Shown: positions 1-64,000 of the stretch, piece after piece
How the letters are laid out: the number at the start of each line of letters is the position of its first letter
How positions within the stretch are numbered: the stretch's first letter is position 1
Source of the DNA: Longimicrobiales bacterium
GTDB taxonomy: Bacteria; Gemmatimonadota; Gemmatimonadetes; Longimicrobiales; Gaopeijiaceae
Reading direction: 5' to 3'
Assembly (NCBI GenBank): GCA_965218295.1
Contig: CBDCKN010000013.1
Location: 416,001-480,000, forward strand
DNA length: 64,000 nt
Program-made: the position numbers and the translations under genes
The notes under the pieces: generated by a model
Seen by the model: only the letters and a program-made list of their open reading frames with translations
What the model was told of the DNA's origin: nothing
The model's database searches: none

Positions 1-657
1 CTTGAGCTTGTCGGCCAGCTCCGGGTCGTTCGTCGAGACGAGGCCGCCGTCTCCGAAGCTCCCGAGGTTTTTGGTCGGGAAGAAGCTGAACGCTCCGGCG
101 TCCCCGACGGCTCCGGCCTTGACCCCTCCCACAGACCCGGCGCTACCCGTACTGAGACACTGGGAGGCCCCAATAGCGTGCGCGGCGTCCTCCAAGACGA
201 ATCCGCCTCGCTCACGGGCCACCGCCCCGATCTCCGCCATGGGGGCCATCTGGCCGAAGAGATGCACGGGAATCACGCCCCGGGTCCGATCCGTCCATGC
301 CGCCGCCACCATCTCCGCGGTCACGTTTAAGGTGACGGGATCGACGTCGCAGAAGGCCGGCCGGTAGCCGGCGTTCCACACGGCGCCGGCGGTGGCGAAG
401 AAGGTGAAGGCCGGAATGACGACCTCGTCTTCGGATTGCCTCCAGAACGCCCGTAGGGGCAGCAGAAGGGCATCCGTGCCGCTCGCGCATCCGACCGTGT
501 ACCCCACCCCGATCATTTCGGCGAGGCTCGTCTCGAGCCGTTCTACGGGCTCACCCAGAATGAAGCGCTGCGAAAGCACGATCGCCCGGACGGCCTCGTC
601 CAACTCTCCGCTTATCGACTCGTACTGAGCCGTCAGATCGAGCAGTGGAATCTCCAT
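1..657 (-). CDS. DegT/DnrJ/EryC1/StrS family aminotransferase (3' end runs off the window)
   Basis: Manual translation gives MEIPLLDLTAQY...GCASGTDALLL...FSFFPTKNLGSFGDGG, the PLP-binding motif. Not in the ORF track because it is open at the window edge. Confidence 0.9.
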   Translation of the reverse strand, partial: MEIPLLDLTAQYESISGELDEAVRAIVLSQRFILGEPVERLETSLAEMIGVGYTVGCASGTDALLLPLRAFWRQSEDEVVIPAFTFFATAGAVWNAGYRPAFCDVDPVTLNVTAEMVAAAWTDRTRGVIPVHLFGQMAPMAEIGAVARERGGFVLEDAAHAIGASQCLSTGSAGSVGGVKAGAVGDAGAFSFFPTKNLGSFGDGGLVSTNDPELADKLK

Positions 658-701
658 GATGTCCTTTAGCAGTACACCTCAATCCCGGAGAAGCGGGACT
701 C

Positions 702-1937
702 TCATCGGCTCTCCCCCACCGCGACTCCGACCCGCCCAAGCGCTTCGGTGTACAGCCTCTCCATGTCTCCCGCCAGCCGTTCGATTGAATAGCACTCCAG
801 CACCCGCTTCCTGGCCGTCTCCCGCGTCTCTCTTGACGGAGGGTCACGCAGCGCGGTTTCCAGTACGCCCGCAAGCTCGTCGGCGGACGCGCTCCACACC
901 AGACGCCCCAGCCTGTCCCCCTCCAGCATTTCGGGCACGCCGCCCACCGCCCGCGATACTACGGGCGTGCCGCTCGCCAGGGACTCGAGCAGCGAGACTG
1001 GCGTGCCCTCGTCGAAGGACGTGAGAGCCGTCAGGTCGAACGCCGGATAGATCTCGGGCAGGTCCTGTCGCCATCCGAGCCAGTGGACGAGCCGATCAAG
1101 GCCCTTCTCGGCGGCATATCTCCTCAGGACCCCTTCCCTCTCCCCCGACCCCACCACCACAACATGTGGCGCCGGGTCCATACACTCCGCCAGTATCCCG
1201 ACCGCGTCGAAGAGCAGCTCGTGGTTCTTGACCGGCACCATGCGCCCCACGATGCCGATCACCGGACGGTCATCCTCGATGCTCAGTTGATCCCGTAACC
1301 GTCGGCGTGCCTCCCTCCGGTCCACGTCTGCGAAGGGCTGAAGGTCCAGCCCCAGCGGGATCACGGTGAAGCGCTCGGCGGGCGCCACGCCCAGATCCTC
1401 GGCCATCTCTCGGGCCTGTCGATGCGTGAGCACGATCAGCCGGTCCGTAGCCCGGGCGAGCTGTCGCTCGACTTCCAGGAAGAAGCGCGTCTTCAGCCGT
1501 GAAAAGTAGAGGCCGCCGAGCACGTGCCCGTGGAACGTGTGCACGATGATGGGCACGCCCGCAGCCAGGGCGGCCAGGCGGCCCACCGTGCCGGCCTTCG
1601 AAGTATGCGTGTGGACGATGCTCGGCCGCTCCCGGCGGAAGATCCTGAAGAGTGTGAGCAATGTCCGCAGATCCCTCCACGGCGAGAGGGGGCGCGACAT
1701 CCCGGCGATCTCGATCACGTCGACACCCCGATCGAGAGCGTAGTAGGTCATGTCGCCCTCATCCTCGGTAATACGGCCGGCGATGAGGCGCGTGCGGAAG
1801 CGCTCGGGGTCCAGTGCCTCGGCCAGGTGTACGACGTGCATGGCGGGCCCACCCGTGTTCAGGCGGGCGATGACGCGGTGGACGAGGATGGGGGTCATGG
1901 GACGGGCGGGCGTGCCCCGGCCCTCAGCCAGCTCCAC
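702..1937 (-). CDS. Glycosyltransferase family 4
   Basis: Motifs IARLNTGGPA, HTHTSKAG, EGTPVSLLESLASG. True start may be the ATG at 1898. Confidence 0.9.
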   Translation of the reverse strand: MELAEGRGTPARPMTPILVHRVIARLNTGGPAMHVVHLAEALDPERFRTRLIAGRITEDEGDMTYYALDRGVDVIEIAGMSRPLSPWRDLRTLLTLFRIFRRERPSIVHTHTSKAGTVGRLAALAAGVPIIVHTFHGHVLGGLYFSRLKTRFFLEVERQLARATDRLIVLTHRQAREMAEDLGVAPAERFTVIPLGLDLQPFADVDRREARRRLRDQLSIEDDRPVIGIVGRMVPVKNHELLFDAVGILAECMDPAPHVVVVGSGEREGVLRRYAAEKGLDRLVHWLGWRQDLPEIYPAFDLTALTSFDEGTPVSLLESLASGTPVVSRAVGGVPEMLEGDRLGRLVWSASADELAGVLETALRDPPSRETRETARKRVLECYSIERLAGDMERLYTEALGRVGVAVGESR

Positions 1938-3255
1938 CCTTCACGATCCACGCACCTGCCCGTGTGCCATGCTCGTTCAGGAGAGGCGCCGTCACGTGGC
2001 GGGCGTCCACCACGACACCGGCCAGCTCGAGCACGCGCCCGTAGTCCACCTCCGAGTGATCCGTGACGATGACGACCGCGTCGGCCTCGGAAAGGGCCTC
2101 GTCCGTCAGCGCTACCGAGGACAGGGAGGTTCCGTCCTCAGCCACTTCCGGCACGAAGGGGTCGTGGTACTCCACCTGTGCACCGTCGGCCGCAAGGAGC
2201 CGGATGATGTCCAGGGCCGGTGACTCCCGGACGTCATTGACGTCCCTCTTGTACGCCACCCCCAGAACGAGGATGCGGGCGCCGTTCACGGCCCTCCTGC
2301 TGGCGTTCAGAGCCGCCCGTACCTTCCCCACGACGAACTGCGGCATCTCCGCGTTTATCTCCGAAGCCAGCTCGATGAAGCGGGTACGGTAGTCCAACGT
2401 CCGCATCTTCCAGGCGAGGTAGTGGGGATCCACCGGAATGCAGTGCCCTCCCAGACCCGGTCCCGGCGTGAACTTCATGAAGCCGAAGGGCTTGGTGGCG
2501 GCCGCTTCGATGACCTCCCAGACGTCCACCTTCAGGCGGTCGGCGATGAGGGCGATCTCGTTCACCATGGCGATGTTCACCGCCCGGAACGTGTTCTCCA
2601 GGATCTTGACCATCTCCGCTGCCTCGGTGGACGAGACCTCCACCATCGTGTCGATGAACCGCTCGTAGACGCCCAATCCAGCTTCCGCGCAGGTAGGAGT
2701 GATGCCCCCGAGCACCTTGGGCGTGTTCTTCGTCTTCCACACGGCGTTCCCAGGGTCGACGCGCTCGGGAGAGAAGCACAAGAAGAAGTCCTTCCCGACA
2801 TGCAGGCCCGTGCGCTCCAGGGTCGGCAGAAGGACCTCCCTGGTGGTGCCTGGATAGGTGGTCGACTCGAGGACCACGAGCTGACCGGGACGCAGCGCTG
2901 CGGCCACGGCCTCGGACGCGGCGATCACGTGGGAGACGTCGGGGTCCTGGGTCTTGGAGAGCGGCGTGGGGACGGAGATCGAGATCGCGTCGCACTCGGC
3001 GAGCCGCACCATGTCCGTGGTGGCGTCGAGGCGGCCGGTGTCGAGTGCCTCCGCCAGCTCCGCGTCGGTGACGTCCTCGATGTGGCTCCGGCCCGCGTTC
3101 ACGCCCTGCACAACCACCGGTTCGATGTCGAACCCTACCGCTCGGAGTCCCGAGCGGGCGATCTCCACAGAGAGGGGCAGGCCCACGTAGCCCAGTCCGA
3201 TGACCCCAACGGTGAGGTCGCCGGTGCGCAGGTGCTCGATGGGCGAATCGGTCAT
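1924..3255 (-). CDS. Nucleotide-sugar dehydrogenase (UDP-GlcNAc/GalNAc 6-dehydrogenase family)
   Basis: Motifs GLGYVGLP, ESTTYPGTT, SPERVDPGN, GGHCIPVDP. Start trimmed to MTDSPIEH. Confidence 0.92.
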   Translation of the reverse strand: MTDSPIEHLRTGDLTVGVIGLGYVGLPLSVEIARSGLRAVGFDIEPVVVQGVNAGRSHIEDVTDAELAEALDTGRLDATTDMVRLAECDAISISVPTPLSKTQDPDVSHVIAASEAVAAALRPGQLVVLESTTYPGTTREVLLPTLERTGLHVGKDFFLCFSPERVDPGNAVWKTKNTPKVLGGITPTCAEAGLGVYERFIDTMVEVSSTEAAEMVKILENTFRAVNIAMVNEIALIADRLKVDVWEVIEAAATKPFGFMKFTPGPGLGGHCIPVDPHYLAWKMRTLDYRTRFIELASEINAEMPQFVVGKVRAALNASRRAVNGARILVLGVAYKRDVNDVRESPALDIIRLLAADGAQVEYHDPFVPEVAEDGTSLSSVALTDEALSEADAVVIVTDHSEVDYGRVLELAGVVVDARHVTAPLLNEHGTRAGAWIVKGGAG

Positions 3256-3407
3256 GAGTCGGTGAGACACGGATGATGGGTGGATCGGTGGCCGGAGCGG
3301 CCGCACCGAATATGACGGCTGAAAAGAGGCGCTACAAGGCGGAACCGACCGCTCGAGCGTCGAATGACGTCGGGGAGTCCGCATCATGCTGCTTGAATTT
3401 GAGGGCG

Positions 3408-4090
3408 ATGTCTCCGACGTTCGCCTACGGAGAGACAGCCTCGACGGGGCCCCCAACGCACTCTGGAGGCACACCGAGCCCTATGGTTCCATACGATCGC
3501 CCGCCCACCGGCATCATCCAGGGTGAGGATGGCAGCATTTCGTGCTTCCTGGAAGCGGGGGCTGATGGAAACATCGACTGGGGGACGGTAGCCAGCTTCG
3601 GCGACGAGTGGGGCAAATTCCGACGTTTTGACGAGCCGGAGCTCCGCGTCCCAGGCGATCAGTACTTCGATGTGGTCGAGGACGGCATGGTCACCCCGGA
3701 CAGCCTGGTCCTCGACGTCGGATGCGGAAGCGGGCGCTGGACGAAGTTTCTGGCCCCCCGTGCTGGCTTCATCGAGGCTGTCGATCCCAGTGATGCCGTC
3801 CTCACGGCGCAACGCTTCCTCGGCGATTTCGACAACGTTCGACTCACTCAGGCCGGAGTGGACGAGCTCCCCTTTGCGGACGACAGCTTCGACTTCGTAT
3901 TCAGCCTGGGGGTGCTTCATCACGTTCCCGATACCGCACAGGCCATGCGACGCTGCGTCGCGAAGCTCAAACCGGGTGGGCACTTTCTGGTGTACCTATA
4001 ACGACCTCGACAACCGAGGCCCCCTCTACCGCGCCGTGTTCGTCATGAGCACGTTGATTCGTCGCATCGTGGCCGGCCTCCCGAAGCGCC
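3408..4090 (+). pseudogene. Class I SAM-dependent methyltransferase, frameshifted and truncated
   Basis: Motifs VLDVGCGSGRW and SLGVLHH. The frame stops at FLVYL* (4001) while the expected continuation DLDNRGPLYRAVF... lies in another frame and then breaks off. Confidence 0.7.
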
Positions 4091-5409
4091 CCAGATCTCG
4101 TCTTCCACCATCCCGTCTGCACGATCACGCGCTCCTTCAACCAAGACAGCCCGACTCCGGTGAAGACGAAGAAGAGAGGCATGATCTGAGCCCGATGCCG
4201 ATACGCCGTACCGAAATTCCCCTCCACAAGCCCGTAACTCGAGACCACGATCACGAGTACGGAGAGCACGATCAAAACGTTCGTGACGCGGCCTCGCAGC
4301 GAGATCCTCCACCCCTGAAGAGCGAGAAGGAAGAGCGGATACCAGAGCAGGGTCTCGGGCATGGCGGTCAGCTGAAGCGAAGTCTCGATGGCCCATGGGA
4401 ATGGAGCGAAGAGAAGGTAGGAGACCCCCAGGGGAAGATACCTCAGCGCGCCTCCGATGGTCTCGGTCTCGGCGCCCACACCGAAGGCGGAGGTCGCTTG
4501 CGCCTGGAGGCCCAGACGGAGGACCTGAGCCGTTTCCAGAGCGGACTCCGGCCGGAGCGTGGAGAACAGCCCCACCTGGTCGGCGAAGTAGGTGAAGGCC
4601 AGCGCCACCACGGTGCCGAAGGCCATGGTGCCGAATACCCGGTCAGGGCGTAGCGCCGCGAAGCTGCCGATGGCAAGCCCCGCGACCACCAGGAAGGCCA
4701 TGTAGTCCCTCAACAGGCCGAGACCGACCAGCGCGGCTGCGAAGATGCAGACGTGTGAGATGCGGAATCTCCTCGACAAGCGCGCACCATAGAGGACCAG
4801 CAGGACGATAAAGAACGTGGCCAGTGCGTCGCGGATGTTCAGGATCGACCAGAGGACCAGGGACGGGAAGAAGCTGGTGAGCAGGGCGGCCATTTTGGCG
4901 GCTCTGACAGACAGGAATTCCCTGGTCAAGTGGAAGGTCAGGAGCGCCGTCCACACTCCAGCGAACATGTTGAGGACCACGAGCGCAATGCGTGATTCGC
5001 CGAAGATGAAGTAGAACACAGCATTGAGATGATAGTATCCGGGACGCCAGCCTTCTCGAATGGCCCGTGGCGCGAGCCCTACACCCGACCAGTAGTCACT
5101 GATCTCCTTCCCGACCCGCTCATACCCGATGGCATCGGGCGCGAAGAAATACGGAGTGAGCTGGAAGTGAATCACGAGCGCGAGAAGTACGCGCAGCCCC
5201 AGGGTCGCGAAGACCAGTCGCGTCAGCCACCGTCTTACTCCGACATCTTGCTCTCGGGATAGACCCGCGACGGTGAGACCGAGAAGAACGATGAACTCGA
5301 TGGAAAACGGGAGGGCCACCCCGGGGTTCTCAATGACCGCCAGGCCCAGTAGCGCAGACGCCACCGCAACCGTGAGGATGGCGATGGCGCCGGCGTTGGA
5401 AGACCTCAC
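3967..5409 (-). CDS. Polytopic membrane protein, GT-C/Wzy-like polysaccharide polymerase candidate
   Basis: Many hydrophobic helices, motifs PDAIGYE and NFGTAYRHRAQ, located in a sugar-biosynthesis cluster. Confidence 0.7.
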   Translation of the reverse strand: MRSSNAGAIAILTVAVASALLGLAVIENPGVALPFSIEFIVLLGLTVAGLSREQDVGVRRWLTRLVFATLGLRVLLALVIHFQLTPYFFAPDAIGYERVGKEISDYWSGVGLAPRAIREGWRPGYYHLNAVFYFIFGESRIALVVLNMFAGVWTALLTFHLTREFLSVRAAKMAALLTSFFPSLVLWSILNIRDALATFFIVLLVLYGARLSRRFRISHVCIFAAALVGLGLLRDYMAFLVVAGLAIGSFAALRPDRVFGTMAFGTVVALAFTYFADQVGLFSTLRPESALETAQVLRLGLQAQATSAFGVGAETETIGGALRYLPLGVSYLLFAPFPWAIETSLQLTAMPETLLWYPLFLLALQGWRISLRGRVTNVLIVLSVLVIVVSSYGLVEGNFGTAYRHRAQIMPLFFVFTGVGLSWLKERVIVQTGWWKTRSGALREAGHDATNQRAHDEHGAVEGASVVEVVIGTPESAHPV

Positions 5410-6835
5410 GCGTGCTCGGTCCCGGACACTCGGAGGGTGAGCTCGGACTCGTCACCTCCCTGCCACATTTCCCCCGCCTTCCACCATCGACCCTGAGCCC
5501 ACTCGGGCATCCCGGCCAACCCCACCATACCCAGCAACGCCCAGACGTGTCTGAAGTCCTCGCTGGCGACGGCGATGCCGTGGACGGCGACGGCAAAGAG
5601 CGCAAGCAGGAGAGCCGCGTTACGCCGCGTGGTACCGTCGCGGATCAACGCCCGTACCAGAATCACCACCGCACCGGTGATCAGTGCGAACCCCACCAGG
5701 CCGTATTGACCGAGGAGACTCAGATAGAGGTTATGGGCGTCCCAGGGCGAGAGCGTGCTCGAGCCGCTGAGGGGGTCCATGGCTTCTGCCAGATAGGGGC
5801 TCGCGCCCACTCCTGCCAAAGGCGACTCCAGGACCGCCTGCCACGCAGAGGCCCAGATGCCCCATCGGATCCCGCTGGCCGAGATGGACAGGCCACCGAG
5901 GTTGAAGCCCATGGGAAGGAGCAGCCCCATCAACGTCGTTGTGAAGATCGTCACGCCAGCCACCAGGAGAATCACCGGACCGGGCCGCTTCCGATCGAGT
6001 GAGACCCGGCCATGGCGCTGGCGCATCGTGAGGAGCCCGATGACCGCCAGCAGAACCCCCGCTCCGATCCACACCGACGAGACCGTCAGGAAGAGGGTCA
6101 TGCCCAAAACCCATGCACCTACCGTGGCCCAGACACCGAAGTCCTGGCTGAGGGGACGCCAGCGGGCCCAGAGAAGCGCTCCGGACACCACCAGGTAGTC
6201 GCCGAACATGGTAGGGTGAAGGAACGGTCCTGACAGCCGGGGTGCTGGCAATCCACGGATCGAGCCGCCTCGGAAGAGCACTTGCTCATGGAGGGGATCG
6301 GGTCCGACGCGAAGACCCACGTGACGACAAGAGAGATCGCCGTGCCGAGGAGCCACGCGTCAGCCGCCTTGCCCCACTCCGCCCCGCACCAGATGATGGC
6401 CAAGGCGCCCAGTCCGAGGGCTGCGTACGCTACGCCCTTGGTAAGGGCGTAGCCCGTGTGAACGCCCCACGCACCCCCCAAGGCGCCCCACACGCTGAAT
6501 GCCATGAAGAACAGTGCTGCGACGTGGAACGCCCTATGCACAGGGAGAAGGGGCACGCCCTCTCTCCTGCGGCTCAGGTAGTGCGGGATCATCCGGCCGA
6601 GGTCGGCGATGCCGGCCAAAATGACGATGGCAAGGAAGACATCGCTCAGCGTGGCCATGGCGCCGTTCACCGGCATCACGAAGAGGTGGCCGATGGGCAA
6701 GACAACAAGATAGCCGAAGACGGCGTAGCGCAGGATCAGCGGATCCAGAATGGGCTCTGATGGCTCCGGTAGGTCCGGCCCGGACTCCGCGGCCAGCCCG
6801 GCACCCGCGTCCAAGCCAGGAGCTTCATCGCTCAC
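5406..6835 (-). pseudogene. O-antigen ligase/Wzy family protein split by a frameshift near 6310-6325
   Basis: N-terminal transmembrane part is in the frame of ORF 6119..7195 (GTG at 6835 overlapping the hemD stop). C-terminal part (RLSGPFLHPT, IRWGIW, DAHNLYL) is in the frame of ORF 5406..6356. Could be a sequencing error. Confidence 0.7.
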
Positions 6836-7638
6836 GAGAGTTCTCCCGTACAGTGCCTTACCACAGCCCGCACCAACCCCGCAACCGTGAACTCCTCGGC
6901 CTCGACCACAACGTCGTAGCCGAGCTCCCGAGCGGCCGATGCCGTCACCGGGCCTATGACGGCGGCCCGAGCGATCGGCGGCCCTTCGACAAGCCGATGA
7001 AAGCCCCGGACGGACGAAGGTGATGTGAAGGTAATCAGGTCCACCCCCTTCTCGAGCTGGGCGAGTAAGTGGGGTGGAGCGTCGTCGACTGCCACCGTCC
7101 GGTGTGTCGTGACGACGTCTACCACTGCACCCCGTCCCCGAAGCCCTGTCGGTAAAACGTCTCTGGCCCCGGCGGCCACCGGAAGGAGCACGCACCGGCC
7201 GTCCAGGGGGCCGGCTGCCGCCAAGGCATCCAAGACTCCCTCGGCCACATGGGTCTCGGGTACCAGGTCAACAGAGAGACCGATGGCCTCCGCGGCCCGC
7301 GCGGTCGCGGGTCCAATGCAGCAGACGGACACCTCGCGCACACATTCACGTATGTCGAGATCAGCCTCGTCGGCCGCCGCTCGGAAAGCGAGCACGCCGT
7401 TGGTGGACGTGAAGATCACCCAATCGTGGTCGGCTTCGCCCCGTACCACCCTCTCCAACGGCTCTGGATCCGCGGGGGGTTCGATCCGGATGGTGGGTAT
7501 CCGTATGACGCGGGCCCCAAGACTCTCCAGCGCTTCAGCCAGCTCCTCGGCTTGCGCCTTCGGCCTGGTAACAACCACGGTCCGGTCGGCCAAGGGGGGG
7601 ACACCAACCGACACTCCAAATGTTTCGGCAGGGTTCAT
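6832..7638 (-). CDS. hemD: Uroporphyrinogen-III synthase
   Basis: Motifs VVVTRPKAQA, WVIFTSTNGV, CIGPATA, FTSPSSV. Confidence 0.9.
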   Translation of the reverse strand: MNPAETFGVSVGVPPLADRTVVVTRPKAQAEELAEALESLGARVIRIPTIRIEPPADPEPLERVVRGEADHDWVIFTSTNGVLAFRAAADEADLDIRECVREVSVCCIGPATARAAEAIGLSVDLVPETHVAEGVLDALAAAGPLDGRCVLLPVAAGARDVLPTGLRGRGAVVDVVTTHRTVAVDDAPPHLLAQLEKGVDLITFTSPSSVRGFHRLVEGPPIARAAVIGPVTASAARELGYDVVVEAEEFTVAGLVRAVVRHCTGELS

Positions 7639-7751
7639 GTGCCCTAATATATCCCCCCGGCTCAGTCGAGGGCGAAGTCACGTTTGCCAGGGGAAGTCTT
7701 CGTGATGGGACGCCATGCGAGCCTATTCGTGTGGCTCGAGGGCGAGGCGGT

Positions 7752-7967
7752 CTAGACTTCGGCCACCTTGACCGGAGGTGCCTTGGTGACTCTCCCGCCT
7801 TTGATGCAGGTCGTGCAGACCCGCACGCGACGCCGGTCGCCCTCCGGGGTCACGATCTTGACGGTCTGCAGGTTGGGAAGCCAACGCCGCTTCGTCTTGT
7901 TGTGGGCGTGACTCACGTTGTTCCCTGTCGCGGGTCGCTTGCCGCACATGTAACACACTCGAGCCAT
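7752..7967 (-). CDS. rpmB: 50S ribosomal protein L28
   Basis: [20 protein letters not shown]. Confidence 0.97.
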
Positions 7968-7992
7968 TCTTTATACCCTCGGGCTCAGCCCG

Positions 7993-8565
7993 TCAGTTAT
8001 CTCTACTGCCGTCGTCACCGCCGCCGCCGGCCATGACGACGACGTCCACCACTTCCAGGAACGACTGCGCGAAGGTCGCCAGAATCTTGTCGTCTTCCGT
8101 GATGGCACCGGTAGCTACCCAGTCGTCCGCCACGCTATCGCTCATGGCGTAGACCCTTCCGACCACCGAAACCCGCGAGCCGCTCGGGACCGATACGGCG
8201 TCCGCCACGACCAGCGCTCCCATCTTGATGAGGTACGGACCCGGCTGGTTGGGCATCTCCACGAAGAAGGCCTGGGAGCCCACTGCGCTCTGCACCGACA
8301 GGTTGTTTATGCGAAAGAAGCCGTTGCTGTGCGCCATGGGGTCGGACCCGAACACGGCCGCCTCCACCACGGGAGCCGAGCCGAGCCCCTCCGAGTCGCC
8401 GAAGGTGTCCTCGACCACCGCGACTTCTATGTTCGCCGCCTTCATGTTCAGCCACGCCAGAAAGCCGCCCACGATGACGAAGGCCAACATCATCAGAACG
8501 AGAGATCCTCTGTCAGAGGCGCCTTTGGGGGACCCCAACGATGTCATTTCGTGCTGTACTCCCAA
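7993..8565 (-). CDS. Hypothetical membrane-anchored protein
   Basis: N-terminal transmembrane helix, same strand as and between rplQ and rpmB. Start uncertain. Confidence 0.7.
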   Translation of the reverse strand: MGVQHEMTSLGSPKGASDRGSLVLMMLAFVIVGGFLAWLNMKAANIEVAVVEDTFGDSEGLGSAPVVEAAVFGSDPMAHSNGFFRINNLSVQSAVGSQAFFVEMPNQPGPYLIKMGALVVADAVSVPSGSRVSVVGRVYAMSDSVADDWVATGAITEDDKILATFAQSFLEVVDVVVMAGGGGDDGSRDN

Positions 8566-8602
8566 CTCTTGGTCAGTACGAGACCTTCGAGGTCCCGCCA
8601 GT

Positions 8603-8956
8603 CTACTCGACCAACTCGATCAGCGCCATCTCTGCGGCGTCCCCACGACGATTCCCCAACTTGAGGATGCGGGTGTATCCGCCCGGCCGTTCGGTGAACC
8701 GCAGGCCGATGTCGTCGAAGAGCTTGCCGAGGACCGCACGGTCCGCGATCTGGCGACCCGCCAGACGGCGGGCGTGCAGGTCACCCCTCTTGCCCAGAGT
8801 GATGAGCCGCTCGGCGAAGGGACGGAGCTCCTTGGCCTTGGCCGTCGTCGTCTCGATCCGCTCGTGCTGGAAGAGGGACGTGGCCATGTTGCGGAGCGTC
8901 GCCTTCCTGTGACTCGCGCTTCGGGAGAGGGCCCGGCCCTTCTTTCGATGCCTCAT
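8603..8956 (-). CDS. rplQ: 50S ribosomal protein L17
   Basis: [12 protein letters not shown]...[10 protein letters not shown]. Confidence 0.98.
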
Positions 8957-8964
8957 GATGAGCC

Positions 8965-10023
8965 TTACTCCTCGCTGGCCTCGGCCGGCTCGACCGGATC
9001 CTCGTCCACGAGGAAGAGCTGGCCATCGTCGCCCTCCCTGAGGCTCATGCCGAACCGGAGGCCGTGCTCATCCAGGAAGTCGGAGATCTCCTTGAGCGAC
9101 TTCTTACCGAAGTTCTCGATCCCCAGCATCTCGTCCTCCGAGCGCTGAACGAGGTCGCCCAGAGTCCGGATGTTCTCCTTCTGCAAGGAGTTACGGGACC
9201 GAACGCTGAGCTCGGCCAGATCCTCGATTGGCCGGTCGAACAGATCGCGCAGCCGGTCGGGGACCTCCACGGCGCCCGGAGGCGTCAGCTGAGGCATTCC
9301 ACCCTCACCGAAGTAGAGCATGAATTCGAGGTGCTTCCGAACCAGCTCCGCAGCGTAGCGAACGGCCGACTCCGGATCGACGGATCCGTTGGTCTCGATG
9401 AAGAGCGTCAGCCGATCGAAGTCGGTGCGCTGCCCGACCCGCGTCTCCTCCACCGCGAAGTTAGCGCGCAGGACCGGGTTGTAGATCGAGTCGATGCGAA
9501 CCATGTCCACGGGCGCGCCCCGGGGCAGCTCATGTTGGCTCGCGAGAACGAAGCCCCGCCCCTTGTTGACGTGCAGCTCGATGTTGAGCTTGCGCTTGTC
9601 CTGCACGGTCATCAGGTGATGATCCGGATCGTGGATCGTCACGCCCGCCGCCGGCTTGATCTCGGCCGCCGTCACGGGACCCACTCCGGTCACGCGGATC
9701 GCGAGGGTCGCCTCGTCGATATCGTCGTCCAGTGTGACGACCAGGGCCTTGAGGTTCTGGATGACCTGGTGGACGTCTTCCACCACGCCCTGGATGGTCT
9801 GGTGCTCGTGCACCACACCGTCGATCCGGAACGCCCACACAGCTGCCCCACGAAGCGACGAGAGGAGCACCCTTCGAACCGAGTTGCCAAGGGTGTGTCC
9901 GAAGCCGCGCTCGAGAGGCTCGATCACGAACTCGGCCGAGTGCCCGTCTTCGGAGGTCCCGGCGACCTCGATCCGCTCGGGTAGTACCAATCCAGTTAGA
10001 TCTATTTGCACGGAAGACTCCAT
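8965..10023 (-). CDS. rpoA: RNA polymerase subunit alpha
   Basis: [21 protein letters not shown] and [10 protein letters not shown]. Start trimmed to the ATG overlapping the rpsD stop. Confidence 0.97.
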
Positions 10024-10658
10024 TACTTCGAGTAAAGCTCCACGATGAGCTGTTCCTGGACCGCCAGCGGAATGTCCTGACGGGTGGGACGACGGGTCAC
10101 GCGGCCGACGCGATTCTTCTCGTCCAGCGCGAGCCACTCCACGAGAGCGGGGCGGGTCCGGGCTTCGAGGCTCGCCTGCACCGACGCCAGGTCCCTGGAC
10201 TTGGGTCGTATGGCCACTTCGTCGCCGGAGCCTACCTGATAGGACGGAACGTCCACGACGCGCCCGTTCACCTCCACGTGGCGATGCCGGACGACCTGCC
10301 GGGCGGCGCTTCGGCTTGGTGCGAATCCCATCCGGAAGATCACGTTGTCGAGACGGGACTCGAGGGAGATGAGCATGTTCTCCCCCGTGATGCCATCGCG
10401 GGTGGAGGCGCGCTCGAAGAGGGTTCGGAACGGGCGCTCGTGGAGCCCGTAGATCCTCTTGACCTTCTGCTTCTCACGGAGCTGGACGGCGTAGTCGGAC
10501 TGCTTGCGCCGCCGTGCGTGGGCCGGGCCGTGCTGACCCGGAGGGTACGCGCGCCGCTCTACGGGGCACTTCTCCGTGTAGCACTTCGGTCCCTTCAGAA
10601 AGAGCTTCTGCCCCTCACGCCTGCAGAGCTTGCAAACCGGTCCCGTGTATCGTGCCAT
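10023..10658 (-). CDS. rpsD: 30S ribosomal protein S4
   Basis: MARYTGPVCKLCRREG...LIVELYSK. Confidence 0.98.
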   Translation of the reverse strand: MARYTGPVCKLCRREGQKLFLKGPKCYTEKCPVERRAYPPGQHGPAHARRRKQSDYAVQLREKQKVKRIYGLHERPFRTLFERASTRDGITGENMLISLESRLDNVIFRMGFAPSRSAARQVVRHRHVEVNGRVVDVPSYQVGSGDEVAIRPKSRDLASVQASLEARTRPALVEWLALDEKNRVGRVTRRPTRQDIPLAVQEQLIVELYSK

Positions 10659-10669
10659 GCTGTTCTCTT

Positions 10670-11059
10670 CTAGACCCGGCGCTTCTTGGGCGGGCGGCAT
10701 CCGTTGTGGGGAAGCGGGGTCACATCCTGAATGGCCTTGATCTGCAGTCCCGCGGCCGAAAGGGCCTGGATGGCCGACTCACGCCCGGAGCCCGGCCCCT
10801 GCACTCGGACGTTCACGCGCCTCACCCCCATCGCCACCGCCTCGCGTCCGCACTGCTCGGCGGCCACCGTAGCGGCGAAGGGCGTCGACTTCTTGGAGCC
10901 CTTGAAGCCGGCCTTGCCGGCGCTGCCCCACACGATGGTGTTGCCTGCGTTGTCGGTGATCGTGATGAGCGTGTTGTTGAACGTCGCCTTGATGTGCGCG
11001 ACCCCCTCCGCCTCTACGATCTTCTTGCTGCGCCTACGCGGCGACGTTACTTCGGCCAC
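10670..11059 (-). CDS. rpsK: 30S ribosomal protein S11
   Basis: [13 protein letters not shown] and [13 protein letters not shown]. Confidence 0.98.
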
Positions 11060-11116
11060 TCGTTACCGTCCTTCGTGTCTTGATCGAAAGCGTTTCTCTA
11101 TGCTCGATGTGCTCGA

Positions 11117-11497
11117 CTACTTCTTCGGCGCCCTCTTCTTACCTGCGATGGCCCGTCGCTGACCCTTGTGGGTCCGGGCGTTCGTGTGGGTGCGCTGTCC
11201 GCGTACCGGCAGGCCACGGCGATGCCTGAGGCCCCGATAGCACCCGATGTCCATGAGCCGCTTGATGTTCATGGAGACTTCGGTTCGGAGGGCACCCTCT
11301 ACCTTGTAGTTGCCTTCGATCTCTCGACGCAGCTGGTTCACGTCGTCGTCGGTGAGGTCGACGGTACGGCGGTCCGGATCGACACCAGTCTTATCGAGAA
11401 TCACCTGCGACCGGGACGCCCCGATGCCGTAGATGTAGGTCAGCGCGACCTCTATCCTCTTGTTCTTCGGAAGATCAACACCCGCGATGCGTGCCAT
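11117..11497 (-). CDS. rpsM: 30S ribosomal protein S13
   Basis: [10 protein letters not shown]...[15 protein letters not shown]. Confidence 0.98.
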
Positions 11498-11616
11498 ACC
11501 ACCGTCTCTTCAACTCGTGATCGGAAAGGTGCGCGACTGAGGCGTACTCACGGTACGCCGCAGGGAGCGCGCTCTGAAGCCCGACACCACCCCGCGCCGC
11601 TATGGGCTGCGCGAGG

Positions 11617-11733
11617 CTACCCTTGGCGTTGTTTGTGCTTCGGATTGCGCGAACAAATGATCCTCACCACACCCCGGCGACGGATCACTTTACAGTGCTC
11701 GCAAATCGGTTTTACGCTGCTACGGACCTTCAT
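11617..11733 (-). CDS. rpmJ: 50S ribosomal protein L36
   Basis: Manual translation: [38 protein letters not shown] (38 aa). Confidence 0.97.
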
Positions 11734-11771
11734 TTTTCATGCCTTTACGTGCGTTTCTAGCAGAGCAAATA

Positions 11772-11800
11772 ATGATAATGAAAGGCTCCCTGCCCTTCAA
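11772..11800 (-). promoter_or_regulatory. Putative sigma70 promoter for the rpmJ-alpha operon
   Basis: Minus strand TTGAAG-N17-TATCAT in an AT-rich intergenic region. Confidence 0.55.
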
Positions 11801-11835
11801 GGCGTTTCGGGGGTCTTCGACGTCTCGTGTCCCGC

Positions 11836-12606
11836 TCAGGCCGGCGTCTCCACGTGGGTCGCGGTCAGGATGCGCGGCCCGTTGGCCGTCACGGCTACGG
11901 TATGCTCGAAATGGGCCGACCTGGTGCCGTCCTGAGTCACGACGGTCCAGCGATCCTCGAGTGTCCTGATGTTCTCGGTCCCCAATGCGAGCATGGGCTC
12001 GATGGCGAGGACCATGCCCTCCCAGAGGACGGGGCCCACACCCGGGCGTCCCAGGTTCGAGACTTGAGGCTCTTCGTGGACTTCCCGGCCCACACCGTGG
12101 CCCACGAGATCCCGGATTATATGCAGTCCAGTCCCCTCGACCCGCGCCATGACGGCAGCACCGATGTCACCAACGTGGTTGTCCTTCACGGCTGCCGTGA
12201 TGGCCGCATGGAGAGCCTCTTCCGTCACGGCGAGGAGGTGACGGCCCTGCTCGTCCAGCTCTCCCACCGAGAAGGTCCAGGCCGAGTCGGAGCACCAGCC
12301 GTCCAGCTTCACCCCGACGTCGATAGAGACGATGTCACCCTCCGCCAGCATCCGGTTCGCCTTGGGGATTCCGTGAACCACCTCTTCGTTCAACGAGATG
12401 CAGACGCTCCCAGCGAAGCCGTAGAGCCCCTTGAACGCCGGCTCGGCACCGTCGTAGGAGCGGATGAAGTCGTCGGCGAACACGTCCAGCTCCAGCGTCG
12501 ATACACCGGGAACGATGCGAGGCTGTATCTCGACGAGGAAGTCGGCGATGATGGCCCCTCCGCGGGCGATCACTTCGATCTCTTCGGGGGTCTTGAGGTG
12601 GATCAT
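11836..12606 (-). CDS. map: Type I methionine aminopeptidase
   Basis: NEEVVHGIP, GHGVGREVHEEP, SAHFEHT. Confidence 0.97.
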   Translation of the reverse strand: MIHLKTPEEIEVIARGGAIIADFLVEIQPRIVPGVSTLELDVFADDFIRSYDGAEPAFKGLYGFAGSVCISLNEEVVHGIPKANRMLAEGDIVSIDVGVKLDGWCSDSAWTFSVGELDEQGRHLLAVTEEALHAAITAAVKDNHVGDIGAAVMARVEGTGLHIIRDLVGHGVGREVHEEPQVSNLGRPGVGPVLWEGMVLAIEPMLALGTENIRTLEDRWTVVTQDGTRSAHFEHTVAVTANGPRILTATHVETPA

Positions 12607-13256
12607 CAGGCCAGCCCCAAGGCGGCGACCACGGCCGCGTGCACAGCCTCTACGCTCTGTTCACCGTCCACGCGGTGCACAGGGGCGCCGCTGGCCTCGT
12701 AGTATGCGATGAGGGGCGCGGTCTGACGCTGGTACACGTCCAGACGATTCTGGACAGTTCCGGGGTGATCGTCGGTCCGGTGCTGGAGGACAACGCCATC
12801 GTTGTCGCACACGCCGTCCTCGACGGGCGCGGCCAGAGAGATGTTGTAGACCGCGCCACACTCCGGGCACGACCGGCGGCCGGCAATCCTCTCGACAAGG
12901 GATGCATCCTCCGCCTCGAGCACCACGATGTGATCGATCTTCATGCCCAGCTCACTGAGCATCATGCTGAGACCCGACGACTGAGCGCTGGTCCGGGGGA
13001 AGCCGTCGAAGACGACGCCCGTGCCGGCGGGCAGGGGTGCCAGCTTCTCCTTCACCATGGCTATCATGACGTTGTCCGGGACGAGCGCCCCCGCGTCCAT
13101 GAAGCGCTGCGCCTCCCGGCCAAGGTCGGTTCCCTGGGCACGGGCCTGGCGGAGCAGGTCGCCGGTGACCACCCGCTCCCAACCTTGAGCCTCGGCAAGA
13201 AGAACCCCCTGGGTGCCTTTTCCAACCCCCGGGGGTCCCAAGAGAATGACGTACAT
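12606..13256 (-). CDS. adk: Adenylate kinase
   Basis: GPPGVGKGTQ, DGFPRT, Zn-type lid with CPEC. Confidence 0.97.
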   Translation of the reverse strand: MYVILLGPPGVGKGTQGVLLAEAQGWERVVTGDLLRQARAQGTDLGREAQRFMDAGALVPDNVMIAMVKEKLAPLPAGTGVVFDGFPRTSAQSSGLSMMLSELGMKIDHIVVLEAEDASLVERIAGRRSCPECGAVYNISLAAPVEDGVCDNDGVVLQHRTDDHPGTVQNRLDVYQRQTAPLIAYYEASGAPVHRVDGEQSVEAVHAAVVAALGLA

Positions 13257-13282
13257 GAGCGTCGGTCGTCTCTCTGGCCGCG

Positions 13283-14596
13283 CTACATGTATCGTGAACG
13301 ACCGCGCAACTTCACACGGCCCTTCTTCATGAAGCCGTCGTAGTGGCGGAGGAGCAGGTGCTGCTGCGCCTGCTGGACTGTGTCCAGGCCCACGCCCACT
13401 ACGATCAGGAGGCCGGTTCCACCGAAGAAGAACGTCTGGATATTGAAGATGTCGAAGATCCAGAACGGCACCAGCGCGATCAGCGCCAGATAAATCGACC
13501 CCGGAAGCGTGACTCTCGTGAGCACGCGATCGATGTACTCAGCGGTACGGGCTCCCGGCTTCACACCCGGTACGAAGGCTCCTTGCTTCTTCAGGTTCTC
13601 GGCCAGGTCCACAGGGTTGAAGATGATGGCCGTGTAGAAGTACGTGAAGAAGACGATCAGGAGCCCGTAGGTGATGTAGTAGACCGGCCCGGGCTGGAAG
13701 ATGTCGGCGATGGTGTCGAGGAATCCGCCTGTCTGGCCGGCGAACTGGGCGATGGTGCCCGGCACGACGATGAAGGATTGGGCGAAAATGATGGGCATGA
13801 CGCCGGCCGAGTTGACTCGTAGCGGAACGAAGCTCTTCTGCCCCTCCCGGATACGCCCTCGCCCCACCACCTTCCGTGGTATCTGAACCGGGATCTTCCT
13901 CGCGCCCATGGTCATGGCCACCACGGCCGCGGTGATCGAGATCAGCACCGCGATGAGCATCACGACCGCGAAGATCTTGATCTGCCCGGCGATGAACGAC
14001 TCCCAGGTCCTGGCCACGGCCGCCGGGAAGCTCTCGATGATGGAGAAGAAGATCAGGAGCGACATGCCGTTTCCGATCCCGCGCTCCGTGATCTGCTCAC
14101 CGAGCCACATGACGAAGATGGCGCCCACCGTGAGCGTCACCGTGGTGGTCATGTTGAACAGGAAGCCGGGGTCCCGGACCGCACCCGTGCTGTTGAGGAA
14201 GGCGGCGTAGCTGAACCCCTGGACGGCACTCAGGACAACCGTAGTGTAACGGGTCCACTGCGTCAGCTTCTGCCGTCCGTCCTCGCCCTCCTTCTGCATT
14301 TTCTCCACGGTCGGGAAGACGGCGGCCAGCAGCTGGAACATGATGCTGGCGGAGATATAGGGCATGATGCCCAGGGCAAGGATCGTGGCCCGGCTGAGAC
14401 CGCCACCCACGAACATGTCGTAGATGCCGAGGATCCCGCCCTGGAGGGCGCCGAACTGCTGCCGGAGGATCCCCACGTCCACCCCTGGAACGGTGATGTG
14501 TGCACCGAACCGGAAGACAAGCATGATGAAGAGCGTAAAGAGGATCTTCTCTTTGAGCTCCGGGACCCGGAAAAGATTCGGAATCGGGTTAACCAT
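13283..14596 (-). CDS. secY: Preprotein translocase SecY
   Basis: LGIMPYISASI, GIGNGMSLLIF, GGTGLLIVVGV. Start trimmed to MVNPIPN. Confidence 0.97.
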   Translation of the reverse strand: MVNPIPNLFRVPELKEKILFTLFIMLVFRFGAHITVPGVDVGILRQQFGALQGGILGIYDMFVGGGLSRATILALGIMPYISASIMFQLLAAVFPTVEKMQKEGEDGRQKLTQWTRYTTVVLSAVQGFSYAAFLNSTGAVRDPGFLFNMTTTVTLTVGAIFVMWLGEQITERGIGNGMSLLIFFSIIESFPAAVARTWESFIAGQIKIFAVVMLIAVLISITAAVVAMTMGARKIPVQIPRKVVGRGRIREGQKSFVPLRVNSAGVMPIIFAQSFIVVPGTIAQFAGQTGGFLDTIADIFQPGPVYYITYGLLIVFFTYFYTAIIFNPVDLAENLKKQGAFVPGVKPGARTAEYIDRVLTRVTLPGSIYLALIALVPFWIFDIFNIQTFFFGGTGLLIVVGVGLDTVQQAQQHLLLRHYDGFMKKGRVKLRGRSRYM

Positions 14597-15263
14597 CGGT
14601 CTCCGCTTCGCCTTCAACATCCTCTGCGGCCGGCGCCTCGGCCTGCTCGGCCTCCTCAGCGGCTTCCGCTGCCGGGGCCTCGTCCGTCTCCACCGCGACC
14701 TCCGTGTCGGCCTCCACGGCGGCCTCCGCTGCCGGGGTCTCATCCGTCGCGGCCGCAACCTCCGCGGTCGGCTCTTCGGGGGCGGGCTCGGATGCCTCGG
14801 CCGCTCCATTGCCCCCGCCGCGAGTCAGGACCGTAGCCGAGCCTCCGGCCACTTCGATCTTGCTCACGGCTCCGCCGCTGAACTTGTGAGCCTCCACGGA
14901 GTAGGCCTGGTTCACCTCGCCCATGGCGAGAATCTTGATCAGCCCCTCTGCGGATCGGATCAACCCCGCTTCCTTCAACACCTCCGCGTTGACCGTGGTC
15001 CCCTCGACACGAGCGAGATCCCCCACGTTCACGATCTGGTACACCGTGCGCTTGCGCGGCGTGAACCCCCGCTTCGGGATGCGCCTCTGCAAGGGCATCT
15101 GTCCACCCTCGAATCCCGGACGGATGGAGCCACCACTGCGGGACTTCTGGCCGTTCTCTCCGCGACCGGCGGTCTTCCCTTTCCCGGAGCCGGGGCCTCG
15201 CCCCTTCCGCTTCGAGCGGCGATGAGAGCCGCGAGCGGGACGTAGTTCGTGTAGCTCAGCCAT
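14589..15263 (-). CDS. rplO: 50S ribosomal protein L15 with a long acidic C-terminal tail
   Basis: GRGPGSGKGKTAGRG and GFEGGQMPLQRRIPKRGF. Confidence 0.96.
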   Translation of the reverse strand: MAELHELRPARGSHRRSKRKGRGPGSGKGKTAGRGENGQKSRSGGSIRPGFEGGQMPLQRRIPKRGFTPRKRTVYQIVNVGDLARVEGTTVNAEVLKEAGLIRSAEGLIKILAMGEVNQAYSVEAHKFSGGAVSKIEVAGGSATVLTRGGGNGAAEASEPAPEEPTAEVAAATDETPAAEAAVEADTEVAVETDEAPAAEAAEEAEQAEAPAAEDVEGEAETDG

Positions 15264-15265
15264 TC

Positions 15266-15448
15266 TCAGATCTCTTCCACCTTTACCAGGTGCCAAACCT
15301 GCTTCAGCATCCCGCGGATGGCGGGTGTGTCGTCATGCACCACCGTCTGCTGGTGCTTCTTGAACCCCAGGGCCTCCAGGGTGCGCCGGTGTTTGAATTT
15401 CCGCCCGACCCCACTCCGGACCTGGACGATGGACAGCTTCTTAGCCAC
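15266..15448 (-). CDS. rpmD: 50S ribosomal protein L30
   Basis: [12 protein letters not shown], spc operon position. Confidence 0.95.
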
Positions 15449-15971
15449 GATCGCCTCCCAGGATGACCTCCACAGGAACGCCGCGCTCTTGTGCCGCTTG
15501 CTCGGGCGTGACCAGGTTCGTGAGTCCCTCCATGGTGGCTCTCACCACGTTGATCGGGTTGTTGCTCCCGAGGCTCTTGGTCAGGATGTCCTTGATGCCC
15601 ACGGCTTCCAGGACGTAGCGGACCGGCCCACCGGCGATCACGCCCGTTCCGGGCGCCGCAGGACGCAACATGACGCGCCCGGCACCCCAGCGACCGATGA
15701 TCTCGTGGGGGATGGTCCCGTTCCGAACGGGGATCTCAACCATCTCCTTCTTGCCGCGCTCGAAGGCCTTGCGGATGGCTTCGGCCACCTCGTTGGCCTT
15801 GGCCAGCCCGATGCCCACACGACCCTTCTGGTCACCGACGGACACGAGCGCGGTGAAGGAGAACCGGCGGCCACCCTTCACGACCTTGGCCACGCGGTTG
15901 ATGTAGATCACGTTTTCACTGAACTCGGACTCGCGCCCGCGACTCTCTCTACGTCTCTGGTCCCTGGCCAT
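15441..15971 (-). CDS. rpsE: 30S ribosomal protein S5
   Basis: [16 protein letters not shown]. Confidence 0.98.
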
Positions 15972-16351
15972 CAGAACTGCAGCCCTCCCTCCCGGGCGCC
16001 CTCGGCGAAAGCCTTAACCCGGCCATGATACTGGTATCCCCCACGATCGAACACTACAGACTCCACTCCCTTGGCCACCGCCCGCTCCCCGAGGAGCTTC
16101 CCGGCCGCCCTTGCGTGCTCGACCCTGGGGTTCGAGCTCTCGGCCTTGAAGCCGGCGAGATCGGGACTGAGCGTGGACAGACCCATCAGCGTCTTGCCGG
16201 CGTCGTCGTCTACGACCTGCCCCTCGAAGTTCTTCAGGGAACGGAACACTACGAGCCTCGGACGCTCCGCCGTGCCCCAGATCTTCTTGCGGATCCGGGC
16301 GTGCCGTCGGGCTCGCTGCGTACCTCGAGTCTTGGAGGCTTTTGTGCTCAT
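15971..16351 (-). CDS. rplR: 50S ribosomal protein L18
   Basis: [26 protein letters not shown]. Confidence 0.98.
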
Positions 16352-16365
16352 GATCTCGTTCGCTC

Positions 16366-16908
16366 TTAGACGGCGGCGGCCGTCTTACCGGCCTTGCGGC
16401 GGACGTGCTCGCCCTGGTAGCGGATACCCTTCCCCTTGTACGGCTCCGGGGGACGGAAACCGCGAATCTCGGCGGCCGCTTGGCCCACCTTCTGCTTGTC
16501 GACCCCCGCTACCACGATGGTGGTCGGGTTCGGTACGTCGAGATCCACGCCGTCGGGCGCCGGATAGTCGATAGTGTGCGAGAACCCGAGGGTCAGGACG
16601 ATGCCCGATCCCTTCTTCTGCGCCTTGTATCCTATCCCCTGGATCTCGAGGATCTTGCTGAACCCGTTGACCACGCCTTCGATCATGTTGGCGATGAGGG
16701 TGCGTGTCAGGCCGTGCAGCGCCCGGTGCCGCGGTTGATCCGAAGGACGTGTCACCCTGAGCACCCCGTCATCTAGCGTGACCGTGATATCGGCGTGAAC
16801 GTCGAAGGTGAGCTGCCCCTTTCCACCCTTCACCTCGACGTTCTGCCCGCTCAGAGTCACGTCGACACCTTGCGGCGCTTCGATAGGCATTTTACCAATC
16901 CGCGACAT
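16366..16908 (-). CDS. rplF: 50S ribosomal protein L6
   Basis: MSRIGK...[13 protein letters not shown]. Confidence 0.98.
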
Positions 16909-16922
16909 TGATCTCTATCCCC

Positions 16923-17315
16923 TCACCAGACCAGAGCGATGAGCTCGCCACCCACGCCCTGCTTACGAGCCACCCGGTCCGACATCAGTCCCTGGGAAGT
17001 GGAGAGGATGGCCATCCCCAGCCCGTTCCGGACCCGAGGAATGTCATCGACGGCCACGTAACGACGGCGACCCGGGCGTGACACCCGTTCCAGGTGCCGG
17101 ATGATGGGGCCCTCTTCGTGGTACTTGAGGTACACGCGGAGAATCCCGAACTTGCCGTCGTCCAAGACCTTGTAGTCGTAGATGAAGTGGTTGTCCTTCA
17201 GGAGGCGGGCCACCTCGGTCTTCAGCTTGGAGACCGGCATGTCCGCCCACTTGTGCCCCGCGGTTCCGGCGTTCCGGATGCGTGTGAGCATGTCCGCAAT
17301 GGGATCCGTCATCAT
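16923..17315 (-). CDS. rpsH: 30S ribosomal protein S8
   Basis: TDPIADMLTRIRNA. Confidence 0.98.
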   Translation of the reverse strand: MMTDPIADMLTRIRNAGTAGHKWADMPVSKLKTEVARLLKDNHFIYDYKVLDDGKFGILRVYLKYHEEGPIIRHLERVSRPGRRRYVAVDDIPRVRNGLGMAILSTSQGLMSDRVARKQGVGGELIALVW

Positions 17316-17330
17316 AGCCGTTTCGATCCT

Positions 17331-17516
17331 TTACCAGCTTGATTTCCGGACGCCCGGGATCTCGCCCATGAGGGCCTTCTGACGGAAACAGATCCGGCAG
17401 ATTCCGAACTTCCGAATATACGCACGAGGGCGCCCGCAGCGCTGACAGCGATTCCGATGTCGCCCCGGATACTTGGGTTTGCGGTTGTTCTTCTCGATCA
17501 ACGCCTTCCTGGCCAT
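17331..17516 (-). CDS. rpsN: 30S ribosomal protein S14 (short, Zn-binding type Z)
   Basis: [23 protein letters not shown]. Confidence 0.97.
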
Positions 17517-17542
17517 TGAACTCCCCTGTCTGTCTGTCCGTG

Positions 17543-18118
17543 TTAGTTCGCGTGCTGCCCGATTATGACAGGAACCGCCCCTTGGAAGGGGAAGCCCATC
17601 TCGCGAAGCAGCGCAAGCGCCTCGTCGTCCTTATCCGTTGTCGTGACGACGGTAATGTTCATTCCGTGAATCTGACTGACCTTGTCATAGTCGATCTCCG
17701 GAAAAATGATCTGCTCCCGGACACCCATGGTGAAGTTCCCCCGGCCGTCGAAGGCCCGCGTCCGCAGCCCGCGGAAGTCCCTCACACGCGGTATGACGAT
17801 GCTCACAAGCCGATCCAGGAATTCGTACATCCGGCTCCGCCGTAGCGTGACCGACGCTCCGATGGGCATGCCCTCGCGGAGCTGGAAGTTCGAGATCGAC
17901 TTCCGGGCCCGGGTGATGACCGCCTTCTGGCCGGTGATCACGCCCAGCTCGTCTACCACGGACGTCAGGAGCTTGGCGTTCTTTGACGCCTCGCCCACCC
18001 CCACGTTCAGCACCACCTTCACGATCTTGGGAATCCGGTGGGGGTTCTCCCACTGGAACTGCTCCGCCAGCCGTGGGCGGGCGTGCGCCTTATAGTGCTT
18101 CAGTAGTCTCGGTTCCAT
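17543..18118 (-). CDS. rplE: 50S ribosomal protein L5
   Basis: [19 protein letters not shown]. Confidence 0.98.
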
Positions 18119-18184
18119 CTCTCTCTCTCAGTCCTTAAGTCGCGCCGCAGTATACGTCGATCCGACGCGAGTCGACGGCTCCCG

Positions 18185-18523
18185 CTACGGCTTGGGGATC
18201 GGATTGCCGGTCTTCAGGGCGATCCTCTCTTTGGTTCCATCGGCCTCGATCCGCATGCGGACCCGGCTCGCCTTATCCGAGGCCGGATCCACCAACATCA
18301 CGTTGGAAATGTGGATCGGTGCCTCGAAGGTCATGATCCCACCTTCTGGATTCGCCTCCGACGGACGCTCGTGGCGCTTGCGCATGTTCACACCCTCCAC
18401 CACGACACGCCCCGCGTCCCGGAGCACGCGGAGGACGGTGCCCTCCATGTCCCGGAAGTTGCCTCGGATCACCCTGACCCGGTCACCCTTCACGATCGTG
18501 TATCTCGACGCTTTGGTGGCCAT
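18185..18523 (-). CDS. rplX: 50S ribosomal protein L24
   Basis: KGDRVRVIRG, EAPIHISNV. Confidence 0.97.
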   Translation of the reverse strand: MATKASRYTIVKGDRVRVIRGNFRDMEGTVLRVLRDAGRVVVEGVNMRKRHERPSEANPEGGIMTFEAPIHISNVMLVDPASDKASRVRMRIEADGTKERIALKTGNPIPKP

Positions 18524-18891
18524 TACAGCACCTCCGGGGCCAGCGAAACGATTTTCATGTAGCGCCTCTCGCGCAACTCACGTCCGACGGGACCGAAGAT
18601 GCGGGTTCCTCGGGGCTCGCCCTGGGGGGTGATGAGCACCGCCGCATTGTCGTCGAAGCGGATGTAGGTGCCGTCCTTGCGCCGCACTTCCTTGGCCGTG
18701 CGTACGACGACGGCCCGCACCACCTCCCCCTTCTTCACGGGAGAGTTGGGGATCGCGTCCTTGATCGTCGCGACGATGACGTCACCGACGCTGGCGTAGC
18801 GCCGCCGTGATCCACCCAGGACCCGAATACACAGGGCGCTCTTGGCCCCCGAGTTGTCGGCAATCTTGAGGATCGATTCCTGCTGAATCAT
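18523..18891 (-). CDS. rplN: 50S ribosomal protein L14
   Basis: ADNSGAK...[10 protein letters not shown]. Confidence 0.98.
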
Positions 18892-18944
18892 CTCTGTGTC
18901 CTAAATCGTGTCGCCTTGTTGGTCGAATGACCGATTCTCGATGG

Positions 18945-19295
18945 TCATCCTTGTTCGGAGCGCTCGAGCAGCTCTATAACACGCCACCGCTTGGTCTTCG
19001 AAAAGGGTCGGGTCTCGGCGATCCTGACCACGTCTCCTTCCTTGTACTGATTCTCTTGGTCGTGAGCGTGGTATTTCTTGGTCTTCTTGACCTGCTTCCC
19101 GTAGAGGGGATGGGCGAACTGCCGCTCCACACGCACTGTCACAGTCTTGTCACCCTTGTCGCTGGTCACCACCCCGGTCCGGACCTTCCTCCGGTCCCGA
19201 GCGTCGCTGTCCTGGGGTGCCACGGGCTGCTCGACCTGCTCGGCTTGCTCGACCTGCTCGGCCTGCTCGGCCTGCTCCGATGTGTTCTCTGTCAT
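18945..19295 (-). CDS. rpsQ: 30S ribosomal protein S17 with N-terminal EQA/EQV repeat
   Basis: [28 protein letters not shown]. Confidence 0.97.
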
Positions 19296-19298
19296 GGG

Positions 19299-19535
19299 TT
19301 ACTCGGTCGACTCGTCGGATTGCCCGGTTGGCTCCTCGGATTCCCCGGCCATATCACGCTCCCGGAGAATCGTATGCAGGCGCGCAATGTCGCGCCGGAT
19401 GTGTTGCAGCATCTTGGGATTCTCGAGCTCCATCGTCCCGGTCCGAAAGCGGAGGCGAAACTGCTCCTCCTTCAGCTCCCCGAGCCGGGCGAGAACCTCG
19501 ACGTTGTCCCACTCGCGTATCTCTTCAGCCTTCAT
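19299..19535 (-). CDS. rpmC: 50S ribosomal protein L29
   Basis: IRRDIARLHTILRER, S10 operon position. Confidence 0.96.
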   Translation of the reverse strand: MKAEEIREWDNVEVLARLGELKEEQFRLRFRTGTMELENPKMLQHIRRDIARLHTILRERDMAGESEEPTGQSDESTE

Positions 19536-19564
19536 CGTCTCTTCTAGTTAGCGGTTGCAGACCA

Positions 19565-19981
19565 CTAGAGCTGGTGCTTTCGAACGACGAAGCGCGTCGC
19601 GACAGGGAGCTTCGCGGCGGCCAGCTTCATGGCCCGCTTGGCGACCTCCTCCGTAACACCCTCCAGCTCGAACATCATGCGGCCCGGCTTCACCACGGCC
19701 ACCCAACCCTCAGGGTTACCCTTCCCCTTCCCCATACGGGTCTCGGCGGGCTTGGCCGTGATGGGCTTGTCCGGGAAAATCCGGATCCAGACCTTCCCAC
19801 CACGCTTGATGTGGCGGGTCATGGCGACACGAGCGGCCTCGATCTGGCGGTTGGAGATCCAGCCGCACTCCGTCGTCTGGAGGCCGAACTGGCCGAACGA
19901 GACCTTGTTGCCGCGATACGACTTGCCGCGCATCCGGCCCTTATGTTTCTTGCGGTGTTTTACACGCTTGGGCGAAAGCAT
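19565..19981 (-). CDS. rplP: 50S ribosomal protein L16
   Basis: [25 protein letters not shown]. Confidence 0.98.
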
Positions 19982-19997
19982 CGTCTATTCCTCTCGG

Positions 19998-20657
19998 TCA
20001 GGCGCCGGTGGAGTACGTGCGGCCACGGCGCTCTTCGACCACCTCGCCCCGGAAGATCCAGCACTTCACACCGACCGTTCCATAGGTCGTTATGGCCGGA
20101 ACCTGGGCGTAGTCGATGTCGGCCCGGAGCGTGTGGAGCGGCACGCGTCCCTCGTTGTACCCCTCCGTGCGCGCGATCTCGGCGCCGCCCAGCCGACCTG
20201 CACACTGAATCTTGATCCCCTCGGCGCCGCCCCTCATGGCGGACTGAACGGCACGCTTCATAGCGCGACGGAACGAGATCCTCTGCCGGAGCTGGTGGGC
20301 CACGTTCTCGGCCACGAGCCGGGCGTCGACCTCGGGCCGACGGATCTCCTCGACGTTCACAGATATCTCTGCGTTGGTCAGAACCGCCAGCTCGTCTCGC
20401 AGCTTGTCGACCTCAGCTCCACGCTTTCCGATCACCACGCCGGGGCGCGCCGTGAAGATCGTGACGACGATCTTCGAAGGCTTCCGCTCGATCTCCACCT
20501 TGGAGAGGGCAGCGTGCGCGAGGCGCCGATGGAGGTACGACCGGATGGTCTCGTCCTCCTTGAGGAGGCGAGGGAAGTCACGGTCGGCGTACCAACGGGA
20601 CTTCCAATCCTTGACAATCCCGAGACGGAACCCCAAAGGGTGAGTCTTCTGTCCCAT
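19998..20657 (-). CDS. rpsC: 30S ribosomal protein S3
   Basis: [27 protein letters not shown]. Confidence 0.98.
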
Positions 20658-20659
20658 TC

Positions 20660-21046
20660 TTATTCCTTGGTATCCACTTCCTTGGTATCCACTTCCTTGG
20701 TATCCACGACTACGGTGATGTGGCTAGTCCGCTTATTGATGCGGCCGGCGCGACCCATGGCCCGGGCCCTCCAACGCTTGAGGGTCGGGCCTTCGTCGAC
20801 GTACGCCGTCGCGACCTTCAGCTCGTCCACGTCCAGAACATCGCCCAGGTCCTGGGCCTTGTTCTGAGCGTTCGCCACGGCGGAGCGCAGGGTCTTCCCC
20901 ACGGGGTCCGCGGCGGCCTTCTTCGAGAACTGAAGGATCGCATACGCGTCATTGACCGACTTCCCGCGGATCTGGTCCACAACCAGACGGACCTTTCGTG
21001 GGCTCATACGCACGTGACGAGCAATCGCCTTGGCTTGCATCTCCAT
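20660..21046 (-). CDS. rplV: 50S ribosomal protein L22
   Basis: [32 protein letters not shown]. Confidence 0.98.
20663..20707. repeat. Perfect 3 x 15-bp tandem repeat (ttccttggtatccac) at the rplV 3' end
   Basis: Read directly from the sequence; encodes VDTKE three times. Confidence 0.95.
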
Positions 21047-21053
21047 CGCTCGC

Positions 21054-21341
21054 TTACCTCACCTTGGACCGCTTGTCGGCGAGCTTGCCGCCGTGACCCC
21101 TGAAGAGCCGCGTGGGAGAGAACTCGCCGAGCTTGTGGCCCACCATGTTTTCCATGATGTACACGGGGATGAACTTGTTGCCGTTGTGCACGGCGATCGT
21201 GTGTCCCACGAAGTCCGGAGAGACCGTGGACGCCCGTGCCCAGGTCTTGATGACCCTCTTCTCACCACGGGAGTTCATGATCTCGACCTTCGCGAGAAGC
21301 TTGTCGTCGATGTATGGACCCTTCTTGACGCTGCGCGGCAT
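21054..21341 (-). CDS. rpsS: 30S ribosomal protein S19
   Basis: [13 protein letters not shown]. Confidence 0.98.
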
Positions 21342-21379
21342 ATGACCGACCTCTGCTCAACCGTTGCGGACTAGGGGCA

Positions 21380-22222
21380 TCACTGCGTGGCCTTGCCCCG
21401 CTTGCGCCCGCGAATGATGTATTTGTTCGACTGCTTCTTCTTCTTTCGGGTCTTGGTCCCTTCGCGCTTGCCCCAGGGCGTCACCGGAGGACGGCCACCC
21501 GAGGCCCTCCCCTCTCCGCCGCCCAGCGGGTGGTCGACGGGATTCATCGCTACACCGCGGACCTTGGGCCGCCGACCACGCCAACGATTGGCGCCGGCCT
21601 TTCCGATGGTCTGGAGGTTGTGCTCGATGTTCCCCACCTGGCCGATGGTGGCCATGCAGGTCTTGAGCACCTGCCGGACCTCCGTGGAGGGCAGCCGCAG
21701 AGCGACGTACTTCCCTTCCTTGGCGACGATCTGCACGCCGGCTCCTGCGGAGCGGGCCATCTGGCCTCCCTTGCCCGGCTTGAGCTCGATGTTGTGAACC
21801 ACGGTGCCCAGCGGGATCTTCCCCAGAGGTAGCGCGTTACCGACCCGGATATCCGCCTTGGGTCCCGACATGATCGTGGTGCCCACCTGCAGGCCCCGCG
21901 GGTGCAGGATGTAGCGCTTGTCACCGTCCACGTAGTGGACCAACGCGATGTTCGAGCTCCGGTTCGGATCATACTCGATAGCAGCGACCTTCCCGGCGAT
22001 CCCGATCTTGTTGCGTCGGAAGTCGATCCGGCGATAGCGGCGCTTGTGCCCACCGCCCCGCCGCCGCGAGGTGATCCTCCCGTGGTGGTTCCGCCCACCC
22101 GACTTCTTCAGCGGCTCCAGAAGCGACTTCTCCGGCGCCTTCTTCGTCAGAATGTCGGAATTGTCGATAATGGAGCGAAAACGGGTCCCCGGGGTCACCG
22201 GCTTGAATTTCTTGATAGCCAT
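21380..22222 (-). CDS. rplB: 50S ribosomal protein L2
   Basis: [25 protein letters not shown]. Confidence 0.98.
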
Positions 22223-22227
22223 CGGCG

Positions 22228-22539
22228 TTATCCAACCTCGTAAAACTCGATGTGGTCGTCTTCGGCAAGCTGAACCACCGCCTTCTTGAAAGCGGGGCGC
22301 CGCCCGTATTTGGGATTCCGGGACATGCGGCCCAACAGGGCACGCTTGATCTTCCCGGGGTAGTGCATCGTGCGAACATGATCGACCTTCACGTCCCAGA
22401 GCTTCTCGACGGCCCGGGCGATGTCGATCTTGTTGGCGCTCCTGTTCACGATGAAGGTGTAGACGTTGTCCTCTTCGATGGCTCGCGCGGATTTCTCGGA
22501 GACGACCGGCGAGTAGATCACGTCGTAGACGTCACGCAT
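22228..22539 (-). CDS. rplW: 50S ribosomal protein L23
   Basis: [15 protein letters not shown]. Start trimmed to MRDVYD. Confidence 0.96.
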
Positions 22540-23509
22540 CGTCGCCCTCCTCCTGTGCGTCGGCTCCACCCGAAAGCTCGAGCAAGCGCGCGTCGTAGTG
22601 GGCTTGGGCCGTCTTGCGGCTGTCTCGGGCCTCGAGGGCCTTCACGTCGTCGGCCGAGTCGAACTGGGCCAGGAAGTCGGACATGTCGCCGACCTTTGGC
22701 AGCTTCACGGTCGCGACGTCGACGCCGCCCGCGATGGTGTCGGCCTTCACCTTGGGAGCCGCCCTCTTGGCCGGCTTCTTGCGGCCCCTGCGAGCCTTCT
22801 TGCGCTCGGCCTGGGCCTCGGCGACCTCCCGCTCGCGGCTCCGGACTTCCGGCTCACCACGGTCCCGGGCCGCTACCGCGTCGCGGTCCGCCTCGGACGG
22901 CTCGGCCCCGTCCAGGGCGGCCTTCTCGATGACGACCACGTTGGCCCACAGAATGTCGTAGACCGACTCCTGGCCGAAGGGACGGATCTCGACGTTCGGC
23001 AGGTTGCGGGCCGAAAGGTAGACGCTCTCCTTGGGCCCGTCCGTTAGGACGAGGACCTTCCCCTCCGCACCGATGGCCGAGAAGAGCGCGAGGAGCTGCT
23101 TGGTCTTGGGGGCATCGAACTCGAGGGCGTCCACGAGGACCACCCGCTCACCCTGGGCTCGCGCGTTGAACGCGGACCGGCGAGCGAGGGCCCGGACCTT
23201 CTTGGGCACCCGTTGCCGCCACGAGTGGGGAATCGGCGGGAAAGCGACACCGCCCCCGGCCCACTGCACGGCCCGGATCGTTCCCTGCCGGGCACGGCCT
23301 GTCCCCTTCTGTCTCCAGGGCTTGTGGGAGCCGCCGGCGACCTGACCACGGGACTTGGCCGCCGCCGTCCCCTGTCGCTGATTCGACCGGTAGGCCTTGA
23401 TCACCTGGTGGAGGACGTCCTCATTGACGACCCCGTCGAAGAGCCACTCGGGGAGATTCTGTTCCCCGCCTTGGGCTCCATCAGTCTGGTAGTAGCGTGC
23501 TCTAAGCAT
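22532..23509 (-). CDS. rplD: 50S ribosomal protein L4 with a C-terminal extension of about 120 aa
   Basis: KPWRQKGTGRARQG. Confidence 0.96.
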   Translation of the reverse strand: MLRARYYQTDGAQGGEQNLPEWLFDGVVNEDVLHQVIKAYRSNQRQGTAAAKSRGQVAGGSHKPWRQKGTGRARQGTIRAVQWAGGGVAFPPIPHSWRQRVPKKVRALARRSAFNARAQGERVVLVDALEFDAPKTKQLLALFSAIGAEGKVLVLTDGPKESVYLSARNLPNVEIRPFGQESVYDILWANVVVIEKAALDGAEPSEADRDAVAARDRGEPEVRSREREVAEAQAERKKARRGRKKPAKRAAPKVKADTIAGGVDVATVKLPKVGDMSDFLAQFDSADDVKALEARDSRKTAQAHYDARLLELSGGADAQEEGDDA

Positions 23510-23512
23510 GCG

Positions 23513-24130
23513 TCACTTCTGGATCAACAGATAGCTGTTCCTGGACCCGGGCACCCCACCCTTGATGAAGAGGAGGTTGCGCTCGGCGTCCACTCTCACG
23601 ACCTGCAGGTTTCCGATGGTGGTTCTCTTCCCGCCCATGCGGCCCGGCAGCTTCTTGCCCTTGATGACTCGAGACGGATCGGTCCCGGGTCCCAGGGAGC
23701 CCGGAGTCCTCGCCCCCGAGTGGCCGTGGGAAGCCGGGCGCCCTGAAAAGCCCCAACGCTTCACCACACCCTGGAATCCACGCCCCTTGGAGGTGCCCGT
23801 CACCCTGACCTTGTCACCCGCCTCGAAGACCTCGACGGTGACCGACTGTCCGAGCTCGAACTCGTCGCCTTCGGCCACCGGGAACTCACGCACGAGGCGG
23901 GGCGCCGCTTCGACGCCGGCCTTGGCGGCATGGCCCTTCTCGGCCATGCTGGCGCGCTTGTCCTTCTTGGCCCCGAAGCCCAACTGAACGGCAGAGTACC
24001 CGTCCCTCTCCTCGCTCTTGATCTGGAGCACCGGGCAAGGGCCCGCCTCCACGACCGTCACGGAGAGCGCGGCTCCATCCTCGTCGAAGATCCGGGTCAT
24101 CCCGATCTTCTTTCCAATCAATCCGGGCAT
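23513..24130 (-). CDS. rplC: 50S ribosomal protein L3
   Basis: [20 protein letters not shown]. Confidence 0.98.
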
Positions 24131-24433
24131 CAGTCGACCCTAATCTCGACGTCCACGCCAGCAGGAAGATCGAGCTTCGTCAGCGCGTCGACCGTCTGCG
24201 GACGGCTCTCGACGATGTCGATGAGCCGCTTGTGCGTCCGAAGCTCGAACTGCTCGCGGCTCTTCTTGTCGATGTGGGGCGAGCGCAGCACCGTCCAGCG
24301 CTCACGCCGTGTGGGCAGCGGAATCGGTCCGCACACAATCGCGCCGGTCTTCTGCGCCGTCCGCACGATGTCGGCCGCGGTCTGATCCACGAGCCAGTGG
24401 TCGAACGCCTTGAGCCTGATTCGAATCCTGTCT

Positions 24434-24438
<5 letters not shown>
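24130..24438 (-). CDS. rpsJ: 30S ribosomal protein S10
   Basis: [24 protein letters not shown]. Confidence 0.98.
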
Positions 24439-26009
<1,571 letters not shown>

Positions 26010-26051
26010 GGTTCTTCCTCGCGGGCTTCCTATGCCCGTTCCCGTGATCCG

Positions 26052-28154
<2,103 letters not shown>

Positions 28155-28157
28155 CTA

Positions 28158-28202
28158 TCTCTATTCCGTCTGTCTCTATTCCGTCCGTCTCGATTCCGTC
28201 TG
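28158..28202. repeat. 3 x 15-bp near-perfect tandem repeat (tctctattccgtctg) just upstream of the fusA start
   Basis: Read directly from the sequence. Confidence 0.85.
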
Positions 28203-28416
28203 TTGAATCGTCCTGGTCGACTTCCCTGGACGCCGCCCTGTCGGCGAAAAAAAGCGCACGAGCCACTTGAAGCAGGAAGCGCGTCCTTCCTTCTAGCTGC
28301 CGTAGCCTTTCACCGGCAGCCTCCGCGCTTCGTGCCTCGTCGCTCAGTGCGCGAGACAACAGGTCGAGCCTTACCAGGCCTTTTTCAGCGGCAACTGGCG
28401 CTCGAGCGGATTTTGA

Positions 28417-28887
28417 CTACCAGCGATAGTGGGCGAACGCTTTGTTCGCCTCCACCATCCGGTGCGTGTCGTCCTTTTTCTTGATAGTCGCGCCCTCTCC
28501 CCGGCTCGCAGCCAGGAATTCGTACGCGAGTCGCTCGCCCATCGTCTTCTCCCCACGACTGCGGGCGAAGCTGATGAGCCAGCGGCTCGCAAGTGCGGCC
28601 CGACGCTCGGGCCGGACCTCGATGGGAACCTGGTACGTGGCACCACCGACGCGCCGGCTCTTCACCTCCAGAGCGGGCTTCGCGTTGGTGAGCGCCTGCG
28701 TGAAGATGTTCAGGCCTGGCTGGCCGGAGCTCTCCTCGCAGATCTCCAGAGCTCCGTAGAATATCTTCTCTGCCAGGGACTTCTTACCGTCGACCATGAG
28801 GTTGTTGATGAACTTCGTCACCTCGGCCGAATCATACTTCGGATCTGGGATGAGCTCCCGGCGGACCGCCCTGCTGCGACGACTCAT
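28417..28887 (-). CDS. rpsG: 30S ribosomal protein S7
   Basis: [22 protein letters not shown]. Confidence 0.99.
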
Positions 28888-28897
28888 AGTCTATCCG

Positions 28898-29269
28898 CTA
28901 CTTGGGTCTCTTGGCGCCGTACTTCGACCGACCCTGACGCCGATCACTGACACCGGAGGCATCCAGGGTCCCCCGGACGACGTGGTACCGCACTCCGGGC
29001 AAGTCCTTTACCCGTCCACCTCGAATGAGCACGATCGAGTGCTCCTGGAGGTTGTGTCCTTCCCCACCGATATATGACGTCACCTCGTACCCGTTGGTCA
29101 GCCGCACCCTTGCCACCTTTCGAAGCGCCGAATTGGGCTTCTTGGGGGTGGTGGTATACACCCGGGTGCAGACCCCTCGCTTCTGAGGGTTCTTCTGCAA
29201 CGCAGGGGACTTGTTCTTCTTGTGAAGCTCGCGCCGTCCCTTGCGAACGAGTTGGTTGATCGTAGGCAT
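28898..29269 (-). CDS. rpsL: 30S ribosomal protein S12
   Basis: [15 protein letters not shown]. Confidence 0.99.
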
Positions 29270-29366
29270 GTCAGCCCAGGTTCATTTCGTCAAAAAAACG
29301 CGCTGCCTAGCGCGGTTTCGTGTGGGAGCCGCCGGCGCTTCGGGGCGTCCGTTGCAAAGACTTAAA

Positions 29367-29395
29367 AAGTTAAAAGAGGCTCGGGGGGGTGTCAA
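29367..29395 (-). promoter_or_regulatory. Putative sigma70 promoter of the str operon
   Basis: Minus strand TTGACA-N17-TAACTT about 100 bp upstream of rpsL. Confidence 0.65.
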
Positions 29396-29481
29396 CGGGG
29401 TGTTCTGCCCCGAAAACCGGCTCCGGCCGGGGCATTCCGAAGGTGAGGTGACCCGCCATCGGCCTTCCTGCTCCCTATTCC

Positions 29482-30645
29482 CTACTTCCCTTTTTCTGCC
29501 GCCCGTACCATACCGGAGCTTGTTCCCCGCCCCCCCACTGGACGCAAGGATTTCTGACGGACCAGCGTCGGCACCTGTGTGATGAAGTACGCCGTTCGCG
29601 AGACACACTCCCACAGCTGAAACGGCAACCTGGGCAGTTCATTAAATGGCCCTCCGACGCCTACCGTAGCCTGAATCGGATTGGGCCAACGGAGGCGAAG
29701 TGCTCTTAGCAGCTGGGCCGGGTGCCGGAAGGAGTACGCCATCGACGGACTATCCAGATAATGCTCCCCTATCGACCACTGGCTGAGCACTGAGGGAAGG
29801 AGCCATCGCGGCAGGTGTCTAGCCCCCTCTGCTGTTGGAATGCCGTCCAGGCGGGCCCCGAGAAGCTGGCGTGCCAGACACACGGTGCATGCCACCCAAT
29901 CCGCGCGCCGCCGGTCTCCCCGCAGCAGATACTCCCAATCAAAATCCTTGGGCAGAGATTCCAGCACGACGGCGATGTCGCACAACCACAGGGGGCGGTA
30001 CGCCCCATGGCCTAACATGTGTATGCACATGTAGCGGAGATGATCTTCGGTTCCCAATATCCGCACGTCGACCTCGCCCAGTGGTACCAGCTGAGAACGC
30101 TCGTAGACATCATCCAGCGAAGGGCGGTGGAGCTGGGGCAGACCCTTGTGCAAATCGACTACGACCGTCTCGGCCGCCGGAGCGGCAAGTGCAGCCACCG
30201 CAACCGCATACTGTTCCGGCCGAACACACAGGTCGATGTCTCCATAAGGCCGCAGCCCGCGTTCGGGGTACAGTCGAGCGACTGCCCAGCCCTTGACCAG
30301 CAGCGGCTCCACACCCCTTGACCGAAGTAGCGTGATGGCCTGGACGATTTGGCGTTCCTGGCGGCCAGCCTGGAGAGTGTACAGGCGGTATGCCTGCCGA
30401 AGTTCGTGGGCAGCGGCGGAGGTGCGCAACTCGGACGACCGCACCCGCCACCACCCCAGGCTCGCCGCTCCCGTGCCGAGCAGCAGGGGTGTGACCTCGA
30501 TGAGGGCGGCGGGCGAGAGCGACGGGGGCGGGGGTGGGGGGAAAGCACGCCAGGCGCCAGCGAGGACCGATGCTACCAGCCTACCGCGTCGTCCCGGGTC
30601 GTTGCCCATTCCCGAACTGAAGTGATCCCAGCGGTCAAAGGGCAA
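29482..30645 (-). CDS. Nucleotidyltransferase family protein (NTP_transf_5-like)
   Basis: Motifs PLLVKGWAVARLYP, RPYGDIDLCV, VDLH, WLCDIA. Likely start is the ATG at 30610. Confidence 0.82.
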   Translation of the reverse strand: MPFDRWDHFSSGMGNDPGRRGRLVASVLAGAWRAFPPPPPPSLSPAALIEVTPLLLGTGAASLGWWRVRSSELRTSAAAHELRQAYRLYTLQAGRQERQIVQAITLLRSRGVEPLLVKGWAVARLYPERGLRPYGDIDLCVRPEQYAVAVAALAAPAAETVVVDLHKGLPQLHRPSLDDVYERSQLVPLGEVDVRILGTEDHLRYMCIHMLGHGAYRPLWLCDIAVVLESLPKDFDWEYLLRGDRRRADWVACTVCLARQLLGARLDGIPTAEGARHLPRWLLPSVLSQWSIGEHYLDSPSMAYSFRHPAQLLRALRLRWPNPIQATVGVGGPFNELPRLPFQLWECVSRTAYFITQVPTLVRQKSLRPVGGRGTSSGMVRAAEKGK

Positions 30646-31057
30646 AAGATACGCTCGACGTTCACCCGGTCGGGGTTAGGGACAACCACATATGCTTTTT
30701 GCCTGGCCTGCAGGTAAACACAAGCCGTTGCAACACAATTTGTTGCAATTAATTGCGCACGGAGTGCAATTTGGAATCCCCGAACAACTTGTAACGCACG
30801 ATGCTTGTGCCGCCGCAAGTGGCGCGACGATCGATTCGATCACCGGCAGAAGGAGCGAGATCCCTGCAACCCGTCGCAGGGTTCGTAGCACTTCCCGCCG
30901 CGAGTATTTGCCCCTTTCTGCCGGCAGTGTCACCGGCTCACTCAGCAAGTGTGCCCTGTCCAAGCGGTCCAGCGCCATCCACACCCCTCTCTGCCAACTT
31001 ACGTGAGACACGGAGCAGCTAAGGAATTAGAGTAGGGCGAAGGCAGAGAAACCGAGG

Positions 31058-31507
31058 ATGCTGAGACACCGAGAGAGAATGAAAGAGAATGGAATAGCCC
31101 CACCAACCTGGGACGGTAAGCGAAGCGCGGCAGCTCCTGCGGACTCGGAGGTGGTAGATAGGCCGCTGCGCCGGCGGTTCGCTCCGTCGTACAAGCTGCG
31201 GATCGTCGAAGAAGCGGACCGGTGCACGGAGCCCGGAGAGGTTGGCCGACTCCTACGGCGGGAGGGCTTGTACTCGTCGCACCTGACGACATGGCGCAAG
31301 GCGGCGCATAGCGGGTCCCTGAAAGCGCTGTCGAAGAAACGAGGCCGTAAGCGCGAGCGCAATCCGCTGGAGGAGAAGGTGCGCAAGCTGGAGCGCGAGA
31401 ACACTCGCCTCGAGAAGGAGCTCCAGAAGGCGCACTTGATCATCGACGTCCAGGGAAAAGTTGCAGGGCTGCTGGGATTGAGCCTCGAGGACGGGACGAA
31501 CTCATGA
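31058..31507 (+). CDS. IS3-family transposase OrfA
   Basis: RRRFAPSYKLRIV...LLRREGLYSSHLTTWRK (HTH region) followed by a coiled coil. Confidence 0.9.
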   Translation: MLRHRERMKENGIAPPTWDGKRSAAAPADSEVVDRPLRRRFAPSYKLRIVEEADRCTEPGEVGRLLRREGLYSSHLTTWRKAAHSGSLKALSKKRGRKRERNPLEEKVRKLERENTRLEKELQKAHLIIDVQGKVAGLLGLSLEDGTNS

Positions 31508-32511
31508 AGGCGACCCAGGAGCTAGCCAAGCACGTAGGGGTGAAGCCCGCGTGCGATGCGCTCAGGGTGCCGCGAGCCACGTTCTACCGTCGTCGGAGTG
31601 CATCGACCGGGCATCAGCAGCCCCGCCCGACCCCCGCCCGGGCCTTAAGCGAGAAGGAACGAGACAAGGTCTTCGACACGCTGTGTTCGGAGCGGTTCGT
31701 GGACCGGTCCCCAGCCGAGGTGGTGGCGACGCTGCTCGACGAGGACGTCTACCTGTGCAGCGAGCGTACGATGTATCGCGTTCTGGCTTCCCAGGTGCCG
31801 GTTCAGGAGCGTCGAGCGCAGCGGAGTCATCCCAAATACCAGAAGCCCGAGTTGATGGCGAGGGGCCCGAACCAGGTCTGGTCCTGGGATATCACCCGGC
31901 TGCTGGGGCCGAAGAAGTGGAGTTACTTCTACCTCTACGTGATCCTGGACATCTTCAGCCGCTACGTCGTGGGATGGATGGTGGCGGATCGGGAGAACTC
32001 TGCCCTGGCCAGCCGGCTGATCCAGCAGAGTTGCTTGAAGCATGGCGTCCAGCCCCACCTCCTGACCCTGCATTCCGATCGAGGGGCTCCGATGACGAGC
32101 CAATGCACGGCTCAACTACTCGCCGATCTCGGCGTGACCCGCTCGTTGGGCCGACCCCAGGTCTCGGATGACAATCCGTTCTCCGAGGCTCAGTTCAAGA
32201 CCTTGAAGTACCATCCCTCGTTTCCCGGCCGGTTCGGGGATCAGGGGCAAGCCAAGACCTTCTGTCGCTCGTTCTTCCGTTGGTATAATGCCGAGCACCG
32301 CCATGGCGGCATCTCGATGCTGACCCCCGAACAGGTCCACTTCGGTCACGCCGATCGGATCATCGCCTGCAGGAAGGCCGTGCTCCGTGAGGCATGGGCC
32401 GCTCATCCCGAGCGCTTCGTCTCCGGTGAGCCGAAGCCTAAACCACTCCCGGAGGCCGTCTGGATCAATCCTCCCACCCCATCCCTCACTACACAGGAGA
32501 TTGCTCTCTAA
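31504..32511 (+). CDS. IS3-family transposase OrfB (DDE/rve)
   Basis: PNQVWSWDIT, LHSDRG, DNPFSEAQFKTLK. Confidence 0.95.
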   Translation: MKATQELAKHVGVKPACDALRVPRATFYRRRSASTGHQQPRPTPARALSEKERDKVFDTLCSERFVDRSPAEVVATLLDEDVYLCSERTMYRVLASQVPVQERRAQRSHPKYQKPELMARGPNQVWSWDITRLLGPKKWSYFYLYVILDIFSRYVVGWMVADRENSALASRLIQQSCLKHGVQPHLLTLHSDRGAPMTSQCTAQLLADLGVTRSLGRPQVSDDNPFSEAQFKTLKYHPSFPGRFGDQGQAKTFCRSFFRWYNAEHRHGGISMLTPEQVHFGHADRIIACRKAVLREAWAAHPERFVSGEPKPKPLPEAVWINPPTPSLTTQEIAL

Positions 32512-32871
32512 TTGATTTCCAAGAGTGTCTCACTGGCGTTGACAGGTTCCGCACCACCGCTTCGTCTGTCGCGGTTGCTAATTGCTCCTCCAGCAGCGCG
32601 GCTACATCGGCTACGCTCGTCTGTCCATCGCAGCACCGCCAGACCAGGGCCGCCGTGCGATTCAGGCAACGGGCCTTGTGACGCTTCAGGTCGTATACCA
32701 GGGTTTCGTCCTGTAGCTCTTCGACAACCAGCTCGTCTTGCCTCGCGCGCGGCATCAGCGCTCTTGTCGTTCCCATAGGTACCTAACTCCAAATCGCTGG
32801 CGCGTGTTGACACCATAACCATTCACCATTCATGCGATGCGCACAAGCCACAACTCGTCCCAAGCTACCTT

Positions 32872-33714
32872 TCACGAACCTCGGCCCGCCTGTTCCGCTA
32901 GCCGGCCTAAGAGGGCTTCAGCGATTTCGGCGGCCTCACCACGCGCCCCCTTTAGCACCATCGCCTCGGCCGTGGCCGAACGCAGCGTCGCGAAGGCCCG
33001 CTCCGGATCGTGTCTGGCGGAAACGGTGTGGGCCAAGAGTTCCATCACCGCCCGCCCCGGCGAAAGCGGGCGCGGTCGCCACCGCGCACCCTCCCGGTAG
33101 CTTGTCGCGACTACCAAACCTACTGGGAGCGGTCTGACGCCGGTTGTCCCCCCCAGAGCTTCCGGGAGGATCTTCTTCGGGCGTCCGCCCCCGTTCTCCC
33201 GTATCGACATAGGCTTCAGATAGGGATGCACCCGACCACGCTCATCCAAAACGGCGTACTCATCTGAGTAATACGTCGCACCGGCCCTTACCAGGGCCCT
33301 GACCAGGGTCGTCTTGCCGCTCATAGTACGCCCTGGGATGACGATTGCCCTGCCACGCCAGCCCACGACGCCGGCATGGACGAACACCCTGCGGCGGGCC
33401 CGTTCCACGACGTATAGCTGCAGGTCCCTTTCGAGGGCTTCCAGCACCTGGTCCGTGTCCTTCGTTCGTGCCAGCTGTACCACGTCCGCATATAGAATAT
33501 TGAAACGGCGAATGTTGGAGCCGACCTTGGTTCCGCTGACTATCAGCGAATACAGACATCCGACGCGGGACCCGCGAGCTGGCTTGGTATGTGGTGGAAG
33601 CACTCCTTCAATCCGATCCATGATCTCCGGGCTACTCACTCGGATCCCGATGCGTAACCCGTAGGAGACGAACGCGATCCCTGCCGCCCACCCGAGGCGG
33701 TCTAGCTGCTTCAC
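32872..33714 (-). CDS. HPr kinase-related P-loop kinase
   Basis: HAGVVGWRGRAIVIPGRTMSGKTTL...YYSDEYAVLD matches the HprK-like HA...GxSGKT...SDE signature. Confidence 0.82.
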   Translation of the reverse strand: MKQLDRLGWAAGIAFVSYGLRIGIRVSSPEIMDRIEGVLPPHTKPARGSRVGCLYSLIVSGTKVGSNIRRFNILYADVVQLARTKDTDQVLEALERDLQLYVVERARRRVFVHAGVVGWRGRAIVIPGRTMSGKTTLVRALVRAGATYYSDEYAVLDERGRVHPYLKPMSIRENGGGRPKKILPEALGGTTGVRPLPVGLVVATSYREGARWRPRPLSPGRAVMELLAHTVSARHDPERAFATLRSATAEAMVLKGARGEAAEIAEALLGRLAEQAGRGS

Positions 33715-33965
33715 TCAGGTGGACCCCGGCACCAACACCATCTCGTCGACGTCGCACATCTGCGGTGGAGATCCTCTGTGCTGTTTCATTGGGCAATTAC
33801 ACCACCGCGATTGACGAGCCGATCGCAGCGCCATTAGAAGGCCGGCGCGACACTGTAAGTCAATGCATCATAACAAGTTCAGTCAGAAGGAACCAGTCGC
33901 CCCAGCACCCTGAAAGCCCGTTCGTACAGCACGTCCTAACCACACTGGACGCCCGATCACACCGC

Positions 33966-34005
33966 AAAAATTATGAGGGGGAGTGCCCATCGGGCACTCC
34001 CCCTC
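33966..34005 (-). terminator. Rho-independent terminator downstream of rpoC
   Basis: Perfect 14-bp stem GAGGGGGAGTGCCC / GGGCACTCCCCCTC followed on the minus strand by ATAATTTTT. Confidence 0.75.
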
Positions 34006-34024
34006 GCTCACTCAACCGGCTTGC

Positions 34025-34115
34025 CGAAGCGGGTCGTCGGTTCCCCGGAGCGACGATCTGCGGCGAAGCCGTAGAGCGAAGCGTCGGCGCGCAGGGGAGC
34101 CGACGACCCGCTTCG
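34025..34115. repeat. Long hairpin (22-bp stem, 47-nt loop) directly after the rpoC stop
   Basis: CGAAGCGGGTCGTCGGTTCCCC ... GGGGAGCCGACGACCCGCTTCG with one mismatch. Confidence 0.8.
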
Positions 34116-34117
34116 AC

Positions 34118-37100
34118 CTAGTCCGCAGTAACCTCCTCCAGCCCGATCAGCTCGCCCGGATCCACCAACGGAAGAATCTCCTCCTCGTAGAACGATTGCT
34201 CGACCATGAACTCCACGTCCTGATACCGATGGACACCGGTTCCGGCTGGGATGAGGTGACCGATGATGATGTTCTCCTTGAGCCCCTTCAGGTCGTCCCT
34301 GGCGCCCCGGACCGCGGCGTCCGTAAGCACGCGGGTCGTCTCCTGGAAGGAGGCGGCCGAGATGAAAGACTCGGTCGTGAGGCTCGCCTTGGTGATCCCC
34401 AGCAGCAGCGGCTCGGAGCGAGCCGGCTTCTTGCCGTCTTTGATCGACTTTCGGTTCACCTCGCGGAATTCGACCCGGTCGACGTTTTCCCCTTCCAGCA
34501 GCGCCGTCTCACCGGGATCGGTGATGCGGACCTTCTGGAGCATCTGCCGGACGATCACACCGATGTGCTTGTCGTTGATCTTCACGCCCTGCAGTCGGTA
34601 CACCTCCTGGATCTCGTTGAGCAGGTACTCCTGCACGGCACGGGGCCCACGGATCTTCAGGATGTCGTGCGGGTTGATGGGACCCTCGGACAGACGGTCA
34701 CCCGCCCGCACCCGGTCACCCTCGTGCACCCGCATGTGCTTGCCGACGGGCACCGGGTAAGCCCTCTCGTCCTCCTCCCCGGTGTCCGGCGTCACGATGA
34801 CTTCGCGCTTGCCTCGCTTGATGTCGCCGAAACGTACGTCGCCATCGATCTCCGTGATGACCGCCGGATCCTTCGGGCGACGCGCCTCGAAGAGCTCGGC
34901 AACGCGCGGCAGACCCCCAGTGATGTCTCGGGTCTTATACACCTCGCGGCTGATCTTGGCGATGGTGTCGCCGGGGTTGACCGCCTCACCGTCCCGGACC
35001 GTGAGCTGGGCGCCCATCGGGATGATGAACTCCCGGAGCTTCTCGGCCTTCTTCGTGCTCTTCCGAATCTGGATATTCGGGTGCAGCTTCTTGTCGCGAT
35101 CCTCGATGATCGTCATCTGGCGACGACCCGTGGACTCGTCCAGCTCCTCCCTCATGGTCTGCTCGTCGACGATGTCGATGAACTTCACGACCCCGCCGGA
35201 GTCGGCCACGATGGGCTCGGAATACGGATCCCAGCTGAAGAGCACGTCTCCGGACTCGATCACCTGCCCCTCTTCAGCCGCAAGCGTCGCGCCGTACGGC
35301 ACGCTCAGGCGACTACGGACCTGGCCCTCCGCCGTCTTGAGCAGGATCTGCCCCTCGCGTGAGGTCACGATCAGCTCGTCGTTGGGCGTAAGAACCGTGG
35401 TGACGCGCTCGAGAGACGCCACGCCGTCGATCTTCGAGCGACGCTGCGTCTGAGCCGCGATCCTGGCCGCCGTTCCTCCGATGTGGAACGTCCGCAGCGT
35501 GAGCTGCGTCCCGGGCTCACCGATCGACTGGGCCGCCAGAATCCCGACGGCCTCGCCGATGTCCACCAGCTGCATGGTGGCCAGGTTCCGGCCATAGCAC
35601 ATGTGGCAGAGGCCCCTCTTGGACTCACACGTCAGCACGGACCGGATCTTCACGACCTGAATCCCTGCGGCTTCGATGGCGTCCGCGGTCTCCTCTTCGA
35701 TGAGATGGCCGGCCTGGACCAGCAACTCTCCGTCGATGGGATCGTAGACGTCCTCGAGGGCCACGTTGCTCACGATTCGGTCCATGAGAGGCTCGATGAT
35801 GTCCTCACCCTCCTTGAGGGCGGTCATCTCGAGGCCGAGGATGGTACCGCAGTCTTCCCCGGTGATGGTCACGTCCTGGGCGACGTCGACGAGGCGGCGC
35901 GTGAGATACCCTGCGTCCGCCGTCTTCAGCGCCGTGTCGGCGAGACCCTTCCGCGCTCCGTGGGTCGAGATGAAGTACTCCACCACCGACAGCCCCTCGC
36001 GGAAGTTGGACTTGATGGGGCTCTCGATGATCTCGCCGATGCCACCGGTGAGCTTCTTTTGGGGCTTGGCCATGAGGCCACGCATCCCGGCGAGCTGCCG
36101 CATCTGGTCGCGGTTACCCCGCGCCCCGGAGGTCATCATCATGTAGACGGGGTTGAAGCCATCCTGAGAACGCTCCAGCCGCTTGACCATGGCGTCGGCT
36201 ACGTCGTTGTTGGCGTGGGTCCAGGTGTCGATGACCTTGTTGTACCGCTCACCGTTGGAGATGTAGCCGCTGGAGTACGCCTTCTGGAAGCGCGTGACCT
36301 GCTCGCTGGCTTCGTCCAGGATCTCCAGCTTCTCCTCCGGCACCTCGAGGTCGGCGATACCCACGCTGACCCCACCTATGGTGGCGTACCGGAAGCCGAA
36401 GTCCTTCAGATAGTCCAGGAACTCAGTCGTACGGCTCAGCCCCACGGTGGTGAAACTGTCGAAGATGAGGTCTCCCAACTCCTTCTTGCCGAACGTCTGG
36501 TTGAAGAAGCCCAGCTCCGCCGGGATGATGGAGTTGAACAGCACGCGTCCCGCCGTGCACCTGAGCCACTTGCCATCGTGGTCTCCGTCCTCCTCGGGAT
36601 GCTTCGGCACCCAGTACCAGCACGGGCTGTTGAACCGGAGCCAACCGCTCTCCAGCCCCATCTCCACCTCTCCGAACGTGGAGAAGTGGGGAACGTCGGC
36701 GTAGATCTGGTCAAGGCCCTCTTCGGCAGCGGCCCGAGCGTTCTTGGGCGCCTTGCTGTTGTACGCCACCTCCTCCAGGTCCGAGATCTCCAGGGCCGGC
36801 TTGGTGAGGTAGTACCCACCGATGACCATGTCCTGGGACGGCGCCGTGACCGGCCGGCCGTTGGATGGCAGCAGGATGTTGTTGCTCGATAGCATGAGCA
36901 CCCGCGCCTCGAGCTGCGCCTCGAACGACAGAGGTACGTGAACCGCCATCTGGTCCCCGTCGAAGTCGGCGTTGAACGCCGCGCACACGAGCGGGTGGAT
37001 CCGGATGGCCTTCCCCTCCACGAGCACGGGCTCGAACGCCTGGATGCCCAGCCGGTGGAGCGTCGGGGCCCGGTTCAGCAGCACTGGGTGGTCTTTGATG

Positions 37101-38413
37101 ATGTCCTCGAGGACTTCATAGACCTTCGGATCGTCACGCTCGACGATCTTCTTGGCTCTCTTGACCGTCTCGGCCTCGCCCCGCTTCTCGAGCTCGTGGA
37201 TGATGAACGGCTTGAACAGCTCCACGGCCATGGCCTTGGGCAGGCCGCACTGGTGCAGTTTGAGCTCGGGACCGACCACGATGACCGAGCGACCGGAGTA
37301 GTCCACCCGCTTCCCGAGCAGGTTCTGGCGGAAGCGTCCCTGCTTGCCCTTGAGCATGTCGGACAGTGACTTGAGGGGACGCTTGCCCCGACCGCGAATG
37401 GCCTTCGAACGACGCCCGTTGTCGAAGAGCGCGTCGACGGCCTCCTGAAGCATGCGCTTCTCATTCCGGAGGATGACCTCCGGGGCGCGCATGTCGATGA
37501 GCTTCTTGAGCCGGTTGTTCCGGTTGATGACCCGACGGTACAGGTCGTTCAGGTCGGAGGTGGCGAACCGTCCTCCGTCCAGCGGAACCAGAGGCCGAAG
37601 GTCGGGCGGAATCACCGGAATCACATCCATGACCATCCACTCGGGCCGGTTCCGTTGGCCCACGCTGCCGCCCGAGTTGCGTAAGGCGTCGACCACCTTG
37701 AGCCGCTTCAGCTTCTTCTTCTTGCGGTGCTGTGACGTCTCAGTGGCGATCTCGATCCGCAGCCAAAGTGCCAGGCGATCGAGGCCCTTGCCGTCGGAGT
37801 TGCGATCGTTGATCCGGCGCTCCGGGCTGTCGAGCATCTTGAGAAGCGTGCGAACCGCCTCGGCACCGATCTCGGCCTTGAACCTCTCGTCGCCCTTGTC
37901 TCGCGACTTCACCCGCAGATCGTAGTACTCGTCCTCGTCCAGGAGCTCGAGGAACTCGACATCCTGCTTGCCGGGGTGCGTCACCACGTACGAGGCGTAG
38001 TAGATCACCTTCTCCAGATCCCGCAGCGTCATCCCGACCAGGTACCCCAGCTGGCTGGGTAGCGTCTTGAAGAACCAGATGTGACAGATGGGCACTGCCA
38101 ACTCGATGTGGCCCATGCGCTCGCGGCGAACCTTGGAGAGCGTGACCTCGACCCCGCAGCGATCACAGACGTGTCCCCGGAACCGGATCCGCTTGAACTT
38201 CCCGCAGTGACACTCCCAGTCCTTCACCGGACCGAAGATGCGCTCACAGAACAGTCCGTCCCGCTCCGGCTTGAAGGACCGGTAGTTGATGGTCTCGGGC
38301 TTCGTCACCTCACCGAACGACCAGGAGCGGATCTCCTCGGGAGAGGCGATTCTGATCTGGATGAAGTCGAAGTCCGCGGAGCGCTGCTCGCTCGACCTGG
38401 GAAAATCGATCAT
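34118..38413 (-). CDS. rpoC: RNA polymerase subunit beta'
   Basis: NADFDGD catalytic motif, 1431 aa. Confidence 0.99.
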
Positions 38414-38416
38414 CGT

Positions 38417-41400
38417 CTATTCCTCCTGGCCGAGGGTTACGCTCAGGCCGAGGGCCTGCAGTTCTTTTACAAGCACGTTGAATGACTCCGGAATCCCAGG
38501 TTGGGGCAAGTTGTCTCCCTTCACGACGGCCTCGTAGACCTTCGAGCGGCCCGCCACGTCGTCAGACTTCACAGTGAGGATCTCCTGGAGCGTGTGTGCG
38601 GCGCCGTACGCCTCCAGCGCCCAAACCTCCATCTCCCCGAATCGCTGGCCGCCGAACTGGGCCTTGCCGGCCAGCGGCTGCTGCGTCACCAAGGAATAAG
38701 GTCCGATGCTCCGGGCGTGGATCTTGTCATCCACCAGGTGGCTGAGCTTCAGCATGTAGATCATGCCGACGGTGACGGGGAAGTCGAACTGCCGCCCGCT
38801 GCGTCCGTCCCTCAGGAACACCTTTCCGTTGGGCAGGATGCTCGCCGATTCCATGATCTCGAGGGCGGCTGCGTCGAGTCCCTCGTCCAGCTTCTGCTTC
38901 CGATTGAGGTGCGCGATGGCGGGGAACTCCTCCGAGAACGTTCCGTCCCGGCGCTCGGCCAACTCCTTCCCCGCTTCGACCAGGTAGTGCCTGAGCGCAT
39001 CGAAGAAGACGGCCTGCGACTTCGAGAACTTGAGCTTCAGGTAGGCGTCCAAAGTCCGTCCGATCCCGCTCTTGGAAGAGCCTACATCGTTCCCGTTGCC
39101 GTGGGCCCGGACCTCCCTCGCGGGTAGGTCATGGGCCAGGTCGATGAGCCCGATCGTGGACTCGGCGTCGAGGGCCGGCATCTCCGCCTTGATGTCGAGG
39201 CGCTGATGGGCCCACCGGAGACCTGCGACCTTGAGAAGAAGGCCCACCTCGTCCTCGGAAGCCCCGTGGAAGACGGGCGTCTTGGCCTCGAATCCCAGGA
39301 CACGGGCCGCCCACCCCAGGTGCGTCTCCAGGACCTGTCCCACATTCATGCGCGAGGGCACGCCCAACGGGTTGAGCACGATCTCGACGGGCGTCCCGTC
39401 GGGAAGGAACGGCATATCCTCCTCGGGAGCGATCCGAGCGATGATGCCCTTGTTCCCATGCCGCCCGGCCATCTTGTCGCCTACGGAGATCTTCCGCTTC
39501 TCGGCGATGTAGACCTTTGCGAGCTGGACCACGCCCGGCGGCAGCTCGTCGGGCTGGAAGACCTTGTCGATCTGTTCCTCGGTCTTCCCCTTCACCCGCT
39601 CGATCCGGTTCTTGGCCTCGTCGACCACGCGCCGGACGCGCCCGCTTGCCTCCTTGCTCTTCACCTTGAGGGTGTTCAGGTCGAGCTTATTGAACTGCAA
39701 CCCCTCCAAGATCTCCCTCGTGAGCTTCGTGCGGTCTTCGAAGTACGGCTCAACGGTCCCTTTCTTGAGGGCCAGGGCCACGGTGTTCAGGTGGAGGATC
39801 TCACGTAGCTCTTCATCCCGAGCGGCGCTGGTGCGACTGATCTCCTCCCGCTCCTGCTGGCGAAGCTCACCGATCCGTGCCCCGTGCTCCTTCTCGAGAA
39901 GGGGATCGTCGATGCGTCGCGAGAAGATCTTCACGTCGATGACAGTGCCGCTCATTCCCGGAGGAACGCGCAGGGACGAGTCCTTCACGTCCTTGGCCTT
40001 CTCACCGAAGATGGCCGTCAGGAGCTTCTCCTCAGGCGAGAGCTCGGTCTCACCCTTGGGCGTGATCTTGCCCACCAGGATGTCACCACTCGTCAGGCGA
40101 GCGCCGGTCCGGACGATTCCACGCTCGTCCAGATCGACCAGGCTCTCCTCGGCCACGTTCGGGATTTCGCGGGTGATCTCCTCCATCCCGCGCTTCGTGT
40201 CCCTGACGTGCAACTCGAGCTCCTGAATGTGGATAGACGTGAACACGTCCTCCTTCACCAGCTTCTCGCTGATGACGATGGCGTCCTCGTAGTTGTATCC
40301 GTACCAGGGCATGAAGGAGACGAGCACGTTGCGGCCCAGCGCCAGCTCCCCATTGTCCGTTGAAGGCCCGTCGGCGATGATGTCGCCGGGCTGGATCTCC
40401 TGGCCGTCCTCCACCAGGGGACGCTGGTTGATGGCCGTGTCCTGGTTGGTGCGCCAGAACTTCTTGAGACGGTAGCGATCGTACTGGGCCAGCTTGGCCA
40501 GTGGCTGTTCGGTCTTGCCAGGCGTCACGGAGCCGGTGTCGATGACGATCTCTTCGGCCGTCACGTGGGCGACTCGTCCCCCGCGGCGGGCCGTGATGAC
40601 CGCACCCGAGTCCCTGGCCACCTTGAACTCGAGGCCGGTACCCACCAACGGTGCGTCCGTGTAGAGGAGCGGCACAGCCTGGCGCTGCATGTTCGAGCCC
40701 ATGAGCGCTCGGTTGGCATCGTCGTGTTCGAGGAACGGGATCAACGCGGCGGCCACGGACACGAGCTGGTCGGGCGCCACGTCCATATAGTCGATGACCC
40801 CGGGCCGGAGCAGCGGGAAGTCTCCCCGCTCCCGGCAGAGGACGAACTCATTGACGAATTTTCCCCTGTCGTCCAGCGGCGCGTTGGCCTGGGCGATCCG
40901 CGACTCTTCCTCTTCGTTGGCCGAAAGCCACTCGATCTGGTTGGTGACCTTGCCCTTCTGCACCTTACGGTACGGAGTCTCGACGAAGCCCAGCTCGTTG
41001 ATCCGGCTGTACGTCGTGAGGGAGGTGATGAGTCCGATGTTGGGACCCTCGGGGGTCTCGATGGGGCACATGCGCCCGTAGTGGGAGTAGTGCACGTCCC
41101 GGACCTCGAAGCCGGCGCGCTCCCGCGTGAGGCCGCCGGGCCCCAGGGCGGATAGGCGCCGCTTGTGCGTCAGCTCGGCCAGCGGGTTCGTCTGGTCCAT
41201 GAACTGACTGAGCTGAGAAGATCCGAAGAAGGCCTGGATGACGGCCGAGACCGTCCGGGCGTTCACCAGGTCGTCGATGTTGACCTTCTCCGGATCCGTG
41301 TTGATGGACATGCGCTCTTTGACGAGCCGCGCCATCCGGGAGAGCCCCACCGAGAACTGGTTCGCGATGAGCTCACCCACAGTCCTGACCCGTCGGTTGC

Positions 41401-42610
41401 CGAGATGGTCGATGTCGTCGGTGCTCCCGCGGCCCTCACTCAGCTCGATGAGGTACCGGAGAATCTCGATGAAGTCCTCTTTGTTGAGGACCGTCTCGTG
41501 GGCAGGCGCGTTGACGCCCAGGTGCTTGTTGATCTTGTAGCGGCCCACGCGGCCGAGATCATAGCGCTTGGGGTTGAAGAAGACGCGCTCCAGTGCCAAG
41601 CGGGCCGTCTCTATGTTGGGCGCGTCTCCGGGCCGCAAGAGCGAGTAGATGGCGTTGAGTGCCTCCTCCTCGCTGTCGGTCGGGTCCTTCCGGAGGGTGT
41701 TCTTCACAATGGGGCTTTCGCCACGACCCGAATCCCGTTCGCTGGCGTAGATCTTGATTCTCTTCCGGCCAGCCCTCTCCAGCCGCTCGGCCGCCTCTTC
41801 GTCGATCTCGGTGGCCTCTTCGACCAACACCTCACCGGTATCGCGATCGATGATCTCCTCGGCGATGACCGACCCGAGGATCTCCTTCAAGCCCTGCTTA
41901 TCGACTGTTCGGGGATCCACGTTCTTCGTCGTGAAGAAGATCTGGTAGATGTCCGAGTCCGTTCCGTAGCCGAACGCCCTCAGAAGCGCCGTGGCCGGGA
42001 ACTTCTTCTTTTTGTCGATGTGGACGTAGCAGATGTCGTTGATGTCGATCGTGAACTCGACCCACGACCCCCTGAACGGGATGATCCGGGCGCTGTGCAG
42101 CTTCGTCCCGTTGGGGTGGATGCTCTCCTCGAACACCACGCCGGGCGAGCGGTGCAGCTGGCTGACAACAACCCGCTCGGCGCCGTTGATGATGAAGGTA
42201 CCCAGCTCGGTGAGGAGGGGCAGGTCACCGAGATAGACCTCTTTCTCGATGATGTCGCCTGGGCGCTTTTCGCCCCCTTCCAGCTCCTCCCAGACGATGA
42301 GACGCAGCTTCGCCTTGAGAGGCGCGGCATACGTCGTGTCCCGCTCGATGCACTCCTCGACCGAGTACTTCGGCTCACCCAGTGAGGCAGTGACGTACTC
42401 GAGCGTGAAGTTCTCGTGCACGTCTGATATGGGGAAGATCTCCGCGAATACCCTGTCAAGTCCGAAATCCCACTGCTCCGTGGGATCCGCGTCCTGCTCC
42501 ACGAGCTTCTCGAAAGAGCGGAGCTGGACGTCCAACAGATTGGGCATCGGCATAACCGACTTGAGCTTCGCGAAGCTCACTACCGGACGATCATCTTTCC
42601 TAATATCCAA
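38417..42610 (-). CDS. rpoB: RNA polymerase subunit beta
   Basis: [30 protein letters not shown]. Confidence 0.99.
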
Positions 42611-42815
42611 GGGTTTCCCCCTTTTCTGGCCTGAACCCCGAGGGGAGGCCGAGCGAGCACATGTTCGACAACGGATGAAGCGAACGAATCCCGGGGACGT
42701 ACGCGTATGTCTCCGGAGGCCGACGCGTGTTGGCCCTGCAGTGATGAACCCGAGATCTGGCGGGTCTCACTCGACGTCTCGCAGCCGGCCGAGAGGTAAC
42801 GTCACGGGGTGTGAC

Positions 42816-43193
42816 CTACCTCAGCGCAACGGCTGCGCCCTGTTCCTCCAGCTTCGCTTTGATCTGCTCAGCCTCGTCCTTCGTGACGGCCTCTCTGACG
42901 GTGCTCGGGGCTCCGTCGACGAGGTCCTTGGCTTCCTTCAGGCCCAGGCTAGTGACCTCGCGGACCACCTTGATGACCTGGATCTTCTTGTCGCCAATGC
43001 CTTCGAGCACAACGTCGAACTCGGTCTGCTCCTCGACAGCGTCCGCCCCGGTCGCGGGCCCGCCCGCGGCTGCCACGGGGGCGGCCAGGGCAGTGACGTT
43101 GAACTTGTCCTTGAACGCGTCGACGAACTCCGACAGCTCGAGGATAGTCATGTTGCCGATGGTCTCGAGAAGCTCTTCGTGGTTGGTAGCCAT
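42816..43193 (-). CDS. rplL: 50S ribosomal protein L7/L12
   Basis: [24 protein letters not shown]. Confidence 0.98.
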
Positions 43194-43296
43194 GATCGTG
43201 GCTCTCTCCTCAGTTCACCCGGCCTCGGGCCAGGGTTGGGCGTGAATTCCCGGTTGTCACCTTGTTTGCCAGGAGGCTCCTCCATGTACCAGGAGG

Positions 43297-43827
43297 CTAC
43301 TCCCCCTCCCTCTCCTTCTGCTGCTTGAGAGCATCCAGGAGACCGGACATCTCCTGAAGCTTGCTCTCCAGGGCGCTCGCCAGCGCAGCCATGGGCGCTT
43401 CGAGGGCTCCGGCCAGCTCGGCCAGGAGCTGCTCCCTAGGCGGTAGCTGAGCCAAACGGACGATCTCGTCGGCCGAAACCACCTTGTCGTCGAGGAGGCC
43501 GAGCTTGAAGACCGGCTTGTCGCCGTGCTCCTTGGCGAAGTCGCTGATGATCTTCGCGGGCTCGACGACCCCCCCGTAGCCCAACACGACCCCGGTGGGG
43601 CCTAGGAGGGCATCGGTAATGTCCGGTACCTGCAGCCCTTCGAGGGCGCGCTTGACCAGGCGGTTCTTCACCACCAGGTACTCGGCCCCGGAAGCCCGGA
43701 GGTTCTGCCGGAGGCTCGTCATGGACTTCACGTCTAGGCCGGTGAAGTCGGTGAGGTACATCACCGGAGCCTGTTCGACTTTCTCGCGGAAATCCACGAC
43801 GAAGCTTTCTTTTTCCGCACGGTTCAT
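43297..43827 (-). CDS. rplJ: 50S ribosomal protein L10
   Basis: VVKNRLVKRAL, LAQLPPREQLLA. Confidence 0.96.
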   Translation of the reverse strand: MNRAEKESFVVDFREKVEQAPVMYLTDFTGLDVKSMTSLRQNLRASGAEYLVVKNRLVKRALEGLQVPDITDALLGPTGVVLGYGGVVEPAKIISDFAKEHGDKPVFKLGLLDDKVVSADEIVRLAQLPPREQLLAELAGALEAPMAALASALESKLQEMSGLLDALKQQKEREGE

Positions 43828-44526
43828 CTATGGGCTCCGGCGAAACAGGTTGGGATCGATTGGGACGCCGGGTCCCATGGTGCTGGAGACCGTGATGCTC
43901 CTCACGTACGTGCCCTTGGACGCTGATGGCTTGGCCCGAACGATGGAGTCCATGATGGCGCCCAGGTTGTCCCGCAACTGATCGGGTGAGAACGAGACGC
44001 GGCCGATGGGCGCGTGCACGTTCCCGGTCTTGTCCACGCGGTACTCGATCTTCCCGCCCTTGATCTCCTTCACGGCACGACCGACGTCGAAGGTCACCGT
44101 TCCACCCTTGGGAGTCGGCATGAGTCCCCGGGGGCCGAGAATCCGACCGAGGGGCCCCACCTTGCCCATAAGATCCGGAGTGGCGACGCACACGTCGAAC
44201 TCCAACCACCCTTGTTGGATCTTGTCGACGTACTCGGTGCCCACATAGTCGGCACCGGCTTCCGCCGCCTCGGTCTCCTTCTCGCCCTGTGCGATCACCA
44301 ACACGCGAACAGTCTTACCCGTGCCGTGAGGAAGGACGACGGTGCCCCGCACGATCTGATCGGCCTTGCGGGGATCCACGTTCAAGCAAGTGGCGACCTC
44401 GACTGTCTCATCGAACTTGGCCGACGCCATATCCTTGACCATCTGGACCGCTTCGTCGGGCTTGAACTGGACGCCTACAGGCACTTTGGCCTTGGCGTCA
44501 CGGAATCTCTTACCGTGTTTTGGCAT
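43828..44526 (-). CDS. rplA: 50S ribosomal protein L1
   Basis: [23 protein letters not shown]. Start trimmed to MPKHGK. Confidence 0.97.
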
Positions 44527-44599
44527 GGCCCTGAGCCAGCTTGTTCGTCCTCCCACCCGTGGCGGCTCACATCGAGTGGTTCCGTGGACTTCTCCAGCA

Positions 44600-44686
44600 G
44601 GGGGCGCGTCGGGGATTTCCTCCTCGCTCCCTGCTGTTCGCTTCGCTCTCAGATGGTCGCTGCGGGAAAATCCCCGACGCACCCCC
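44600..44686. repeat. Long hairpin between rplK and rplA with a GAGCGAAGCG-containing loop (minus strand)
   Basis: GGGGGCGCGTCGGGGATTTCC ... GGAAAATCCCCGACGCACCCCC. Confidence 0.75.
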
Positions 44687-44752
44687 CCTGAGAAGTCACT
44701 GCACAGCGTATTTGCTTCTAGACAGCGTTTCGCTTCTGTTTTGTACCTCTTC

Positions 44753-45292
44753 TTAGCCTTGTACCGCTTCCTGGATTTGTACGTCTTGCTGGCTTGGTGC
44801 CTCATCCTGCTCCTGGCCTTCTACCTCTTCCTGGCTTCGTACCTCTATCTGGTCTCGTGCCTCTCCTGAGCCTTGTACCACGATGCCCATGGAGCGGGCG
44901 GTTCCGGAGAGCATCCGGACGGCGGCGTCCATGTCCGTCGTATTTAAGTCGACCATCTTGGTCTCGGCGATCTCCTCGAGCTGCTTCCGGGTGACCGTGC
45001 CCACCTTTTCTCTGTTGGGCTCACCCGACGCCTTCTGGAGACCCGCAGCCTTCTTGATGAGGAAGGACGCCGGCGGCGTCTTGGTAATGAAGGTAAACGA
45101 CCGGTCCGAATAGACCGTGATCTCCACCGGAATCGTCACGCCGGGCTGCTGCTGAGTCTTGGAGTTGAACTGCTTGCAGAACTCCATGATGTTCAGGCCG
45201 TGCTGGCCCAGCGCTGGCCCCACGGGCGGCGCCGGGTTCGCCTGGCCTCCCGCGACGTGAAGCTTGATGAAACCGGTGACCTTCTTCGCCAT
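44753..45292 (-). CDS. rplK: 50S ribosomal protein L11 with a repeat-derived acidic tail
   Basis: [23 protein letters not shown]. Confidence 0.97.
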
Positions 45293-45324
45293 TTTCTATT
45301 CCTGAGACGTTGCCGACAGGGTCT

Positions 45325-45876
45325 CTAGAACCCCTTCAACTGCGTGTAATCCAGCTCGACTGAGGTGGGCCGCCCGAAGAGCGAAACCTCGACCTTGACC
45401 TTGCCCTTTTCCGAGTAGACCTCCTGGATCGTCCCGGAGAAGTCGCTGAAGGGACCCTGCACGACCTCAACGACCTGCCCGACGTGGAACGGGATCTCCT
45501 CCTGTGTCCCGTCGTCCTCCTTCTCCACCTCGATCCCGAGGATCTTGTTGATCTCGTCCTCGTGTAGAGGCTGCGGTGACTTCCCCGCGCCGACAAACTT
45601 GATGACCCCCTGGATGTTGTTGATGGTGTGCATGGTCCTCTCGTTGAGATCCATGTTCACCAGCACGTATCCGGGGTACAAGCGCTTCGTGACCGTGACG
45701 CGCTTTCCGTTGCGAATCTCGACCACGTCCTGTGTCGGGACGACCACGTCCCGGATCTCCTTGCCCTCGGCCTCGCCGGTCTCGTCTTCGATCCGACGCT
45801 GAATCAGCTTCTGGACCTTGTTCTCATGCCCTGAGTAGGTCTGGATCGCGTACCACTTGGAGTAAGCCATGATCAT
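45325..45876 (-). CDS. nusG: Transcription termination/antitermination factor NusG
   Basis: WYAIQTYSGHENKV, YPGYVLV, FGRPTSVEL. Confidence 0.98.
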   Translation of the reverse strand: MIMAYSKWYAIQTYSGHENKVQKLIQRRIEDETGEAEGKEIRDVVVPTQDVVEIRNGKRVTVTKRLYPGYVLVNMDLNERTMHTINNIQGVIKFVGAGKSPQPLHEDEINKILGIEVEKEDDGTQEEIPFHVGQVVEVVQGPFSDFSGTIQEVYSEKGKVKVEVSLFGRPTSVELDYTQLKGF

Positions 45877-45887
45877 TTGCGTCGTAC

Positions 45888-46100
45888 TCAGGCCCCGAAG
45901 ATGCCCATGATGAAGTTGATCACCGTCCGGGACGCCACGTCCATTACCCAGATGATCGCCGAGATCAGAAACACGAAGGCGATCACCACCAGGGTGGCAC
46001 TCTTGAGCTGCTCGTAGTCCGGCCAGGTCACCTTGGCCAGCTCATCCCAGCACTCCTCCACAAAGTCCCGGGTAGCAGTGATTTTTTCGCTGATAGCCAT
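45888..46100 (-). CDS. secE: Preprotein translocase SecE
   Basis: ELAKVTWP motif plus a transmembrane helix. Confidence 0.95.
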   Translation of the reverse strand: MAISEKITATRDFVEECWDELAKVTWPDYEQLKSATLVVIAFVFLISAIIWVMDVASRTVINFIMGIFGA

Positions 46101-46111
46101 GCGCCGACTCG

Positions 46112-46259
46112 CTACTTGGTCTCTTTATGCGCCCTGTGCTGCTTGCACCGCGGGCAGTACTTACGCTGCTCGACCCGCTCCGGGTGCAGGCGCTTGTTCT
46201 TCGTCGTGTGGTAGTTCCGCTCCTCGCACTCCGTACACGCGAGGATAATCTTGTCTCTA

Positions 46260-46264
<5 letters not shown>
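46112..46264 (-). CDS. rpmG: 50S ribosomal protein L33
   Basis: Manual translation: [50 protein letters not shown] (50 aa). Confidence 0.97.
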
Positions 46265-47835
<1,571 letters not shown>

Positions 47836-47890
47836 CATTCCCCTCGTCGCGTTGGTTCGCTTCCTTCGTTGTTCCCCTGCAGCACCTGAG

Positions 47891-47962
47891 AGCTCCGACC
47901 GGGATTTGAACCCGGGACCTCCTCCTTACCAAGGAGGCGCTCTACCACTGAGCTATCGGAGC
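47891..47962 (-). tRNA. tRNA-Thr(GGT)
   Basis: GCTCCGATAGCTCAGTGGTAGAGC...TTGGTAA...GGTTCAAATCCC; folds as a cloverleaf. Confidence 0.96.
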
Positions 47963-47976
47963 GCCACCCACAATAG

Positions 47977-48050
47977 AGCGGGAGACGGGACTCGAACCCG
48001 CGACCCTCAGCTTGGAAGGCTGATGCTCTAGCCAACTGAGCTACTCCCGC
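47977..48050 (-). tRNA. tRNA-Gly(TCC)
   Basis: GCGGGAGTAGCTCAGTTGGCTAGAGC...CTTCCAA...GGTTCGAGTCCC. Confidence 0.96.
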
Positions 48051-48076
48051 AAAGCAACCGTCCGTTGGGACTCAAG

Positions 48077-48158
48077 TGGTGGGGGTAGGATTCGAACCTA
48101 CGAAGGCTAAGCCAGCAGATTTACAGTCTGCCCCGTTTGACCGCTTCGGTACCCCACC
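48077..48158 (-). tRNA. tRNA-Tyr(GTA)
   Basis: GGTGGGGTACCGAAGCGGTCAAACGG...CTGTAAA..., long variable arm, GGTTCGAATCC. Confidence 0.96.
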
Positions 48159-48252
48159 GGCTACCGATCCGGTGCCTCTACCCCGCGACCTCCTTCTCCC
48201 CGGAACAAAGCAAGCCGCCCGACGCAGGCGGCCTTTTCCAGGCAAGCTTGAT

Positions 48253-48281
48253 AAGTTAACGACTCGATAAACCGTCATCAA
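48253..48281 (-). promoter_or_regulatory. Putative sigma70 promoter of the tRNA-tuf operon
   Basis: Minus strand TTGATG-N17-TAACTT; same -10 hexamer as the rpsL promoter. Confidence 0.55.
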
Positions 48282-48748
48282 GCCCCGAAAAGCCCGGCTT
48301 TCGGCTGCAGCTCCGCTCCGGCCCTCCTGAAGTCCCGCAGCACGGTCTCGAGGTGGCGCTTCTGGATCCCGGTCAGGCCCGCTCCGTCATCCGTCTCCGC
48401 AAACGCCTGCAGACGAATCCACAGGGTCTCGTTGAGGGTGATCCGGGTCCAGAACTCCGTGATCTCCGGCAGCACCTCGTTGAAGGTTTCCCGGAGTTCT
48501 GGCGTCTCCGCCACCGACAGGAGGTGCGTGACTGGGGCGATACGGGTCTTCACGCGCTCCATCACGTCGTCGAGTCGCTCGAGCGTATTGGCGTAGCTCG
48601 GCGGGAGCGGACCCGAGCACAGCGCCTCGATGGCCTGACGGGCCTCTTCCAGAATCTGTCGGACCCCCGGCACTACATGTGACGCTTCGATCTGGTCGAA
48701 GGGGATACGTGGGAGATCGAGGAGAAGGGGGTTGGAGCTGAAGGACAT
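48278..48748 (-). pseudogene. N-terminal fragment of an M3-family oligopeptidase (PrlC-like)
   Basis: SNPLL...IPFDQI...HLLSVAETPELRE...LRDFRRAGAEL, then a stop at 156 aa; no HExxH motif. Confidence 0.78.
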
Positions 48749-48891
48749 AGGGTACCAGTTCGAACGGGAGCTGGTAAATCGGAAGTGGTCTTCACGACGG
48801 ATCCCCGCGTCGGACTCGCTGCGGTAAGCTGCGGCCAACGGGGATCCGGCGCCACCCCCCCCGAACTTCGAACCGAATTGAGGTGGGTGCC

Positions 48892-50043
48892 CTAGTCGGC
48901 CAGTTTGGGGACGGGCTTTTGAGTCCGCCAGAGGTCCGTATCGGGGACGAAGGTGGCCCAGGCGAACCAGAAGGACACGTAGGCCTCGGGAACCTGCACC
49001 AGCCTCTGTCCCTCCATGCTCCCCGAGATCGCACGCCCTTCCAGGGTCCACTCGCTGCCGGACTGGACGTCGACGTAACGTCCCTCCAAAACCTCGAAGG
49101 TCAGCGCCTGGCCCCCGACGGTGGTCCGGAAGGCCACCGCCGCTTTGGCGTCGCGGTCCCAGAACACCACGATATCCTGCCCGTCTGCCTGGGAGTGAAC
49201 GACTCTTCGGTCGCCTCCCGAGTCCAGGGCGTTGAACGGGAAGGCCATACCGCCACCATCCACGAAGGGAATCCCCAACACGCGCTCCTTGGGCGGGCGC
49301 CGGTCGTCGAAGTCACCCTGCGGGAACAGGGTCCTGGCGTTGTTCAGGCTCTCGTAGTCGCCGTACGGATACCGCTGATAAGTACGGGTGAACTGCGTGG
49401 AGACCGAGATGACCTTCGTGTCCGGGTGAAGGTCCACCCACGCGTCCCAACGCATCTCGATGGCGGCGAGCATCTCCAGCATCTGTCCGTCGCGCGGCCC
49501 ACAGCGCGCTCCTCGCATCATCTGGGGCCAGAGGGACTGATCCTCGGTGCGATCGTACAGGATCAGGTTGTTCTGAAAGATCAGGCCCGATACGCCGAAC
49601 TCGGCTCCACCGGCGGCCGTGCGGTCGTAGACCATGCTGGACCCCGTGAGGGGGCAGTAGGTGACGGCCAAGGGGGTCGAGAGGGCGTTGAAGTTCACGA
49701 TCTCGTGCCGCCAGAGGATGTTGTGGGGGATCGCGATATAGGTCCCGTCGATCTCCATCCCGATCACCCGATCCCACGTCCGGACGTAGCTGGCACCTGG
49801 ATCGTTGATCCCCACGAGCTCGGGATCGGACAGCGCAGGGATGCCGTCGAGACCGACACCGCCCGAGAAGATGAGGCTCTCGGGGATGCTGCAGGTGCCG
49901 TCTTCCTCTCGCTGGAGCTTCGGGCTGGTGCCGTCGGAGGAGTCGCCACAGGCGGCGGCCATCAGGGCGAGAGCGAAGGCGATGGCCATAACTTCGGGGG
50001 GCATTCTAGCCGGTGTATGTCGCGTCATTCTCCGTCGGGTCAC
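48892..50043 (-). CDS. DUF3179-domain lipoprotein
   Basis: GGVGLDGIPAL, ILWRHEIVN, TYCPLTGS, FGVSGL, FWFAW, lipobox LMAAAC. Start uncertain. Confidence 0.85.
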   Translation of the reverse strand: MTRRRMTRHTPARMPPEVMAIAFALALMAAACGDSSDGTSPKLQREEDGTCSIPESLIFSGGVGLDGIPALSDPELVGINDPGASYVRTWDRVIGMEIDGTYIAIPHNILWRHEIVNFNALSTPLAVTYCPLTGSSMVYDRTAAGGAEFGVSGLIFQNNLILYDRTEDQSLWPQMMRGARCGPRDGQMLEMLAAIEMRWDAWVDLHPDTKVISVSTQFTRTYQRYPYGDYESLNNARTLFPQGDFDDRRPPKERVLGIPFVDGGGMAFPFNALDSGGDRRVVHSQADGQDIVVFWDRDAKAAVAFRTTVGGQALTFEVLEGRYVDVQSGSEWTLEGRAISGSMEGQRLVQVPEAYVSFWFAWATFVPDTDLWRTQKPVPKLAD

Positions 50044-50308
50044 GGTCGCTCAGTCGGCTGCGTTCCTGGGGCCACGTTAGAAACTCGCGGAGGCCCGGTG
50101 CCGGTTCCCACGCGCCGCATGAGATCACCCATGATTCGTGTGCGGCTCCCAACGCGAGGCTCTAGGTCATACCAGGCGGAACGGGCCGTCGCACACTATT
50201 CTCGATCCCAATCCAAGGCCGAGGGACACGACAGACACCCTCCGACAAAGGGCCGAACCGCATCAGGGATATCGCCGGCCAAGCGTCCGGGTCCACCGCC
50301 TGTGGAGC

Positions 50309-50712
50309 CTAAGTGGCCTGGTCTCCGTGGATTCGCTTGGTGAGCGCTGGGACTAGGCCCAAGGAGCGTGCGTAGGTAGCGAGCTGACCGCAGTGGTAGT
50401 ACTCGTGGGCGCCGGCATAGAAGACATATGTCACGCGTTTCCATGTCCCCCCGTCGAACCGCTTGATGTCGTGAGACCAAATGGTCCTCACCCGCGGCAC
50501 GGATGCGCTCCTTGCACGTCTCCAGTGAAGATTCGAGCGCTGCGAGGAGTTGGCTCGGGGTCATGGCTTGGGGCAAGTGTCCGGCGTGATCCAATACGTG
50601 GTCTTGAGGCGACCGCCTCGTGAAGTCCCCATCAGGATCCGCCGCCTCACCGATGAGCATCAGGCTCGCTTCGATGATGTGGCGTACGAGCTCCGAGGCA
50701 CTCTTCGCGTCG
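50309..50712 (-). pseudogene. DinB-family protein, 5'-truncated by the IS and frameshifted
   Basis: AKSASELVRHII... continues in another frame as ...AHEYYHCGQLATYARSLGLVP. Confidence 0.72.
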
Positions 50713-50785
50713 CCCTCTCTGCCAACTTACGTGAGACACGGAGCAGCTAAGGAATTAGAGTAGGGCGAAGGCAGAGAAACCGAGG

Positions 50786-51235
50786 ATGCTGAGACACCGA
50801 GAGAGAATGAAAGAGAATGGAATAGCCCCACCAACCTGGGACGGTAAGCGAAGCGCGGCAGCTCCTGCGGACTCGGAGGTGGTAGATAGGCCGCTGCGCC
50901 GGCGGTTCGCTCCGTCGTACAAGCTGCGGATCGTCGAAGAAGCGGACCGGTGCACGGAGCCCGGAGAGGTTGGCCGACTCCTACGGCGGGAGGGCTTGTA
51001 CTCGTCGCACCTGACGACATGGCGCAAGGCGGCGCATAGCGGGTCCCTGAAAGCGCTGTCGAAGAAACGAGGCCGTAAGCGCGAGCGCAATCCGCTGGAG
51101 GAGAAGGTGCGCAAGCTGGAGCGCGAGAACACTCGCCTCGAGAAGGAGCTCCAGAAGGCGCACTTGATCATCGACGTCCAGGGAAAAGTTGCAGGGCTGC
51201 TGGGATTGAGCCTCGAGGACGGGACGAACTCATGA
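50786..51235 (+). CDS. IS3-family transposase OrfA
   Basis: Protein identical to copy 1. Confidence 0.9.
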   Translation: MLRHRERMKENGIAPPTWDGKRSAAAPADSEVVDRPLRRRFAPSYKLRIVEEADRCTEPGEVGRLLRREGLYSSHLTTWRKAAHSGSLKALSKKRGRKRERNPLEEKVRKLERENTRLEKELQKAHLIIDVQGKVAGLLGLSLEDGTNS

Positions 51236-52239
51236 AGGCGACCCAGGAGCTAGCCAAGCACGTAGGGGTGAAGCCCGCGTGCGATGCGCTCAGGGTGCCG
51301 CGAGCCACGTTCTACCGTCGTCGGAGTGCATCGACCGGGCATCAGCAGCCCCGCCCGACCCCCGCCCGGGCCTTAAGTGAGAGGGAGCGGGACAAGATTT
51401 TCGACACCCTGTGTTCGGAGCGGTTCGTGGACCGGTCCCCAGCCGAGGTGGTGGCGACGCTGCTCGACGAGGACGTCTACCTGTGCAGCGAGCGTACGAT
51501 GTATCGCGTTCTGGCTTCCCAGGTGCCGGTTCAGGAGCGTCGAGCGCAGCGGAGTCATCCCAAATACCAGAAGCCCGAGTTGATGGCGAGGGGCCCGAAC
51601 CAGGTCTGGTCCTGGGATATCACCCGGCTGCTGGGGCCGAAGAAGTGGAGTTACTTCTACCTCTACGTGATCCTGGACATCTTCAGCCGCTACGTCGTGG
51701 GATGGATGGTGGCGGATCGGGAGAACTCTGCCCTGGCCAGCCGGCTGATCCAGCAGAGTTGCTTGAAGCATGGCGTCCAGCCCCACCTCCTGACCCTGCA
51801 TTCCGATCGAGGGGCTCCGATGACGAGCCAATGCACGGCTCAACTACTCGCCGATCTCGGCGTGACCCGCTCGTTGGGCCGACCCCAGGTCTCGGATGAC
51901 AATCCGTTCTCCGAGGCTCAGTTCAAGACCTTGAAGTACCATCCCTCGTTTCCCGGCCGGTTCGGGGATCAGGGGCAAGCCAAGACCTTCTGTCGCTCGT
52001 TCTTCCGTTGGTATAATGCCGAGCACCGCCATGGCGGCATCTCGATGCTGACCCCCGAACAGGTCCACTTCGGTCACGCCGATCGGATCATCGCCTGCAG
52101 GAAGGCCGTGCTCCGTGAGGCATGGGCCGCTCATCCCGAGCGCTTCGTCTCCGGTGAGCCGAAGCCTAAACCACTCCCGGAGGCCGTCTGGATCAATCCT
52201 CCCACCCCATCCCTCACTACACAGGAGATTGCTCTCTAA
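51232..52239 (+). CDS. IS3-family transposase OrfB
   Basis: DDE motifs as in copy 1. Confidence 0.95.
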   Translation: MKATQELAKHVGVKPACDALRVPRATFYRRRSASTGHQQPRPTPARALSERERDKIFDTLCSERFVDRSPAEVVATLLDEDVYLCSERTMYRVLASQVPVQERRAQRSHPKYQKPELMARGPNQVWSWDITRLLGPKKWSYFYLYVILDIFSRYVVGWMVADRENSALASRLIQQSCLKHGVQPHLLTLHSDRGAPMTSQCTAQLLADLGVTRSLGRPQVSDDNPFSEAQFKTLKYHPSFPGRFGDQGQAKTFCRSFFRWYNAEHRHGGISMLTPEQVHFGHADRIIACRKAVLREAWAAHPERFVSGEPKPKPLPEAVWINPPTPSLTTQEIAL

Positions 52240-52807
52240 TTGATTTCCAAGAGTGTCTCACTGGCGTTGACAGGTTCCGAGCGTCGCCGCGAACCCACGG
52301 AGTTGGCAGATCGCGCTTTCTCGCCGGCCATATTGAGGACTTGGCAGAGGGCTTCGGATTCTCCTCCTTGGCGCGAATCCAGCCGTCAAAAACTGTGGTC
52401 GCAGGTCACACCAAGGACAGATCCACCGCATTCAAGAAAGAAGATTGACCCGTTGTCGAGGACACCATCGTCCTCTTCAGAGCGCGGGTCCCCCAGTAGA
52501 TAGGTGCGACGTATCCGGCTGCGGTCCGGAACAGCGTCTCACCATAGCCCCCTCAAGGATCCGAATTGCTTCTTCTCGCGAAGGGACCTCTGCACCCCGT
52601 ACGGCGTCACGGCCCGCGTTTCGACCGCTCTCACCCGGCATCACGTCGCACGCCTCAGGGGAGGCTTCTCGCGGTAATCAGCAAGTAGCACTTGAGCGGA
52701 TCTAGCCCATTCCGTCATCTGGGCTCGGGATGCAATGGGTTCCGGGGCCTTGGAAGAAGCGGAGACCCAGCAACCCTAACACTCTACTGGTTCCCCTCTT
52801 ACGTCAA

Positions 52808-52880
52808 AGCTGGCGAACGGACTCGAACCGTTAACCTGCTGCTTACAAGGCAGCTGCTCTGCCAATTGAGCTACGCCAGC
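52808..52880 (-). tRNA. tRNA-Thr(TGT)
   Basis: GCTGGCGTAGCTCAATTGGCAGAGC...CTTGTAA...GGTTCGAGTCC...CGCCAGCT. Confidence 0.93.
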
Positions 52881-53360
52881 AAGTTTTTATTTTACAAATG
52901 ACTTACTGTTTATCACCGACTGCGTGATTTCGGTTTAGGGCACGTATAGGGCAGTTACCCACTTTGCATTTAGCTAGACATACCAAAAATGCCAGAAACG
53001 TCCTCAACGTGTCGAACCAGCACTCCGCGTGAAGATCGCCAGCAGAAAACGCAGTGTCCAGGGCGGCTATGATGTCCGGGGACCGGTCACACCACGAACC
53101 GGATTCGGAGCTTTTCTGCCAAGTCCGTACCACGTATCTAGCCCAGTCAACCCCCTCGTGTTCTCAAAATTGCTGGCACGGTGGCTGTTGGGGCCCACCG
53201 GCCAGCCCTGCATCGGGCTCGACCCAACGGAAAAGATAGACCGGGTGGGCGGCGGGCCAGGGGGCGACGAACAGGGCAAGGCGTTAGCGGCCCTCTAAGC
53301 CACGAGGACGCTCCAGCCTACCCAGGACCCCGAAGACGCTCAGAACGCGAATACAGGGTT

Positions 53361-53409
53361 CTGCTTGCGCCTCCCGGCCCGCTCTCGGATGTTGACCTCG
53401 GTCTGATCC
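53361..53409 (+). repeat. 49-bp direct repeat (second copy at 56080..56128, 1 mismatch)
   Basis: CTGCTTGCGCCTCCCGGCCCGCTCTCGGATGTTGACC(T/A)CGGTCTGATCC. Confidence 0.85.
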
Positions 53410-53421
53410 CGGAGTGCGCCT

Positions 53422-53523
53422 GTGTCCGATCCAGTTGTGCGCCTCAACGCAGCCCTAGACGGCCGCTACCGCATCGAGCGTGAGTTGGGCGAGGGCGGCA
53501 TGGCTACGGTGACAGTTACCTGA
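53422..53523 (+). pseudogene. N-terminal stub of a Hanks-type Ser/Thr protein kinase
   Basis: MSDPVVRLNAALDGRYRIERELGEGGMATV, then a stop. Confidence 0.75.
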
Positions 53524-53630
53524 AGGTGGCCTCGCTCGGTGTTCTAGCGATGCTGCCCCCTCTCTGCCAACTTACGTGAGACACGGAGCAGCTAAGGAAT
53601 TAGAGTAGGGCGAAGGCAGAGAAACCGAGG

Positions 53631-54080
53631 ATGCTGAGACACCGTGAGAGAATGAAAGAGAATGGAATAGCCCCACCAACCTGGGACGGTAAGCGAAGCG
53701 CGGCAGCTCCTGCGGACTCGGAGGTGGTAGATAGGCCGCTGCGCCGGCGGTTCGCTCCGTCGTACAAGCTGCGGATCGTCGAAGAAGCGGACCGGTGCAC
53801 GGAGCCCGGAGAGGTTGGCCGACTCCTACGGCGGGAGGGCTTGTACTCGTCGCACCTGACGACATGGCGCAAGGCGGCGCATAGCGGGTCCCTGAAAGCG
53901 CTGTCGAAGAAACGAGGCCGTAAGCGCGAGCGCAATCCGCTGGAGGAGAAGGTGCGCAAGCTGGAGCGCGAGAACACTCGCCTCGAGAAGGAGCTCCAGA
54001 AGGCGCACTTGATCATCGACGTCCAGGGAAAAGTTGCAGGGCTGCTGGGATTGAGCCTCGAGGACGGGACGAACTCATGA
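53631..54080 (+). CDS. IS3-family transposase OrfA
   Basis: Protein identical to copy 1. Confidence 0.9.
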   Translation: MLRHRERMKENGIAPPTWDGKRSAAAPADSEVVDRPLRRRFAPSYKLRIVEEADRCTEPGEVGRLLRREGLYSSHLTTWRKAAHSGSLKALSKKRGRKRERNPLEEKVRKLERENTRLEKELQKAHLIIDVQGKVAGLLGLSLEDGTNS

Positions 54081-55084
54081 AGGCGACCCAGGAGCTAGCC
54101 AAGCACGTAGGGGTGAAGCCCGCGTGCGATGCGCTCAGGGTGCCGCGAGCCACGTTCTACCGTCGTCGGAGTGCATCGACCGGGCATCAGCAGCCCCGCC
54201 CGACCCCCGCCCGGGCCTTAAGTGAGAGGGAGCGGGACAAGATTTTCGACACCCTGTGTTCGGAGCGGTTCGTGGACCGGTCCCCAGCCGAGGTGGTGGC
54301 GACGCTGCTCGACGAGGACGTCTACCTGTGCAGCGAGCGTACGATGTATCGCGTTCTGGCTTCCCAGGTGCCGGTTCAGGAGCGTCGAGCGCAGCGGAGT
54401 CATCCCAAATACCAGAAGCCCGAGTTGATGGCGAGGGGCCCGAACCAGGTCTGGTCCTGGGATATCACCCGGCTGCTGGGGCCGAAGAAGTGGAGTTACT
54501 TCTACCTCTACGTGATCCTGGACATCTTCAGCCGCTACGTCGTGGGATGGATGGTGGCGGATCGGGAGAACTCTGCCCTGGCCAGCCGGCTGATCCAGCA
54601 GAGTTGCTTGAAGCATGGCGTCCAGCCCCACCTCCTGACCCTGCATTCCGATCGAGGGGCTCCGATGACGAGCCAATGCACGGCTCAACTACTCGCCGAT
54701 CTCGGCGTGACCCGCTCGTTGGGCCGACCCCAGGTCTCGGATGACAATCCGTTCTCCGAGGCTCAGTTCAAGACCTTGAAGTACCATCCCTCGTTTCCCG
54801 GCCGGTTCGGGGATCAGGGGCAAGCCAAGACCTTCTGTCGCTCGTTCTTCCGTTGGTATAATGCCGAGCACCGCCATGGCGGCATCTCGATGCTGACCCC
54901 CGAACAGGTCCACTTCGGTCACGCCGATCGGATCATCGCCTGCAGGAAGGCCGTGCTCCGTGAGGCATGGGCCGCTCATCCCGAGCGCTTCGTCTCCGGT
55001 GAGCCGAAGCCTAAACCACTCCCGGAGGCCGTCTGGATCAATCCTCCCACCCCATCCCTCACTACACAGGAGATTGCTCTCTAA
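54077..55084 (+). CDS. IS3-family transposase OrfB
   Basis: Protein identical to copy 2. Confidence 0.95.
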   Translation: MKATQELAKHVGVKPACDALRVPRATFYRRRSASTGHQQPRPTPARALSERERDKIFDTLCSERFVDRSPAEVVATLLDEDVYLCSERTMYRVLASQVPVQERRAQRSHPKYQKPELMARGPNQVWSWDITRLLGPKKWSYFYLYVILDIFSRYVVGWMVADRENSALASRLIQQSCLKHGVQPHLLTLHSDRGAPMTSQCTAQLLADLGVTRSLGRPQVSDDNPFSEAQFKTLKYHPSFPGRFGDQGQAKTFCRSFFRWYNAEHRHGGISMLTPEQVHFGHADRIIACRKAVLREAWAAHPERFVSGEPKPKPLPEAVWINPPTPSLTTQEIAL

Positions 55085-55176
55085 TTGATTTCCAAGAGTG
55101 TCTCACTGGCGTTGACAGGTTCCGCCCCGCCTTCCAGTCCAAGCCTTCCGTCGTCAAAGTGGTTTTGTAAACGTGA

Positions 55177-55776
55177 CTACGTGAACATTCTCGGGAGAAA
55201 ACGTCCTGTGCGTTTCATATAGTCGCGATACTCATCTCCGAATTCTTCGACCAGGTTGGCTTCTTCCTGAGGTATGCGGATGAGGAGAAACACCATCATC
55301 ACTCCAAGGAGTACCATGAAAATCCACTTGGCGGATAGCAGGCCCATGCTCAACCAAAACGTGCTTCCGGCGCTATAGAGAGGATGTCTCACCCAATGGT
55401 ATGGGCCGGTTGTCACGAGGGCATGATCGGCGCGCGTCTTGTGGGTGGGGGTGATGTTGCGTCCAATGTGTTTGAACAGCCAGAAGAAGCAACTGATCAT
55501 CATTACGGCAATTGCGCCGCCTAAGATGCGTACCCACACGGGAATACTAAATGATGCCCACTGAACCCACGCGGGGTTGATGGCGTAGGCCACGATGAAC
55601 GACAGCATCGACAGCATAAACGTCAGGCGAAACAGAATGAAGGGGATACCACCGCCCCCTTCGAGAAGGTCTTCGCTGCTCTGTCTCGCCGCCTTCGATC
55701 GGAAATAGATGCTGATTGATATCGCAGAAACGAAGAGCAGCGTTGTCGCTGTGCTATAGAGTCTTTCGTTTTCCAT
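55177..55776 (-). CDS. Isoprenylcysteine carboxyl methyltransferase (ICMT/PEMT) family membrane protein
   Basis: LVTTGPYHWVRHPLYS, EEANLVEEFGDEYRDYMKRTGRFLP. Confidence 0.88.
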   Translation of the reverse strand: MENERLYSTATTLLFVSAISISIYFRSKAARQSSEDLLEGGGGIPFILFRLTFMLSMLSFIVAYAINPAWVQWASFSIPVWVRILGGAIAVMMISCFFWLFKHIGRNITPTHKTRADHALVTTGPYHWVRHPLYSAGSTFWLSMGLLSAKWIFMVLLGVMMVFLLIRIPQEEANLVEEFGDEYRDYMKRTGRFLPRMFT

Positions 55777-56298
55777 GAGGCGAGTATGACGGAAGGAAGT
55801 CCAACCGATGTACCGGCTGAGAAGGCATGGTACGTCGGGGCGAGGCAGGCGACAACGAGCGTGGGAGGTCGGGGGTCGAGGAGCGCATTTTCATGGTGAC
55901 CAACTGGTTCGAGGAACTCAAGGCACGGGTGCCCAATTGACCCGCCCGGTCCCCTGGCTTCGCGTCTTCGTGGAAGGCGTGGTGATCGTCGGCAAACTGG
56001 AGAATTAGCGGCCTCGCATCAGTCCCATCCAGCCATCGCCCAACCTCAGCATCACCCATAGCTGAGCGCATGGCACCTGCTGCTTGCGCCTCCCGGCCCG
56101 CTCTCGGATGTTGACCACGGTCTGATCCTAGGCGCTGCTCGATGGGGGGGGTTCCGTGAAGAAGAAGGCTGTCTCCCACACGGAGGACGTGACCATGCAT
56201 AAAGCAGTTCATCTGGGGATGCTCTTCCTCGCCTATGGTAGGGCGGGGCATCTCGCCCTAGGTCTTTTGATTGACACCATCTTCAGGAGGGCTTCCCT

Positions 56299-57888
56299 AT
56301 GTTCCCCCTGACGGAACCGCCCAGGCTCGTGCTAGCCCTTGCACTCCTTGTCACGGCCGGATGTTCTGATACTAGGCCACAAATGAAGAACTTGACGCAT
56401 GAGGACCCGATTGTCCGGCGGACCGCTGCGGATGCCTTGAGACAAATGGGACCGGACGCTGGGGAGGCTGTGCCTCATCTCATCGAAGCATTGGCGGATA
56501 GAGATGTGACAGTGCAGGAGGCCAGCAGGAGAGCTCTCGCGAGCATCGGCGCAGCGGCCGTGCCCGGTCTCATCGAGGCGCTGCAAGACCCCGAACCTGA
56601 GACATCTAACGCGGCGCTCATCGCGAACTTTGCTGTCGCGAAGATCTTGGGGAGCATTGGTACACCGGCCGTGGCAGGTCTTATCGAGTTGCTCCGGGAT
56701 AAGGATTCGCGCGCCCGCTCATGGTCCGTAATCGCGTTACGTCGCATCGGGCCGGACGCGGCGAATGCTGTTCCCCATCTCATCGGGATTCTTGCGAATA
56801 ACGACGAGTCGGAAACACTGCGCATGGATGTTGCTGGTGCCTTGGGGGACATGGGTCCGGACGCCAGGGCGGCCGTCCCCTCCCTCATCCAAGCGTTAGA
56901 GGACGCAGCTTCGATCCGGGGGCCAGGCGCTGACGCCCTACGACACTACACTGCCCAAGCACTAGGCCAGATTGGTCCGGACGCTAACCTGGCCATACCT
57001 GCTCTCAGAAAGTTACTGGGTCATCGAAGCGAAAGAGTGCGCACATCGGCAGCCGTTGCCCTGGCATTCATTAGCCCAGATGCGGGATACGGTGTCGATG
57101 AATCGAAAAGATTGATCACGGTCCTCGGGGAGGCGCTTTCTTCAGAGAACAGTCCGGAGATCCATGAGCGGATTCAGCAGGCAAGTGACCTTTTGAACCG
57201 TAGGGTTACCGAGTCCGAGACGACCGACCTAGAGGCCCAAGTGTTAGAGCTCAGCCTTGCCGTTATCGAGGACAGCCGTATGGCTGCCCTTCGAATTCTC
57301 AGGACTCACAACCCACCGGCAGAAGCGATATCCGCCCTGTGCAATGTACTACAACGGGAGAACGTAGCGCCTCCGAGAGACGACCAGGGACTAAAGGTGT
57401 TTGCTGCGCTCGTGACCGGGGTTCTCTTCGTCGCTGTCTTGAATGATCACCCCGATCAAGACCTTGAGCCTCTCGTTGCCGATTGCGTGCTCGGTACGGC
57501 GCAGTTGCTCGACGCGCGTGGAGATATCCGGCGCCCGCCAGGTAACCGCCAGTTTGCTCTTCTTGTCGCCATGGTTGCAAACCTGCTGGCAGAAAACCAT
57601 CCCGCTTCCATTATCAACTTTCGAGGTGAACTCGGAGGGTCTGGCGGTATACCTAGCGGGAACATGATCGAACTAGTGTATGAGTGGTTGGCCACGAGCC
57701 CAGAGCTAGACGTAGGACCGCTACAGGAAGCGTTTCACGAAGCATTAGCGGACGATTCTCGTCCAGATAGAAGATTCCTATGCAGGCTGGAGCTTCTGAC
57801 CGAAGGTGAGGCACAAGACTTCGTGAATGAAGCGTGTGCTGAGCGGGTAGGGATCCGGCCGCACCGATGGCCCCCATCTCATCGATAG
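56299..57888 (+). CDS. HEAT-repeat (PBS-lyase type) lipoprotein
   Basis: Lipobox LVTAGC and repeated ALGxxGPDAxxAVPxLIxAL units. Confidence 0.85.
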   Translation: MFPLTEPPRLVLALALLVTAGCSDTRPQMKNLTHEDPIVRRTAADALRQMGPDAGEAVPHLIEALADRDVTVQEASRRALASIGAAAVPGLIEALQDPEPETSNAALIANFAVAKILGSIGTPAVAGLIELLRDKDSRARSWSVIALRRIGPDAANAVPHLIGILANNDESETLRMDVAGALGDMGPDARAAVPSLIQALEDAASIRGPGADALRHYTAQALGQIGPDANLAIPALRKLLGHRSERVRTSAAVALAFISPDAGYGVDESKRLITVLGEALSSENSPEIHERIQQASDLLNRRVTESETTDLEAQVLELSLAVIEDSRMAALRILRTHNPPAEAISALCNVLQRENVAPPRDDQGLKVFAALVTGVLFVAVLNDHPDQDLEPLVADCVLGTAQLLDARGDIRRPPGNRQFALLVAMVANLLAENHPASIINFRGELGGSGGIPSGNMIELVYEWLATSPELDVGPLQEAFHEALADDSRPDRRFLCRLELLTEGEAQDFVNEACAERVGIRPHRWPPSHR

Positions 57889-58214
57889 AGGTGAACGGTG
57901 AGCCCGTGTTTGGCGTGGGAGTCGACGCACAGACTCGTTGCTCCCACTGGCGGGGACGACACGACACCATCGCCCTGCGGATGAAGTGTTGCGAGCGATG
58001 GATGGCGTGCTTCGAGTGCCATCGAGAGTGCACCGACCACCCCGCGGAGGTATGGTCTATTCACGAACGTGATCAGCGAGCCGTATTATGTGGATCATGT
58101 GGGGAGACGCTGACGATCTCCGAGTACCTCAATGCGTTGTCCTGCCTCCATTGTAGGACACGCTTCAACCCAGGGTGCGCCGATCACTACCACCTGTACT
58201 TCGAAATCGAGTAG
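57867..58214 (+). CDS. CHY zinc-finger protein
   Basis: RCSHW, CCERWMACFECH, CGSC, CLHC...FNPGCADHYHLYF. Confidence 0.88.
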   Translation: MAPISSIEVNGEPVFGVGVDAQTRCSHWRGRHDTIALRMKCCERWMACFECHRECTDHPAEVWSIHERDQRAVLCGSCGETLTISEYLNALSCLHCRTRFNPGCADHYHLYFEIE

Positions 58215-58254
58215 CAGGCGAAGCAGAGACCGGCTTGATCAACGAGGGGTTTGC

Positions 58255-58845
58255 ATGCAGCTAGACCTTGGAAGTGCCGCGAGAGACTTTGCCCTCCTCC
58301 CAGTTGTGGAGGACCGCCGTGCGCGTATCGGCCTCGCCATTGTAACCTTCGTGGTGGCCACCAGCTTCGGTGCCCACGTGGCCGTGCCGCTTCCCTGGAC
58401 TCCGGTTCCGATGACCCTCCAGCCCCTCTTCGTGATCCTGGCCGGTGCAGTGCTGGGTCCGCGCCTCGGCGCGGCCGCTATGGCCACCTACCTGGCAGTG
58501 GGTATGGGGGGTGCACCGGTTTTTTCACAAGGACACGCGGGTATAGGCTGGCTGCTTGGGCCGACCGGCGGATACCTGATCTCTTATCCGGCGGCGGCCT
58601 ACGTCAGTGGACTTCTGGCCGGTAAGGCTTCATCGAGTGCACTTCGCCTCTTTGGGGCGTTGAGCGCAGGCATGCTGATCATCTACGTGGGGGGGACCGC
58701 ACAGCTTGCGCTTCTGACCCAGTTGGATCTGCGGGCGGTCATGGCTCTGAGTGTTCTGCCCTTCCTGGGAGGCGACCTCGCCAAGGTGCTGATCGGTGTA
58801 ATCGTCGCAAAGAGGGTGCGGCCCACCAGCCTTGCCCGACTTTGA
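58255..58845 (+). CDS. bioY: Biotin transporter BioY
   Basis: PVPMTLQ, GAPVFS, LLGPTGGYL, LPFLGGDLAK. Confidence 0.92.
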   Translation: MQLDLGSAARDFALLPVVEDRRARIGLAIVTFVVATSFGAHVAVPLPWTPVPMTLQPLFVILAGAVLGPRLGAAAMATYLAVGMGGAPVFSQGHAGIGWLLGPTGGYLISYPAAAYVSGLLAGKASSSALRLFGALSAGMLIIYVGGTAQLALLTQLDLRAVMALSVLPFLGGDLAKVLIGVIVAKRVRPTSLARL

Positions 58846-58860
58846 GTCGCTGAAGCCCCC

Positions 58861-58938
58861 CTACTCCCCGCGCAACGCCACCAGCGGATCCACCTTGCCC
58901 GCCCGCCTGGCCGGGACGTAGCCCGCGAGGATCGCGAC
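58861..58938 (-). pseudogene. C-terminal remnant of a MacB/FtsX-type (ADOP-like) ABC permease
   Basis: VAILAGYVPARRAGKVDPLVALRGE*. Confidence 0.65.
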
Positions 58939-59697
58939 TCGGACGCGTTGCGACTGAACAGAATGCGTCTCCAAGTCGATTTGGCGCCAGACCCTGGGAT
59001 CGATCTACTAGGGTTGTGACGGACCCCAGCGGGAGGAGGAGAGAAGTGAGCGAGTTGGTAAACGTTCAAGGCGAGCCAGACCCCGATCCCATCGACGCAC
59101 TGATCGAGCAGGTGGCACGACGGCGACAGCCGGATGTTCCGTTATACATCACGGCGGCGAAGGTCTACCGCGAAGGAATTGACACCCTTGACCCCGTGAC
59201 GGTACCCCTGCGGGTGCCCACGGCTGTCAAGACACTGTTCACGGTGACTTCCTTTTCTCAGGAGTGCAGATGAAAGACCTTGTTCATGATCTTCCACTCC
59301 CCGTCGATTTTGAGCAGGGTGAAGTCGAGGTTGTCCAAAATGACTCATAACCCACGCTGTCTGGGTGACGGTTCGTTGATCTGGAGTCCCTCATGTCACT
59401 GAGAGAGGGCCTGCGCAATGGCATGACGGCGTTCATGGCCGCGGCCATCACCTTTCTTGTCCTCGAGCTGGGCCTGAGGCTGTATCATGGGGAGGTCTTC
59501 GACTTCGTCAGCGAGCTTCGCCCAACTCCCAATCTCGCGCACACGTCGCGCGCAGACTACCATCCACGACCAGACGTGGCCCCGATACAGCGGCCTCAGC
59601 CGGATGCACGATCCGTCGTTGAGCCACAGCCGACCTCGCTTCGGCTGCCGCTGCGGGACCTTCAGCCCCTCCTGCCTCCAGATCCGCTCCACCCGCT

Positions 59698-60928
59698 TGT
59701 GCTGAGACGGTATTCACCTGACAGTTGACCACGAGAGAGGACGGTGGCCAGCCGCCCTCGCCGGAGCTAATTGAGAGATGTCGAAGTCACTCACTTAGCA
59801 CGGGAGAGAAGATGACCACCGTCCAGGGGGAGAAGATAGCGCGCCGCAAGCTGAGCCTGCTACAGTTGGCCCAGGAGCTCGGCAACGTGAGCAAGGCGTG
59901 CAAGATCGTGGGCTACAGCCGGCAGCAGTTCTACGAGATCAGGAGGAACTTCCAGCTTTACGGGGCCGAGGGGCTGATCGACCAGCTTCCGGGGCCGAAG
60001 GGACCGCACCCGAACCGGGTGAGTGAAGAGATTGAGCAGGCGGTCTTGGCCCACGCCTTGGAGGCTCCGACGCACGGAGCTCAGCGGGTCGCGGACGAGT
60101 TGCTGCTCGGAGGGATCCAGGTGAGCTCAGGAGGCGTACGGGGCGTGTGGAGCCGGCATGGCCTCACCACGAAGCACGAACGGCTGCTCAGGCTCGAAGA
60201 GACGGCCAGGGAACGGAAGCTGAAGCTGACCGACGAGCAGATCGAGCTGCTGGAGCGCTTCAGTCCCGAGTTCCGGGAGCGCCACATCGAAGTCCATTAC
60301 CCGGGCGACCTCGTCGCCGTGGACACGTTCTTCGTCGGAACGCTGAAGGGGGTCGGCAAGGTGTACCTGCAGACCGTGCTCGATTGCTTCAGCCGCTACG
60401 CCTGGGGCCGGCTCTACACGAGCAAGCTCCCGCTCACGGCGGTGCAGGTGATGAATAACGACGTGTTGCCGTTCTTCGATGAGCACCGGGTCCGGGTGAA
60501 GACCGTGCTCAGCGACAACGGCCGCGAGTTCTGCGGCCGTCCGGACCGTCACCCATATGAGCTGTTCCTTCAGCTCGAGGACATCGAGCACCGCACGACG
60601 AAGGTGGGCAGGCCCCAGTCCAACGGCTTCATCGAGCGCTTCCACCGCACGCTCCTCGACGAGCACTTGAGGGTGAAGGGCCGCACCACCTGGTACGAGA
60701 CCGTCGAGGAGATGCAGCAGGACCTCGAGGCGTATCTGGAGACCTACAACCGGAAGCGGCCGCACCGCGGTCGAGCCATGGAGGGCCGCACGCCCTATCA
60801 GGTCTTCAAGGCCGGTCTCACCGACGCCAGGAAGGCCGCAAAGGCCAGGAAGGAGGAGGCTAAGACGAAGGCAGCCTAGACACAGCTCCGGCGAGGGCCA
60901 ACTGTCAGGTCATTACCATCTCTGTACA
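59698..60928 (+). mobile_element. IS481-family element (1231 bp) with 7-bp target duplication ACCCGCT
   Basis: TGT...ACA ends with roughly 30-bp imperfect inverted repeats; ACCCGCT at 59691-59697 and 60929-60935. Confidence 0.92.
59812..60879 (+). CDS. IS481-family transposase
   Basis: LAQELGNVSKAC, PGDLVAVDTFFVG, LSDNGREF, PQSNGFIERF. Confidence 0.93.
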   Translation: MTTVQGEKIARRKLSLLQLAQELGNVSKACKIVGYSRQQFYEIRRNFQLYGAEGLIDQLPGPKGPHPNRVSEEIEQAVLAHALEAPTHGAQRVADELLLGGIQVSSGGVRGVWSRHGLTTKHERLLRLEETARERKLKLTDEQIELLERFSPEFRERHIEVHYPGDLVAVDTFFVGTLKGVGKVYLQTVLDCFSRYAWGRLYTSKLPLTAVQVMNNDVLPFFDEHRVRVKTVLSDNGREFCGRPDRHPYELFLQLEDIEHRTTKVGRPQSNGFIERFHRTLLDEHLRVKGRTTWYETVEEMQQDLEAYLETYNRKRPHRGRAMEGRTPYQVFKAGLTDARKAAKARKEEAKTKAA

Positions 60929-61036
60929 ACCCGCTTGTGGTTCACCCCCCAGCCCTCGATGCGGAGCATGTCCGTGACGCGTCGGTAGCCGTAGCGGCCG
61001 AATCGACTCGCAAGTCGCACGATCGTGGAAGTAGGT

Positions 61037-63268
61037 TCATGTGCGTGCGAGCACCTGTTCGAACCACAGGATGGCTGCCTCGCCCTCTTTTCGCGTAACC
61101 TCGTCAACAGATCGACTGTGGCGTATGCCGTTTCGTAGTTCTGCCAATTGGCCGAACTTCGCCGACAGCGTCTCCTTGTTCACGAATATATTCTCAAAAC
61201 CCTGCCAGAGTCTCTTGCTGAGGATCGTATCCTGCAACTCTCTCAGATCACAGTACTCAAGACGCCGGCTCAACTGTTTGTACTGATCGAGTTCGATGTT
61301 TGCATTCTTCTTTGCGGCAGCCTGGATGCGTTCATCAGCTTTCTGAAGCACGTGCGGTGGAAGCCGCTCAGCATCATCTTCGAGTGTTGTGACCACTTGT
61401 TCGCGGAGAGCCAACTCAATGCCTTCGACCCGCTCGTCCAACTCGCGTAGCTGGGGCGACAGATCGATCCTCTCCTTGATCAGCAGGTTCTCAATCGCCT
61501 CCAGCAACGTACGCTGGCGTTCAACAATGAAGGCCTCGTAGTCGTCTGCAGTGAACGGATTGCGCAACAGCACCTCCAGAGCCGCCGATGAGATGAAGTG
61601 CGACTCGAACATGCTGCGCACGGCGTTCTCTCCGTTTTGCTCGATCAACTCCGGCAAATATTCGTTCGGGAACCGGTCGCGAATGACGCCTCGATTCGTC
61701 TCGGCAGTGAGCGGCGTGCGGTTCAGAATGGAGTGGATCAACGCACCAGTTCCAAGGGCAGTAGCCTTCGATGCCGGGATGATGTGATGATCGTCCAGGT
61801 CACCGTGTTGAGGCACATTGCCGCTCATCCAGTCCCGCGCGCCCTGGATAACGAGCAAATTGAAGATGCCATTATAGACCGACGTTCCGCGCTTGACTTC
61901 ACGGCGAAGCTCTAAACTTCGGAAACGCATTCCAAATTCCTGGATCAGCCCTGGCTCGCTAGCGTCGTCATCCATCCAGGCCTTAAGGTCCAGGAAATCC
62001 CGGGCTGCGGTGGACTCGACAGAACCCGAATAGCGGTTCAGGAATACCGAGGCCCAGTACCAATACCGGACCTTGCGCTGCGCTTCGAGTCTCCGGTTGG
62101 CCGGCAATCCTCTGACGTGCTCTTGTACAGCAGAAAACACCGGGATAATCGAAACGTAGGGGAGGTAGTTCGAAGAGATCGCTCTGAACTCCTGAGGATG
62201 ACGCAAGAGCTTGATGGCCCTCTCAATCGCATCGACGGCATCGTTCCAACGATGCCTGAATGCCGACGTGTCAGCAACCAGCACTTCCTTGCGGCGCGTT
62301 CCATCCGGGTCGCGAACTGGTTTCTCTTGTCCGGGAAGAAGGAAGTAGAGGTACTTTGGCGAGCAGTACCCTTGCCTGAGAATCGACATCACCTGCAAGA
62401 TGTAGACATTCATCTTGTTCGAGTCGACGAACTCGAGGCGGGCGGCAGCGTCACGCCACATCTGCTTCAACCGCACACCCTTCGGTCTGAGCAACGCGTT
62501 GATGAGGTCGAAGGTGTCGAGCTGAGCACCTTTGCTGTTGATTTGCGTGAAAATATCGCAGACCTTGTCGATCCCGAGTTGCTGATCGAGTTCGATATAC
62601 GAAATCTGGTACTGCTCTGTAAGATTATGAAGGTACTCGCCGAACGCCTCCGCGTTTTCGGCATGCAGCACTGCCTGCTGGTGCAGGCTATCGTTGCCCG
62701 CCAACTCCCAGGCGGCGGCTACGTCACGCCAGTACTTTTCGTATCCCTGCACCCAGTTGGGTAGCGCGAAACGCTTTTCCCCGACAACGGCCAATGGAAA
62801 GACGTGGTCCGCATACTGCTGCTCACGATTCGTGATGAGCTTCGCCCAGCGTTTCGACCAATCGTACGCGAACGCATTGTCGTACTCCTCGGTCATGAAA
62901 CGGTCGACGTGAACGAAGTAGAAATACCGATTTACTCGATTGGGCAGAGCTTTATCGGGTGCCAGGAATGCGTAGTACATGGCCGTGAGTCGCTGCTGCC
63001 CGTCCAGCACGATGTATTCCGGCTTCCCTGAGCCTCCATAGCCATAGACTGGTTCACAGGACAACGCCGCGAAATTCTCCTCCTTGCCAGCCCAGAGCAA
63101 CAGGCTGCCGATGTAGTAGTCGAGAAAAATCGAGCGCATGAGATCGCGAACGTCCCATGGTTGCCACTCGAACTCGCGCTGGAAGTCGGGAATGACGAAC
63201 CGCCCTTCCCGCAAGCGTCCAATTAGAGTGTTTAGGCTGATGTGGTCAGGTTTCTGTGCATCTTTCAA
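61037..63268 (-). CDS. GmrSD-like DUF262 + HNH (DUF1524-like) protein with a C-terminal Swt1-like HEPN domain
   Basis: IPDFQREFEW, LDGQQRLT, FTQINSKG; DDHHIIP...NRTPLTAETN; C-terminal RNGIRH (Rx4H). Confidence 0.82.
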   Translation of the reverse strand: MKDAQKPDHISLNTLIGRLREGRFVIPDFQREFEWQPWDVRDLMRSIFLDYYIGSLLLWAGKEENFAALSCEPVYGYGGSGKPEYIVLDGQQRLTAMYYAFLAPDKALPNRVNRYFYFVHVDRFMTEEYDNAFAYDWSKRWAKLITNREQQYADHVFPLAVVGEKRFALPNWVQGYEKYWRDVAAAWELAGNDSLHQQAVLHAENAEAFGEYLHNLTEQYQISYIELDQQLGIDKVCDIFTQINSKGAQLDTFDLINALLRPKGVRLKQMWRDAAARLEFVDSNKMNVYILQVMSILRQGYCSPKYLYFLLPGQEKPVRDPDGTRRKEVLVADTSAFRHRWNDAVDAIERAIKLLRHPQEFRAISSNYLPYVSIIPVFSAVQEHVRGLPANRRLEAQRKVRYWYWASVFLNRYSGSVESTAARDFLDLKAWMDDDASEPGLIQEFGMRFRSLELRREVKRGTSVYNGIFNLLVIQGARDWMSGNVPQHGDLDDHHIIPASKATALGTGALIHSILNRTPLTAETNRGVIRDRFPNEYLPELIEQNGENAVRSMFESHFISSAALEVLLRNPFTADDYEAFIVERQRTLLEAIENLLIKERIDLSPQLRELDERVEGIELALREQVVTTLEDDAERLPPHVLQKADERIQAAAKKNANIELDQYKQLSRRLEYCDLRELQDTILSKRLWQGFENIFVNKETLSAKFGQLAELRNGIRHSRSVDEVTRKEGEAAILWFEQVLART

Positions 63269-63308
63269 TGAGGGTGTCCTAAGTTTAGTTGGAATTTGAA
63301 GTGACCGC

Positions 63309-64000
63309 CCCTCTCTGCCAACTTACGTGAGACACGGAGCAGCTAAGGAATTAGAGTAGGGCGAAGGCAGAGAAACCGAGGATGCTGAGACACCGAGAGA
63401 GAATGAAAGAGAATGGAATAGCCCCACCAACCTGGGACGGTAAGCGAAGCGCGGCAGCTCCTGCGGACTCGGAGGTGGTAGATAGGCCGCTGCGCCGGCG
63501 GTTCGCTCCGTCGTACAAGCTGCGGATCGTCGAAGAAGCGGACCGGTGCACGGAGCCCGGAGAGGTTGGCCGACTCCTACGGCGGGAGGGCTTGTACTCG
63601 TCGCACCTGACGACATGGCGCAAGGCGGCGCATAGCGGGTCCCTGAAAGCGCTGTCGAAGAAACGAGGCCGTAAGCGCGAGCGCAATCCGCTGGAGGAGA
63701 AGGTGCGCAAGCTGGAGCGCGAGAACACTCGCCTCGAGAAGGAGCTCCAGAAGGCGCACTTGATCATCGACGTCCAGGGAAAAGTTGCAGGGCTGCTGGG
63801 ATTGAGCCTCGAGGACGGGACGAACTCATGAAGGCGACCCAGGAGCTAGCCAAGCACGTAGGGGTGAAGCCCGCGTGCGATGCGCTCAGGGTGCCGCGAG
63901 CCACGTTCTACCGTCGTCGGAGGCCATCGACCGGGCATCAGCAGCCCCGCCCGACCCCCGCCCGGGCCTTAAGCGAGAAGGAACGAGACAAGGTCTTCGA
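63309..64000 (+). mobile_element. IS3-family element, copy 4 (cut by the window end)
   Basis: Same left end, orfA at 63382..63831 and the start of orfB. Confidence 0.95.
63382..63831 (+). CDS. IS3-family transposase OrfA
   Basis: Protein identical to copy 1. Confidence 0.9.
   Translation: MLRHRERMKENGIAPPTWDGKRSAAAPADSEVVDRPLRRRFAPSYKLRIVEEADRCTEPGEVGRLLRREGLYSSHLTTWRKAAHSGSLKALSKKRGRKRERNPLEEKVRKLERENTRLEKELQKAHLIIDVQGKVAGLLGLSLEDGTNS

Follow-up and report, generated by a model that had tools for sequence, protein, structure and literature searches.

The window analysed here, 64,000 nucleotides from a Longimicrobiales bacterium (Gemmatimonadota), carries on its minus strand a small gene cassette flanked by rpoC and rpsL (Table 1). 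The rpoC-rpsL interval holds a kinase gene, a gene in which a PqqD/RRE domain is fused to a cysteine-rich tail, a nucleotidyltransferase gene and an insertion sequence (IS), and nothing else. The first-pass annotation had described three co-oriented genes in the order kinase, PqqD fusion, nucleotidyltransferase, with no cyclase, B2 protease or radical SAM gene beside them, and this is the arrangement found. Profile searches gave matches for the three domains it had named: TIGR04352 (HprK_rel_A) for the kinase (E 2.8e-15; 56.2 bits, below the cut-off of 200), PF05402 for the PqqD domain (E 2.2e-8, over cut-off) and PF14907 (NTP_transf_5) for the nucleotidyltransferase (E 3.4e-29), whose longest frame has 387 aa from a TTG codon, with an ATG start at 30609 more likely. 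The hairpin after rpoC, a consensus match of a type no more numerous than in shuffled sequences, suggests a transcription unit distinct from rpoBC; the cassette showed no sigma-70-like promoter.

Table 1. Features of the cassette and of the element interrupting it (positions in the window).
Feature	Position	Strand	Description
Kinase gene	32872-33714	minus	HprK-like P-loop peptide kinase, 280 aa
Precursor gene, 5' part	32555-32776	minus	residues 1-74, most of the PqqD/RRE domain
Precursor gene, 3' part	30802-30984	minus	residues 75-135: RRE end, linker, leader
Twin-arginine motif S102-R103-R104	30895-30903	minus	in precursor 3' part
Predicted core	30676-30801	minus	residues 136-176
NTP_transf_5 (PsmN/LppN-type) gene	29482-30645	minus	nucleotidyltransferase family
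IS3-family insertion sequence	30985-32551	plus	1567 bp; NF033516 over cut-off
IS orfA	31058-31507	plus	
IS orfB	31504-32511	plus	
Terminator-like hairpin after rpoC	33975-34005	minus	14-pair stem with T run

The IS3-family element interrupts the last RRE helix of the precursor and is flanked by a 3-bp target duplication (30982-30984 and 32552-32554). Removal of the element and one duplicate in silico restored a single open frame of 176 aa, to which an intact homolog from the same genus is 85% identical over 175 aa. Joints skipping 1570 bases, corresponding to the IS-free junction, occurred in public runs X1 and X15; the RNA run contained an IS-free junction contig from a related strain (~96% alike), indicating presence in the library and not transcription. 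Run depths were contig depths and were not used for ranking genes, and runs with small word shares were left out. The duplication, the in-frame read-through, the intact homolog and the IS-free joints rule out an assembly chimera. In the genome, 37 sequences match the element from end to end, a small number being double counts, and 18 have exactly three duplicated bases. The split fusion is the single PqqD match in the source genome, which is 90.7% complete, and a motif scan found no second precursor there. With its only precursor gene interrupted by the IS, the pathway is probably inactive in this assembly. The fusion of the RRE to what looks like its own substrate, as the first-pass annotation has it, is thus not intact here.

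The IS-free fusion consists of the RRE, an internal twin-arginine leader with an (L/V/I)xxPx(V/I) motif and an AxA site, and a core with an even number of cysteines. In the source protein, the hydrophobic stretch of the leader contains L-x-x-P121-x-I and is followed by an Ala-rich AxA site of the signal-peptidase type, after which the core begins with Ser136 and continues as a variable peptide with 10 cysteines. Among 73 close homologs, identity was 86% in the RRE, 88% in the leader and 25% in the core (13% without Cys), consistent with the conserved leader and hypervariable tail anticipated in the first-pass annotation. Cys counts were even in 165 of 169 cores and, in a second set, in 122 of 127 cores with at least three Cys; a C-C-CC-C-C framework was present in 73 of 170 homologs, and a UPF0506 Pfam match covered a 6-Cys core. 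The even counts and the framework fit disulfides. The model of an intact homolog, L001, showed a three-strand, three-helix order, and in the PDB it most resembled lasso B1 proteins in complex with leader peptides (best E 2.2e-3, TM 0.70 to the target); a Foldseek search with the fusion gave no match at E<=0.001. A lone strand was placed at leader residues 123-126 in a single-chain model, and Pro-3 was L, V or I in 159 of 170 homologs, which fits the W/Y/L-x-x-P recognition class. From the sequence motifs we infer that the RRE would bind its fused leader in cis and that disulfides would form outside the cytoplasm. Standalone leader-core proteins without an RRE were not found in a weak search with only one candidate. 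The domain does not belong to PqqD of PQQ biosynthesis, as the TIGR03859 score was ~20-22 bits versus a cut-off of 46 and no pqq genes lie at the locus. The family, at present annotated simply as 'PqqD family protein', falls into at least 2,120 clusters at 50% identity (E<=1e-30).

Examination of 80 loci collected by kinase similarity, which include kin genomes and are not independent, revealed all three genes together in 41, in the same order in 37. The kinase was accompanied by the fusion in 49 loci and by the nucleotidyltransferase in 67. The co-occurrence of homologs expected from the first-pass annotation was thus observed, and because 41 of 80 loci hold all three genes, the arrangement goes beyond chance. 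Among 121 genomes sampled from the host phylum, the fusion was present in 4 and the kinase in 5, and all four fusion-bearing genomes had the kinase on the same contig, within ~1.2 kb. This is a real, conserved cassette in uncultured bacteria, new in architecture and less so in chemistry.

Residues H113, G128, G133, K134, T135, D151 and E152 of the kinase align with the BsfK motif H148-G163-G166-G168-K169-S170-D186-D187, of which five residues are identical, two are conservatively replaced and one is lost. Conserved among the kinase homologs are H113, G128, G133, K134, S150, D151 and E152. The kinase model (pLDDT 87) had Foldseek matches to PEPCK and HprK/P (E 4e-6 to 9e-4), and comparison of the kinase and nucleotidyltransferase sequences with solved structures gave nothing significant. 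The candidate phosphoacceptor is Ser136, 15 residues after the leader proline (Pro+15). Ser or Thr occupied Pro+15 in 159 of 170 homologs and in 118 of the 131 scored among 150 distant representatives (the other 19, several without the Pro, were not scorable by pattern), with a search profile that contained the Pro+15 column; the overall Ser+Thr share in cores was 16%. The exceptions numbered 11 of 170, seven of them Asn, and 13 of 131. Signal-peptidase sites are in any case often followed by small residues. Since the first Cys directly follows Pro+15 in only 61 of 131 distant homologs, the Ser/Thr tracks the leader and not the Cys. In the LPP leader, the spacing from Pro to Ser3, a demonstrated phosphorylation site, is also 15 (PMC13381572). 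BsfK places the phosphate on Ser3 or Thr3, a reaction that its RRE speeds up strongly, and BsfA continued to be phosphorylated when Y, P and L of its YxxPxL motif were removed, so that the motif alone need not drive the kinase (PMC10368454). By analogy with these systems, phosphorylation of the precursor is likely.

The fate of the phosphate is less certain. The nucleotidyltransferase has conserved K118-G119, R132 and D136-x-D138; PsmN, the only homolog found for which an effect has been demonstrated, requires its D-x-D pair, D134 and D136, and is needed for addition of a hexose on the phosphate (PMC6993621). The available account of LppN describes no activity and no effect on the peptide (PMC13381572). 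The nucleotidyltransferase gene was absent from 13 of 80 loci, some of which end at contig edges, and was found with a single query in 2 of 121 phylum genomes, versus 5 for the kinase, and is therefore not obligatory. In the phosphorylate-then-nucleotidylate pathway proposed in the first-pass annotation, the first step has gained a candidate acceptor at Pro+15, while the second is without direct support and has been lowered, because PsmN gives a hexose and not NMP, LppN was inactive and the gene is missing from those 13 loci. Arguing from the same precedents, we consider decoration of the phosphate by the nucleotidyltransferase-family enzyme slightly favoured.

Building directly on gene linkage, domain order, the conservation of leader and Ser/Thr, core variability, even Cys counts and the IS break, we lean towards a reading in which the product of the cassette is a secreted mini-protein, phosphorylated and disulfide-bonded, whose precursor brings its own recognition domain. 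The fused leader would be held by the precursor's own RRE while the kinase phosphorylates the Ser/Thr with which the core opens. That phosphate would next be decorated by the nucleotidyltransferase-family enzyme, with a sugar by the one precedent or possibly with a nucleotide. The internal twin-arginine leader would direct the core to Tat for export, and signal peptidase I would release it.

The predicted export signal is conserved among the homologs, with RR in 170 of 171 homologs and 130 of 131 scored distant homologs, a Tat-consensus-like 6-mer in 169 of 171, and an AxA-like site in 165 of 171 that points to cleavage. A TatC gene is present in the source genome, a common and non-specific feature. 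Tat can handle a signal placed internally, after a folded domain in the cytoplasm, as in class V substrates such as FecR (PMC13673990). These motifs make Tat export with signal cleavage fairly probable. It is conceivable, but unlikely, that the same peptide chemistry proceeds without Tat, the RR-hydrophobic stretch serving as a recognition leader only and a cytoplasmic protease removing RRE and leader; the core would then stay inside or leave by another exit, possibly binding metal instead of forming disulfides. The RR motif indeed lies at residue 91-129 of the homologs, ~100 residues from the N-terminus, and LPP (PMC13381572) and lasso leaders are described as cut by dedicated proteases in the cytoplasm or at the membrane. 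A C25-peptidase-domain gene was observed near 11 of 80 loci. Several dispersed precursors also adjoin a gene that we take, from its sequence, to encode a Lon-like protease, and both genes would suit such processing. Nevertheless, nearly every homolog combines RR, hydrophobic stretch and AxA, and the Cys pattern and UPF0506 match fit disulfides. Moreover, no dedicated peptidase or peptide exporter was recognised among the ORF families common to at least 6 of 80 loci, part of which were run against Pfam.

The bare gene pairs raise a different question. In 26 of 80 loci the fusion is not adjacent to the kinase and nucleotidyltransferase, and such pairs commonly lie downstream of glycosyltransferase-4, O-antigen-ligase, TPR and Wzz-type genes, as in many Pyrinomonadaceae loci, where the first two precede the pair and no precursor adjoins it. 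The two enzymes could phosphorylate and then nucleotide-activate a sugar or surface-polysaccharide intermediate, the RRE fusion being an unmodified co-traveller, exported or membrane-anchored; the lack of effect of LppN on its peptide agrees with this. We consider this improbable, as characterised kinases with the same motif phosphorylate peptide Ser (PMC6993621, PMC13381572, PMC10368454), and LPP and paeninodin clusters also occur in polysaccharide loci (PMC13381572). All 31 genomes with a fusion-less locus (two of them, G018 and G021, unpublished) had a fusion match elsewhere, full-length with E<1e-40 in 28, and 22 of the 31 had 2-5 such copies. The source locus and its relatives L003, L004 and L005 have no polysaccharide genes, only rpoC and rpsL, and the Ser/Thr at Pro+15 would be left unexplained.

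Very unlikely, in our judgement, is that the fusion is a Tat lipoprotein, with its first Cys lipidated, or an uncleaved, membrane-anchored class V protein, its RRE serving in the cytoplasm as sensor or dock. Leaders of close homologs do end in small residues directly before Cys, and class V substrates, described as uncleaved, share the domain order (PMC13673990). A strict lipobox before the first Cys was found in 0 of 167 and 4 of 142 homologs, on which basis Tat lipoprotein membership is rejected; the Cys count is even only with the first Cys included, the position of this Cys is not fixed in distant homologs, and the AxA site is conserved.

A cyclase-containing context, which would have spoken for an ordinary lasso cluster, was not found with one AsnB query across the 80 loci, where the sole AsnB-like match was GlmS. 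The best Asn_synthase match in the source genome is a full-length AsnB-type ORF with unrelated surroundings, with two weaker matches besides, and no B2 protease there exceeded the cut-off, a weak match being a long transglutaminase-like ORF. That the cassette is an accessory to a lasso or radical-SAM RiPP pathway encoded elsewhere is most improbable: a B2-type protease exceeds the cut-off somewhere in 9 of 40 carrier genomes and the source genome is incomplete, but the other 31 carriers have none over cut-off, and cores that have 6-10 Cys but lack an invariant Asp/Glu at position 7-9 are unlike lasso cores.

Returning to the secreted mini-protein, we put forward tentatively, as a possibility short of an even chance, that it represents a new RiPP design. 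A three-part precursor would use its own cytoplasmic RRE to recruit a shared kinase and a phospho-decorating enzyme, an internal cleavable Tat signal would double as leader, and the product would be a phospho(glycosyl)ated knottin-type mini-protein. With an RRE on each precursor, a single enzyme pair could act for numerous scattered precursor genes that diversify fast. If true, the family would be a large source of disulfide-rich modified secreted peptides in uncultured Acidobacteriota and Gemmatimonadota. Combined RRE recognition and an internal cleavable Tat leader would be a novelty in protein export and of use for engineered secretion of modified peptides. The three-part precursor would add a sixth Tat substrate class, internal and cleaved, to the five listed in one review, which do not include an internal cleaved signal (PMC13673990). 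The three-gene form offers the smallest test bed for the function of PsmN/LppN/BsfN-type enzymes (PMC6993621, PMC13381572, PMC10368454). We found no description in the literature of a fused RRE with an internal cleavable Tat-type signal and a disulfide core, although supplements of RRE surveys (PMC7470986, PMC12710340) could list them.

Several known systems share parts of this organisation. The HPr-rel-A system likewise places an HprK-related kinase beside a PqqD-family protein and a nucleotidyltransferase. Its PqqD is a discrete protein, TIGR04353 is presumably the partner model of TIGR04352, and the cassette falls outside the system, as the kinase scores 56 bits versus 200 and intact fusions match no HPr-rel-A PqqD model. 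The phosphorylated lasso peptides, namely pseudomycoidin with PsmK/PsmN (PMC6993621), Bsf with BsfK/BsfB1 (PMC10368454) and paeninodin (cited there), share the kinase motif H...GxxxxGK[ST]...DD, a D-x-D NTP_transf-type partner and a lasso-B1-like RRE fold. Helped by its RRE, BsfK modifies Ser3/Thr3, and a Ser/Thr is the candidate here. The cassette is not of the paeninodin/Bsf type, since cyclase C and the B2 protease are absent, as is an ABC exporter, the core does not resemble that of a lasso peptide and the RRE is placed in cis. FecR and other class V Tat substrates share the folded cytoplasmic N-domain, the internal twin-arginine motif and hydrophobic stretch behind it, and a C-terminal exported part; their signals are described as uncleaved, (PMC13673990), whereas the fusion has a conserved AxA and a predicted Cys-rich exported part of 20-50 aa.

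The closest counterpart is LPP of Bacillota (LppA/K/B/S/D/N), a group of cyclase-free RiPPs with kinase, RRE and NTP transferase (Popov 2026, PMC13381572). Both systems lack a macrolactam cyclase and combine an RRE with an HprK-like kinase and an NTP transferase. Both have a conserved leader with a variable C-terminus, the Pro-to-Ser spacing of 15 and leader removal of the signal-peptidase-I type, as predicted for the cassette, and both often lie near polysaccharide genes. The RRE is discrete in LPP and precursor-fused here, and the SpI peptidase and MsbA-like exporter of LPP are absent from the source locus and were not recognised among the shared neighbours. The LPP leader, YxxPxVLxHQxIxFETxxS, shares only xxPx[VI] and the spacing with the twin-arginine, hydrophobic, AxA-ended leader of the fusion. 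LppK rejected Thr, which is common at the site here; the cores here are of the disulfide type, and precursors are often dispersed in several copies. The hosts are Bacillota in one case and Gemmatimonadota, Acidobacteriota and others in the other. Novelty, as claimed in the first-pass annotation, thus does not extend to a cyclase-free kinase-RRE-NTP-transferase RiPP, already published as LPP, and lies in the precursor architecture and the proposed export route.

The kinase, PqqD fusion and nucleotidyltransferase described in the first-pass annotation are all present on the minus strand of the rpoC-rpsL interval, which confirms that observation. A terminator-like hairpin lies 3' of rpoC, and a kinase-similarity search identified Gemmatimonadota MAGs as the closest named relatives of the region. 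Kinase homologs conserve H113, G128, G133, K134, S150, D151 and E152, which align in register with the motif of the lasso-peptide tailoring enzyme BsfK, and the kinase model resembles the PEPCK/HprK fold. The nucleotidyltransferase conserves K118, G119, R132, D136 and D138; PMC6993621 reports that a D-x-D pair is required in PsmN, another lasso-peptide tailoring enzyme.

Features of the cassette and its surroundings (window coordinates unless an L-number, a locus of another genome, is given)
Feature	Coordinates	Strand	Remark
rpsL	28898-29269		flank on one side
NTP_transf_5 gene	29482-30645	minus	Pfam PF14907, E 3.4e-29
111-aa frame	30676-31011	minus	
PqqD-domain gene (fusion)	between kinase and NTP_transf_5 gene	minus	Pfam PF05402, E 2.2e-8
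IS3-family element, copy in fusion gene	30985-32551		
IS3-family element, other copies	50713-52279; 53558-55124; 63309-64000		last truncated by window edge
Kinase, 280 aa	32872-33714	minus	NCBIfam HprK_rel_A, 56 bits, far below the cut-off of 200 bits
rpoC	34118-38413		flank on other side
Second tuf copy	46645-47838		
Four tRNA genes	47890-48158 and 52808-52880		near second tuf copy
Second integrase-family transposase	59725-60879	plus	
GmrSD-family restriction gene	61037-63268	minus	
383-aa CxxCxxxCC gene	L005 10953-12104; L063 10288-11439; L115 9614-10765		
Cassette split between its genes	L001 9879-11579; L003 8898-13025; L116 5588-6541		
Fusions with Cys-poor or Cys-free tails	L053 8153-8638; L102 7209-7718		
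Peptidase_C25 proteins (examples)	L012 10556-14752; L048 4588-7848		

The structure of an intact homolog (L001), modelled from a 39-row alignment (A1) that includes locus L033 from the unpublished genome G174, has a confident RRE, with pLDDT above 90 across most of residues 10-90; the top structural matches of this domain were leader-bound lasso B1 proteins, none at E<=0.001. Among 171 full-length proteins (set 1: locus ORFs of at least 145 aa, including the window read-through, plus the 120 listed of 2,122 hits), 170 have a twin-arginine pair, located at residue 91-129, 169 a Tat-like 6-mer and 165 an AxA-like site. Relative to the leader Pro of the (L/V/I)xxPx(V/I) motif, Pro-3 is L, V or I in 159/170, and Pro+15, the candidate phosphoacceptor (Ser136 in the window), is Ser or Thr in 159/170. 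Set 2 consists of the 150 top-ranked among 2,120 cluster representatives (50% identity), 131 of them scorable and 19 not. Among the 131, the Pro+15 residue was also Ser or Thr in 118, with Ser/Thr in at most 32 at each position from +16 to +19 and at 16% within cores; the first Cys follows this residue immediately in only 61/131. Core cysteines number 6, 8 or 10 in 165/169 set-1 proteins, and the most frequent framework is C-C-CC-C-C (73/170), a spacing known as the inhibitor cystine knot. In the 73 close homologs with RRE identity of at least 75% to the window protein, identity to that protein was 86% in the RRE and 88% in the leader versus 25% in the core (13% at non-Cys core positions), the pattern of conserved RRE and leader with a hypervariable Cys-rich tail that had been proposed as a check. 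A few RRE-leader fusions, among them L053 and L102, have tails that are Cys-poor or Cys-free, with the core-start Ser retained; the RRE-leader design thus reaches beyond disulfide cores. A strict lipobox was almost missing among the fusion homologs in a pattern check.

The kinase query, run as an incomplete scan, confirmed 406 loci, and gene linkage was assessed in the top 80. These come chiefly from Acidobacteriota (Pyrinomonadaceae) and Gemmatimonadota, and many of them end at contig edges. The conserved synteny proposed as a further check was borne out: all three genes occur in 41/80 loci, 37 of them in the window's order of kinase, fusion and nucleotidyltransferase and four in a different order or with a fragment, while 26 loci hold only the kinase and nucleotidyltransferase, eight only the kinase and fusion, and five a lone kinase. 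All 31 genomes whose locus has no adjacent fusion contain a fusion match elsewhere, which is full-length at E<1e-40 in 28 (26/29 without the unpublished genomes G018 and G021), and 22 contain two to five full-length copies (20/29 without these two). Across 121 genomes sampled evenly from the host phylum, the fusion was found in four, the kinase in five, including all four fusion genomes, where the genes are adjacent, and the nucleotidyltransferase, searched with one query, in two. The cassette is patchily distributed, and the kinase-fusion tie is tighter than that of either gene to the nucleotidyltransferase. Placement between rpoC and rpsL is kept in relatives (loci L003, L004 and L005; genomes G145, G192 and G193), with three tandem precursors in L005 and two complete cassettes in G192. 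An AsnB query over the 80 loci gave a single hit, GlmS, and no cyclase, and a B2-type protease exceeded the cut-off in 9/40 carrier genomes, the search covering 40 of the 49 fusion-bearing loci. In many Pyrinomonadaceae the enzyme pair lies downstream of glycosyltransferase-4, O-antigen-ligase and TPR genes.

The fusion gene is disrupted in the assembly by a 1567-bp IS3-family element bordered on both sides by identical three bases. Deleting the element and one duplicate in silico yields a single 176-aa open frame, 85% identical over 175 aa to the intact gene at the equivalent position in G193, of the same genus. Contigs from the public sequencing runs X1 and X15 connect 30981 directly to 32552, omitting 1570 bases, so IS-free alleles exist; X1, which may be the sample that the assembly came from, does not count as independent. 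No second PqqD match was found in the genome (90.7% complete), and since the only match is split, the pathway probably does not operate in the assembled strain. Scripted comparison of the element with the genome gave 37 end-to-end matches, 18 of them with exactly three duplicated bases; allowing for a few double counts there are about 35 copies, which points to a recent burst. The four window copies are mutually 99.5-100% alike, and tandem copies are present. The element's ends extend 7 bases past its TG...CA inverted repeats, an uncommon feature for IS3. A GTG within the IS end starts a 111-aa frame comprising leader and core with no RRE, its RR at about residue 38; an exported precursor lacking the RRE might conceivably survive the insertion.

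Other genes accompany the cassette. In three Gemmatimonadota genomes a gene of 383 aa lies within or beside it; its product has a CxxCxxxCC motif at the N-terminus and a weak FliB-family match (E 1e-3), and is a possible additional tailoring enzyme. In other relatives the cassette is split by what are presumably a toxin-antitoxin-like pair, pilin-like genes and a further transposase; these repeated interruptions suggest that insertions tend to collect at the rpoC-rpsL site. A putative Lon-like protease gene often adjoins dispersed precursors (L089, L090, L091, L093, L095, L100, L102), and in 11/80 loci the cassette is bordered by a gene for a large protein that ends in a Peptidase_C25 domain. 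The GmrSD gene, second transposase and tRNA genes of the window are ordinary island content.

We moderately favor an explanation in which the cassette would produce a phosphorylated, Tat-exported, disulfide-bonded mini-protein from a precursor with its own RRE. By homology, the kinase would most likely phosphorylate the Pro+15 Ser/Thr: LppK, the kinase of linear polyphosphorylated peptides (LPP), phosphorylates Ser3, 15 residues past the leader Pro (PMC13381572), and BsfK phosphorylates Ser3 or Thr3, 16 residues past its Pro, strongly aided by an RRE (PMC10368454). The fused RRE may supply such assistance in cis, which would explain how precursors can lie scattered singly in a genome. The nucleotidyltransferase-family enzyme probably modifies the phosphate. 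The attachment of one hexose or two to phosphoserine depends on PsmN (PMC6993621), and LppN, the LPP NTP transferase, is silent (PMC13381572), so a product shift of +162 Da would be at least as likely as +NMP. The phosphorylate-then-nucleotidylate pathway first proposed is partly supported, by the linkage and the variable core; by these precedents its NMP step is no likelier than hexose addition. Export would proceed via Tat through the internal twin-arginine signal, judging from motifs; TatC is encoded in the same genome, and Tat accepts an internal signal after a folded cytoplasmic domain, and also small unfolded cargo (PMC13673990). After cleavage at AxA, the Ser/Thr would be among the first three residues of the core that is released, and the core cysteines would form their pairs outside the cytoplasm. 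The boldest reading, tentative and somewhat doubtful, combines a precursor-borne cytoplasmic RRE with an internal cleavable Tat signal serving as the RiPP leader, and the release of a phospho(glycosyl)ated knottin-type product.

The cassette belongs to none of the lasso, PQQ or HPr-rel-A systems. It would work like the LPP pathway, but falls outside that class on three defining features: a discrete RRE, a dedicated SpI with ABC exporter, and the LPP leader motif. Searches of open-access literature turned up no account of a protein that joins an RRE to a twin-arginine leader and a Cys-rich core; the papers compared include PMC7470986 and PMC13186574. According to PMC12710340, 21% of PF05402 proteins are larger than a discrete RRE without a further Pfam domain, and the fusions would fall in this oversized PF05402-only bin. 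What is new is the design of the precursor and of its proposed export; the predicted chemistry is LPP-like.
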